Below the pieces are notes generated by a model, which saw only the letters and a list, made by a program, of their open reading frames with translations, made no database searches and had not been told where the DNA came from. This document shows, piece after piece, positions 1 through 40,625 of a stretch of DNA of 40,625 nucleotides. The first letter of the stretch is position 1; every line of letters starts with the position of its first letter. Location of the stretch: assembly GCA_041483175.1 (NCBI GenBank), contig JBGPFD010000002.1:1-40625 (forward strand). The letters run 5' to 3'. The translations under genes were made by a program, and so were the position numbers. The DNA is from Thermoanaerobaculia bacterium (GTDB taxonomy: Bacteria; Acidobacteriota; Thermoanaerobaculia; Gp7-AA8).

Positions 1-896
1 CCGGTGACGAACAATCCGGCGATGGCGATGCCGCTCTTGATCGGGCCGATGGTGCTGCGCAGCGCCTGCTGCTCGTTGATCGAAAAATCGTCCGGCTGCT
101 CGGGGCGGAGGCCGCGCACGCGGCGCATGTCGCCGGTCACTTCGTCGATGGCCGCGGCCATCCGGTTCTTGTCCTTCACTTTCACGCGAATCGAAGTGTC
201 CAGGCGCGCGCTGAAGGTCTTCATGAACGCCGGGAGCGGCACGACCGCGTAGGTGTCGAAGCTGAACAAACCGAGGAACGTGCCCATCTTGGCAAAGACG
301 CCGACGACGCGGAAGGGATTGCCGTCGATCATCACCGTCTTGCCCAGCGAGGATTGATTCGGAAAAAGCGCCTCGGCGACGTCGTAGCCCAGAACGCAGA
401 CATTGTGGCCGCCGCGCGACTCCGTTTCGGTGAAGAAGCGCCCCTGGCTGAACTGGCCGGTGGAGGTCACCAGAAATTCGTCCGTCGTTCCCTGCGTGAA
501 CACGTTGCTGACCACGTTGTCGCCGAATTTCACGTTGCGGATCGTGTTCAGCGTCGGCACGGAGGTGATCAGCTGGGAGTTCGGCGTGGCGGCGATGATG
601 CGCTTCAGATCATCGGCGTAATGGGTTTCCATGCGCCGCCGATTCCGGTAGTTCCACCAGTCATCGACGTGATGCCACGGCCACTTCTCGACGTAGAGGA
701 GATCATCGCCGATGACCGAGAGACTGCGCTCGAAGCCGGTCTCGATTCCGGAGATCGCCGAGCCCATCAGCGTGACGGCAATGATGCCGATGATCACGCC
801 GAGCGCCGTGAGGATAGAGCGCATTTTGTGCGCGCGGATCACGGAGAAGGCGATGCGGAAGGCCTCGATCAGTTCGAATGAAACGCCGCGAAGCAT
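1..896 (-). CDS. ABC-transporter permease, MacB/FtsX type (N-terminal part; the gene runs off the window start)
   Basis: My own minus-strand translation from the ATG at 896-894 gives MLRGVSFELIEAFRIAFSVIRAHKMRSILTALGVIIGIIAVTLMG..., a TM helix followed by a MacB-like periplasmic core. It is absent from the ORF track because no stop lies inside the window. It sits directly downstream of the HlyD-type adaptor gene. Confidence 0.8.
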   Translation of the reverse strand, partial: MLRGVSFELIEAFRIAFSVIRAHKMRSILTALGVIIGIIAVTLMGSAISGIETGFERSLSVIGDDLLYVEKWPWHHVDDWWNYRNRRRMETHYADDLKRIIAATPNSQLITSVPTLNTIRNVKFGDNVVSNVFTQGTTDEFLVTSTGQFSQGRFFTETESRGGHNVCVLGYDVAEALFPNQSSLGKTVMIDGNPFRVVGVFAKMGTFLGLFSFDTYAVVPLPAFMKTFSARLDTSIRVKVKDKNRMAAAIDEVTGDMRRVRGLRPEQPDDFSINEQQALRSTIGPIKSGIAIAGLFVT

Positions 897-898
897 AA

Positions 899-990
899 GA
901 ATTTCGAATTTCGAATGAAGAATTGCGAATGAAGAATTAAGAATGGCCTTTCTGCATTCTTAATTCGAAATTCGAAATTCTTAATTCTTG
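899..990. repeat. AT-rich dyad array of 7-bp GAAT-N3 units (7 forward, about 6 inverted)
   Basis: Read directly: gaatttc gaatttc gaatgaa gaattgc gaatgaa gaattaa gaatggc / ctttctgc / attctta attcgaa attcgaa attctta attcttg. It fills the whole gap between the adaptor stop (992) and the permease start (896). Confidence 0.85.
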
Positions 991-991
991 G

Positions 992-2329
992 CTAGCCCTT
1001 CCCCGGTTTCTCAATCTCCACCTTCGCCCCATCCTTCAGCTTCCGTGAAACCGCGGTGTAGCCCCCGGACACCACTTCATCGCCCGCCTTGATGCCCGTC
1101 TTGATCTCGATGAACGTGTTGTCGGCGATTCCGGTCTCCACTTTCTGCTGGCGGACTTTGTCGCCGGTGCGGACGAAGACCACGTGCTGCAGTTTCTCGC
1201 GCAACTCGCGCGCCTTCTGCCTTTCCAGCGTCTCGTTGGTGACGTCGGCGCGATTGTCGCGCTCGCGCGCCTGCTGCTGTGCTTTCTGTTTTTGCTGCTC
1301 CTCGGGCGAGAGCTTGCCGTCGCTCTCGCGGACGGTCACCGCCTGGATGGGAACAACGACCGCGTTCTGCACCGTCGCCGTCTCGATGTCCGCGGTGGCG
1401 CTCATGCCCGGGCGCAGCGGCATGGGAGGATTGGGGATGCTGATCTTCACCTGAAAGTTCGTCACTTCTTCCTGCGATCCGGCGTTGCGCGTGGTCGCCG
1501 TGCTGGCGATCTCGCGCACCACACCGCGGAAGACCCGATCGGGATAGGCGTCGACGTTGACCCGCACCGTGTCGCCCGTCTTCACGTTGACGATGTCGTT
1601 CTCGTTCACATTCACCTGCGCTTCCATGTGTTCGAGATTGGCGATGCGCATCACCTCGGTGCCGGCAAATTGGATCGTTCCCACCACGCGCTCGCCGACG
1701 CGGCTGGGCAGCGAGCTGATGGTGCCGTCGACCGGCGCGCCGATGACCGTCTTGGACAAGGCGTCGCTGGTCTGGCGCAACGCACCTTCGGCGCGTTGGG
1801 CGTCGAATTGCGACGTCTGCAGCGCGGCGTTGGCCATGTTGTACGTCGTCTCGGCGGCCTTCCGATCGGCATCCGAAAGCAGCCCCGTGTTGAACAGGCT
1901 CATGGCGCGCTTGTAGTCATTCTCCGCCTTGTCCACTTCGGCGCGATCGCGCACGATCGCCGCGCGCGAGGCGTTCAATGCGGCCCGCTGCGCCTCCACC
2001 TGCGCCTGGTAGACGTCCGGCTTGATCTTCAGCAGCAGGTCGCCTTTGTGCACCACCTGCCCTTCCTTCACCGGGATCTCGATGATCTCGCCCGAAACCT
2101 CGGGCGCGATCTTTACTTCTACTTCCGGCTGGATCTTTCCGGTCGCGGTGACCAGCTGCGTGATCGACTTGCGGAAGGCTTTGTCGGTGGTGATCGGAAT
2201 CCCCTTCTCGCGGCCCCGCGCAGCCACCGAGCCGATGATGATGGCGACGAGCAGCACACCCCCGCCGATCAGCCCGAAGAGCTTCTTTTTCGACCATTTT
2301 CGGTTGTTCGTTGCCATTGTTCGCCCCAT
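992..2329 (-). CDS. HlyD-family efflux periplasmic adaptor (MacA-like)
   Basis: 445-aa ORF with an N-terminal TM anchor (KKLFGLIGGGVLLVAIIIGSV). It has a biotinyl-lipoyl-like motif (GEIIEIPVKEGQVVHKGDLLLKI), coiled-coil hairpin segments and a C-terminal beta-barrel. A permease gene follows. Confidence 0.9.
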   Translation of the reverse strand: MGRTMATNNRKWSKKKLFGLIGGGVLLVAIIIGSVAARGREKGIPITTDKAFRKSITQLVTATGKIQPEVEVKIAPEVSGEIIEIPVKEGQVVHKGDLLLKIKPDVYQAQVEAQRAALNASRAAIVRDRAEVDKAENDYKRAMSLFNTGLLSDADRKAAETTYNMANAALQTSQFDAQRAEGALRQTSDALSKTVIGAPVDGTISSLPSRVGERVVGTIQFAGTEVMRIANLEHMEAQVNVNENDIVNVKTGDTVRVNVDAYPDRVFRGVVREIASTATTRNAGSQEEVTNFQVKISIPNPPMPLRPGMSATADIETATVQNAVVVPIQAVTVRESDGKLSPEEQQKQKAQQQARERDNRADVTNETLERQKARELREKLQHVVFVRTGDKVRQQKVETGIADNTFIEIKTGIKAGDEVVSGGYTAVSRKLKDGAKVEIEKPGKG

Positions 2330-2402
2330 TATGAACGGGGTGAACCGGAAAAAAGTTTCAAAAAACCCGAACGGAGGGCCAAAAAGGCGTGTTGTTACAG
2401 AT

Positions 2403-3020
2403 ATGAAGAACTCGTGGACCGGCGGCGAGGCCGCCCGACCCAGCGAGAATGCCGAGGAGAACCTTGCCGTGGCCGTCCACCGTCTGGAACCGGGAGCCTT
2501 CGAGCGGCTGATCGAGCGGTTCGAACGGGCGCTCTACGGCTACGCGCACGGCATCCTTCAGAACCCCTTCGACGCCCAGGAAGTGGTGCAGGACGCCATG
2601 ATGCGCGCCCATCGCGCCCTCACGCGGCAGTATGGCGAAGATCGCTGCGCGTCGCTGGCGCTGCGGCCCTGGCTGTTCCGGACGGTGCGCAACCTTTGCC
2701 TGAACAAACGCCGAGGGAAACGGAGTCAGCTCGAGCAGCCACTGTCGGATTTCGATGACGGCCGCATCGGGCCGTTCGTTCATCTGGAAGGATCGGACCT
2801 CGAACGGAAGCAGGAGATCGAGCTTCTGCGCCGCGCGATCGCGCTGCTCCCGGTGGAGGCCCGCGAGTTGATCATGCTGCGGTTCATGGAGGAAATGTCC
2901 TACGGCGAGATCGCCAGGACCATCGGAGCGACCGAGGCGTCGCTGCGCGGCAAAGTGTTCCGGTCGCTCAAGTTGCTTCGAGAGGCGCTGGAGAAAAAAG
3001 GGGTGGCTTATGCGGTGTAG
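2403..3020 (+). CDS. ECF-type RNA polymerase sigma-70 factor
   Basis: Internal ATG (MKNSWTGG...) of ORF 2022..3020. Region 2 reads ERALYGYAHGILQNPFDAQEVVQDAMMRAH. Region 4 reads LPVEARELIMLRFMEEMSYGEIARTIGATEASLRGKVFRSLKLLRE. About 205 aa, typical for ECF sigmas. Confidence 0.9.
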   Translation: MKNSWTGGEAARPSENAEENLAVAVHRLEPGAFERLIERFERALYGYAHGILQNPFDAQEVVQDAMMRAHRALTRQYGEDRCASLALRPWLFRTVRNLCLNKRRGKRSQLEQPLSDFDDGRIGPFVHLEGSDLERKQEIELLRRAIALLPVEARELIMLRFMEEMSYGEIARTIGATEASLRGKVFRSLKLLREALEKKGVAYAV

Positions 3021-3876
3021 AGCAGCACTGACGCGCGTCGATGCGCTGCGCACGGGGGAGCTCGATCAGGAAGAGCATCGAGAGGTGGAGACGCATCTGC
3101 AGAAGTGCCAGAGCTGCGGGGAGTCTGCGGAAGACGTCGGTCGTCTGGCGGAAGCGGTGAAGTCGCTTGCCGTTGCGCCACCGCGATCGATGCGCGAGTC
3201 GCTGCGGACGACTGATTTCTTCGATCGCGTCGACGACGTCTGGGTGGCATTTTCCGATCGCGCCATCCGGATGATCAGCGGGCGATCGCTCGACGATCTC
3301 CGCGCGCACTACGCAAAGCGCTACGGGCGCACGCTCGAGCGCGCGCCGATTCCCGAGCCGCTGCGCAGGCAGGTGGCCGCCGCTGTACAAGGCGAGGGAG
3401 TGGACAAGCCGGCCGTCGATTTCGGTGATGCGTCGGATCTGGAGACCAGCGTGCTGGAGATGCTGACCCGCATTCCGCGCGGCGAGGTGCGCAGCTACTC
3501 CTGGCTGGCACAGCAGGTCGGAAAGCCGCGCGCGGTCCGCGCCGTGGCCAATGTCGTCGCGCGGAACGCCGTGCCGTTCATCATTCCCTGCCATCGCGTC
3601 GTTCCCGCGGGCGGCGGCGTCGGCAAGTACGCCTATGGCAGCCGGATGAAACGGGAGCTGCTCGCACGCGAGGGCGTCGACGTCGACGCGCTCGACGCAT
3701 TGGCGAAGGAGCACATCCGCTTCATCGGCTCGCGCACGTCGAAGATCTACTGCTTCCCTACCTGCCGCGATGCGCGGCGGATTCGCGAGGAAAACCGCGT
3801 CCCTTTTCACCTGGCAGAGGAAGCGGCGCAGAAAGGATTCCGCCCGTGTCGACGATGCCAGCCGGCAGTGGCGTAG
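3010..3876 (+). CDS. zf-HC2 anti-sigma factor fused to a methylated-DNA-protein-cysteine methyltransferase domain and an Ada-type Zn finger
   Basis: The N-terminus has HLQKCQSC (H-x3-C-x2-C). The middle has RAVRAVANVVARNAVPFIIPCHRVV...YGSRMKRELLAREG (MGMT helix-turn-helix plus the PCHR active site). The C-terminus has YCFPTCR...GFRPCRRCQP (Cys4, Ada N-terminal type). It overlaps the sigma gene by 11 nt and has no TM segment. Confidence 0.8.
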   Translation: MRCRAALTRVDALRTGELDQEEHREVETHLQKCQSCGESAEDVGRLAEAVKSLAVAPPRSMRESLRTTDFFDRVDDVWVAFSDRAIRMISGRSLDDLRAHYAKRYGRTLERAPIPEPLRRQVAAAVQGEGVDKPAVDFGDASDLETSVLEMLTRIPRGEVRSYSWLAQQVGKPRAVRAVANVVARNAVPFIIPCHRVVPAGGGVGKYAYGSRMKRELLAREGVDVDALDALAKEHIRFIGSRTSKIYCFPTCRDARRIREENRVPFHLAEEAAQKGFRPCRRCQPAVA

Positions 3877-4619
3877 TGCAGCTTCCGCTATTCCGTGCAG
3901 GGGCGGCGGTCCTCGGCCGCCCGGCAGGCGAGGCGCCTGCCGCCACACCGGACGTGCACGCCATCTCGATTCCCGCGCGGGGTTTTACCGGCGACTTCTA
4001 CTTCACGCATCGCTACGCCGATCGCCTGTGGTTCGCCCTCGGCGACGTGGCCGGAAAGGGACTGCCGGCCGCCGTGATCATGGCCATGATTCAGGAGGAG
4101 CTGGAGCATCGGATCGAATCGTGCGCCGTCACGCGCTGCCATCCCTCCGCCACGATGCAGCGGCTGCAAACATTCCTGCGCCCGCTCGTGCCGCGTAATC
4201 GCTTTGCCACGGCCGTGATCGGCCATCTCTGCGACGACGGCACGCTGGAGATCGCCAACGCCGGCCACTGTTCGCCGCTGATCGTGCGCGCGAACGGGAT
4301 CGAGCGCGTCGGATCGACGGGTCCGGCTCTCGGTCCTATTCCGTCGGCGCAGTGGCGAACGTTCGCGACCACGCTGGCGCGCGGCGAAGCGCTGGTGCTC
4401 TACAGCGACGGCGTGCTCGAAGCGCGATCGCCCGACGGCGAGGAGTTCGGAGTCGAGCGCATCGAACAATCTCTCGATGGAGCACCGGCCAATAGAGAAC
4501 CGGGCAATGGAGCACCGGCTTCAGCCGGCACCATCGCCAAGAACATCCTCGCTGCCGTCAACAACCATGCCGCGGGCGCTCGCGAGGACGATCTGACGCT
4601 CGTCGTGGTGCGATTGTAG
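3846..4619 (+). CDS. PP2C-family serine phosphatase (SpoIIE/RsbU-like), stand-alone catalytic domain
   Basis: Motifs: GDFYF...ALGDVAGKGLPAAVIMAM...ATAVIGHL...ANAGHCSPLIV...LVLYSDGVLEA...EDDLTLVVVRL. The start is uncertain: ATG 3846, or GTG 3876 overlapping the upstream TAG. Confidence 0.85.
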   Translation: MSTMPAGSGVVQLPLFRAGAAVLGRPAGEAPAATPDVHAISIPARGFTGDFYFTHRYADRLWFALGDVAGKGLPAAVIMAMIQEELEHRIESCAVTRCHPSATMQRLQTFLRPLVPRNRFATAVIGHLCDDGTLEIANAGHCSPLIVRANGIERVGSTGPALGPIPSAQWRTFATTLARGEALVLYSDGVLEARSPDGEEFGVERIEQSLDGAPANREPGNGAPASAGTIAKNILAAVNNHAAGAREDDLTLVVVRL

Positions 4620-4653
4620 GGCCCGCCACCCCCGGCGGTCATACAATCGCGCG

Positions 4654-6432
4654 ATGCTGAAGGGCCTGCTGCCGCTGCTCGCGCTCCTTTGGGCCGCTGT
4701 TTTCGCACAGGCTCCCCTCCCGCCACCCCTCCCGTGGGAGGGAAAAAGCCGCGAGCTGATCGCCAGGCCGGACGACAAGTGGATCACCGTCGCGGAGAAG
4801 ACCGGCTTCCGGGCGACGCCGACGTATCTGCAGACGGTGGCCTATATCCGGCAGCTCACTCTCGCCGCGCCGGAGCTGCGGATGATTTCGCTCGGCCGTT
4901 CGGCGGAAGGGCGCGACATCTGGATGGTGGCGGCCTCGCGCGATCACCTCTTCACGCCGGAGACGCTGCAGCGGAGCGGCCGGCCGACGCTGTTCGTGCA
5001 GGCGGGCATCCACGCCGGCGAGATCGACGGCAAAGACGCCGGACTGATGTTCCTGCGCGGCCTCACGGTCGGCGGGCGATGGCGATCGCTGCTCGACCGG
5101 GCGAATTTTCTCTTCGTGCCGATCGTGAACGTCGACGGGCACGAGCGCACATCGCCATTCAACCGCATCAACCAGCGCGGCCCGGACGTGACCGGATGGC
5201 GCACGAACGCGCAAAACCTCAATCTGAACCGCGACTACATGAAGCTCGACACCGAGGAGATCCGCGCGATTGTCGCGGCGCTCGATCGATGGAAACCCGA
5301 CCTCGCCGTCGACATCCACGTGAGCGACGGCGCCGACTATCAGTACGACATCACGTATGGATGGAACTCCACTGGCTACTCGACGCAGGCCGTCCGCTGG
5401 ATGGACATGATGCTCGGCTCCGCACTGCACCGCGCTCTGGGCGCCATGGGGCACATCCCGGGGCCGCTGATCAACAACGACCCGGCGGAAGGGCTGACCA
5501 TGCCCAACCTCCTGCCGCGTTTCGCCACCGGCTATGGCGACATCCGGCATATGCCGTCGATGCTCGTCGAAACGCACGCGCTCAAGCCGTACAAGCAGCG
5601 CGTCCTCGGCACGCTCGTTCTTCTCGCCGCGACGCTCGAGACGCTCGGCCGCGAAGGGGTGGCCCTGAAGCGATCGATCATGAACGACTGCGAACAGCAC
5701 CTCGATCCTGTGCCGCTCGACTGGCGCGTCCCGAACGCAAGCGCGAATCCGGAGATGATGGACTTCCTCGCTGTCCAATCGCAGAAGGTGCCCTCGCCGA
5801 TCTCCGGCACGACACGCACGGAATACCTCGGGACACCGGTGACCAGGCGCATCGCCGTCTACCATCAGACCGAAGTGGCAACGTCCGTCCGGCGCGCAAA
5901 GGCGTACTGGATTCCCGCCGCCTGGAGCAAAATCGCCGACCGCCTGACGCTGCACGGAATCGCCGTCGAGCGGATCAGCGATCCGCGCGAGGTCAACGTC
6001 GATGTCTATCGATTGAAAGACCCGAAATTCGATCCCGAGCCGTTCGAAGGACACGTGCGCGTCTCCGCGAAGAGCGTGATGGAACATCGAAAGCAGCGCT
6101 ATCCGGCAGGCTCGTTCCGCGTCTCCACCGATCAGCCGCTCGGCGATCTGGTAACCGCGTTGCTCGAACCGTCGTCGCCCGACTCGTTCCTGCAGTGGGG
6201 TTTCTTTCACTCGATTTTTCAGCGCACGGAGTATGGCGAGAGCGCCATCGTTGAGCCGATGGCGGAGAAGATGCTGGCCGACAATCCGGCGTTGAAGCAG
6301 GAATTCGAGCAGCGGCTGGCAACCGACGAGGCGTTCCGCGCCAGCCCCGAGCAACGGCTCGATTTCTTCTACTTGCGCTCGCCATTTGCCGATGAGCAGT
6401 GGCAAGTTTATCCGGTCGCCCGCGAGCGATGA
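4654..6432 (+). CDS. Secreted M14-family zinc carboxypeptidase
   Basis: Signal peptide MLKGLLPLLALLWAAVFAQA. Zn and catalytic motifs GIHAGEIDG, NLNRDY and LVETH. Confidence 0.85.
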   Translation: MLKGLLPLLALLWAAVFAQAPLPPPLPWEGKSRELIARPDDKWITVAEKTGFRATPTYLQTVAYIRQLTLAAPELRMISLGRSAEGRDIWMVAASRDHLFTPETLQRSGRPTLFVQAGIHAGEIDGKDAGLMFLRGLTVGGRWRSLLDRANFLFVPIVNVDGHERTSPFNRINQRGPDVTGWRTNAQNLNLNRDYMKLDTEEIRAIVAALDRWKPDLAVDIHVSDGADYQYDITYGWNSTGYSTQAVRWMDMMLGSALHRALGAMGHIPGPLINNDPAEGLTMPNLLPRFATGYGDIRHMPSMLVETHALKPYKQRVLGTLVLLAATLETLGREGVALKRSIMNDCEQHLDPVPLDWRVPNASANPEMMDFLAVQSQKVPSPISGTTRTEYLGTPVTRRIAVYHQTEVATSVRRAKAYWIPAAWSKIADRLTLHGIAVERISDPREVNVDVYRLKDPKFDPEPFEGHVRVSAKSVMEHRKQRYPAGSFRVSTDQPLGDLVTALLEPSSPDSFLQWGFFHSIFQRTEYGESAIVEPMAEKMLADNPALKQEFEQRLATDEAFRASPEQRLDFFYLRSPFADEQWQVYPVARER

Positions 6433-6456
6433 CATGAGCCGCGGATTCCGCCTTCG

Positions 6457-6515
6457 GAGTGTGGCGGCGGGCGTCCCCGCCCCCCGGGCGCGCGAGGACG
6501 CGCGTCCCTACACGC
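6457..6515. repeat. GC-rich REP-like element (GGAGTGT head, two internal hairpins), copy A
   Basis: The sequence is cggagtgtggcggcgggcgtccccgccccccgggcgcgcgaggacgcgcgtccctacacg. It is nearly identical to the copy at 12797-12856, in the same orientation. Confidence 0.85.
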
Positions 6516-6553
6516 CATGCCGATCCCGGGGTTCGGCACGGCGCAGCCGTGCC

Positions 6554-6662
6554 CTACTCGCGCTCGCCATTTGCCGATGAGCAGTGGCGCGTTTATCCGG
6601 TCGCCCGCGAGGCGGATTCCGTTCGGATTTCGCGGGGTCTAGTCCTGTCTGTAACTTACTGA
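6554..6662 (+). pseudogene. Duplicated 3-prime end of the M14 carboxypeptidase gene (orphan C-terminal fragment)
   Basis: 6554-6611 repeats 6370-6426 with about 3 mismatches. It translates to YSRSPFADEQWRVYPVARE..., versus YLRSPFADEQWQVYPVARE in the intact gene. Confidence 0.7.
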
Positions 6663-7485
6663 AAATCCAATACTTTCAAAACGCTCGTAGTGCCAGAAAA
6701 TGCCCGTGGGCACACGTATTCCACACACGAACTACTGCCCCCGAACTCTTTTTAACAGCCAGATGTCTCGAAGGATCGCGTCGCCTATCCCGGCCTCCAA
6801 CATCCTCGCCTCGAAGTAGTCGCCCACTTCTAGTTTGATGAAACCATCACAGACTTGCGGGACTTTCACGACATGGAAGTGGCCAATGGCGACGGATGGC
6901 TGCTAGCTGCTCGGCATCGATACGAATACTTACGACGGTTGGGAGATAAACCGTCGGCAGCTGAGACTGAAGCACATGCCGGCGGCATTCAAGTTCCTCC
7001 GCTTCAGCTGGCTACCATAGTGTCGGAGAGTCTTTTTGTTGGAGCCCGAGCAACCATGTGCCAGTCCGCAGAGAAACGCTACGACATCGTCGTATATCGG
7101 CAGCTCAACCCGACACCGTGTCTCCCGATCCTTGACCACGCGCCTGACATGAACGCAGGCCGCGCCGCGGCCCTCCAGCGTTTCTACTCGATCGTCGCCT
7201 TGAACGGGAACGGCTGCCGCGACCGCGTCGCGTTGCAAGGTACCAGTTTTGTCAGACACTTTCCGATTCTGATTACTTAAGAGATGTCCGTCCATGAAGA
7301 CAAGTCATAGACTTCACCAAAACGCACTACTATTATTTTTCAACGTCACTCCGCATACCTTCTCCCAGCAATGCATGTGGTCGATAGAGACGGGCCGACA
7401 GTTCACCTGTCTATTTTTTCTGGTACCCACCACGTTGACCAGACAGCCGCTCTTGTCCGACGGGTAGAACATCGGACTGCGCCGC

Positions 7486-8046
7486 TTGATGACGGGAAGG
7501 CGCAAGATTGCCGCCGCTGGTCCGGTGCGGATTGCCTCCGGCGGCCGCCGCGTCGTGAGCTGCTCGCGGCTAACCGAATGGATGCTGACGGTGAGCACGC
7601 TTCCGGCCAGCGCATGCGGTCCCGGTCCAGAAGCCGTCGCTGTCGTCACCCTCCAAACGGGCGCAAGTGCCTCGGTATCGTCATCGGCGTCGTCGCTCGC
7701 CGTCAATGGGAGCGCGGCGCTCAGCGTCGCTGTTGCGAACGCGTCGATCTGGTCTTTGCCATCCTCCTTGGGCAACACTCTTGTACCGTCCTTCGGCACG
7801 ACCGACGACGCAACCGTGACGTACACCGGCTTCGGCGTGGGCACCGACACGATAACTTTGACCGCGAGCGGATTGTGCGGTCCGGCGCAACGGAGCATCA
7901 CCATCACCGTGACATCAGCAGCGCCACCGCCGCCGTCCGGCGGCTACCTCCGGTGCTGCGACGGGACGCTCTCGCCGACGTGCACGAGCTGCGCGAACAA
8001 GCATGGGTGCTGCTCACACCACGGCGGCGTCTGCGGATGCCTCTAG
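7486..8046 (+). CDS. Ig-like (Big-type) domain protein with a Cys-rich DUF3761-like C-terminal tail; possibly 5-prime truncated
   Basis: ATVTYTGFGVGTDTITLTASGLCGPAQRSITITVT resembles a bacterial Ig-like strand pattern. The tail RCCDGTLSPTCTSCANKHGCCSHHGGVCGC matches the C-x-DGT...G-x-CSHHGGV signature. It has a TTG start and no convincing signal peptide. Confidence 0.5.
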   Translation: MMTGRRKIAAAGPVRIASGGRRVVSCSRLTEWMLTVSTLPASACGPGPEAVAVVTLQTGASASVSSSASSLAVNGSAALSVAVANASIWSLPSSLGNTLVPSFGTTDDATVTYTGFGVGTDTITLTASGLCGPAQRSITITVTSAAPPPPSGGYLRCCDGTLSPTCTSCANKHGCCSHHGGVCGCL

Positions 8047-8335
8047 AGTGTTTCGGCTCTTCGAGTCGTGCTTCGCTGAGCCAGTTCATCAGGAACTCGG
8101 CGCGTCGTCGTAGCTCCTCGACTTCCCAGCGCAGTCGGTGTGTCGATCAGCATCTGTGACTTGGTCGCGTGGTGCGTCGCGCAGCGCGTCTTCCATGGTG
8201 GTGATCTCGTGCTGGATGAGTTCGAGGCTGCGCAGGAGTTGGGCGATCGTGCTTTTCTTGGGCACGTCGTGAGTTTAACAGTGTTGATGACTTCAACCGA
8301 TCGGCGCGCCGCAAAGTCACGAGTCGCTCCCGCCG

Positions 8336-8389
8336 AACGAGAAGGATCTCAAGATGCGGTACCGCATGCGGTCTTGAGATCCTTCGTTG
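8336..8389 (-). terminator. Nested palindromic hairpin downstream of gene 8395..9228
   Basis: 14-bp perfect stem gaaggatctcaaga / tcttgagatccttc. The loop itself contains the 12-nt palindrome tgcggtaccgca. The U-tract is weak. Confidence 0.5.
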
Positions 8390-8394
8390 ACAGC

Positions 8395-9228
8395 CTAGGG
8401 GCTCTGCGACGCCGACACTTGCACACCAGAGCTCGGCAACTGTCCATTCGCGACAACTGCGGCATAGGTCAGACTTGGCTGGCTGACCGTCACGACTGCA
8501 TACGCGAGTCGGTTGAGACCATTGGGACCATTGAAGGCAAGCGTGCAGTCGACCGGAGCGGTGGCGGCTAACAAGCTTCCGAATTGTTGCATTACATCTG
8601 GTGCCACTGTGACTCTCCTGGTATCGACTAGCGCTCCATCACAGGCACGCCGAATCTCGATGACGGACGACGCGACATCGCTTCCCCCGTTGTAGATGCC
8701 CACATTGATGTGGCCATCGACGTCGCCGAGCGTCAGTCCGGTCAAGACCTGCTGTTGGCCCGCGGGCACTAACGAGGTCAATACAGGCATCCTCGCTTTC
8801 CCATACTGCTGGTTCACAACAACCGGTACGGGGCAGAACGCATTTGTGACTCCTATAAACAGCTCTGAATCGACTGAGAGACCCGAAGGAACATCGAGAT
8901 GATAAACCCAAAGAGGATCGTGGCTGCCCGGCTGCCAAGTCGTTTTCTGGCGAATCGACGCTGCTTGGCCTGCGGGGACGACAAAGCTATCCGGAATTCC
9001 GGATGGGAGTCCGCCGTTGGACACTCCGAGCAGATGTACCGTTAAATCGGTTGCCGTCAGATTGTAGAAAACCGTATCCGCAGTCCAAATCAGCGCGCCA
9101 CACGCACTATCTGGCAATCGCGCTCCTAAGGCGCTCAAGTCGATGACGTACAAGCTGTCACCCTGTGCGCCTGCGCATAAAGCAAAGACCGCGACGACAG
9201 CCAGACCACGATGGATAAGAGTCTTCAT
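8395..9228 (-). CDS. Secreted hypothetical protein
   Basis: 277-aa ORF with signal peptide MKTLIHRGLAVVAVFALCAGAQG. It is in tandem with, and 9 nt downstream of, the BNR-like gene. I recognise no family. Confidence 0.7.
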   Translation of the reverse strand: MKTLIHRGLAVVAVFALCAGAQGDSLYVIDLSALGARLPDSACGALIWTADTVFYNLTATDLTVHLLGVSNGGLPSGIPDSFVVPAGQAASIRQKTTWQPGSHDPLWVYHLDVPSGLSVDSELFIGVTNAFCPVPVVVNQQYGKARMPVLTSLVPAGQQQVLTGLTLGDVDGHINVGIYNGGSDVASSVIEIRRACDGALVDTRRVTVAPDVMQQFGSLLAATAPVDCTLAFNGPNGLNRLAYAVVTVSQPSLTYAAVVANGQLPSSGVQVSASQSP

Positions 9229-9237
9229 TGACGTTTC

Positions 9238-10884
9238 CTAGTAGCCAATGCGCGATAGCCAGATGTCGAACGTCCCGGCACTTATTCCCACCCATGATGA
9301 GGTTGCCTTTTCGCCACCGCTAAAGGGCCAGTCCCAGACATCTTGATAGTCGCCGATGAAGGAATTGAGTGGAGGAGTGGAATCGAATCGACTAAGGTCC
9401 TGATCTGTGGCGTCGATACGAGTACCCGTGGGGGTCAGGTAGGCCTCGTAAGTCCGGTAGCTCGTATTCGTGTTGTCGGCATGACGGTCATAATATGTGA
9501 TCACCACGTTACCCAGCGTGTTGAAGTCGATCGCAGGCATAAATTGATCATTTGCTGTGAACTGCACGCCGGTCGTCGGAGTCGACGACACCCGATGCCA
9601 ACCGGATGTGTCCCGATAGGCGTACAGGATGTCTGTCCCGCTCGTTCCGTCCGCGTGCCACGTTAGAATAATCTTGCTCGGATTCGTATACCAATCGAAT
9701 CTTGCCATGGGTGCGGTCTCGGCGCGAAGGCCCGGGCTCCCCCCCGGCGGGATGCTGCCAATGTGCACGCCGGTGCCGGCGATTTCATGAGCACCAAAGC
9801 CCGCGCCGAAGTTTGTGGAAGCGGCCATCTGAATATTGCGTGCTCCGAAGTCGACCCAGAGTACGTACACCGTGCCCGTGCCAGGGTCGACGACGATTTG
9901 CGGGTTCGCGAGACCGTTGTTGTTCTGCGGGGTCGGCAACGGTCCGTAGGCGACCACTGTCTTCTGAGGGAAAGTAGCGCCGCGGTTAGTGCTCAAAGCG
10001 ACAACGATGGCGCTATTCGAATTCACGTAGTCCTGGCTGACATAGGCCAGGTACACGTAGCCTAGATCGCCACCATTGTGAAGCGAGACAGCGATCGCCG
10101 GCTTATCCAGGAAATATCCTGACGGCCTCGAATCGGCGATGGCCGGATTGGCAGTCCAATACCCGTTATCAGTCATATCCGAATGCCAAACGCCGATTGC
10201 ATTAGGATAGTTTTGCGGATTCCTGAGATCATTATTGTTATATACGAGTCCGGCGCAGTACCTGCGAAGAGCCGCGATTCCACCGGGATAGGGGTTCTCG
10301 CTCATAAGCGGGTCGCCGCTAACGTTGTATCCCAGCGGGATTGGCATCGAACCGCGGATAAAGAGTGAAAAGTCTGTCGTACTTGCGTAATGAATGCGAG
10401 GCGTATTAGAGTCCTCGTATTTAATATAGCTCGTAACTGTCCGATCCAGCGGCGTCCCACCCGGGTTTTCGTTAATCGTGATCACCGACGGTTCCACATC
10501 TTGAAGCGGGTCCGACGTGGCATTGACCTCCGAAAGGAATATCGCATCGGGCGTTGGCTTCAGGATTCTTACACCCACCTCAGCGTGCCCTAGAGAACTC
10601 AGTCCGAGAACCGGAGCCGAAGACGTACCAGTCGCGTGTTGCAGTGACCTGAAAATGCCGTAATACACGACGCCGCTAAGATGGCTGTTTCTCAACGTTT
10701 CAAGAGCGAAGGATGGAACGCGCACTCCACCTTGTGGCGGAGGCACCGGGAGTGGATCGGGAGCGGGTGGGACTGCGGGCTGCAACCGGTCCGGAGGAAT
10801 CGGTGGCGGCGTCGCAGCAAAGACGGCCCGGGCGGCGAATGTTAGTGCTAGGGCGAGAGTTAATAACAACATGAGTCTTCTCAT
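9238..10884 (-). CDS. Secreted sialidase/BNR-like beta-propeller protein (degenerate Asp-boxes)
   Basis: 548 aa with signal peptide MRRLMLLLTLALALTFAARAVFA. Asp-box-like motifs: LSTNRGATF and ASTNFGAGF. The function call is weak. Confidence 0.6.
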   Translation of the reverse strand: MRRLMLLLTLALALTFAARAVFAATPPPIPPDRLQPAVPPAPDPLPVPPPQGGVRVPSFALETLRNSHLSGVVYYGIFRSLQHATGTSSAPVLGLSSLGHAEVGVRILKPTPDAIFLSEVNATSDPLQDVEPSVITINENPGGTPLDRTVTSYIKYEDSNTPRIHYASTTDFSLFIRGSMPIPLGYNVSGDPLMSENPYPGGIAALRRYCAGLVYNNNDLRNPQNYPNAIGVWHSDMTDNGYWTANPAIADSRPSGYFLDKPAIAVSLHNGGDLGYVYLAYVSQDYVNSNSAIVVALSTNRGATFPQKTVVAYGPLPTPQNNNGLANPQIVVDPGTGTVYVLWVDFGARNIQMAASTNFGAGFGAHEIAGTGVHIGSIPPGGSPGLRAETAPMARFDWYTNPSKIILTWHADGTSGTDILYAYRDTSGWHRVSSTPTTGVQFTANDQFMPAIDFNTLGNVVITYYDRHADNTNTSYRTYEAYLTPTGTRIDATDQDLSRFDSTPPLNSFIGDYQDVWDWPFSGGEKATSSWVGISAGTFDIWLSRIGY

Positions 10885-11198
10885 TACTGGTTGTCCTTCC
10901 TGATGGAGGTTTCCAGGTAAACTGCGGCACCTCTTTCATAAGGAGCAAAAGGGGGCGCGCCGGTTAGAGTCAGGCTGTATGTCGCAGTTTGGGGAGGGCC
11001 TCCGCAGCTGATGGTTTAAATAATGGAAGTAAGGGTGGTCCTCATGAGGTACACCTTTATTGTCGGTCTACCAGAGGACGCCTGTCTACTGGCATTTTGT
11101 CGCATACGCTCGGTACCGTCACACCAATCACCAAGGTTCGCGAAGCGCGCTGGAAAGATAGCTGGCCAGAGAGAACCACGCCGAGTGACTTGTCATTT

Positions 11199-11690
11199 TT
11201 ACGAGGTGCGCCTCTGGCGGTAGGCGTCCGGCGTCGTTCCCGTGGCTCGGCGGAACGCGCGATGAAAAGAACGTTCGCTTCTGAATTCGGCCTGAGCGCC
11301 GATCCTGGCGACCCTGAGGTTGGTCGTGTCCAAGAGGTATTTTACGTGGTCTATGAGCCGTCGCCGGAGATAGCTGCCGATTGCTTGCCGGCGCTCGTGA
11401 TGGAATGTCAGTGTCAGGGTGGATCTGCTTATCCCAAGCCGTTTCGCGAGTTCGTCGACCTGCGGTCGTTCATGTCGTGCGAAGCAAAAAGCCAGGTAGT
11501 CCTCGATAGCACTGAGGACTATCTGCGAATTTGCAGCGTTGTCGTGTCCAGCGGCTGAGGGGCAGCCGCGTTTCGATCTCTCTAGTCGCTGTGTGGGACG
11601 CCGGAGCACGGAGAAACCCTTGGGAAGTAGTGATTCGGAGACCACTTTTGCTACCCTCCACACCTTGCCCAGCGTCACGATTTCCGTCAC
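11199..11690 (-). CDS. AraC-family transcriptional regulator (short, essentially the DNA-binding domain only)
   Basis: Dual HTH: VDELAKRLGISRSTLTLTF...YLRRRLIDHVKYLL...RVARIGAQAEFRSERSFHRAFRRATGTTPDAYR. The start is uncertain. Confidence 0.8.
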   Translation of the reverse strand: MTEIVTLGKVWRVAKVVSESLLPKGFSVLRRPTQRLERSKRGCPSAAGHDNAANSQIVLSAIEDYLAFCFARHERPQVDELAKRLGISRSTLTLTFHHERRQAIGSYLRRRLIDHVKYLLDTTNLRVARIGAQAEFRSERSFHRAFRRATGTTPDAYRQRRTS

Positions 11691-12060
11691 GGAAACCGAG
11701 TCTCGATCTGTAATCTACTGAGCCGCCAAGCCGTTAGAGGAGAACTGGCGCGTGATCGCCTTGCATCCGAGGCTTGCTTTTGCGGCAGGCGCCGACCGCA
11801 TACTCTCGATGATGAGTTTCCCCGACTGTCAGAGCTTCGCTTAGGGGGCGCCCTTTCCACTTTTCTGCAGTGCTGTGCGTCCGTCGTCTGGATACGTCAT
11901 CTCGAAGAAAGCCTTCACCGACGGGAACAGACATACAAATTCTTTCGGCGCTGGGGGTAGCACTTTGCTCTTCCCGGTCACTACTTCCTGAAAGGCTCGT
12001 GGTAGGGAAGTGGGTCATTCCGTCACTCCTCCTACTAAACATCCTTTCAAGGGAGGACTC

Positions 12061-12864
12061 ATGCGCCGATTCGCGATTGCGGTTGCTTGCGCTCTCCTTG
12101 CAGCTGTTGCCGCTGCTGAAGGGAACGGCAAACTCCAGCTGCACTTCATCGACGTCGGTCAGGGTATGGGCGCACTGCTCATCACTCCGAACGGGGAAAC
12201 CGTGCTCTTTGACGACGGCGCGAACAAGAATTGCGACAAACCCCTCTCATACCTCCAGCAACTCGGCATCACGAAAATCGACTACCACATCAACAGCCAC
12301 TACCACGCCGACCACCTCGGGTGCGCCAGCCAGGTGCTCGCGGAGTTCCCCCTGCAGAAGGTCGCGTACGACCGGGGCACGAGCGTCACGAGCGACGCGA
12401 TGAGCACCGCGTCCTACCAGAATTACGCGACCGCCGCGGGCTCGAAGCGCCGCACGCCGACAAAGGGCGAGACCCTCACGCTCGACGCCGGGAGCACGCA
12501 CCCGGTCACGATCACGTTCGTCACACTGGCTGGGAACGGTGTGCCCACGACGAACGAGAATGACCTAAGCCTCGTCGCGCTCGTGCACTTCGACGAGTTC
12601 GACGCTGAACTCGGTGGGGACCTCAGCGGCGAGAACAGCGGGAACTACGCGGACATCGAGACCACCGTGATCCCGCTCGTGCACCAGGTCGAGGTGTACG
12701 AGGTCCACCACCACGGCAGCAGGTACAGCAGCAACGAGGCATGGCTCGCCAAAATCAAGCCCCGCGTTGGGATCGTTAGCGCGGGCGACGGGAATACGGA
12801 GTGTAGCGGCGGGCGTCCCCGCCCGCCCGGCGCGCGAGGACGCGCGCCCCTACACGTCCAGTAG
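12061..12864 (+). CDS. Secreted MBL-fold metallo-hydrolase (ComEC C-terminal-like); the 3-prime end runs into a REP
   Basis: ATG preceded by aagggagg. Signal peptide MRRFAIAVACALLAAVAAA. Motifs LHFIDVGQGMGALL and NSHYHADHLG. The last ~20 aa (ECSGGRPRPPGARGRAPLHVQ) are translated REP sequence. Confidence 0.75.
   Translation: MRRFAIAVACALLAAVAAAEGNGKLQLHFIDVGQGMGALLITPNGETVLFDDGANKNCDKPLSYLQQLGITKIDYHINSHYHADHLGCASQVLAEFPLQKVAYDRGTSVTSDAMSTASYQNYATAAGSKRRTPTKGETLTLDAGSTHPVTITFVTLAGNGVPTTNENDLSLVALVHFDEFDAELGGDLSGENSGNYADIETTVIPLVHQVEVYEVHHHGSRYSSNEAWLAKIKPRVGIVSAGDGNTECSGGRPRPPGARGRAPLHVQ
12797..12856. repeat. GC-rich REP-like element, copy B (near-identical to 6457-6515)
   Basis: The sequence is cggagtgtagcggcgggcgtccccgcccgcccggcgcgcgaggacgcgcgcccctacacg. 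By hand alignment it has about 4 mismatches to copy A over about 60 nt. Confidence 0.85.
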
Positions 12865-13275
12865 CCAGAGGCGCGTCGGCTCGTCCTGACGGCGCTCGAG
12901 GCGCGTTCCGTGATCGGAGAGGAAAATCTCCAGCGCCGGATAGACGCGCGCACTGAGCAGATGTCCGCCGATGGCCGCCCCGTAGCGCCGGCCCAGGACC
13001 GTGTGCGCGTGAATCTTCACGTCGTCCCCGGAGCGCGCGATGCTGCCGGTGACGGCCAGCACTTCGACCTGCTCGGCGACTTCGATGTGCTCGTACTCCT
13101 TGGTGTGGCGATTCCAGTAAGCGATGGTCGCCTGCTCGAACGCGCCGATCCCCGAGAAGCTCGCCCCTTCGATGGAATGCTGCTTCGCGAATTCGGTCAG
13201 CTCGCTCATCACGTCGTCACCCGGATCGAGGACCAGCAGATGGGCAGCAGGCGCGCCGAGCGATTTCGTTTTCAT
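12850..13275 (-). CDS. PPC/DUF296 domain protein
   Basis: LVLDPGDDVMSELTEFAKQHSIEGASFSGIGAF...VLAVTGSIARSGDDVKIHAHTVLG...IGGHL follows the PPC (plants and prokaryotes conserved) domain pattern. Confidence 0.75.
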   Translation of the reverse strand: MKTKSLGAPAAHLLVLDPGDDVMSELTEFAKQHSIEGASFSGIGAFEQATIAYWNRHTKEYEHIEVAEQVEVLAVTGSIARSGDDVKIHAHTVLGRRYGAAIGGHLLSARVYPALEIFLSDHGTRLERRQDEPTRLWLLDV

Positions 13276-14339
13276 TGCCGGAGAAACATATCAGCGATTT
13301 CCAGCGCGATGCGGTTCGGCGTTCCCTCATCGCGATTCGTCAGCACCACCACCGCGAGGCGTTGCTCGGGAAAACGGACGATTTCGTTCCGGAAGCCGAT
13401 CGTCTCGCCGGAGTGCGACACCACCCGCCGCCCATGATGCTCGCTGATGCGCCAGCCGAATCCGTAGCGAACCGCCGGATCATCGGTCGGCGTGCGGGGA
13501 ACGCGCGCCTCAGCGAAGCGGCCGGTGTCGAGCAGCGCAATCCAATGCACCAGATCGTCGATGGATGTGTAAATTCCGCCGTCGCCGAGGACCGCGCTGG
13601 TGAGGCTCTGATCGGTGCGGCGCCAGCCGTTCCCTTCCCGGCTGTACCCATACGCGCGGTGGGGAACGGTCGAGATCCCCTCTTCGAAGGCGACCGTCGA
13701 TTGCATTCCGGCCGGCGCGAAGATGTTGTCGTGCAGAAAGTCGGCAAATCGCTTCCCCGACGCGCGCTCGACGATCAGCGCCAGAAACGCGTAGCCGGTG
13801 TTGCTGTAACGGTAGTGCATGCCGGGCGGAAAGTACGTGGTGCTCGTTCTTTCGAGCAGATGAAGAGCGTCCGCGTCTTTGAGCTGTTTCGTCGTGCCGG
13901 GCGGGATCAGATCTTCGTACGCGAGCAGCCCCGAGGTGTGCGTCAGCAGTTGGCGGATGGTGATCCCGTTCGCATAGGCCGGCATGGAAGGGAGGAATTT
14001 CGTTATCGCATCATTGAGCGAGAGCTTTCCTTCCTCCGCGAGCAGCAGAATCGCCGCGGCGGTGAATTGCTTGGTCACCGATGCCAGGCGGTAGTTCGTA
14101 TCGGGCGCGCTGGCGATGGGCTCTTCGAGATTGGCCATCCCGTAGCTCCTGCGCAGGACGACCGTCCCGTCGCGCACGACGAGCACGCTGGCGCCGGGCA
14201 CATTTCCCTGATGGTCATGCATCAGGGCGTCGACGTTCATGCCAGTCGACGCGCATCCTGACGCGGCAAGCGCGACAGCAATGCATACTCCTGCGCGTGC
14301 GGCACGAACGTATCGTCGGGCCGCAGATCGTGCACCCAT
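13272..14339 (-). CDS. Serine hydrolase, beta-lactamase (class C/PBP4-like) family lipoprotein
   Basis: Lipobox-like VALAASGCAS. S-x-x-K motif SVTKQF. Y-x-N motif YSNTGY. The start is uncertain because the longest ORF overlaps the upstream NUDIX gene by 103 nt. Confidence 0.85.
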   Translation of the reverse strand: MGARSAARRYVRAARAGVCIAVALAASGCASTGMNVDALMHDHQGNVPGASVLVVRDGTVVLRRSYGMANLEEPIASAPDTNYRLASVTKQFTAAAILLLAEEGKLSLNDAITKFLPSMPAYANGITIRQLLTHTSGLLAYEDLIPPGTTKQLKDADALHLLERTSTTYFPPGMHYRYSNTGYAFLALIVERASGKRFADFLHDNIFAPAGMQSTVAFEEGISTVPHRAYGYSREGNGWRRTDQSLTSAVLGDGGIYTSIDDLVHWIALLDTGRFAEARVPRTPTDDPAVRYGFGWRISEHHGRRVVSHSGETIGFRNEIVRFPEQRLAVVVLTNRDEGTPNRIALEIADMFLRQ

Positions 14340-14770
14340 CGGGCCTCCGCGACTTCTTCGGGATCGAGCGCCAGCGAGGAAATGTCGATCTCGCGGCGCA
14401 CGAGAAAGATCTCGTGAAACTCGTTGTCAATGTACGTGCCGCTGTTGAGCACGAACGACTCGCGCAACATGCCGAGGTGCTGCAGATCGGCGCGCGAAAT
14501 CGTCAGTCCCAGTTCTTCGTGCGTCTCGCGGATCGCCGCGTCGATCGCCGTCTCCCCCGCGGAGAGGTGTCCTGCCGCGGAAACGTCCCACAAACCGGGA
14601 TGGTTCTCTTTCTTCAACGAGCGGCGCTGCAGCAGGACGCGGCCGTCGGGCGCGACGATCCAGACGTGGGCGGCGCGATGCCAGTCACCGCCGCGGTGGA
14701 CCTGCGCTCTCGATTTGCGGGCGCCGGCCGGCTCACCGTCCGGCGTCAGGACGTCGATCAGCTCGGTCAA
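14237..14770 (-). CDS. NUDIX hydrolase
   Basis: Nudix box GHLSAGETAIDAAIRETHEELGL. I prefer the TTG at 14770 because the longest ORF (to 14848) begins inside a REP element. Confidence 0.8.
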   Translation of the reverse strand: MTELIDVLTPDGEPAGARKSRAQVHRGGDWHRAAHVWIVAPDGRVLLQRRSLKKENHPGLWDVSAAGHLSAGETAIDAAIRETHEELGLTISRADLQHLGMLRESFVLNSGTYIDNEFHEIFLVRREIDISSLALDPEEVAEARWVHDLRPDDTFVPHAQEYALLSRLPRQDARRLA

Positions 14771-14782
14771 GGTTGCCAGTTG

Positions 14783-14846
14783 CCCTCGGAGTGCGGCGGC
14801 TTGACGCCGCCTTGAGGGCGGTGCCAGGGCACCGCACTCCGAAGGC
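14783..14846. repeat. REP-like palindromic element (CCTYGGAGTGCGG ... CCGCACTCCGAAGG)
   Basis: The sequence is ccctcggagtgcggcggcttgacgccgccttgagggcggtgccagggcaccgcactccgaaggc. There is a second copy at 31670-31733. Confidence 0.85.
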
Positions 14847-14848
14847 AA

Positions 14849-15502
14849 CTAATGATCCCCTTTGTCCATGAACAACTGCTCGTAGGCCTCACGTGAGGCC
14901 GTGTCCGCATCGATCTCGCCCCGGCGCGCCTGCGTGCGGCAGAACGACGGTTCGCGATCGGTGATCACCGTAATGGAGCTGGCACGGAGAAGATCCTTCG
15001 ACGGCCACATTCCGCGGATCTCCAGCAGGTCGCCCGGCTTGAGCGAGCTGACCCACACCCGCCCGTTCAGCCCGTAGGCTGCCTTGGCGTCGACGCGCAG
15101 GTAGCGCTGCTGCGGCAGGCGGAGGGAGAAGAATTCCGTCTTCGCCTCGCGCACGGCGAAGCGGCCGACCACCGTGCGATGCGAGCGGAAAATCGAATCG
15201 ACCAGCGCGTCATCGACGCGCATGGTGACCTCGATCGATTGCGCCACCAGGTGTGTACCCCGGCCCCGCACGGCGAACAGATGCACGCGGTCGCCGGGAC
15301 GGAGATCCGCGCGATCGAACGCAAGGCCGCGGAAGGTGATTGCGCCGCGCTCCAGGGCCACCCGCACGCGCGGGCCGGCGTCGCTGCCGACGATCAGCCG
15401 GTCGACGCCGCGGTTCATGCGACAGACCGTCCCGTCAATGGTGATCGGCAGCGCGGGAAGCGCGGAAAGAGCGAGCAGCAGCGACAGCGTGAATCGTTTC
15501 AT
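14849..15502 (-). CDS. Secreted hypothetical protein
   Basis: 217 aa with signal peptide MKRFTLSLLLALSALPALP. There are two internally similar segments (PGDRVHLFAVRG... and PGDLLEIRGMW...). I cannot assign a family. Confidence 0.65.
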   Translation of the reverse strand: MKRFTLSLLLALSALPALPITIDGTVCRMNRGVDRLIVGSDAGPRVRVALERGAITFRGLAFDRADLRPGDRVHLFAVRGRGTHLVAQSIEVTMRVDDALVDSIFRSHRTVVGRFAVREAKTEFFSLRLPQQRYLRVDAKAAYGLNGRVWVSSLKPGDLLEIRGMWPSKDLLRASSITVITDREPSFCRTQARRGEIDADTASREAYEQLFMDKGDH

Positions 15503-16179
15503 GGCAGATAACGTCTCGTGGGAACGCCTTCCGCCTTGTCGATGCTCAACTGCGCGAGGGTCTGCGTCAGGTGCCGGCCTTCTTCGTCCGCGTTCTGATA
15601 GGTCTGGCAGAGGAGATCGACGTAGTGGGGGGCCACTTCGGCGGAGATGGTAAACCCGTTCGGAGGCTGTTCAGGGCGCGTGGTCTCCGTGCGGCGCCAC
15701 TTGCCGTCGGTCAGCTCGCACCGCCGGTAGCGATCGCCTTTGCCTTCGATGTACGCGTAGGGACCGAGGGGTGGAATGCCGCGGGCGTTGGACTTCTGTT
15801 CCTCGAGCGCGCGGATGACATACGAGGCGATCATCTCCCGGAGCGAGCGGTGGGAATGGCCGATCGTCTCGGTGATTTTCAGGCCGGACTGATAGAAGCT
15901 TTTGTCGCCGGGCGATTTGGCAAACGAATAGAGCGTGCAGCGCACGACCGCGCAGACCACGCGGATGTCCAAGCCGTTCCACTCAAAAATCAGCTCGTGT
16001 TCGGATCCGGGCCCGAAGCGCGCCTCGCTGATGACACGCGCGCCGTTGAGCGAAACATCGATCAGCCGCACCGGCACGTCGCGCATATGCGCGGCGATCG
16101 GCGCGTCGAGATGGATGCGATGAAACTGGCGGCGCTCCTCCGGCCGGTCACTTCCTATGGCCACTGCATCCCTCTGCAT
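15499..16179 (-). CDS. PilZ-domain protein with a conserved uncharacterised C-terminal domain (paralogue 1)
   Basis: Internal ATG (MQRDAVAIG...) of ORF 15499..16341. PilZ motifs RQFHR (RxxxR) and DVSLNGA (D-x-S-x-x-G). The C-terminal half closely matches 17501..18166. Confidence 0.8.
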   Translation of the reverse strand: MQRDAVAIGSDRPEERRQFHRIHLDAPIAAHMRDVPVRLIDVSLNGARVISEARFGPGSEHELIFEWNGLDIRVVCAVVRCTLYSFAKSPGDKSFYQSGLKITETIGHSHRSLREMIASYVIRALEEQKSNARGIPPLGPYAYIEGKGDRYRRCELTDGKWRRTETTRPEQPPNGFTISAEVAPHYVDLLCQTYQNADEEGRHLTQTLAQLSIDKAEGVPTRRYLP

Positions 16180-16227
16180 TGACACGCAGTTCTGAAAGTA
16201 TACGTCTTCCCCCGTTACACTGTTTTC

Positions 16228-17544
16228 GTGGCCAACCTTGCCCGTCGCCTCGGCGTTTTCGACGCCACGATGATTGTCATGGGCGGCATTATCGGTTCGG
16301 GAATCTTCATCAACCCGTACGTGGTCGCGCAGCAAGTGCATTCGTCACTGCTGATTGTGGGCGCGTGGGCGCTCGGCGGCCTGATTGCCCTGCTCGGCGC
16401 GTTCGTCTATGCGGAGCTCGCCGCGCTGCGGCCGGAGGTCGGAGGTCAGTATGCGTACCTTCGCGATGCCTATCATCCGGCGGTCGCCTTTCTCTATGGA
16501 TGGGCGCTCCTGCTGGTCGTGCAGACGGGTGGGATGGCGGCGGTGGCCGCCACCTTCGGGAAGTATTTCGTCGAGCTGACCGGCACCTCGATCTACGACG
16601 CGGCCATCGCCGTGGGCGCTCTCGTCCTGCTGACGGCCATCAACTGCATGGGCGTGCGCGGCGGAAGCAACACCCAGAGCGCGCTGATGCTGCTCAAGCT
16701 GGCGGCCATTGCGGCGCTGATCGTCGCCGGCTTTTCGTTCCGTGGTGCGCCGCCGCCCGCGGCCGTCCATGCAACCGAGCGCGACACGCTGCTCCGATTC
16801 GGCGCGGCCATGACGCCGGTGATGTTCGCCTACGGCGGGTGGCAGACGGCGAGCTTCATTTCCGGGGAACTGAAACGGCCGCGGCGCGATCTGGCCATCG
16901 GGCTGCTGCTCGGCGTGGCCGGCGTGATCATCGTCTACGTGCTGGTCAACGTCGTCTGCGTCCGCGTCCTCGGGCCGGCGGGACTGGCGGCGACGACGAC
17001 ACCCGCATCGGCAGTCATGCGCGCAGCGCTCGGCGAGCGCGGCGCGAGGCTGATCGCCGTCGGCATTACCGTCTCCACGCTCGGATTTCTCAGCCAGAGC
17101 ATGCTCACCGCGCCGCGCGTGTACTACGCCATGGCCGCCGACGGCGTGTTCTTCCGCCAGGTGGCGCGCATCAGCGCGAAGACCCAGGTGCCGGTGGTGG
17201 CCATCGCACTGCAGGGAGTGGTGGCCATCATCATCACGCTGTCCGGAACGTACGAGCAGATCCTGAGCTACGTCGTCTGCGTCGATTTCATCTTCTTCGG
17301 CCTGACCGGGCTCGCGCTGTTCGTGTTCCGCCGCCGCCTCCCGCCCGCCCCCTTCCGCACCCCCGGCCACCCGGGCACCACCGCGGTGTTCGTAATTGCC
17401 TGCTGGTCTGTAGTAGCAGCTACTATAGCGCGCAACCCAGGCGACAGCGCGATCGGTCTGATGATCCTGCTGGCGGGCCTGCCGGCCTACGCCTGGTGGG
17501 TCAGGGGACGTACCGCCGCGTCGGAACCCCTTCCGCCTTGTTGA
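16228..17544 (+). CDS. APC-superfamily amino acid permease
   Basis: 438 aa, about 12 predicted TM helices. The N-terminal motif is LGVFDATMIVMGGIIGSGIFINP. Confidence 0.9.
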   Translation: MANLARRLGVFDATMIVMGGIIGSGIFINPYVVAQQVHSSLLIVGAWALGGLIALLGAFVYAELAALRPEVGGQYAYLRDAYHPAVAFLYGWALLLVVQTGGMAAVAATFGKYFVELTGTSIYDAAIAVGALVLLTAINCMGVRGGSNTQSALMLLKLAAIAALIVAGFSFRGAPPPAAVHATERDTLLRFGAAMTPVMFAYGGWQTASFISGELKRPRRDLAIGLLLGVAGVIIVYVLVNVVCVRVLGPAGLAATTTPASAVMRAALGERGARLIAVGITVSTLGFLSQSMLTAPRVYYAMAADGVFFRQVARISAKTQVPVVAIALQGVVAIIITLSGTYEQILSYVVCVDFIFFGLTGLALFVFRRRLPPAPFRTPGHPGTTAVFVIACWSVVAATIARNPGDSAIGLMILLAGLPAYAWWVRGRTAASEPLPPC

Positions 17545-18166
17545 TGCTGAGCTCCGCCAGGATGCGCGTCAGCCGGCGCCCCTCGCCGTCGGTCCTTTCG
17601 TACGTCTCGCACAGCATGTCGAGGTAGCGCGGAGGCACCTCGGCCGAGACGGTGAAGCCGCTTATAGGCTGCTCGGGGCGGGTGGTGGCGCTTATCCGCC
17701 ATTTGCCGTCGACCAGCTCGCAACGGCGATACCGGCCGCTCTTTCCCTCGAGGTGGACGTAGGGGCCGATCGGAGGCACGCCGTCCCAGTTTGCCCGCTG
17801 CTCGTCGAGTGCCTTCGTGACGTAGTAGCCGATCAGCTCGCGCATGATGCGATCGGAATCGCCGGTGGTCTCGACGATCCGAACGCCGATTTCGTAGGTG
17901 CTTTGCTCGTTCGACCCGGTGGCGAAGTTCTGCAGCGTGCAGCGGGTGACGGTGCACTTCAGCAGCATGGGCTTCCCTTCCCAATCGACGCGAAGGTCCT
18001 GGGCCGAGCCGGGGGTGACGCGCAATGTGCCCAAGAACCGCGCACCGCCGATGGCCAGGTCCAGCACCTGAACCCGCTGTTTGCCAAGCGTGCCGGAAAT
18101 GGGATGCTCGAAATGGATGCGCTCGAACTGGCGCTGCACCTCGGAAAATTCGCGCCGGGTAGCCAC
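17501..18166 (-). CDS. PilZ-domain protein with a conserved uncharacterised C-terminal domain (paralogue 2)
   Basis: GTG start. RQFER (RxxxR) and DLAIGGA (the Ser of D-x-S-x-x-G is replaced by Ala). The C-terminus GVPPIGPYVHLEGKSGRYRRCELVDGKWR...KAEGVPTRRYVP parallels paralogue 1. Confidence 0.8.
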   Translation of the reverse strand: MATRREFSEVQRQFERIHFEHPISGTLGKQRVQVLDLAIGGARFLGTLRVTPGSAQDLRVDWEGKPMLLKCTVTRCTLQNFATGSNEQSTYEIGVRIVETTGDSDRIMRELIGYYVTKALDEQRANWDGVPPIGPYVHLEGKSGRYRRCELVDGKWRISATTRPEQPISGFTVSAEVPPRYLDMLCETYERTDGEGRRLTRILAELSINKAEGVPTRRYVP

Positions 18167-18240
18167 CGGAAAAGTATAGCGACCTCGGCCCTACTTCACG
18201 TCATCCAAGAGGTACGAGGTTACCGGTGAAAAAAGGATAC

Positions 18241-19182
18241 TCAGGGCGGCGGAGCGGCAGGCGCCAACTCCCCGAGGATGTTCTTGGTGATGGCCGGCAG
18301 CAGGGTCTTGTCGTCGGCGATGCCGCGGGTGAAGATCACCAGAATGATCTTGCGGCCCCCAGGCAGCTCGATGTAGGCCGCGTCGTGCAGCACCTCGCTG
18401 GTCCATCCGGCCTTAGACCACAATTTCGCTCCGGCCGGAAGCGCCTCCCCGATGTACTCGGTCACCTGGTTCTCTTCCTTGCGCGGAGGATTCAGCGGAC
18501 GCTCCAGCAAGGCGAGCATCGCCTGGCTGGCCTGCGGCGCGACCGCGCGGCCGCGCACGATCCATAGAAGCAGCGAAGCCACCGCATTCGACGTGGCGCG
18601 GTTGCGGTTTGGCCGGTCGGGGCCGCCCATGAGCTGCTGATCGCGCCCGAACGGGCCGGAGCTCCACGGCTTGACCATGGCGCTGATGTCATAGCCCATC
18701 GGATTGAGATAGCGATTGACCACGCGGCGCTTGTCAATGAACTGCCGCAGATGCCGCCCTTCCAGCTCGGGACCGCTGCAGGTGTCGCTGATGGTGTCCA
18801 GCAGGAATGCGGCGGCGTCGTTGTCGGACACGGAGATCATCTCGTGCAACGCGCGCGGAACGTCGGGGTCGTTCTCCCTGTGCTGATGAAAGACTTCGAC
18901 CATGAAGAAGAGCTTGACCACCGAGGCGGGATAGAACGGCGCATCGCCGTGGTAGTCGGCGCGCGACAGCACCGCGGGCCGGGTCACATCGAGGATGCTC
19001 ATGGCCAGGTTGTCTGCCGTGAGCTTCGGAAAGGCCTTCAACGACGCCTCGGCGGCGTGGCGCAGGGCCGCGGCGAGTGACGGATCGACCGGGAGCTGCT
19101 GGAACTCGCGAAAATCGGCGCCGGCGCCGGCGGCGAGGAAACAGAGCGCGACTGCGATCAGGCGAATGCGCATGGCGCGCAT
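18241..19182 (-). CDS. Secreted class A beta-lactamase-like serine hydrolase
   Basis: Signal peptide MRAMRIRLIAVALCFLAAGAGA. Motifs SVVK (S-x-x-K), SDN in ISVSDNDAA, and KAG (a KTG variant). Confidence 0.75.
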   Translation of the reverse strand: MRAMRIRLIAVALCFLAAGAGADFREFQQLPVDPSLAAALRHAAEASLKAFPKLTADNLAMSILDVTRPAVLSRADYHGDAPFYPASVVKLFFMVEVFHQHRENDPDVPRALHEMISVSDNDAAAFLLDTISDTCSGPELEGRHLRQFIDKRRVVNRYLNPMGYDISAMVKPWSSGPFGRDQQLMGGPDRPNRNRATSNAVASLLLWIVRGRAVAPQASQAMLALLERPLNPPRKEENQVTEYIGEALPAGAKLWSKAGWTSEVLHDAAYIELPGGRKIILVIFTRGIADDKTLLPAITKNILGELAPAAPPP

Positions 19183-19189
19183 TCTAACG

Positions 19190-19390
19190 TCAGATCTCGA
19201 AGGGTTCGTCCCACTTCTGAACCTCGCGATTCGGCGGCCACCGGCGATTGAACTCGTCGACCGCTTTCACGTACTCGTCCCAGGTGAGGTGCGGAGGATG
19301 CAGCCATGCCTCGCGCAATGCTTCGATCGTTTCGGGCGTCAGGCGCATGTCGCGCTCGAAATCGGGCAGGTTATTCGCGGGTGAGGTCAT
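19190..19390 (-). CDS. Small hypothetical protein (66 aa) coupled to the upstream nucleotidyltransferase gene
   Basis: The ORF overlaps the 3-prime end of 19371..19892 by 20 nt. I recognise no family. Confidence 0.5.
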   Translation of the reverse strand: MTSPANNLPDFERDMRLTPETIEALREAWLHPPHLTWDEYVKAVDEFNRRWPPNREVQKWDEPFEI

Positions 19391-19892
19391 CGAATAGTTT
19401 CAACATGCCATGCTTCTGGCAATACTCCCGAACCATTGTACGGTCGACGCCGGGCAACCGCAGCAGGAACACGAGATCGGGAAGGTCCTGCCGGTCACGC
19501 ATCGGCTCGTTTTTCACCGCCAGAAATTTCATCATGGCCAGATATTCCGGACGGGCGACGGGAACCGCCAGTCCGCCGGAGGCCGGACGTCGTTCCGCGC
19601 TGTCAAGAACGAGATCGGCCGTATTGTCGCGGACGTAAAGAAAATCGACGCGCTGGTCTTCACGTACGTGATTCGAGAAACCGGGAAGCCGGTTCAGCGT
19701 CTCGTACCCGATCTCTTCCATGTGCCGCACGATGCGCTCCTGCGCCGCGCCGTCGACGATCAGATCGAGATCGAATGTCAGCCTCGAGCGGCCGAGCGCC
19801 TGCAGTGCGAACCCGCCCGCGAGCGCGTAGCGAAGGTTCTGGCCCTCGAAGAACGACGCTAGCTCGCGTAGCACGGCGCCGTAATCGGCCAC
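19371..19892 (-). CDS. Minimal nucleotidyltransferase-fold protein (AbiEii/DUF6036-like)
   Basis: N-terminal YALAGGFALQALGRSRLTFDLDLIV has a G-G-x-A ... T-x-D-x-D pattern, typical of pol-beta-superfamily NTases of TA/Abi type. 173 aa. Confidence 0.6.
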   Translation of the reverse strand: MADYGAVLRELASFFEGQNLRYALAGGFALQALGRSRLTFDLDLIVDGAAQERIVRHMEEIGYETLNRLPGFSNHVREDQRVDFLYVRDNTADLVLDSAERRPASGGLAVPVARPEYLAMMKFLAVKNEPMRDRQDLPDLVFLLRLPGVDRTMVREYCQKHGMLKLFDDLTRE

Positions 19893-19893
19893 C

Positions 19894-22008
19894 CTACCCC
19901 CGCCGCCATGCCCGGATGCGCGCCGCCACGTTCTGCGGCGTGAATCCCAGCTCCTCGGCGATTTTTTCGTAGGGGGCCGACGCGCCGAAGCGGTCGATGC
20001 CCATCACCAGCGCGTCGCGGTTCACGTACTTGTACCAGCCCGACGAGCGGCCGGCCTCGATGGCCACCGCCCGGCTGCGATTGCCCAGCACGCGGTTCTG
20101 ATAGTCGACATCTTGACGATCGAACAGATCCAGCGAGGGCGCGGAGACGACGCGCGCTCGCGTCCCTTCGCCGCGCAGCAGGTCGGCGGTCTTGACCGCC
20201 AGCGGGACTTCGGAGCCTGTGGCGATGATGGTGAAGTCGCCGTCAGCGTAGCCATCGAGCACGTACGCGCCGCGCCAGATGACGTGCGGATCGAATCCCG
20301 GCGGATGCGGAATCGGATCGAGCTTCTGCCGCGTGAACACCAGGATCGTCGGCCCCTTGCTCCTCCCCACCGCCCACGCCCAGGCCATGGCGCACTCCGC
20401 TCCGTCGGCCGGGCGGAACAGGGTCATGTTCGGAATCAGCCGCAGCGAGAAAAGCTGCTCGACCGACTGGTGGGTCGGGCCGTCCTCGCCGAGAAACACC
20501 GAGTCGTGCGTGTAGGCGAAAATCGAGGGGATGTTCATCAGCGCGGCGAGGCGGATCGCCGGCCGCATGTAGTCGGAGAAGATCAGGAATGTCGAGCCGT
20601 ACGCGCGCCACGAGCCGTACAGCGTGAGACCATTCACCTCCGCTCCCATGGAGAGCTCGCGCACGCCAAAATAAAGATTGCGTCCTTTGAACACGTCGAG
20701 CGACGGCGGCTTGTCCGGCGTCTCTTTCGCCCGGACGATGTTTCCCGCATCTTTGATGTTCGTTTTCGTCGACGTCGACAGATCGGCGGCGCCGCCGATG
20801 ACGAACGGCGCGATGGCCGCGAGCTTCTGGATCACCTGACCGGAGAGATCCCGCGTCGCCGCCGGCTTGTCGCTCTTCGCCGCGTCGACGAGCTGCATCT
20901 CATATCCATCGGGAAGGGTGTGGTTCCAGTAGCGGTCCCATTCGTCCGCGAGCTGCGGGTTACGCCCGCGCCACTCGGCCATCCCCTTCTCCCATTTCTT
21001 GTGCTCGCGCGCCAGCTTCTTCGTTTTCCGGGCAAACTCCGAGCGCACCTCGTCGGGGACGTAGAAGGTCGGCTCCTGCGGCCAGCCGAGGGCCGCCTTC
21101 GTCGCCTTGACCTCATCGGCGCCGAGCGGCTCGCCGTGCGCGCGCGAAGTGCCGTGAAACTTCGGGCTGCCCCATCCGATCACCGTGCGGGCAATGATGA
21201 TCGACGGCTTGTCGGTGACCTTCTGCGCTTTGCGGATCGCCTTGCGCACTGCGTCGCGATCATGGCCATCGATCGTCTGCACGTGCCAGTGGACGGCTTC
21301 GAAGCGCTTCTTCACGTCGTCTGAGAACGACAAGCGCGTCTCGCCGTCGAGCGAAATGGAATTGTCGTCGTACAGATAGATGAGGTTGCCGAGACCGAGA
21401 TGTCCGGCGACCGAGGCAGCTTCCGAGCTGATTCCTTCCATCAGATCGCCGTCCGAGCAGATGCAATAGATGTAGTTGCTGACCGGCCCGAAGGCCTCGC
21501 CGCCGTTGAAGCGCGCGGCCATCATCTTCGAGGCGATGCCCATGCCGACGCCGTTGGCGAATCCCTGGCCGAGCGGTCCCGTAGTGGCCTCGATCCCCTC
21601 GGCCTCGCCGTACTCCGGATGTCCCGCCGTGCGGGAGCCCCATTGCCGGAAATGCTGCAGCTGATCGAGGGTCATGTCGGGGTAGCCGGTCAGATGCAGC
21701 AGCGAATAGAGCAGCGCCGAGGCGTGGCCTGCGGAGAGAACGAATCGATCGCGATCCTTCCAGCGCTGGTCTTTCGGATCGTGGCGGAGAAACTCGGTCC
21801 AGAGGACGAAGGCCATGTCGGCCATGCCCATCGGCGAGCCGGGGTGGCCCGACTTCGCTTTCTCCACTGCGTCGACGGAGAGAAAGCGAATGGTGTTGAC
21901 GCAGAGCTCCTCGAGCTTGTCTTTTTCACGGTACTTCGGCTCGTTGCGCTGTTCAGCGTCCGTGATGGCGGCGCTGGCATCCTGCGCTGCCGAGGATTGT
22001 TGTTGCAT
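19894..22008 (-). CDS. tkt: Transketolase
   Basis: 704 aa with SGHPG, GPLGQG and [19 protein letters not shown] motifs. A GGAGG RBS lies upstream. Confidence 0.95.
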
Positions 22009-22184
22009 GGCAACCTCCGCGATGGATCGGATTATACTCGGCGGGATTCGTTTCGAGTCCCGTTCTCAACGGTTTACACTCGACAGCGTTCTCCCTCGTT
22101 CTCTCACTTTCGCTTCCGTTTGCTGTCGAAACTACTGTCAACTTTCCGCTTGAGAAATGTACGAACCGGGCGCACATTCAAAGC

Positions 22185-22330
22185 GTGAAAAGAAAGCGAA
22201 AACGACGCGCGAGCGGTGAAGGATCAGTCTTTCTGAGAAAAGACGGCCGATGGGTTGCGGCAGCGCGTGGCGGCCATCCCGTATTTTACGGATCGACGCA
22301 GGGTGAAGCACTCAGCCGCCGCGATGCGTG
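22185..22330 (+). pseudogene. N-terminal stub of a tyrosine recombinase (phage-type integrase)
   Basis: KRKRKRRASGEGSVFLRKDGRWVAAARGGHPVFYGSTQGEALSRRD matches the characteristic G-x-GS-x(4)-DGRW ... YG-x-T-x-x-EA integrase N-terminus. The rest of ORF 22185..22682 is antisense to the toxin gene and does not look like integrase. Confidence 0.6.
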
Positions 22331-22412
22331 GATCAGAACGCATCCAGCGCGTTTCCGTCGCCCATCGATGGGACGCTCCGTTACGGGCGGTTTTGGTTTC
22401 TTCGGCATTGAA

Positions 22413-22718
22413 TCAAATCATTTTGTCATAGTCAGCATGCGAGCCGATCCAAAACCAGATGGCTATGGTAGGTCCGATGAATTCGCCGGTTGGATCGAGC
22501 CTCGTCAGGACATAGAGTGCTCTGTAGTCTTGCGTGACGCGAGCAGAATAGATCCGTTCCGTCGCGTGTACTTCCGTCGCGTGTACTTTTTTGAAACGAA
22601 GGCTAGTGTGATACGGATTCTCGGAGAACAGCCGGTATGCCTTCGTTGCGGCATCTCTGACGTGCGGTGGCAGCGATTTTAGGCACCGCCTGAAGCTCGC
22701 GGTCGTCCGCGAATTCAT
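22413..22718 (-). CDS. RelE/ParE-superfamily type II toxin (carries an in-frame 5-codon tandem duplication)
   Basis: The pattern F...CLKSLP...A.KAYRLF.ENP.H.SLRFKKV....YSARV...YRAL......I..WIGSHADYDK is typical of this toxin family. An ATGA start/stop overlap links it to the upstream antitoxin. Confidence 0.75.
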   Translation of the reverse strand: MNSRTTASFRRCLKSLPPHVRDAATKAYRLFSENPYHTSLRFKKVHATEVHATERIYSARVTQDYRALYVLTRLDPTGEFIGPTIAIWFWIGSHADYDKMI

Positions 22719-22936
22719 CAGAGCTTATCGGGATCGAGTTCTTCGGTGCGACCAGCGCGGTACTCTTCAACTGCGGCTGTCGCGAGACTGCTAAGTCTTG
22801 CCGCCGTGGCATGAAAGCGATGATTCCACTCGGTTTCGGAGTGCAACTCGCCAAGCATCAAGCGCGCAAAAGCATCCTGCTCGCCTTCCGGCAGCTCGGT
22901 TGCCCGTGCGAATACTTCTTCCAGCAGCTTAGTCAT
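22718..22936 (-). CDS. Type II antitoxin partner (72 aa)
   Basis: Internal ATG (MTKLLEEVFARATELPEGEQDAFA...). The stop overlaps the toxin start. It is a small acidic protein. Confidence 0.7.
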   Translation of the reverse strand: MTKLLEEVFARATELPEGEQDAFARLMLGELHSETEWNHRFHATAARLSSLATAAVEEYRAGRTEELDPDKL

Positions 22937-23097
22937 GGCTCGCCTTCCACCATACGAAAACACTGCCAGAACGTCAACACTTCCATTTCGGCGTTGCTGT
23001 CAAGTGCTGCTGTCAGCCACTTTTGCTACCGCTAAACCCGCGCTGCTGAGTGGGTTAGAAATCCGGTTTATACTCGGCGGTATTCGGCCAGGATCGC

Positions 23098-23664
23098 ATG
23101 ACTCACGACGAGAGCATTACCGTCAAGGGTTCGCCTGTTCGCAGCCTGCAGAAATTCATCGAAGCGGAGCTCGCGCCGAAGCAGCGCGACGCCGCCCTCG
23201 ACGCCGTCCCCGAACTCGGCGCCCGCATGCGCGGCCCGATCCTTCCGACCGAGACCATTCCCGTCGCCGCGCTCAACCGTCTCACCGAAGAGGCGGCGAA
23301 AATCAAAGGCGAACCGCTGGAGCAATTCGCGCGCCGCGCCGGACGTCAGGCGGCCGGCGATGCCGTCCGCGGGATCTATCGCTTCTTCGCCCTGGTGATG
23401 ACGCCGGCGGCGCTGCTGTCGAAGGCCTCGCAGATGTGGAGTGCGCTCTACAACCGCGGCGAGCTGCAGGTCACCGATCAGACCGATCACGGCGCGACCA
23501 TCAAGCTGCTCGATTTTCCTTCCGAGACCGCCGGCTGCGGCCGGACCACGGGTTGGATCGAGCGCATGGCCGAGCTGACCGGTGTGAAGAACGTACGCAT
23601 CCAGCAGACGCAGTGCTACGCCAAGGGAGCGCCGCATTGCGAGTGGAACATCACGTGGAGCTGA
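23098..23664 (+). CDS. V4R/DUF2378-like putative ligand-binding domain protein
   Basis: 188 aa. The C-terminal C-x(5)-G-x(3)-C-x-W pattern (QCYAKGAPHCEWNITW) resembles V4R-type domains. This is a weak call. Confidence 0.45.
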   Translation: MTHDESITVKGSPVRSLQKFIEAELAPKQRDAALDAVPELGARMRGPILPTETIPVAALNRLTEEAAKIKGEPLEQFARRAGRQAAGDAVRGIYRFFALVMTPAALLSKASQMWSALYNRGELQVTDQTDHGATIKLLDFPSETAGCGRTTGWIERMAELTGVKNVRIQQTQCYAKGAPHCEWNITWS

Positions 23665-23665
23665 G

Positions 23666-24091
23666 ATGAACAAGCTCTTCCTTCAGCACAGCGATCATCC
23701 CCTCTTCCGCTACTTCACCGACGAGGAGCGGCGGCGCATCGAGAAAATCGGCGAGGTAAAGACGGTGCGCGCGACCAAGACTCTGATCCGCGCCGGCGAG
23801 CGCGATTCGACGCTCTTCGCCGTCGAAGAGGGACACCTCGACATCATCGCCAAAGACGCCGTCCTGGCCACCGTCGGCCCGGGCGACGTCCTCGGCGAAG
23901 TGTCGTACATCGACGATTCGCCACGCACCGTCTCGGTGAAGGCCGGCGAAGAAAACGCCGTCGTGCGCGCGTGGGACAAGAAGACGTTGTCCGAAGCGCT
24001 GGCCTTCGAGCCGGAGCTGCTGGCTAAATTCTCCGTCGCCCTCTGCGAGCTGCTCGTCGAGCGTCTCCGCGACAACGCTCGAAGGGTGTAG
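23666..24091 (+). CDS. Cyclic-nucleotide-binding domain protein
   Basis: LFAVEEGHLDI...VGPGDVLGEVSYIDDSPRTVSVKA fits the cNMP-binding beta-barrel with a phosphate-binding cassette. It starts 1 nt after the upstream stop. Confidence 0.8.
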   Translation: MNKLFLQHSDHPLFRYFTDEERRRIEKIGEVKTVRATKTLIRAGERDSTLFAVEEGHLDIIAKDAVLATVGPGDVLGEVSYIDDSPRTVSVKAGEENAVVRAWDKKTLSEALAFEPELLAKFSVALCELLVERLRDNARRV

Positions 24092-25299
24092 GGGTCAGGC
24101 CCCTTCCACGGATGGTAGCGCAGGGCGAAATCGATGCGCCGCTGGGCGGCGGGATGCGAGTAACGCCACCACTCGATGAAGCGTGGGGGATCCGGATCGG
24201 CCTTCGAGTCTTCGGCGAACTTGACGAACGAACTGGCCATCGGCTCGTTGAGGTGCGTCAGATCGAGGCTGAACTTGTCCGCCTGATGCTCGATTGCCCG
24301 CGAGAATCCTGAGGTCACGGGCGACAGCAGGAATCCCATGACCGCCGCCACCAGCATCAGCCACGGCAGCGCCGCCGGATCCGCGCGATCGGCGATCGCC
24401 CATCGCGCGCCCCATCGTGCCAATCCCCACCGGTACAGCTTCTGCGCGAAAAAAAAGATCACCAGCGCCACGGCCACGCCGAACGCGATTCCTTTCCACA
24501 GATGCCCGAGGACGTAGTGGCCCATCTCGTGACCCATCACCGCCAGAATCTCGTCGTGATCCATCTTGGCCAGCAGCGTGTCCCACAGCACGATGCGCTT
24601 TGAGGGGCCGATTCCGGTCACGTAGGCGTTCATGGTCTTCGTCTGCTTCGATTTGTCGACCTGATAGACGCGGCTTCCCTGAATCCCGGCGTGCGCCGCC
24701 TCGGCGAGCAGATCGCGCCGCAACACCGGATCCTTCAGCGGCTCGAATTTGTTGAACAGCGGATCGATGATCAACGGGGTGATCACCACACCGAGGATGA
24801 TCAGCGGGATGGAACCGATCCACAGGACGACCCACCATTGCCGAAACAGCCTTATGCCGAGGAGCGCCAGCGCGGCGACGAATGATCCGATCACCAGGTT
24901 GACGCCGATTCCCTTTCCGATATCGCCGAGCCAGGAGACGAAGCTCTGGTTCGTCAGATCGAATTGATGCGGAACGATGAAGTCCTGATAGAGCGTCAGC
25001 GGGAATTCCATCGCGGACATGACCAGCGTCAGAAGAGCAAAATAGAGCATGGCCAGCGGAAATCGCCACCGGACCGTCCGCGCCGCGGCGTCGCGCAGAC
25101 GCGCGGAGATGCGCGTCTGCAGCACGAGAAACAGCATGGCCAGGCCGTAAACGACATCGACGAAATAGAGAACGTCCTGCAGGCGGCTGTGCCGGATCAT
25201 TTCCGGCGTGGTGTGCACCACAAAGCGACGATCGGCCGTCGCCGCCGAGGCGGCGGCGCACCACAGAAGCAGCAGACTGATCCACAGCCATCTGCGCAT
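23710..25299 (-). CDS. M48-family (Ste24/HtpX-like) zinc metalloprotease; as sequenced it has a ~130-aa low-complexity C-terminal read-through
   Basis: Start MRRWLWISLLLLWCAAA. Multiple TM helices, HEMGHYVLGH (HExxH) and EHQADKF. The family-typical end is near 24095, but no in-frame stop occurs before 23710. Confidence 0.75.
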   Translation of the reverse strand: MRRWLWISLLLLWCAAASAATADRRFVVHTTPEMIRHSRLQDVLYFVDVVYGLAMLFLVLQTRISARLRDAAARTVRWRFPLAMLYFALLTLVMSAMEFPLTLYQDFIVPHQFDLTNQSFVSWLGDIGKGIGVNLVIGSFVAALALLGIRLFRQWWVVLWIGSIPLIILGVVITPLIIDPLFNKFEPLKDPVLRRDLLAEAAHAGIQGSRVYQVDKSKQTKTMNAYVTGIGPSKRIVLWDTLLAKMDHDEILAVMGHEMGHYVLGHLWKGIAFGVAVALVIFFFAQKLYRWGLARWGARWAIADRADPAALPWLMLVAAVMGFLLSPVTSGFSRAIEHQADKFSLDLTHLNEPMASSFVKFAEDSKADPDPPRFIEWWRYSHPAAQRRIDFALRYHPWKGPDPYTLRALSRRRSTSSSQRATENLASSSGSKASASDNVFLSHARTTAFSSPAFTETVRGESSMYDTSPRTSPGPTVARTASLAMMSRCPSSTAKSVESRSPARIRVLVARTVFTSPIFSMRRRSSSVK

Positions 25300-25321
25300 T
25301 GCCGCGTTATGATCGCACGCG

Positions 25322-25792
25322 ATGATCCGGCCGGCGACCGAGAACGACATCCCGCTGATCCTGCAGTTCATCCGCGATCTCGCGCGCTACGAGAAGCTGG
25401 AGCACAAAGTGGTGGCGACGGAAGAGGGACTTCGCCAGACGCTCTTCGGAAATCCGCGATTCGCGGAAGTCGTCCTTGCGGAGAGCGGCGGCAATGCTGT
25501 GGGCTTCGCCCTCTTCTTTCACAACTACTCGACGTTTCTCGGCCGCCCGGGCATCTATCTCGAGGACCTCTTCGTGAAACCGGAGATGCGCGGCCGCGGC
25601 GTGGGCAAGGAACTGCTCGCGTACCTCGCGCGCCTGGCGCAGGAGCGCGGATGCGGGCGCCTCGAGTGGGCCGTCCTCGACTGGAACGCGCCGGCGATCG
25701 ATTTCTACAAGAGCCTCGGCGCAGTGCCGATGGACGACTGGACCATCTTCCGTCTCATCGGCGACCCGCTGGAGAAGCTGGCGAAAACATAG
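25322..25792 (+). CDS. GNAT-family N-acetyltransferase (diamine/SSAT-like)
   Basis: The acetyl-CoA motif RGRGVGKELLAYLARLA sits in a typical 156-aa GNAT layout. Confidence 0.85.
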   Translation: MIRPATENDIPLILQFIRDLARYEKLEHKVVATEEGLRQTLFGNPRFAEVVLAESGGNAVGFALFFHNYSTFLGRPGIYLEDLFVKPEMRGRGVGKELLAYLARLAQERGCGRLEWAVLDWNAPAIDFYKSLGAVPMDDWTIFRLIGDPLEKLAKT

Positions 25793-25843
25793 AGCCGACT
25801 CTCAGTCGGCTCGGCGCCGGCTAAGAGCCGGCGCTACGTTAGG
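25790..25843. repeat. Two-hairpin REP-like unit (agagccgactctcagtcggctc + ggcgccggctaagagccggcgc)
   Basis: Read directly. Related copies lie at 30374-30422 and 32742-32795. Confidence 0.85.
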
Positions 25844-25920
25844 TCCCCTGACGTTCTCCCCAAAAACTGGTCCACGGTGAAGGTTAGGGGAGCCGGGTAG
25901 ACTGCCGAAAGGAGCTACCG

Positions 25921-26187
25921 ATGAAGCGGACCCGATTCACCGAAGAACAGATCATCAAAGTTCTCAAAGAAGTCGAAGCCGGCGGGGTGACACGTGAGGT
26001 GTGCCGGAAGATGGGCATCACCGAGCAGACGTTTTACCGCTGGCGCGCAAAGTATGGCGGGCTCCAGATTGCGGAAGCTAGGCGACTGCGCTCGCTCGAA
26101 GAAGAGAACCGACGGTTGAAACGCTTGGTGGCGGACCTTTCGCTGGACAACCAGGTACTGCGAGACGTGAACTCAAAAAAGTTTTGA
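25921..26187 (+). CDS. IS3-family transposase OrfA (HTH plus leucine zipper)
   Basis: The sequence is [47 protein letters not shown]...[15 protein letters not shown]. Confidence 0.9.
26175..26181 (+). promoter_or_regulatory. Programmed -1 ribosomal frameshift heptamer A AAA AAG
   Basis: The heptamer lies in the orfA zero frame (tcA AAA AAG ttt tga). A -1 slip reads [12 protein letters not shown]..., which is the orfB frame. Confidence 0.8.
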
Positions 26188-27113
26188 AGCCTGCGGCCAG
26201 ACGGTTGCAGGCGCAGTACGGTATGGAGCGATACGGGATCAGTGAACGCCGCAGTTGCGGGCTTTTTGAGCTGGGGCGATCGACCAAGAGGTATCGGTCG
26301 CGTCGATCGACGGACGAGGCCTTGCGTGCGCGACTGCGGGAGCTCGCGAGTGAGTTGCCGCGGTACGGCTACAAGCGCCTCTGTCGCCGGTTACGCAAGC
26401 AGGGTTGGGCTGTGAACCACAAACGGATCTACCGGATCTACCGGGAAGAAGGACTGATGGTGCGAAAACGCAAGCGCAAACGGCTGATTCGACGCGCCGA
26501 ACGGCCGGCAGTGCCGCAGCGACCGAATGAGCGATGGTCAATGGACTTTACCTCAGACCAACTCGCCGATGGACGGCGCTTCCGAACCTTCAACGTGGTC
26601 GACGACTTCACTCGCGAATGCATCGCCATCGAGGTCAACCGGTCGATGACCGGTGATCGTCTCGTAGAAGTTCTCGATCTCGCTGCCCGGCAGCGGGCCT
26701 ACCCAGGGGCGATCGTCTGTGACAACGGGCCTGAGTTCGTGGGGCGTGCACTCGAGGGGTGGTCTTACGCACACGGAGTGACGCTGCGGTTCATCCAGCC
26801 AGGAAAGCCCGTCCAGAACTGCTTCGTCGAAAGCTTCAACGGGAAGTTTCGGGACGAGTGTCTAAACGAACACTGGTTCATGTCGATGTCGGACGCCAGA
26901 ACGACGATCGAAAACTGGCGGCGAGACTACAATGAAGTCCGCGAACACAGCTCGCTCGGAGGTCTTGCTCCCGCGGAGTTCGCCAAACGTGCCGTGGAAA
27001 CCGCGGAAAACGCTGCGGCGTTTCCCGCCGTTACCACAGCACCTGCCACGACAATGAAGAGACCAACGCATCACCCGGTCCCTAACTTCGCGCGTGGACC
27101 AAAGATGGGGTGA
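26184..27113 (+). CDS. IS3-family transposase OrfB (DDE/rve catalytic domain), expressed as an OrfAB fusion
   Basis: The DDE triad context is WSMDFT ... VCDNGPEF ... [10 protein letters not shown], followed by a typical HSSLGG motif. Confidence 0.9.
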
Positions 27114-27121
27114 ACGTCAAG

Positions 27122-27247
27122 GACGACGGCATCTACGCGCAGTTCGGGCGCGACCCTGATCTGATCGAAAACTTCACCACGGCGGCATTCGAGAAGGTCT
27201 ACGGGCGTTTCGGAGTGCAGAAGCTCAACAGCAGGATCGATTCGTGA
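27122..27247 (+). pseudogene. Orphan 3-prime gene fragment (41 codons) abutting the right end of the IS
   Basis: The open frame is DDGIYAQFGRDPDLIENFTTAAFEKVYGRFGVQKLNSRIDS-stop. Its TGA overlaps the GTG start of the next gene (GTGA). It has no start codon or upstream part. Confidence 0.55.
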
Positions 27248-28326
27248 AGTTCACCGACAAAGCGCGGTACCTCCGCTACCTCGTCGACCGCCGAGGCATG
27301 AAGCCGATCTACATGATCCTCGGGCTGACCTACGACTGTAATTCGTTCTGCCGCACCTGCTTCAACTGGGAGCAACTGCGGAAGAACAAGGAGCACGAGC
27401 TGTCGTTCGAGGAGATTCAGAAGACGTTCGCTTCGATCGACGACCTGCTGTTCGTGGTCATGAGCGGCGGCGAGCCGTTCCTCCGCCGCGATCTGCCGGA
27501 CGTCTGCGCCATGCTGTCGGAACAGAACCACGTCAAGCAGATCACCATCCCGACGGGAGCCATCGCCAGCGATCTGATCGTCCGGGCAACCGAGGAGACG
27601 CTGCGGCGTTGCCCGGCGACGCAGGTCGTGGTCAACCTCTCCATCGATCACATCGGCGAGAAGCACGACTGGATCCGCGGCGTTCCCGGAAATTACGAAA
27701 AGGCGAAGAAGACCTACGCCGGGCTCATCGCCCTGCGCGGCCGCTATCCGAATCTGACCGTGAACGTGCACACGTGTCTCTGCAACTACAATGTCGACGA
27801 TCTGGACTTCATCTTCGCCTCGGTGCGGCGCGATTTTCCTGAGATCTCGTTTCATTCGTTCGAGATGCTCCGCGGCGACCAGCCGGACAAGAACATTCAG
27901 CCGATTTCCACCGAGCGCTACCGCGAGGTGCTGCCGAAGCTCGAGGAGTACTGGAACTCGTTCCGGCACTACGACGGCTTCCTGAAATTCGTGAAGATCT
28001 ACACCCGCAAAATGGAGCTTGCGGTGCTCGAGCAGGAGACGCAGGTCCGTCCGTGCTACGCCGGAATGATCTCGGGCGTGCTCGACGCGCGCGGCGAAGT
28101 GCGGATGTGTGAGCTGCGCGACGCGGTCGGAAACGTTCGCGACACCGGCTACGACTTCGGCAAGCTGTGGTTCTCGCCCGAGTCCGACCGTCAACGCGCC
28201 TCGATCAAGGCGAAGGAGTGCCACTGCACGCACTCCTGCTTCCTCTCGTCATCGCTGGTGTTCAATCCGCGGACGTGGGGAGCGTATTTTGCTTCGACCG
28301 TGGTGAATTTCTTGTCCGCTTCGTGA
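27244..28326 (+). CDS. Radical SAM enzyme with a Cys-rich C-terminal auxiliary-cluster-like region
   Basis: CNSFCRTC (Cx3Cx2C) near the N-terminus, then GGEPFLR. The C-terminal Cys pattern is PCYAG...MCEL...ECHCTHSC. Confidence 0.85.
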   Translation: MKFTDKARYLRYLVDRRGMKPIYMILGLTYDCNSFCRTCFNWEQLRKNKEHELSFEEIQKTFASIDDLLFVVMSGGEPFLRRDLPDVCAMLSEQNHVKQITIPTGAIASDLIVRATEETLRRCPATQVVVNLSIDHIGEKHDWIRGVPGNYEKAKKTYAGLIALRGRYPNLTVNVHTCLCNYNVDDLDFIFASVRRDFPEISFHSFEMLRGDQPDKNIQPISTERYREVLPKLEEYWNSFRHYDGFLKFVKIYTRKMELAVLEQETQVRPCYAGMISGVLDARGEVRMCELRDAVGNVRDTGYDFGKLWFSPESDRQRASIKAKECHCTHSCFLSSSLVFNPRTWGAYFASTVVNFLSAS

Positions 28327-28328
28327 TG

Positions 28329-28381
28329 GTGTAGCGGCGGGCGTCTCGCCCGCCGGCGGCCGGGGACGGCCGCCGCTACAC
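28329..28381. repeat. GC-rich REP-like element (GTGTAGCGGCGG ... CCGCCGCTACAC closing stem around two 8-bp hairpins)
   Basis: The sequence is gtgtagcggcgggcgtctcgcccgccggcggccggggacggccgccgctacac. It sits inside the cluster, between the rSAM and GT genes. Confidence 0.85.
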
Positions 28382-28388
28382 TTATCCG

Positions 28389-29441
28389 GTGAAGTCGCGC
28401 GTAGCCATCGTCGGGCCGGTCTATCCCTATCGGGCCGGCATTGCCTACTGCACGACGCGACTGGCGCATGAGCTGGGCGCGGATATGGTTTCCTTCAAGC
28501 GGCAATATCCGAAGCGCTTCTATCCCGGCGGCTACGATGTCGATCCGACATTGCCACGCGCCGACGCCGACTTCTCGCTCGACATTCTCAATCCGCTGAC
28601 ATGGCTGCGCGCGCGGCGGCGGCTGCGGCAGTACGACGCGGTGATCTTTGTCTGGTGGATCTGGGTCTGGGCGCTGCCGTATCGGATCATGATGATCGGC
28701 GCGCGGCGCGTGATCCTGCAGTGCCACAACATCGGCGAGAAGGAGCCGGCGTGGTGGAAGCGCGCGCTGGCGAATCTCGTCTTCCGCCGCGCGGACGTGC
28801 TGGTGGTGCACGCAAGAAGCGAGGCGGAGGAGGCGCGCCGCAGAACGCGCGCCACGGTGGTCGAGACGTTTCTTCCGGTGCACGAGCTGGGGCGGGACAT
28901 GCCGTCGCGGGCCGAGGCGCGGCAGCGGCTCGGCGTCGAGGGCCACGTGGCGCTCTTCTTCGGGCACATCCGCCCGTTCAAGGGACTGGACATCGCGCTC
29001 GAGGCGTGGCGCAGGCTGCAGACGAAGGCGACCCTTCTCGTCGCGGGAGAGCCGTGGTGGGGTCGTTCCATCGCCCCACAAGCCAACGTGCGACTCGACC
29101 TTCGCTTTATCCCTGACGCGGAGATCGCCGTCTACTTTGCCGCGGCCGACGTGGTTCTCGCGCCGTATCGCACCGAAGCGCAGAGCGGGGTGGCGCTGAC
29201 CGCGTTTCATTTCGGTCGCCCGGTGATCGCCACCGCGGTCGGCGGGCTGCCGGAAATCCTCGACGATCGCAACGGCATCCTGGTCCCGCCGGAGGATGCG
29301 ACCGCGCTGGCGGCGGCGATCGACGACTTCTTCAGCCGGCGCGACCGGGCGGCGATGGAACGCGCGGCCGCGGAGAGCGCACGCCGCTACTCGTGGGCGG
29401 AATACGGCGCGATGATGAACCGCTTGCTAGGCCGGACATGA
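28389..29441 (+). CDS. Glycosyltransferase family 4 (GT-B, group 1)
   Basis: GTG start. The C-terminal motif is YRTEAQSGVALTAFHFGRPVIATAVGGLPEIL...NGILVPPED. Confidence 0.85.
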   Translation: MKSRVAIVGPVYPYRAGIAYCTTRLAHELGADMVSFKRQYPKRFYPGGYDVDPTLPRADADFSLDILNPLTWLRARRRLRQYDAVIFVWWIWVWALPYRIMMIGARRVILQCHNIGEKEPAWWKRALANLVFRRADVLVVHARSEAEEARRRTRATVVETFLPVHELGRDMPSRAEARQRLGVEGHVALFFGHIRPFKGLDIALEAWRRLQTKATLLVAGEPWWGRSIAPQANVRLDLRFIPDAEIAVYFAAADVVLAPYRTEAQSGVALTAFHFGRPVIATAVGGLPEILDDRNGILVPPEDATALAAAIDDFFSRRDRAAMERAAAESARRYSWAEYGAMMNRLLGRT

Positions 29442-30367
29442 AATTCTCCCCGCGCCGCATCAAGGTCGGCCTCGAGCTGACGTCCAAGTGCAACCTGCGC
29501 TGCGGGATGTGCCCCCTTCCGGTTCTGCGGCGCCCATACGAGGACATGGAGTGGCCGCTGGTCGAGCGCGCCGAGAGCGAGATCCATGGCGCCGGGCTGC
29601 AGCTCAAATGGCTGCATGAGATGGGAGAGCCGCTGCTCTATGCACGCCTCGACGACGCGATCCGCCTCTTTCCCGAAGCGAGCGTGAGCACGAACGGCCT
29701 GCTGCTGACGCCCGACATCGGCGCGAGGCTGCTCGCGTCGCCGCTGAAGCGGCTGCGCATCTGCGTCGACTCGATCAATCCGAGCGTCTATCCGCAGCTT
29801 CGCACGGGCGGCGACTTCGACAGGCTCGTGGAGCTGACCCGCGCGTTTCTGCGCCAGGCGAAGGGACATCCGATGCGCATCGAGATCCAGAAGATGCGCT
29901 CCCGCCTGACGCTCGACGAAACCGTGGACGATTTCCGCCGCTTTTTCGATCTGCGGCAGTTCCGCGGTGCCCGGGTGATCGAGAAAACGTGCGAGGCGCT
30001 CGACGTCAACGAGGAGACTGACCTGCATGGCAAGTTCTACGGGTGCGTGCAGGGGGCATTTTTCACCTGGGTGGTGATCTTCGCCGACGGGCGCGTCACG
30101 CACTGCTGCTACGACGCGCACGGCGAGCAGATCCTCGGCGACCTCAGGAAGCAGTCGCTGATGGAAATCCTCGACAGCCCCCGCATGGCAGAAATGCAGG
30201 CCGCGTTTGAGCGCCGCGACTTCACCAACCTGCCGCGCTGCGCCGAGTGCTTCAAGCACGGCGGCGAATCGCATGCCTTCAACGATGTCCTCACCAGCGT
30301 GCAGAACCTTCCCGGCGCGGCGAAGGATGTCGTGCGGAAGGTGATCGACGTGCGCTACCGGTCGTGA
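29438..30367 (+). CDS. Radical SAM / SPASM-domain enzyme
   Basis: The ATG overlaps the GT stop (ATGA). CNLRCGMC is Cx3Cx2C. The SPASM-like tail is GCVQGAF...GRVTHCCYDAHGEQILGDLRKQSLMEILDS...LPRCAEC. Confidence 0.85.
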   Translation: MKFSPRRIKVGLELTSKCNLRCGMCPLPVLRRPYEDMEWPLVERAESEIHGAGLQLKWLHEMGEPLLYARLDDAIRLFPEASVSTNGLLLTPDIGARLLASPLKRLRICVDSINPSVYPQLRTGGDFDRLVELTRAFLRQAKGHPMRIEIQKMRSRLTLDETVDDFRRFFDLRQFRGARVIEKTCEALDVNEETDLHGKFYGCVQGAFFTWVVIFADGRVTHCCYDAHGEQILGDLRKQSLMEILDSPRMAEMQAAFERRDFTNLPRCAECFKHGGESHAFNDVLTSVQNLPGAAKDVVRKVIDVRYRS

Positions 30368-30373
30368 GGGCGT

Positions 30374-30422
30374 GGCGCCGGCTGAGAGCCGGCGCTACGT
30401 AGAGCCGACTCTCAGTCGGCTC
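30374..30422. repeat. Two-hairpin REP-like unit (same hairpins as 25790-25843, in swapped order)
   Basis: The sequence is ggcgccggctgagagccggcgctacgtagagccgactctcagtcggctcg. Confidence 0.85.
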
Positions 30423-30464
30423 GTTTCGGATACGATCTCTGCCCCATCATAAAGGAGGCTGGAA

Positions 30465-31658
30465 ATGTTGAAGCGGATCGTGGCCCTGGCGATCATCTGT
30501 GCAGCTCTTGCTCTACCCGGGTCGGCTCGCGAAGGATTCGGCTGGTCGAAAAAGGGAGTGAACATCGACAAGACGAAGCCGCCGGCGGTCAACATCAGCG
30601 GCACGCGCATGAACGTCTTTGTGAACGCGGAAAAGACGCGCAAGACCGACAAGGCGAAGGACCTTCGCGATCTGACTGAGAAGGCGATCCTCGAGGGAAA
30701 CAAGCAGTTGGAAGCTTCGCCGCACGGCGACGTGAACGTTTCCATTGCCCTCGACCGGCTGGACACCGTAAAACACAACGAATCGAAGGTCGATTACGAC
30801 AGCCAGAAGACCAAGGACAAGAACGGGAAGACCACCTACGTCAGCGTCCCGGTGACCAAGAACTTCACGCGCGTGGCCGCGGAGATCGGCGGCACGTACG
30901 AGATCACTGATGCGAAAGGGCGCGTGATCGACGCGGGCGACATCGACCGGAAATTTAATGAGGACTACGAGTACGGTGCTCCCTCCGACGAGAAGTTGGA
31001 GAGCGCCCTTCTGCAGGGGGCGGCCAACACGATCGCCGCGCGGATCGTGCCGACGAAGCAGCGCACGAAACTCATTCTTCCGAAGGGAAGCTTCGAGCAG
31101 TTCATTCCGCTCGCCGAGAGCGGCGCGTGGGATCGATACCTTCAGGGCCTGGAATCGGTCCGGCCGATGGGCGATCGCGGCTCCGACGCGTACCGCCAGT
31201 ACGCCTTCGGCGTGGCGAAGGAAGCGCTTGCCTACAGCGAGCCGGATCCGAAGAAGGGGCTGGAGCTGCTTCGCGCGGCCGCGGAGCACTATCGCACCGC
31301 AGCGGCCGACAACAAGGAAGAAAAAATCTTCAGCGAGGCATACACCGGGCTGCTGAGCGCGGCGCGGGCGCCGATCGCCCGTGTCGAAGAGAGCATCAAG
31401 GCGTACGAGGCATGGACCAGCGGGCCGACTCCGCCGCGCGCGGCGACGGCATCAGCCGCGGCACCTGCAAAAACCCTCCGCAATCAGAACGTCATCGAGA
31501 TGTCGAGCGCTGGACTCTCGGATGAAAACATCATGCTGGCCATCGACTCCGCCGAGCGAAAGGAATTCGACACCACACCCGAAGGGCTCATCGCCTTGTC
31601 CAAAGCAGGCGTGAGCAAGAATGTGATCGCGCACATACAGAAGAGCGTGCCGAAGTAG
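30465..31658 (+). CDS. Secreted Lys-rich hypothetical protein with a duplicated C-terminal AG(L/V)S-x-x-(N/V)I helical motif
   Basis: RBS aaaggagg. Signal peptide MLKRIVALAIICAALALPGSA. The C-terminus reads SSAGLSDENIMLAI...LSKAGVSKNVIAHI. Confidence 0.7.
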   Translation: MLKRIVALAIICAALALPGSAREGFGWSKKGVNIDKTKPPAVNISGTRMNVFVNAEKTRKTDKAKDLRDLTEKAILEGNKQLEASPHGDVNVSIALDRLDTVKHNESKVDYDSQKTKDKNGKTTYVSVPVTKNFTRVAAEIGGTYEITDAKGRVIDAGDIDRKFNEDYEYGAPSDEKLESALLQGAANTIAARIVPTKQRTKLILPKGSFEQFIPLAESGAWDRYLQGLESVRPMGDRGSDAYRQYAFGVAKEALAYSEPDPKKGLELLRAAAEHYRTAAADNKEEKIFSEAYTGLLSAARAPIARVEESIKAYEAWTSGPTPPRAATASAAAPAKTLRNQNVIEMSSAGLSDENIMLAIDSAERKEFDTTPEGLIALSKAGVSKNVIAHIQKSVPK

Positions 31659-31669
31659 AGTGTGATGGC

Positions 31670-31733
31670 CTTTGGAGTGCGGTGCCTTGGCACCGCCTTG
31701 AAGGCGGCGGGACGCCGCCGCACTCCGAAGGCT
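31670..31733. repeat. REP-like palindromic element, same family as 14783-14846
   Basis: The sequence is cctttggagtgcggtgccttggcaccgccttgaaggcggcgggacgccgccgcactccgaaggc. It lies between convergent genes. Confidence 0.85.
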
Positions 31734-31739
31734 GGACGT

Positions 31740-32720
31740 TCAGCGGAAGCTGATGGAGATGTCGTCCATGGTCAGCACGCCCGGACGGGCGCTGACGACG
31801 CGCGGGATGGCGTTGACCACCATGGCCGCGGTGGCGCGGTCGCCGTGCACGCCGCCTTTGATCTCCATTTCGACATCGGGCACGCCGCGCACGATGACGC
31901 GATCGGCGGCTACATCCTCGGCGCCGACGTACATCCGCAGCTCGAGGCGCACGTTGATCTTTCCGCGCCCCTCGATGGTCTGGTGAACGCCGGCGACTTG
32001 TCCCGGCATGACCTTGAGGTACTGGGTGACTACCTGGCGGTCGGCGACGATCGGCTCGATCTTCTCGTCGCTGACCTGCTCGAACTCGACGCCCAGGCTG
32101 TTGCCGACGAGCATCAGCGATTCGCGCAGGCCCATGTGCTTGATCTTTCCCGAAGCGACGGCAGCGCGGAACTCGGCCGGGCTCATGCCCGCGCCGACTT
32201 TCCGCTGCAGCGGCTCGCGCCGCGTCGAGGCGTTCTGAATGCGGATGATGTCGACCGACTGGATGCTCTGGCAGACGGAGGTGAGCGTCAGGGGCAGCTT
32301 GTCCATGACGAAGCCGGGATTCACGCCGGTGCCGATCAGGCCGACGTTCTTCGCGCGCGCGACCTGCTGTAGATCGCCGCGAATGGCCTGATCGAGCGGG
32401 AACGACAGTTCCTCACAGGTGGACACGACATGGCAACCGCGGCCGAGGAGCTCTTTGAGTTGCGGCGCGACGTCGCGCAGTCGCGAGCCGGTCGAATGGC
32501 AGACCACTTCCGGTTTTCCGTCCAACTGCGCGGTGACTTTCACACCGGTTGTTTTGCCGAGGCCGATGACCTCGCCGAGGTCCTTGCCGATTTTTTGTGG
32601 ATCGATGTCCACGGCGGCGACGACCTTGATCCACGGTTTGGTGAGAAGGAGGCGCGCGATCTCGGCGCCGATCGGGCCGATTCCGTATTGCGCGACGGCG
32701 ATGGGACGAATTGGATTCAT
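31740..32720 (-). CDS. DapB-like NAD(P)-dependent dehydrogenase (2,4-diaminopentanoate dehydrogenase / amine dehydrogenase family)
   Basis: Rossmann N-terminus IAVAQYGIGPIGAEIARLL, the GTGVNPGF motif and a C-terminal GDRATAAMVVNAIP pattern. Confidence 0.7.
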   Translation of the reverse strand: MNPIRPIAVAQYGIGPIGAEIARLLLTKPWIKVVAAVDIDPQKIGKDLGEVIGLGKTTGVKVTAQLDGKPEVVCHSTGSRLRDVAPQLKELLGRGCHVVSTCEELSFPLDQAIRGDLQQVARAKNVGLIGTGVNPGFVMDKLPLTLTSVCQSIQSVDIIRIQNASTRREPLQRKVGAGMSPAEFRAAVASGKIKHMGLRESLMLVGNSLGVEFEQVSDEKIEPIVADRQVVTQYLKVMPGQVAGVHQTIEGRGKINVRLELRMYVGAEDVAADRVIVRGVPDVEMEIKGGVHGDRATAAMVVNAIPRVVSARPGVLTMDDISISFR

Positions 32721-32741
32721 GGCGCGCCGCGCATTGTACTT

Positions 32742-32795
32742 GACGTAGGGCCGGCTCTTAGCCGGCCCAAGCCGCCTGAGAGGCGGCTCTACGTC
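32742..32795. repeat. Two-hairpin REP-like unit closed by a GACGTAG/CTACGTC stem
   Basis: The sequence is gacgtagggccggctcttagccggcccaagccgcctgagaggcggctctacgtc. The closing stem supplies the dinB stop codon. Confidence 0.85.
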
Positions 32796-33847
32796 GGAGC
32801 GAACAACGCCGGCTGGTCGTCCTCTTCGACGAAGTTCGAAACGCCGATCCCCGCGAGGCGGAAACGCCGACCTGGCTGGAACTGGAATCGCCTCAGGAGA
32901 TCGATGCCGATGCGCGCCAGATCATCGCCGCTCGCCGGCGGAAGGTCGGGTGTGTGGCGGCGGGTGGCGGTCTCGAATTGTCCGGTGCGCAGCTTCACGG
33001 TGACCGTCCGGCCGACGAGCTTCCGTTCGGCCAGCGCTTCCCAGAGTGAGTGCGCTTCGTCGCGGATGTAGGCGGCAACTTCGTCGAGAGGGATGTCATT
33101 TGGAAAGGTGTTTTCGCTCGAATACGACTTTCGTTTGCGCGACGGCTCGACCGGGCTCTCGTCGATTCCCCGCGCGAGCTCCCACAGACGGGTGCCCCAT
33201 TTTCCGAATCGCTCGACGAGCTGCTCGCTGGAGAATCGTCGCAGATGGCCGACCGTGGCCACACCCATGTCGGTCATCACCTGTTCCGTTGCCTTGCCGA
33301 CGCCGGGGATTTTGCGCACTGGCAGACCTTCGAGAAACGATTCGATCTGATGCGGTCGGATGACGAAAAGCCCGTCGGGCTTTTTCCAATCAGAGGCGAT
33401 CTTGGCCAGGAACTTGTTGGGCGCCACGCCGGCGGAGGCGGTCAGTTGTGTTTCCCGGCGGATCTCGCCGCGAATCGTTTCCGCGGTCTCGGTGGCGGTT
33501 GGAATGCCGGTCAGCTCGGTGGTGACGTCGAGGTAGGCCTCGTCGAGCGAGAGCGGCTCGACGAGCGGCGTGTGGCGCTGGAAGATCGCGCGGATCTGCC
33601 GTGATACGGCGGTGTACTTTTCGAAATTCGGGGCGATGAAGACGCCGTCAGGACAAAGGCGCCGGGCGCGCGATGAAGGCATGGCGGAGTGCACGCCGAA
33701 TTTCCGCGCTTCGTACGACGCGGCGCAGACGACGCTCCGCGCGCCGGGCCAGCCGACGATCACCGGTTTTCCGCGCAGCTCCGGCGCATCGCGCTGCTCG
33801 ACCGACGCGTAGAATGCGTCCATGTCGATGTGCAGAATCTTTCTCAC
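32789..33847 (-). CDS. dinB: DNA polymerase IV (Y-family)
   Basis: GTG start. MRKILHIDMDAFYASVEQRD..., SLDEAYLDV and the overall 352-aa layout. Confidence 0.95.
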   Translation of the reverse strand: MRKILHIDMDAFYASVEQRDAPELRGKPVIVGWPGARSVVCAASYEARKFGVHSAMPSSRARRLCPDGVFIAPNFEKYTAVSRQIRAIFQRHTPLVEPLSLDEAYLDVTTELTGIPTATETAETIRGEIRRETQLTASAGVAPNKFLAKIASDWKKPDGLFVIRPHQIESFLEGLPVRKIPGVGKATEQVMTDMGVATVGHLRRFSSEQLVERFGKWGTRLWELARGIDESPVEPSRKRKSYSSENTFPNDIPLDEVAAYIRDEAHSLWEALAERKLVGRTVTVKLRTGQFETATRRHTPDLPPASGDDLARIGIDLLRRFQFQPGRRFRLAGIGVSNFVEEDDQPALFAPT

Positions 33848-33862
33848 TGGCGCAACCTCGAG

Positions 33863-33941
33863 GAATGCAGAACGCAGAATGCAGAATGCAGAATTGAGAA
33901 CCAGGTTATTTTCTTCATTCTAAATTCTGCGTTCTGCGTTC
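33863..33941. repeat. AT-rich dyad array of 7-bp GAAY-N3 units in the dinB divergent promoter gap
   Basis: The sequence is gaatgca gaacgca gaatgca gaatgca gaattga gaaccag / gttattttcttc / attctaa attctgc gttctgc gttc. It ends at the ATG of the next gene. Confidence 0.85.
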
Positions 33942-35030
33942 ATGTGGCATCTACAAACGCCTGCGTTCCTGGTCGACAAGCTAATTGTCGAGCAAAACTG
34001 TGCCCGCATGCGCGAGAAGGCGCGCGCGTCGAGGGTGATCTTCCGCCCGCACGTGAAGACGCACAAGACGGTGGAGATCGCGCGGATGCAGCACGGCAGC
34101 GCACTCGGCCCGATCACAGTCTCCACCCTGGCCGAGGGGGAGTTCTTCGCCAATGCTGGATTTCGCGACATCACCTACGCCGTGCCGATTGCGCCTGAAA
34201 AACTCGAGCGCGCGGCGGCGCTGGCACGGCGAATCGAACGGCTGAATCTCCTGATCGATAGCGAGCCGGCTCTACGAGCGTTAGAGAAGCAGGGAAGTGA
34301 ATTCGACGTCTTCCTGAAGGTCGATTGTGGATACCACCGCGCCGGGGTCGATCCTGTCGATCCGCAGAGCATGGTGCTCGCGGCGGAAATCGCCCGCTCG
34401 CCGGCGGTCCGCTTTCGCGGATTACTGGCGCACGCAGGACATTCGTACCACGCGCGCAACGCCGGCGAGATCCGCGCCATTGCGCGCGAAGAAACCGATT
34501 GCCTGACTCGTTTCAGAACGCTTCTCTCAACTGTCGGCATCGGAGATCTGCTGCGCAGCGTCGGATCGACGCCGACCGCTTCGGTGGTGGAACGATTCGA
34601 CGACGTCGACGAAGTGCGTCCCGGCAATTACGTCTTCTACGATGCGTTTCAGTCGATCATCGGCTCGTGCAGGCGCGACGATTGCGCCGTCTCGGTTCTG
34701 ACGACGGTGATCGGATCGTATCCCCAACGCGGCGAGGCGGTCATCGACGCCGGTGCGCTCGCGCTGTCGAAGGACCTCGGACCCGATGTCATCGATCCAC
34801 AATTTGGCTACGGGATCGTCTGCGATCTTCAGCTCCGACCTCTGGACATACGGTTGGTCACGCTGTCCCAGGAGCACGGCAAGCTGCGCACAAAGACTCC
34901 GCTCGCCGTCGGGCAGCAACTCCGCATCCTGCCCAATCACTCCTGTCTCACCGCGGCGATGTACGACGTCTACCACGTGATCGAGGGTGGCAGAATCGTC
35001 GCGGAGTGGCATCCAGTCCGCGGCTGGTGA
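33942..35030 (+). CDS. PLP-dependent D-serine dehydratase-like / D-threonine aldolase family enzyme (alanine racemase N-terminal fold)
   Basis: TPAFLVD...RPHVKTHKT contains the PLP lysine context. The length is 362 aa and the C-terminal motif is LPNHSCLTAAMY. Confidence 0.8.
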   Translation: MWHLQTPAFLVDKLIVEQNCARMREKARASRVIFRPHVKTHKTVEIARMQHGSALGPITVSTLAEGEFFANAGFRDITYAVPIAPEKLERAAALARRIERLNLLIDSEPALRALEKQGSEFDVFLKVDCGYHRAGVDPVDPQSMVLAAEIARSPAVRFRGLLAHAGHSYHARNAGEIRAIAREETDCLTRFRTLLSTVGIGDLLRSVGSTPTASVVERFDDVDEVRPGNYVFYDAFQSIIGSCRRDDCAVSVLTTVIGSYPQRGEAVIDAGALALSKDLGPDVIDPQFGYGIVCDLQLRPLDIRLVTLSQEHGKLRTKTPLAVGQQLRILPNHSCLTAAMYDVYHVIEGGRIVAEWHPVRGW

Positions 35031-35086
35031 TCGGGCATCCATCCCGAGCCGGCCGCCACACTTCCGCGCTACACTGCCTCCGGTTC

Positions 35087-38000
35087 GTGAATACTGCGCA
35101 CTCCAGCGGCCTCGCGTTGGCCACTCTTCTCGCTGCCGTGGTCATTCTGGCCCTGGGGACGTCGGTGTTGTGGCGTGCGCGGGGCTCCCGTCTGAGCGCG
35201 CTTTTTTTCGCGATCGCCGTTGCGGCGGCGGGATGGCTCGCCGGGTTCTCCGCGGTCTATGAGAGCAACGACTCCTCGGCGGCCTTGCGCTGGGCGCGCG
35301 TGGCGTCGTTCTTCTCGTGCCTGATGCCGGCCGCGATTTTTCACTTCAGCGTTGTCTATGCCGGCCGCCGGCTTCGCGCCATCGTGGCGTTGTGCTGGAC
35401 GTTTTCGATCGCTGTCGGCGTGCTCACAGTAACCACGGGACTCTTCATTCGCGGACTGTGGCACTACCCGTGGGGCTTCTATCCAAGGGGATCGGCCTTC
35501 AACCTCACGTGGGTCATTCCGTTGACGGCGATGGTGGCCGGCAGCATCGTCTTGATCTGGCGCGCGTCGGAGGCGCACGCCGCTTCCCGCACGCGCGGGC
35601 ACGCGATCATCATTGCCTTCGTTATCGGCTCGTTCGCGCTGATCGATTATTTCCCGATCGTCGGCATCGACGTGCCGCCGGCCGGCTTCATCGCCATCCT
35701 GGCATTCATCGGAATGGCCACGGCTGCCATCTGGCGCTACCGGCTGGTGGAGCTGACGCCGGAATACGCGGCGGCGCAGATCCTCACAACGATGAAGAGC
35801 GCGGTAGTGGTCGCCGATCTCGACGGCCGGATCCGCGTGGCCAATGCGGCGGCGCTGGCGTTGCTCGGCTACAGCGAACGCGATCTGGTGGGACAGCCGA
35901 TCCGCACAGTCATCGATCCCGAGGGGTCGATCAGCAGCGGGCAGCTCCTGCGCAGCATGGGGATGCTCGAGTTGCAGATGGCCTGGCGAACCGCGAGCGG
36001 CAGCAGCATCGACATGAACGTCTCCTCATCGTTCATCCGCGAATTCGACAACACTCCGGTCGGCGTGGTGTACGTGGGCACGGACGTCACGGAGCGGAGG
36101 AAAGCGGAGCAGGCCCTCCGCGAGAGCGAGCATCGTTATCGCACGCTGTTCGAAGGCAATCCTCTTCCCATGTGGGTTTACGACTTCGAGACGCTGCGCT
36201 TCATTGCGGTGAACGAGGCGGCGGTCCGCCACTACGGCTATTCCAAAGACGAATTCCTGCAGATGACCATTGCCGACATCCGCCCCTCAGAAGACATCCC
36301 GCTGATGAAGCAGACGCTCGCGCACCTGCACGATCGCGATCGCAATCGCATTTTCCGGCACCGCAAGAAGAACGGCTCGGTGTTCGATGCGGAGATCACC
36401 TCATTCGAATTCGTGTCCGGCGGCCGACGGGCGCGGCTGGTGATCGCCCTCGACGTCACCGAGCGCCGCCTGGCCGAGGAGCGGTTGCGGGAAAGCGAGG
36501 AGCGTTACCGGCTGCTGTTCGAGCGCAACCTCGCCGGCGTCTTCCGCACCACGATGGACGGCCGGGTTCTGGAGGTCAATGACGCGCTGGCGCGGATATT
36601 CGGCTACGACCGAGAGAAACTGATGGCCGAAAGGGCACATGCCGTCTACTTCAGTTCCGAGGAGCGGGCGCGTCTCATGGCCCGTCTGCGGAAGGAGAAG
36701 TCGCTGTCGAATATCGAAGTGCGCATGCGTCGTCGCGACGGCACACCGGTCTGGGTGCTGGAGAACATGACCCTGCGGGACACACCCGACGGCGGCATGA
36801 TCGAAGGAACGATCATCGACATCACCGATCGCAAGACGGCGCAGGACCAGGTGGAGTATCAGGCGTATCACGATGTGCTCACCGGGTTGCCGAACCGGCT
36901 GCTGTTCCGCGATCGGATCGGCGTCGCCCTGGCCCACGCGCGACGGATTCGCCGCGCTGTGGCCGTGATGTTCTTCGATCTCGATCAGTTCAAGCTGGTG
37001 AACGACACGCTGGGGCACACGGTCGGCGACGGCCTGTTGCAGGCGGCCGCCGATCGCCTGGTTGGTTGCGTGCGCGCGGAGGATACCGTCGCGCGGATGG
37101 GCGGCGACGAATTCACCATTCTCCTTTCCGATCTTCCCGAACCCAGCGCCGCGGCGTTGGTGGCGCAGAAGGTGCTCGACAGCATCTCCCAGCCGATCGA
37201 GGTGGACGGCCACGAGCTGTTCATCACCATCAGCATCGGCATCGCCATCTTTCCAGACGACGGATTGGATGCCGAGACGCTGCTGAAAAACGCCGACCGC
37301 GCGATGTACCGCGCGAAAGAAGCGGGACGAAACAACTACCAGTTCGCCACGCGCGCCGCAGTGGAAGCGGCCGACGGGCGCCTGTCGATCGAACGCAGTC
37401 TGCATCACGCCTTCGCCCGCCAGGAGTTCGTCGTTCATTATCAGCCGATGATCGAGATCGGTACCCGCCGCGTCGTCGGCGCGGAGGCGCTGATCCGCTG
37501 GATGAATCCTGATGTGGGCATGATGTCACCCGACGAATTCATCCCCATCGCCGAAGAGTGCGGACTGATTTTCCCCATCGGTGAATGGGTGTTGCGCACG
37601 GCGTGCGTGCAGATGAAGCGCTGGCACGACGCCGGTTATGGCGATCTGCACATCTCGGTCAATCTCTCCGCGCGACAGTTCCAGCAGCACGATCTCACGA
37701 CGATGATCGAGCGCATCCTGAGCCAGACCGGCCTCCCCGCCGACGCGCTGCACGTCGAGATCACGGAATCGACGGCCATGCACAATGCCGAGCTGTCGCT
37801 GGCCATCATGACCCGCCTGAAGCAGATGGGAGTGCACATTTCCATCGATGACTTCGGCACCGGGTATTCGTCGCTCAGCTACCTGAAGAAGTTTCCGATC
37901 GACACCGTGAAGATCGACCAGAATTTCGTGCGCGACCTCTCCAACGACTCGAACGACGCGGCGATCATCTCGGCGGTCATCTCCATGGCCCGCGCGATGA

Positions 38001-38143
38001 AGCTGCGGGTCATCGCCGAAGGAGTGGAGACGGAGGAACAGCTCGCGTTTCTGCGAAGCCAGGACTGCGAAACGATCCAGGGTTTTCTGTACAGCCGCCC
38101 GCTTTCGGCGGAGGAATTCGAGAGCCTTCTCGCCGCGCGGTAG
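35087..38143 (+). CDS. 7TM-sensor / multi-PAS / GGDEF / EAL c-di-GMP turnover protein
   Basis: GTG start chosen after the upstream gene ends. The N-terminus has 7 hydrophobic helices and there are about three PAS modules. GGDEF is in RMGGDEFTILL, and EAL in EALIRW ... DDFGTGYSSLSYLK ... EGVE. Confidence 0.9.
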   Translation: MNTAHSSGLALATLLAAVVILALGTSVLWRARGSRLSALFFAIAVAAAGWLAGFSAVYESNDSSAALRWARVASFFSCLMPAAIFHFSVVYAGRRLRAIVALCWTFSIAVGVLTVTTGLFIRGLWHYPWGFYPRGSAFNLTWVIPLTAMVAGSIVLIWRASEAHAASRTRGHAIIIAFVIGSFALIDYFPIVGIDVPPAGFIAILAFIGMATAAIWRYRLVELTPEYAAAQILTTMKSAVVVADLDGRIRVANAAALALLGYSERDLVGQPIRTVIDPEGSISSGQLLRSMGMLELQMAWRTASGSSIDMNVSSSFIREFDNTPVGVVYVGTDVTERRKAEQALRESEHRYRTLFEGNPLPMWVYDFETLRFIAVNEAAVRHYGYSKDEFLQMTIADIRPSEDIPLMKQTLAHLHDRDRNRIFRHRKKNGSVFDAEITSFEFVSGGRRARLVIALDVTERRLAEERLRESEERYRLLFERNLAGVFRTTMDGRVLEVNDALARIFGYDREKLMAERAHAVYFSSEERARLMARLRKEKSLSNIEVRMRRRDGTPVWVLENMTLRDTPDGGMIEGTIIDITDRKTAQDQVEYQAYHDVLTGLPNRLLFRDRIGVALAHARRIRRAVAVMFFDLDQFKLVNDTLGHTVGDGLLQAAADRLVGCVRAEDTVARMGGDEFTILLSDLPEPSAAALVAQKVLDSISQPIEVDGHELFITISIGIAIFPDDGLDAETLLKNADRAMYRAKEAGRNNYQFATRAAVEAADGRLSIERSLHHAFARQEFVVHYQPMIEIGTRRVVGAEALIRWMNPDVGMMSPDEFIPIAEECGLIFPIGEWVLRTACVQMKRWHDAGYGDLHISVNLSARQFQQHDLTTMIERILSQTGLPADALHVEITESTAMHNAELSLAIMTRLKQMGVHISIDDFGTGYSSLSYLKKFPIDTVKIDQNFVRDLSNDSNDAAIISAVISMARAMKLRVIAEGVETEEQLAFLRSQDCETIQGFLYSRPLSAEEFESLLAAR

Positions 38144-38146
38144 GGT

Positions 38147-38238
38147 GCCCTCACCCGCCGCTTCGCGGCACCCTCTCCCGCGAGCGGCCCTCGCCCCGCG
38201 GGAGCGGGGAGAGGGTGGCCGAAGGCCAGGTGAGGGGC
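38147..38238. repeat. Long imperfect palindrome of the ...CACCCTCTCCC / GGGGAGAGGGTG... type
   Basis: The sequence is ccctcacccgccgcttcgcggcaccctctcccgcgagcgg / ccgcgggagcggggagagggtggccgaaggccaggtgagggg. It lies between tandem genes. Confidence 0.8.
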
Positions 38239-38253
38239 CTACAATCCGCGGCC

Positions 38254-39912
38254 ATGACCCGAACGCTCGCATTCTTCACACTTTTTGCCGCCGTTGCCCT
38301 GCCCATCGACTGGTCGAAGGTCGCTCCCGATCTGGAGCAGCGGCTGGCGCAATTCAAACCGGTGGAGATGGTCTTCACGGGGGACGGGTTCAACCCGCGC
38401 GAGCAGCGCCTGGTCAACGAGCTGATCGCCGCCTGCCGCGACCTGGAGGACATCTACTGGCGCCAGAACAGCCCGGAGGACGTCCCGATTTACAAATCGC
38501 TGGTCGGAAAGAAAGGGGAGAGGGAGCAAGCCCTGCGGCGCTATCTCTGGATCAACGGCAGCCGCTACGACCAGATCAAGGAGAACGAGCCGTTCATCGG
38601 ATCGACTCCCATGCCGCCTGGCCGCGATCTCTACGGTCGCGGTCTGACGCGCAAGGAGATCGAGGACTACGTCGCCGCGCATCCCGAGCAGAAGAACGCG
38701 ATCTACGACGAGCGGACCGTTGTCGAAGTCGCGAGCCGGAATCCGCTCCGGCTGACGACGACGCCGTATCACGTCCGCTACCGGCAGTGGCTCGAGCCCG
38801 CTGCGCGACATCTACGCAATGCGGCAGATGCCAGCGACGACAAGGCATTCGCGGAGTTCCTCCGCATGCGCGCCAAAGCGCTGCTGACCGATGACTACTA
38901 TCCGAGCGATCTCGCCTGGGTGCGCCTCAAGGATCCGAAGTTCGACATCATCTTCGCTCCTTACGAGACCTACCTGGACGACCTCCTCGGCGTGAAAACT
39001 TCCTACGGCGCGGCGGTGCTGATCCGCAACGAGGAGGAGAGCCACAAGCTCGCCGCGTTCCAGAAGTACGTTTCCGACATTCAGGATGCGCTCCCCCTTC
39101 CGGCCGCCGACCGGCCCTCGAAGAAAGGGCACGAGACCCCGATGGAAGTGATGGACACGCCGTTCCGCGCCGGCGATCTGCGGCACGGCTACCAGGCGGT
39201 GGCCGACAACCTGCCGAACGACCCGCGCATCCACGAGAAGGTCGGGAGCAAGAAGATCTTTTTCAAGAACTACATGGATGCACGCGTGAACTACATCATC
39301 CTGCCTGTAGCCAAACGGCTCATGCGTCCGGAGCAGGCCGCGCAGGCGAGCGCCGACGGCTATCTGACCATGGTCATGATGCACGAGATCTCGCACGGCC
39401 TCGGGCCTGCGTTCGCCCGGCAAAATGGTCAACAGGTTGACATTCGTCAGGCGATCGGGCCGGTGTACTCCGGGCTGGAGGAGGCGAAGGCGGATGTCAC
39501 CGGCATGTTGGGCCTTCAGTGGCTGGTGGATCACGGCGCGTTGCCGAAAGAGCGTTTGCACGAGTACTACGCGTCGTATGTCGCGGGAATTTTCCGCACC
39601 GTTCGTTTCGGAACGGGCGAGGCGCACGGACGTGCGGAGATGATGGAATTCAATTTCCTGAGCGAGCGCGGAGCGATCGCCCGCGACAGCGGCGGACGGT
39701 ACGGCGTCGACTACGCGAAGATGCCGGAAGCCATCGCCGCGGTGGCGAAAGAGTTGCTGGAGATCGAGGCCACGGGTGATCGATCGCGTGCCGAGGCGTG
39801 GTTTGCGCGGTACGACAAGATGCCGCCGGAGCTGCGGGCATCGCTCGATGCGGTCAAGGATATTCCGGTCGACTTTGATCCGATGATTCCGTTTCGCGAA
39901 GGCGTCCAGTAG
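38254..39912 (+). CDS. Secreted Zn-metallopeptidase, dipeptidyl-peptidase III (M49)-like
   Basis: ATG at MTRTLAFFTLFAAVALP (signal peptide). HEISHGLGP plus the downstream EEAKADVTG resemble the two M49-type Zn motifs. The family call is moderate. Confidence 0.65.
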   Translation: MTRTLAFFTLFAAVALPIDWSKVAPDLEQRLAQFKPVEMVFTGDGFNPREQRLVNELIAACRDLEDIYWRQNSPEDVPIYKSLVGKKGEREQALRRYLWINGSRYDQIKENEPFIGSTPMPPGRDLYGRGLTRKEIEDYVAAHPEQKNAIYDERTVVEVASRNPLRLTTTPYHVRYRQWLEPAARHLRNAADASDDKAFAEFLRMRAKALLTDDYYPSDLAWVRLKDPKFDIIFAPYETYLDDLLGVKTSYGAAVLIRNEEESHKLAAFQKYVSDIQDALPLPAADRPSKKGHETPMEVMDTPFRAGDLRHGYQAVADNLPNDPRIHEKVGSKKIFFKNYMDARVNYIILPVAKRLMRPEQAAQASADGYLTMVMMHEISHGLGPAFARQNGQQVDIRQAIGPVYSGLEEAKADVTGMLGLQWLVDHGALPKERLHEYYASYVAGIFRTVRFGTGEAHGRAEMMEFNFLSERGAIARDSGGRYGVDYAKMPEAIAAVAKELLEIEATGDRSRAEAWFARYDKMPPELRASLDAVKDIPVDFDPMIPFREGVQ

Positions 39913-40020
39913 GGAAACTCTGCACAAGTGCAGGCCTTCGAGTGTAGGGGCCGGCGTTCCCGCCGGGCCGGCGGGCGAGGACGCCCGCCGCTACAGGAAG
40001 CGGCTGTGCAGAGGTTCCCC
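39912..40020. repeat. REP-like core (39940-39995) nested inside a longer inverted repeat
   Basis: The outer arms are gggaaactctgcaca (39912-39926) and tgtgcagaggttcccc (40005-40020). The core is gagtgtaggggccggcgttcccgccgggccggcgggcgaggacgcccgccgctaca. Confidence 0.75.
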
Positions 40021-40130
40021 AGTGTAGTGCTCTGAGCCCGCGCGCACATGCCCGACCGCCAGAAACGTAATCGACCGAAAAAAGCGACGACGTCTTACAC
40101 TGCCCTCGTGCGGGAGGACGTCGGCTGGCC

Positions 40131-40625
40131 ATGAGCGCGACCGTCGAAGCGACGGTCATCTCCGTTGCGAGCGCGAGGTGCCGGCTGTTCTTCGACGGCC
40201 GGGCGGCCGACTGCATCATTCCGCAAGAAATCGCCCGAAATCAGCGCAGCATGCTCGCCGTCGGCGACCGGGTGCGCGCCGAGCCGTCGGAGGGCGGCCC
40301 GTGGCGTCTGCTGGAAGTCCTGCCGCGCCGAAGCCTCCTGTCGCGGCCCGATCCGCTGCACGCCCACGTGCAGCGTCTGATTGCCGCGAACATCGACCTG
40401 GTGGTGCACGTCGTTTCCGTCAAGTGGCCACCGTTCCGCCCGCGACTGATCGATCGCGTTTTGATCGCTGTGCAGCAAGGAGGGGCGAACCCGGCGATCT
40501 GCGTCAACAAGATCGATCTCATCGAGGCGGCCGATCGTCCTCGTTTCCTCGAGCCTCTCCGCGTCTATGCCGATCTGCATGTGCCGGTGATCGGCTGCTC
40601 AACGCGCAGCGGCGAAGGCATCCCC
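40131..40625 (+). CDS. rsgA: Ribosome small-subunit-dependent GTPase A (N-terminal part; runs off the window end)
   Basis: My own translation is MSATVEATVISVASARCRLFFDG...RRSLLSRPDP...IAANIDLVVHVVS...AICVNKIDL. It shows an OB fold followed by the circularly permuted GTPase NKxD motif. It is absent from the ORF track because there is no stop in the window. Confidence 0.85.
   Translation, partial: MSATVEATVISVASARCRLFFDGRAADCIIPQEIARNQRSMLAVGDRVRAEPSEGGPWRLLEVLPRRSLLSRPDPLHAHVQRLIAANIDLVVHVVSVKWPPFRPRLIDRVLIAVQQGGANPAICVNKIDLIEAADRPRFLEPLRVYADLHVPVIGCSTRSGEGIP

Follow-up and report, generated by a model that had tools for sequence, protein, structure and literature searches.

The window, the whole 40,625-nt stretch of contig JBGPFD010000002.1 (Thermoanaerobaculia bacterium, assembly GCA_041483175.1) that was analysed, carries on its forward (+) strand an operon headed by an ECF sigma factor gene. 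An ECF-type promoter motif (CCGAAC-N15-CGTGTT, 2367-2393, +), identified by its match to a sequence conserved among related loci, is followed by the sigma gene (205 aa, 2403-3020, +), the gene of a fusion protein with anti-sigma, O6-alkylguanine-DNA alkyltransferase (MGMT) and Ada-type zinc domains (288 aa, ATG start, 3010-3876, +), and a SpoIIE/PP2C-type Ser/Thr phosphatase gene (3846-4619, +; Pfam SpoIIE, 137.5 bits). The sigma ORF extends from an ATG at 2403 to a stop codon at 3018-3020, so that it shares 11 nt (3010-3020) with the fusion gene, as the first-pass annotation had noted, and the two genes are translationally coupled. The PP2C gene, for which GTG 3846, ATG 3855 and GTG 3876 are candidate starts, is likewise translationally coupled to the anti-sigma gene. 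A terminator scan of 2200-6900 gave no convincing candidate inside the operon, and an Rfam scan of the whole window gave 0 matches.

The sigma factor is recognised by Pfam Sigma70_r2 (46 bits) and Sigma70_r4_2 (39.8 bits) and by the NCBIfam model TIGR02937 (sigma70-ECF, 85.6 bits). Its closest solved structures in the PDB are those of generic ECFs (AlgU, RpoE, SigH, SigE and SigW), which assign it to no group. ECF206, a group rich in Acidobacteria, was considered as a home for this sigma and rejected, since its members are paired with membrane zinc anti-sigma factors and lack MGMT. The window's relatives belong to the Thermoanaerobaculia/Acidobacteriota, and the sigma is 82-91% identical to the window copy in six related loci (L001-L006) and 60% identical in a seventh (L007). 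An ECF sigma gene lies immediately 5' of the fusion-type gene in every locus with sufficient upstream DNA (L001-L014 and L018-L020), and the two genes overlap in most loci.

The first-pass annotation had read the 288-aa protein, from short motifs (HLQKCQSC, IIPCHRVV, YCFPTCR and GFRPCRRCQP), as a zf-HC2 anti-sigma module joined to an MGMT-like module and an Ada-type Cys4 site, and had proposed a domain search as a check. The motifs are all present in the ORF at 3010-3876, and the search recovers the three Pfam domains above their gathering cut-offs: zf-HC2 at residues 3-36 (25.0 bits, cut-off 22.2), DNA_binding_1 at residues 145-223 (95.8 bits, cut-off 27) and Ada_Zn_binding at residues 238-285 (48.7 bits, cut-off 23). 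The protein is cytoplasmic, and the earlier reading that it has no TM segment is borne out by a maximum 19-residue Kyte-Doolittle mean of 1.23, reached within the MGMT core. The same three-domain layout recurs in more than 100 clusters of proteins of 281-296 aa with 63-82% identity, the mean identity by domain being 67% for the anti-sigma domain, 69% for MGMT-N, 78% for MGMT-C and 80% for AdaZn. With this length and layout shared by over 100 independent homologues, a chance ORF and an assembly or fusion artefact were both rejected. An AF2 model of the fusion protein has a mean pLDDT of 79.5 and a pTM of 0.60.

By motif, profile, fold and sigma adjacency, residues 1-65 (3010-3204, +) are a predicted class I zinc-binding anti-sigma domain. 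The zinc ligands C3, H29, C33 and C36 (an H-x3-C-x2-C motif with an upstream fourth ligand) are invariant in 119 homologues, as well as in sets of 30 and 22 aligned members. A profile of the 22 N-termini, searched against solved structures, matches RsiW (5wuq, E = 8.4e-9, residues 1-69), RslA (3hug, 4.1e-5), DdvA (8rlz, 4.7e-5) and ChrR (2q1z, 2e-3); the RsiW, RslA and ChrR domains were solved in complex with their sigmas. In the AF2 model the domain consists of helices 3-15, 20-32, 34-53 and 59-65, of which the first two are probably one broken helix, and a low-pLDDT linker at 55-61, within which the segment P57-P58-R59-S60 is nearly invariant. The modelled three-helix bundle, with its fourth helix after the linker, has the arrangement that characterises class I anti-sigma domains. 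For the zinc-finger form found in the window, these features indicate that the putative anti-sigma factor is the MGMT protein itself.

The zinc site could also be the sensor. In this reading, the zinc-thiolate site would respond to thiol oxidation or attack by electrophiles, as in RsrA, and the MGMT and Ada domains would be repair cargo or a DNA tether. The C-x25-H-x3-C-x2-C spacing presumably matches that of RsrA in an alignment, and the four ligands are the sole invariant N-terminal residues across the 22 diverse representatives. The fusion-locus promoter also appears to resemble the SigR/SigH type (GGAA-N17-18-GTT). The match to the RsrA equivalog TIGR03988 (NCBIfam antisig_RsrA) is weak, however, at 21.5 bits where the cut-off is 62.5, and RsiW, the best structural relative by sequence, is reported to use its zinc structurally. 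In addition, the zinc ligands have been lost in about 75 clusters of relatives that retain the promoter, the PCHR motif and the Cys4 site, with the sigma gene adjacent in each of the four clusters inspected for gene context. We consider zinc-site sensing unlikely. Since sigma, promoter, PCHR and Cys4 all persist in the zinc-less relatives, the alkyl-acceptor module is the part that is conserved beside the sigma.

In many relatives the N-terminus consists of a short segment only, as in the zinc-less forms of L008-L011, which raises a different alternative: that the N-terminal domain no longer binds sigma and that the protein is a plain repair enzyme under an ECF sigma regulated in some other way, as ECF122 and ECF203 are now read. 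Against this, members of the window's clade begin with a complete zinc anti-sigma domain, in which the ligands are invariant, the mean identity is 67% and the profile match to RsiW spans residues 1-69; even the short forms align to about residues 45-75 of the anti-sigma domain, and the sigma gene is overlapped in most loci. Loss of sigma binding appears highly improbable.

The central part of the fusion, residues 69-225 (3214-3684, +), is a two-domain MGMT/Ogt module. It scores 89.2 bits with TIGR00589 (ogt, cut-off 46.4) and matches whole MGMT chains in Foldseek over 156-176 columns, with a TM-score on the target of 0.61-0.72 (38 MGMT-type matches, E <= 0.001). The Pfam family Methyltransf_1N was undetected in the fusion by sequence, and the presence of the N-terminal alpha/beta domain of MGMT is predicted from the fold match. 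In an alignment to human AGT (1eh6/1yfh), residues Y163, R177, N186, H195, Y207 and E221 fall on human Y114, R128, N137, H146, Y158 and E172, which are established catalytic-network and DNA-binding residues; alignment to AGT and the C-terminal part of Ada (Ada-C) likewise places C194 and R196 on catalytic or DNA-binding positions. None of the residues Y163, R177, N186, P193-C194-H195-R196, Y207 and E221 varies among 119 homologues, and in a set clustered at 50%, 118 of the 119 aligned representatives have the acceptor cysteine (Cys194 in the window, codon 3589-3591, +). The module is intact in its catalytic residues. An inactive, ATL-type copy was rejected because the acceptor cysteine and catalytic network are present, which agrees with the earlier reading of the PCHR motif.

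The C-terminal part, residues 238-286 (3721-3867, +), is an Ada N-terminal-type Cys4 zinc site. Phmmer aligns residues 240-286 with residues 30-75 of N-Ada (1adn/1u8b), and Foldseek superposes the site on 1u8b over 51 columns with an rmsd of 1.3 A and 47% identity. C248, C252, C280 and C283, all invariant in the 119 homologues, fall on Ada C38, C42, C69 and C72, so that C248 (codon 3751-3753, +) is aligned with the methyl acceptor Cys38. The acceptor cysteines of MGMT and Ada each serve for a single turnover; alkylation makes human MGMT unstable and leads to its degradation, and methylation of Ada Cys38 is a regulatory switch.

Since 9 nt lie between the end of the promoter motif and the sigma ATG, the transcript probably has little or no leader and is under autoregulation. 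The window and L001-L007 have kept the DNA 5' of the sigma gene in common despite differing flanking genes, and the exact motif occurs once in each of these loci. No second exact copy is present in the 40-kb window, and a scan of the window allowing 2 mismatches gave 5 matches against 9.8 expected, which is of no use for tracing a regulon. Across phyla, a looser regular expression proved too noisy and was replaced by a strict pattern (TGCAAC/NCGAAC-N15-16-G[TGA]GTT), which has 21 matches against 1.8 expected in 199 kb of loci; 15 of the 21 lie directly 5' of the sigma gene or its operon. In other phyla, the same promoter is found 5' of stand-alone ogt genes in two loci (L013 and L020), and in L009 it heads an operon of oxygenase (PF09859, a DNA-demethylation oxygenase), sigma and MGMT genes, with tag nearby. 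The pairing of sigma with an MGMT-AdaZn module is kept across Acidobacteriota, Chloroflexota, Eremiobacterota and Actinobacteriota, where the module is always preceded by one ECF-type promoter, TGCAAC/CGAAC-N15-16-GKGTT.

The conserved PP2C gene downstream was overlooked in the first-pass annotation. In L001-L007 the gene recurs and again overlaps the anti-sigma gene, even where anti-sigma identity falls to 45%. The phosphatase is thus the conserved partner in this clade, which points to an extra or alternative phospho-input. A true anti-sigma factor might thus respond to another input, through PP2C-linked phosphorylation and dephosphorylation or through regulated proteolysis, with the MGMT and Ada domains confined to repair and supplied in step with sigma activity. 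Besides the retention of the overlapping PP2C gene throughout the Thermoanaerobaculia clade, the nearly invariant P57-P58-R59-S60 in the flexible linker fits such an input, and there is a precedent in RseA of M. tuberculosis, a zinc anti-sigma factor that is degraded upon phosphorylation. The phosphatase is nevertheless absent from the module in the other phyla examined: it gave no tblastn match in L008-L011, and the genes downstream in L013 and L018 are others. The operon moreover contains no kinase or STAS partner, and the constant fusion to alkyl-acceptor domains would be left unexplained. Control by a phospho-input or proteolysis in place of alkylation therefore seems quite unlikely.

The reading that we favour, by a modest margin over even, is that the locus encodes an adaptive response to DNA alkylation that is self-contained and built on an ECF sigma. 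In this proposed scheme, the autoregulated promoter at 2367-2393 would drive the sigma, the anti-sigma/repair fusion and the PP2C phosphatase, and in the resting state the N-terminal zinc anti-sigma domain (residues 1-65) would hold the sigma while the MGMT domain and the Ada-type zinc site patrol DNA. Cys194 would irreversibly accept alkyl groups from O6-alkylguanine, and Cys248 those from methylphosphotriesters. The spent, alkylated protein would then lose its hold on the sigma, likely through destabilisation and proteolysis, or through a conformational or DNA-locking change. The freed sigma would transcribe its own operon and supply fresh, unalkylated protein, which would repair more damage and re-sequester the sigma once the damage is cleared. 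In other phyla, the same sigma family would also drive ogt and the PF09859 oxygenase.

Sigma binding, alkyl transfer and the coupling of alkylation to release are what we infer from the gene order, overlaps, domains, intact residues, conserved promoter and cross-phylum linkage to repair genes described above. A role as a suicide sensor fits the conservation, from phylum to phylum, of the sigma/MGMT-AdaZn pair with its promoter, and the placement of that promoter 5' of ogt and the PF09859 gene as well; these comparative data are consistent with release of the sigma upon alkyl transfer, which is plausible. Conservation of PCHR and Cys4 is also expected of a plain repair enzyme, which counts against the favoured reading. 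Also counting against it, no alkylation-repair gene besides the fusion was found near the operon in the window's clade, the 40 kb hold no second copy of the promoter, and the partner conserved in this clade is a PP2C phosphatase.

In a more general form, the signal would be given when a DNA lesion is irreversibly taken over by the anti-sigma factor, a suicide acceptor that is consumed one-for-one by O6-alkylguanine and methylphosphotriester damage and resynthesised by the sigma that it frees. The same proposal would also explain ECF122, ECF203 and the cross-phylum family with TGCAAC-N15-16-GKGTT promoters, and would make this a second, independently built alkylation response alongside Ada; for this wider claim we regard the chances as evenly balanced. 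If true, covalent and irreversible lesion transfer would be a new type of signal for ECF anti-sigma factors. The system lends itself to direct tests, being made up of a defined promoter and no more than two or three proteins that are small and soluble, with C194, C248 and the C3/H29/C33/C36 site as targets for mutation.

A literature search on ECF/anti-sigma systems and DNA alkylation yielded nothing beyond the ECF classification and a single review. In their group descriptions, ECF122 and ECF203 are recorded from Actinobacteria only, with an O6-methylguanine DNA methyltransferase at +1 (Casas-Pastor et al. 2021; review PMC8999054) and, in ECF203, an Ada_Zn_binding domain too (Casas-Pastor et al. 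2021). The classification lists 'no putative anti-sigma factor' for either group and gives the mechanism as 'unknown', which accords with the reading that the N-terminal domain does not bind sigma; its authors suggest a link to DNA repair. The novelty implied by the first-pass annotation thus holds in part: the ECF/MGMT adjacency was already catalogued for Actinobacteria, no described group with a known non-alkylation signal was found, and what the window locus adds is the zinc anti-sigma domain on the MGMT-AdaZn protein. The likeness of the window locus to ECF122 and ECF203 rests on the content of the neighbouring genes, the MGMT at +1 being common to all. The ECF122 promoter (CTCAC-Xn-CGTCTAC) differs from that of the window (CGAAC-N15-CGTGTT), and the neighbours of ECF203 include TetR and MFS genes, neither of which is found in the window's operon. 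The window locus further differs in its Acidobacteriota host, its explicit zinc anti-sigma domain and its PP2C partner, and it offers a concrete anti-sigma candidate for both groups.

With the class I zinc anti-sigma factors RsiW, RslA, ChrR and RsrA, the fusion has in common the C/H-x-H-x3-C-x2-C site, the helical domain and a gene located directly 3' of, and overlapping, the ECF sigma gene; with RsrA in particular, whose equivalog score it falls short of, it shares the ligand spacing only. Where other members have a transmembrane or extracytoplasmic domain, a cupin (ChrR) or nothing (RsrA), the fusion carries DNA-repair suicide domains. Stand-alone Ogt/MGMT enzymes have the same two-domain fold and all of the catalytic and DNA-binding residues, whereas in the fusion this core is flanked at either end by additional regulatory or zinc domains.

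The Ada protein of E. coli, the textbook case of a repair protein made into a regulator by damage, combines a PCHR acceptor cysteine and a Cys4 methylphosphotriester site in one polypeptide, as does the fusion, and its autoregulated, stoichiometric, single-use mode of action is likened here to that of the fusion. Ada has an AraC-type HTH between its zinc and MGMT domains, while the fusion lacks one (no Pfam match to HTH_18 or HTH_AraC) and has the reverse domain order, ASD-MGMT-Zn, with ASD being the anti-sigma domain. The fusion reaches 101 bits, in two stretches, with the Ada equivalog NF011964, far under the cut-off of 345. It is not an Ada orthologue and may nevertheless work like Ada, with an output that differs: Ada activates promoters directly, whereas the fusion is proposed to release a sigma. 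If this is true, the sigma/anti-sigma version would follow the same chemical logic on a different transcriptional chassis.

The fusion gene (3010-3876, plus strand, start ATG) encodes a 288-aa protein in which the first-pass annotation recognised an anti-sigma domain, an MGMT-type alkyltransferase and an Ada-type zinc site, from motifs that are found in the DNA of this ORF. All three domains score above their curated Pfam cut-offs: zf-HC2 (residues 3-36, 25.0 bits, cut-off 22.2), DNA_binding_1 (residues 145-223, 95.8 bits, cut-off 27) and Ada_Zn_binding (residues 238-285, 48.7 bits, cut-off 23). The NCBIfam ogt superfamily model also matches the protein (89.2 bits), and two stretches match the NCBIfam Ada equivalog with a score far under its cut-off. 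The reported absence of a membrane segment holds, since the highest hydropathy mean over 19 residues is 1.23, within the MGMT core. The same layout occurs in more than 100 homologue clusters (281-296 aa, 63-82% identity) and conservation is similar across all domains, so the protein is neither a spurious ORF nor a fusion created by assembly.

In the N-terminal domain, C3, H29, C33 and C36 are the sole invariant residues among 22 diverse zinc-finger-type representatives. The N-terminal profile matches RsiW (E = 8.4e-9, residues 1-69) and also RslA, DdvA and ChrR, anti-sigma domains solved with their sigmas. An AlphaFold2 model (mean pLDDT 79.5) contains helices at 3-15, 20-32 and 34-53, then 59-65, with a low-confidence linker (55-61); the predicted helix arrangement is the class I anti-sigma pattern. 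When the MGMT part is aligned with human AGT and Ada-C, Y163, R177, N186, C194, H195, R196, Y207 and E221 fall on the established functional positions of these enzymes (tyrosine, arginine finger, Asn hinge, acceptor Cys and His/Glu network), and these show no variation among 119 homologues. The N-terminal MGMT domain is present despite the lack of a match to its Pfam model, because Foldseek aligns whole MGMT chains over 156-176 columns (38 MGMT-type matches, E <= 0.001). In the zinc site, C248, C252, C280 and C283 align with Ada C38, C42, C69 and C72, and methylated N-Ada (1u8b) fits the model with an rmsd of 1.3 Å. Unlike Ada, the fusion protein has no AraC-type HTH in a Pfam scan and is therefore not an Ada orthologue. 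Four homologous proteins (P0201, P0219, P0239 and P0240) have an HCCC pattern, where His replaces the first Cys (the Cys38-equivalent methyl acceptor); such sites could keep zinc while losing the nucleophile.

The ECF sigma gene (2403-3020) overlaps the start of the fusion gene by 11 nt, in agreement with the earlier annotation. Directly before its ATG is a promoter motif, CCGAAC-N15-CGTGTT (2367-2393), which is kept in seven related loci with differing flanking genes. Between the end of the conserved -10-like element and the ATG there are 9 nt, and 2367-2402 shows no Shine-Dalgarno sequence, suggesting a sigma mRNA with little or no leader; the same geometry is found in L001-L007, L011 and L020. 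The best-supported reading, which we consider somewhat more probable than its alternatives combined, is an autoregulated sigma/anti-sigma loop, in which the anti-sigma factor doubles as a single-use alkyl acceptor and the sigma is freed on alkylation. Alkyl transfer to C194 and/or C248 would inactivate the anti-sigma factor, which may be destabilised and proteolysed, change its conformation, or bind DNA more tightly. Alkylated human MGMT is destabilised and proteolysed, and methylation of N-Ada tightens its DNA binding. The freed sigma would then transcribe its own operon, yielding fresh unalkylated protein that would repair DNA and re-sequester the sigma. The interpretation of the first-pass annotation is partly supported: the architecture that it described is verified, and the mechanism that it proposed is plausible. 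Anatomy, conservation, linkage and promoter are observed; we infer sigma binding, alkyl transfer and release.

The stop codon of the anti-sigma gene is overlapped by a SpoIIE/PP2C phosphatase gene (3846-4619, plus strand), followed by an M14 peptidase gene, while a divergent HlyD-type efflux adaptor gene lies upstream of the module. The phosphatase appears active, with the metal-binding motifs GDVAGKG, YSDG and DDLT. Its gene is retained throughout the Thermoanaerobaculia clade (L001-L007 included). A different input to the anti-sigma factor, for example via this phosphatase, is doubtful: modules examined in other phyla lack the gene, and there is no kinase or STAS partner near it.

An ECF sigma gene is directly upstream of the fusion-type gene in all 11 genome loci found. 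L001-L007 are from Thermoanaerobaculia/Acidobacteriota, and L008 (Chloroflexota), L009 (Vulcanimicrobiaceae), L010 (Acidimicrobiaceae) and L011 encode MGMT-AdaZn proteins with a short N-terminus lacking zinc ligands. The adjacency recurs in further members of both types (L012, L013/L014, L018/L019 and L020). An exhaustive search of representatives gives 89 clusters at E <= 1e-30. Among the 121 clusters of at least 200 aa in the best 150 listed, 13 full clusters combine zinc finger, PCHR and Cys4, and 75 have PCHR and Cys4 without the zinc finger; the acceptor Cys is kept in 118 of 119 aligned sequences from this set. The zinc-finger ligands are missing from most relatives (at 50% identity about 75 clusters, including L008-L011, L018-L020 and proteins P0137-P0190), and ECF sigma genes precede them in 4/4 clusters with context examined. 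Their N-terminus is reduced to a short L..L...AP..L..V segment; the short forms align to query residues about 45-75 (the end of helix 3 and helix 4) and look like truncated anti-sigma domains. An RsrA-like redox or electrophile sensor at the zinc site, with the repair domains as cargo, is accordingly unlikely, though the least so of the alternatives: the zinc-less relatives keep everything else, which is the main argument for the alkyl-acceptor module, rather than the zinc finger, as the conserved sensor. It is improbable that the anti-sigma domain is vestigial and the protein merely a sigma-controlled repair enzyme.

The promoter pattern TGCAAC (or NCGAAC)-N15-16-G[TGA]GTT has 21 matches in 199 kb (window and loci), compared to 1.8 in shuffles, and 15 of the 21 stand immediately before the sigma gene or the operon containing it; every lineage, L010 included, is represented. 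Stand-alone ogt genes adjoining the module are preceded by the motif in L013 (2874-2900) and L020 (4766-4791, minus strand). In L009 the motif leads an operon of PF09859 oxygenase (described in Pfam as acting on methylated damaged DNA), sigma and MGMT-AdaZn, with a tag glycosylase gene nearby; in L008 a PF09859 oxygenase gene lies downstream. The specificity of this sigma family is therefore conserved, and the family, which appears autoregulated, is linked to alkylation repair in several phyla. In L011, a second, divergent copy (5067-5093, minus strand) faces a gene for a 338-aa protein with no Pfam match (4021-5037, minus strand), which may be an extra regulon member. The window also encodes a DinB-type polymerase IV (32789-33847, minus strand), before which no copy of the motif occurs within 2 mismatches.

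Elsewhere in the window, a 58-nt direct repeat (6369-6426 and 6554-6611, 95% identical) places a second copy of the M14 peptidase gene's 3' end 185 nt further downstream, at the left boundary of a stretch with lower GC (about 6500-12000, GC 52-60% versus 63% overall) and a weak codon-position GC signal. This region, a possible acquired island, has genes for two proteins without a Pfam match that are probably secreted (9238-10884, 548 aa; 8395-9228, 277 aa) and for an AraC-type regulator (11199-11690), all on the minus strand. Radical SAM, GT4 glycosyltransferase and radical SAM/SPASM genes cluster at 27244-30367, possibly for peptide or glycan modification, and are followed by a gene for a 397-aa protein with no Pfam match (30465-31658). 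In regions 15499-18166 and 32789-38143, c-di-GMP signalling is indicated by two proteins with PilZ domains and by a large 7TM-PAS-GGDEF-EAL protein (34325-38143).

Adjacency of ECF sigma and MGMT genes is already known from two actinobacterial groups in the ECF reclassification supplement (Casas-Pastor et al. 2021): ECF122, with MGMT at +1 and 'no putative AS factors', and ECF203, with MGMT at +1 plus Ada_Zn_binding, 'no putative AS factor', and TetR and MFS neighbours. ECF122 is placed under 'unknown mechanism' in a 2022 review (PMC8999054). By their description, these groups share MGMT at +1 with the window, and the short forms probably correspond to their 'no anti-sigma' cases. Full-text searches found no other literature linking anti-sigma or ECF factors with alkyltransferases or alkylation damage. 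Within the literature searched, the following have no earlier description: the explicit zinc anti-sigma domain fused to MGMT-AdaZn, the module outside Actinobacteria, the promoter common to the loci, and the proposal that the anti-sigma factor is the MGMT protein itself.
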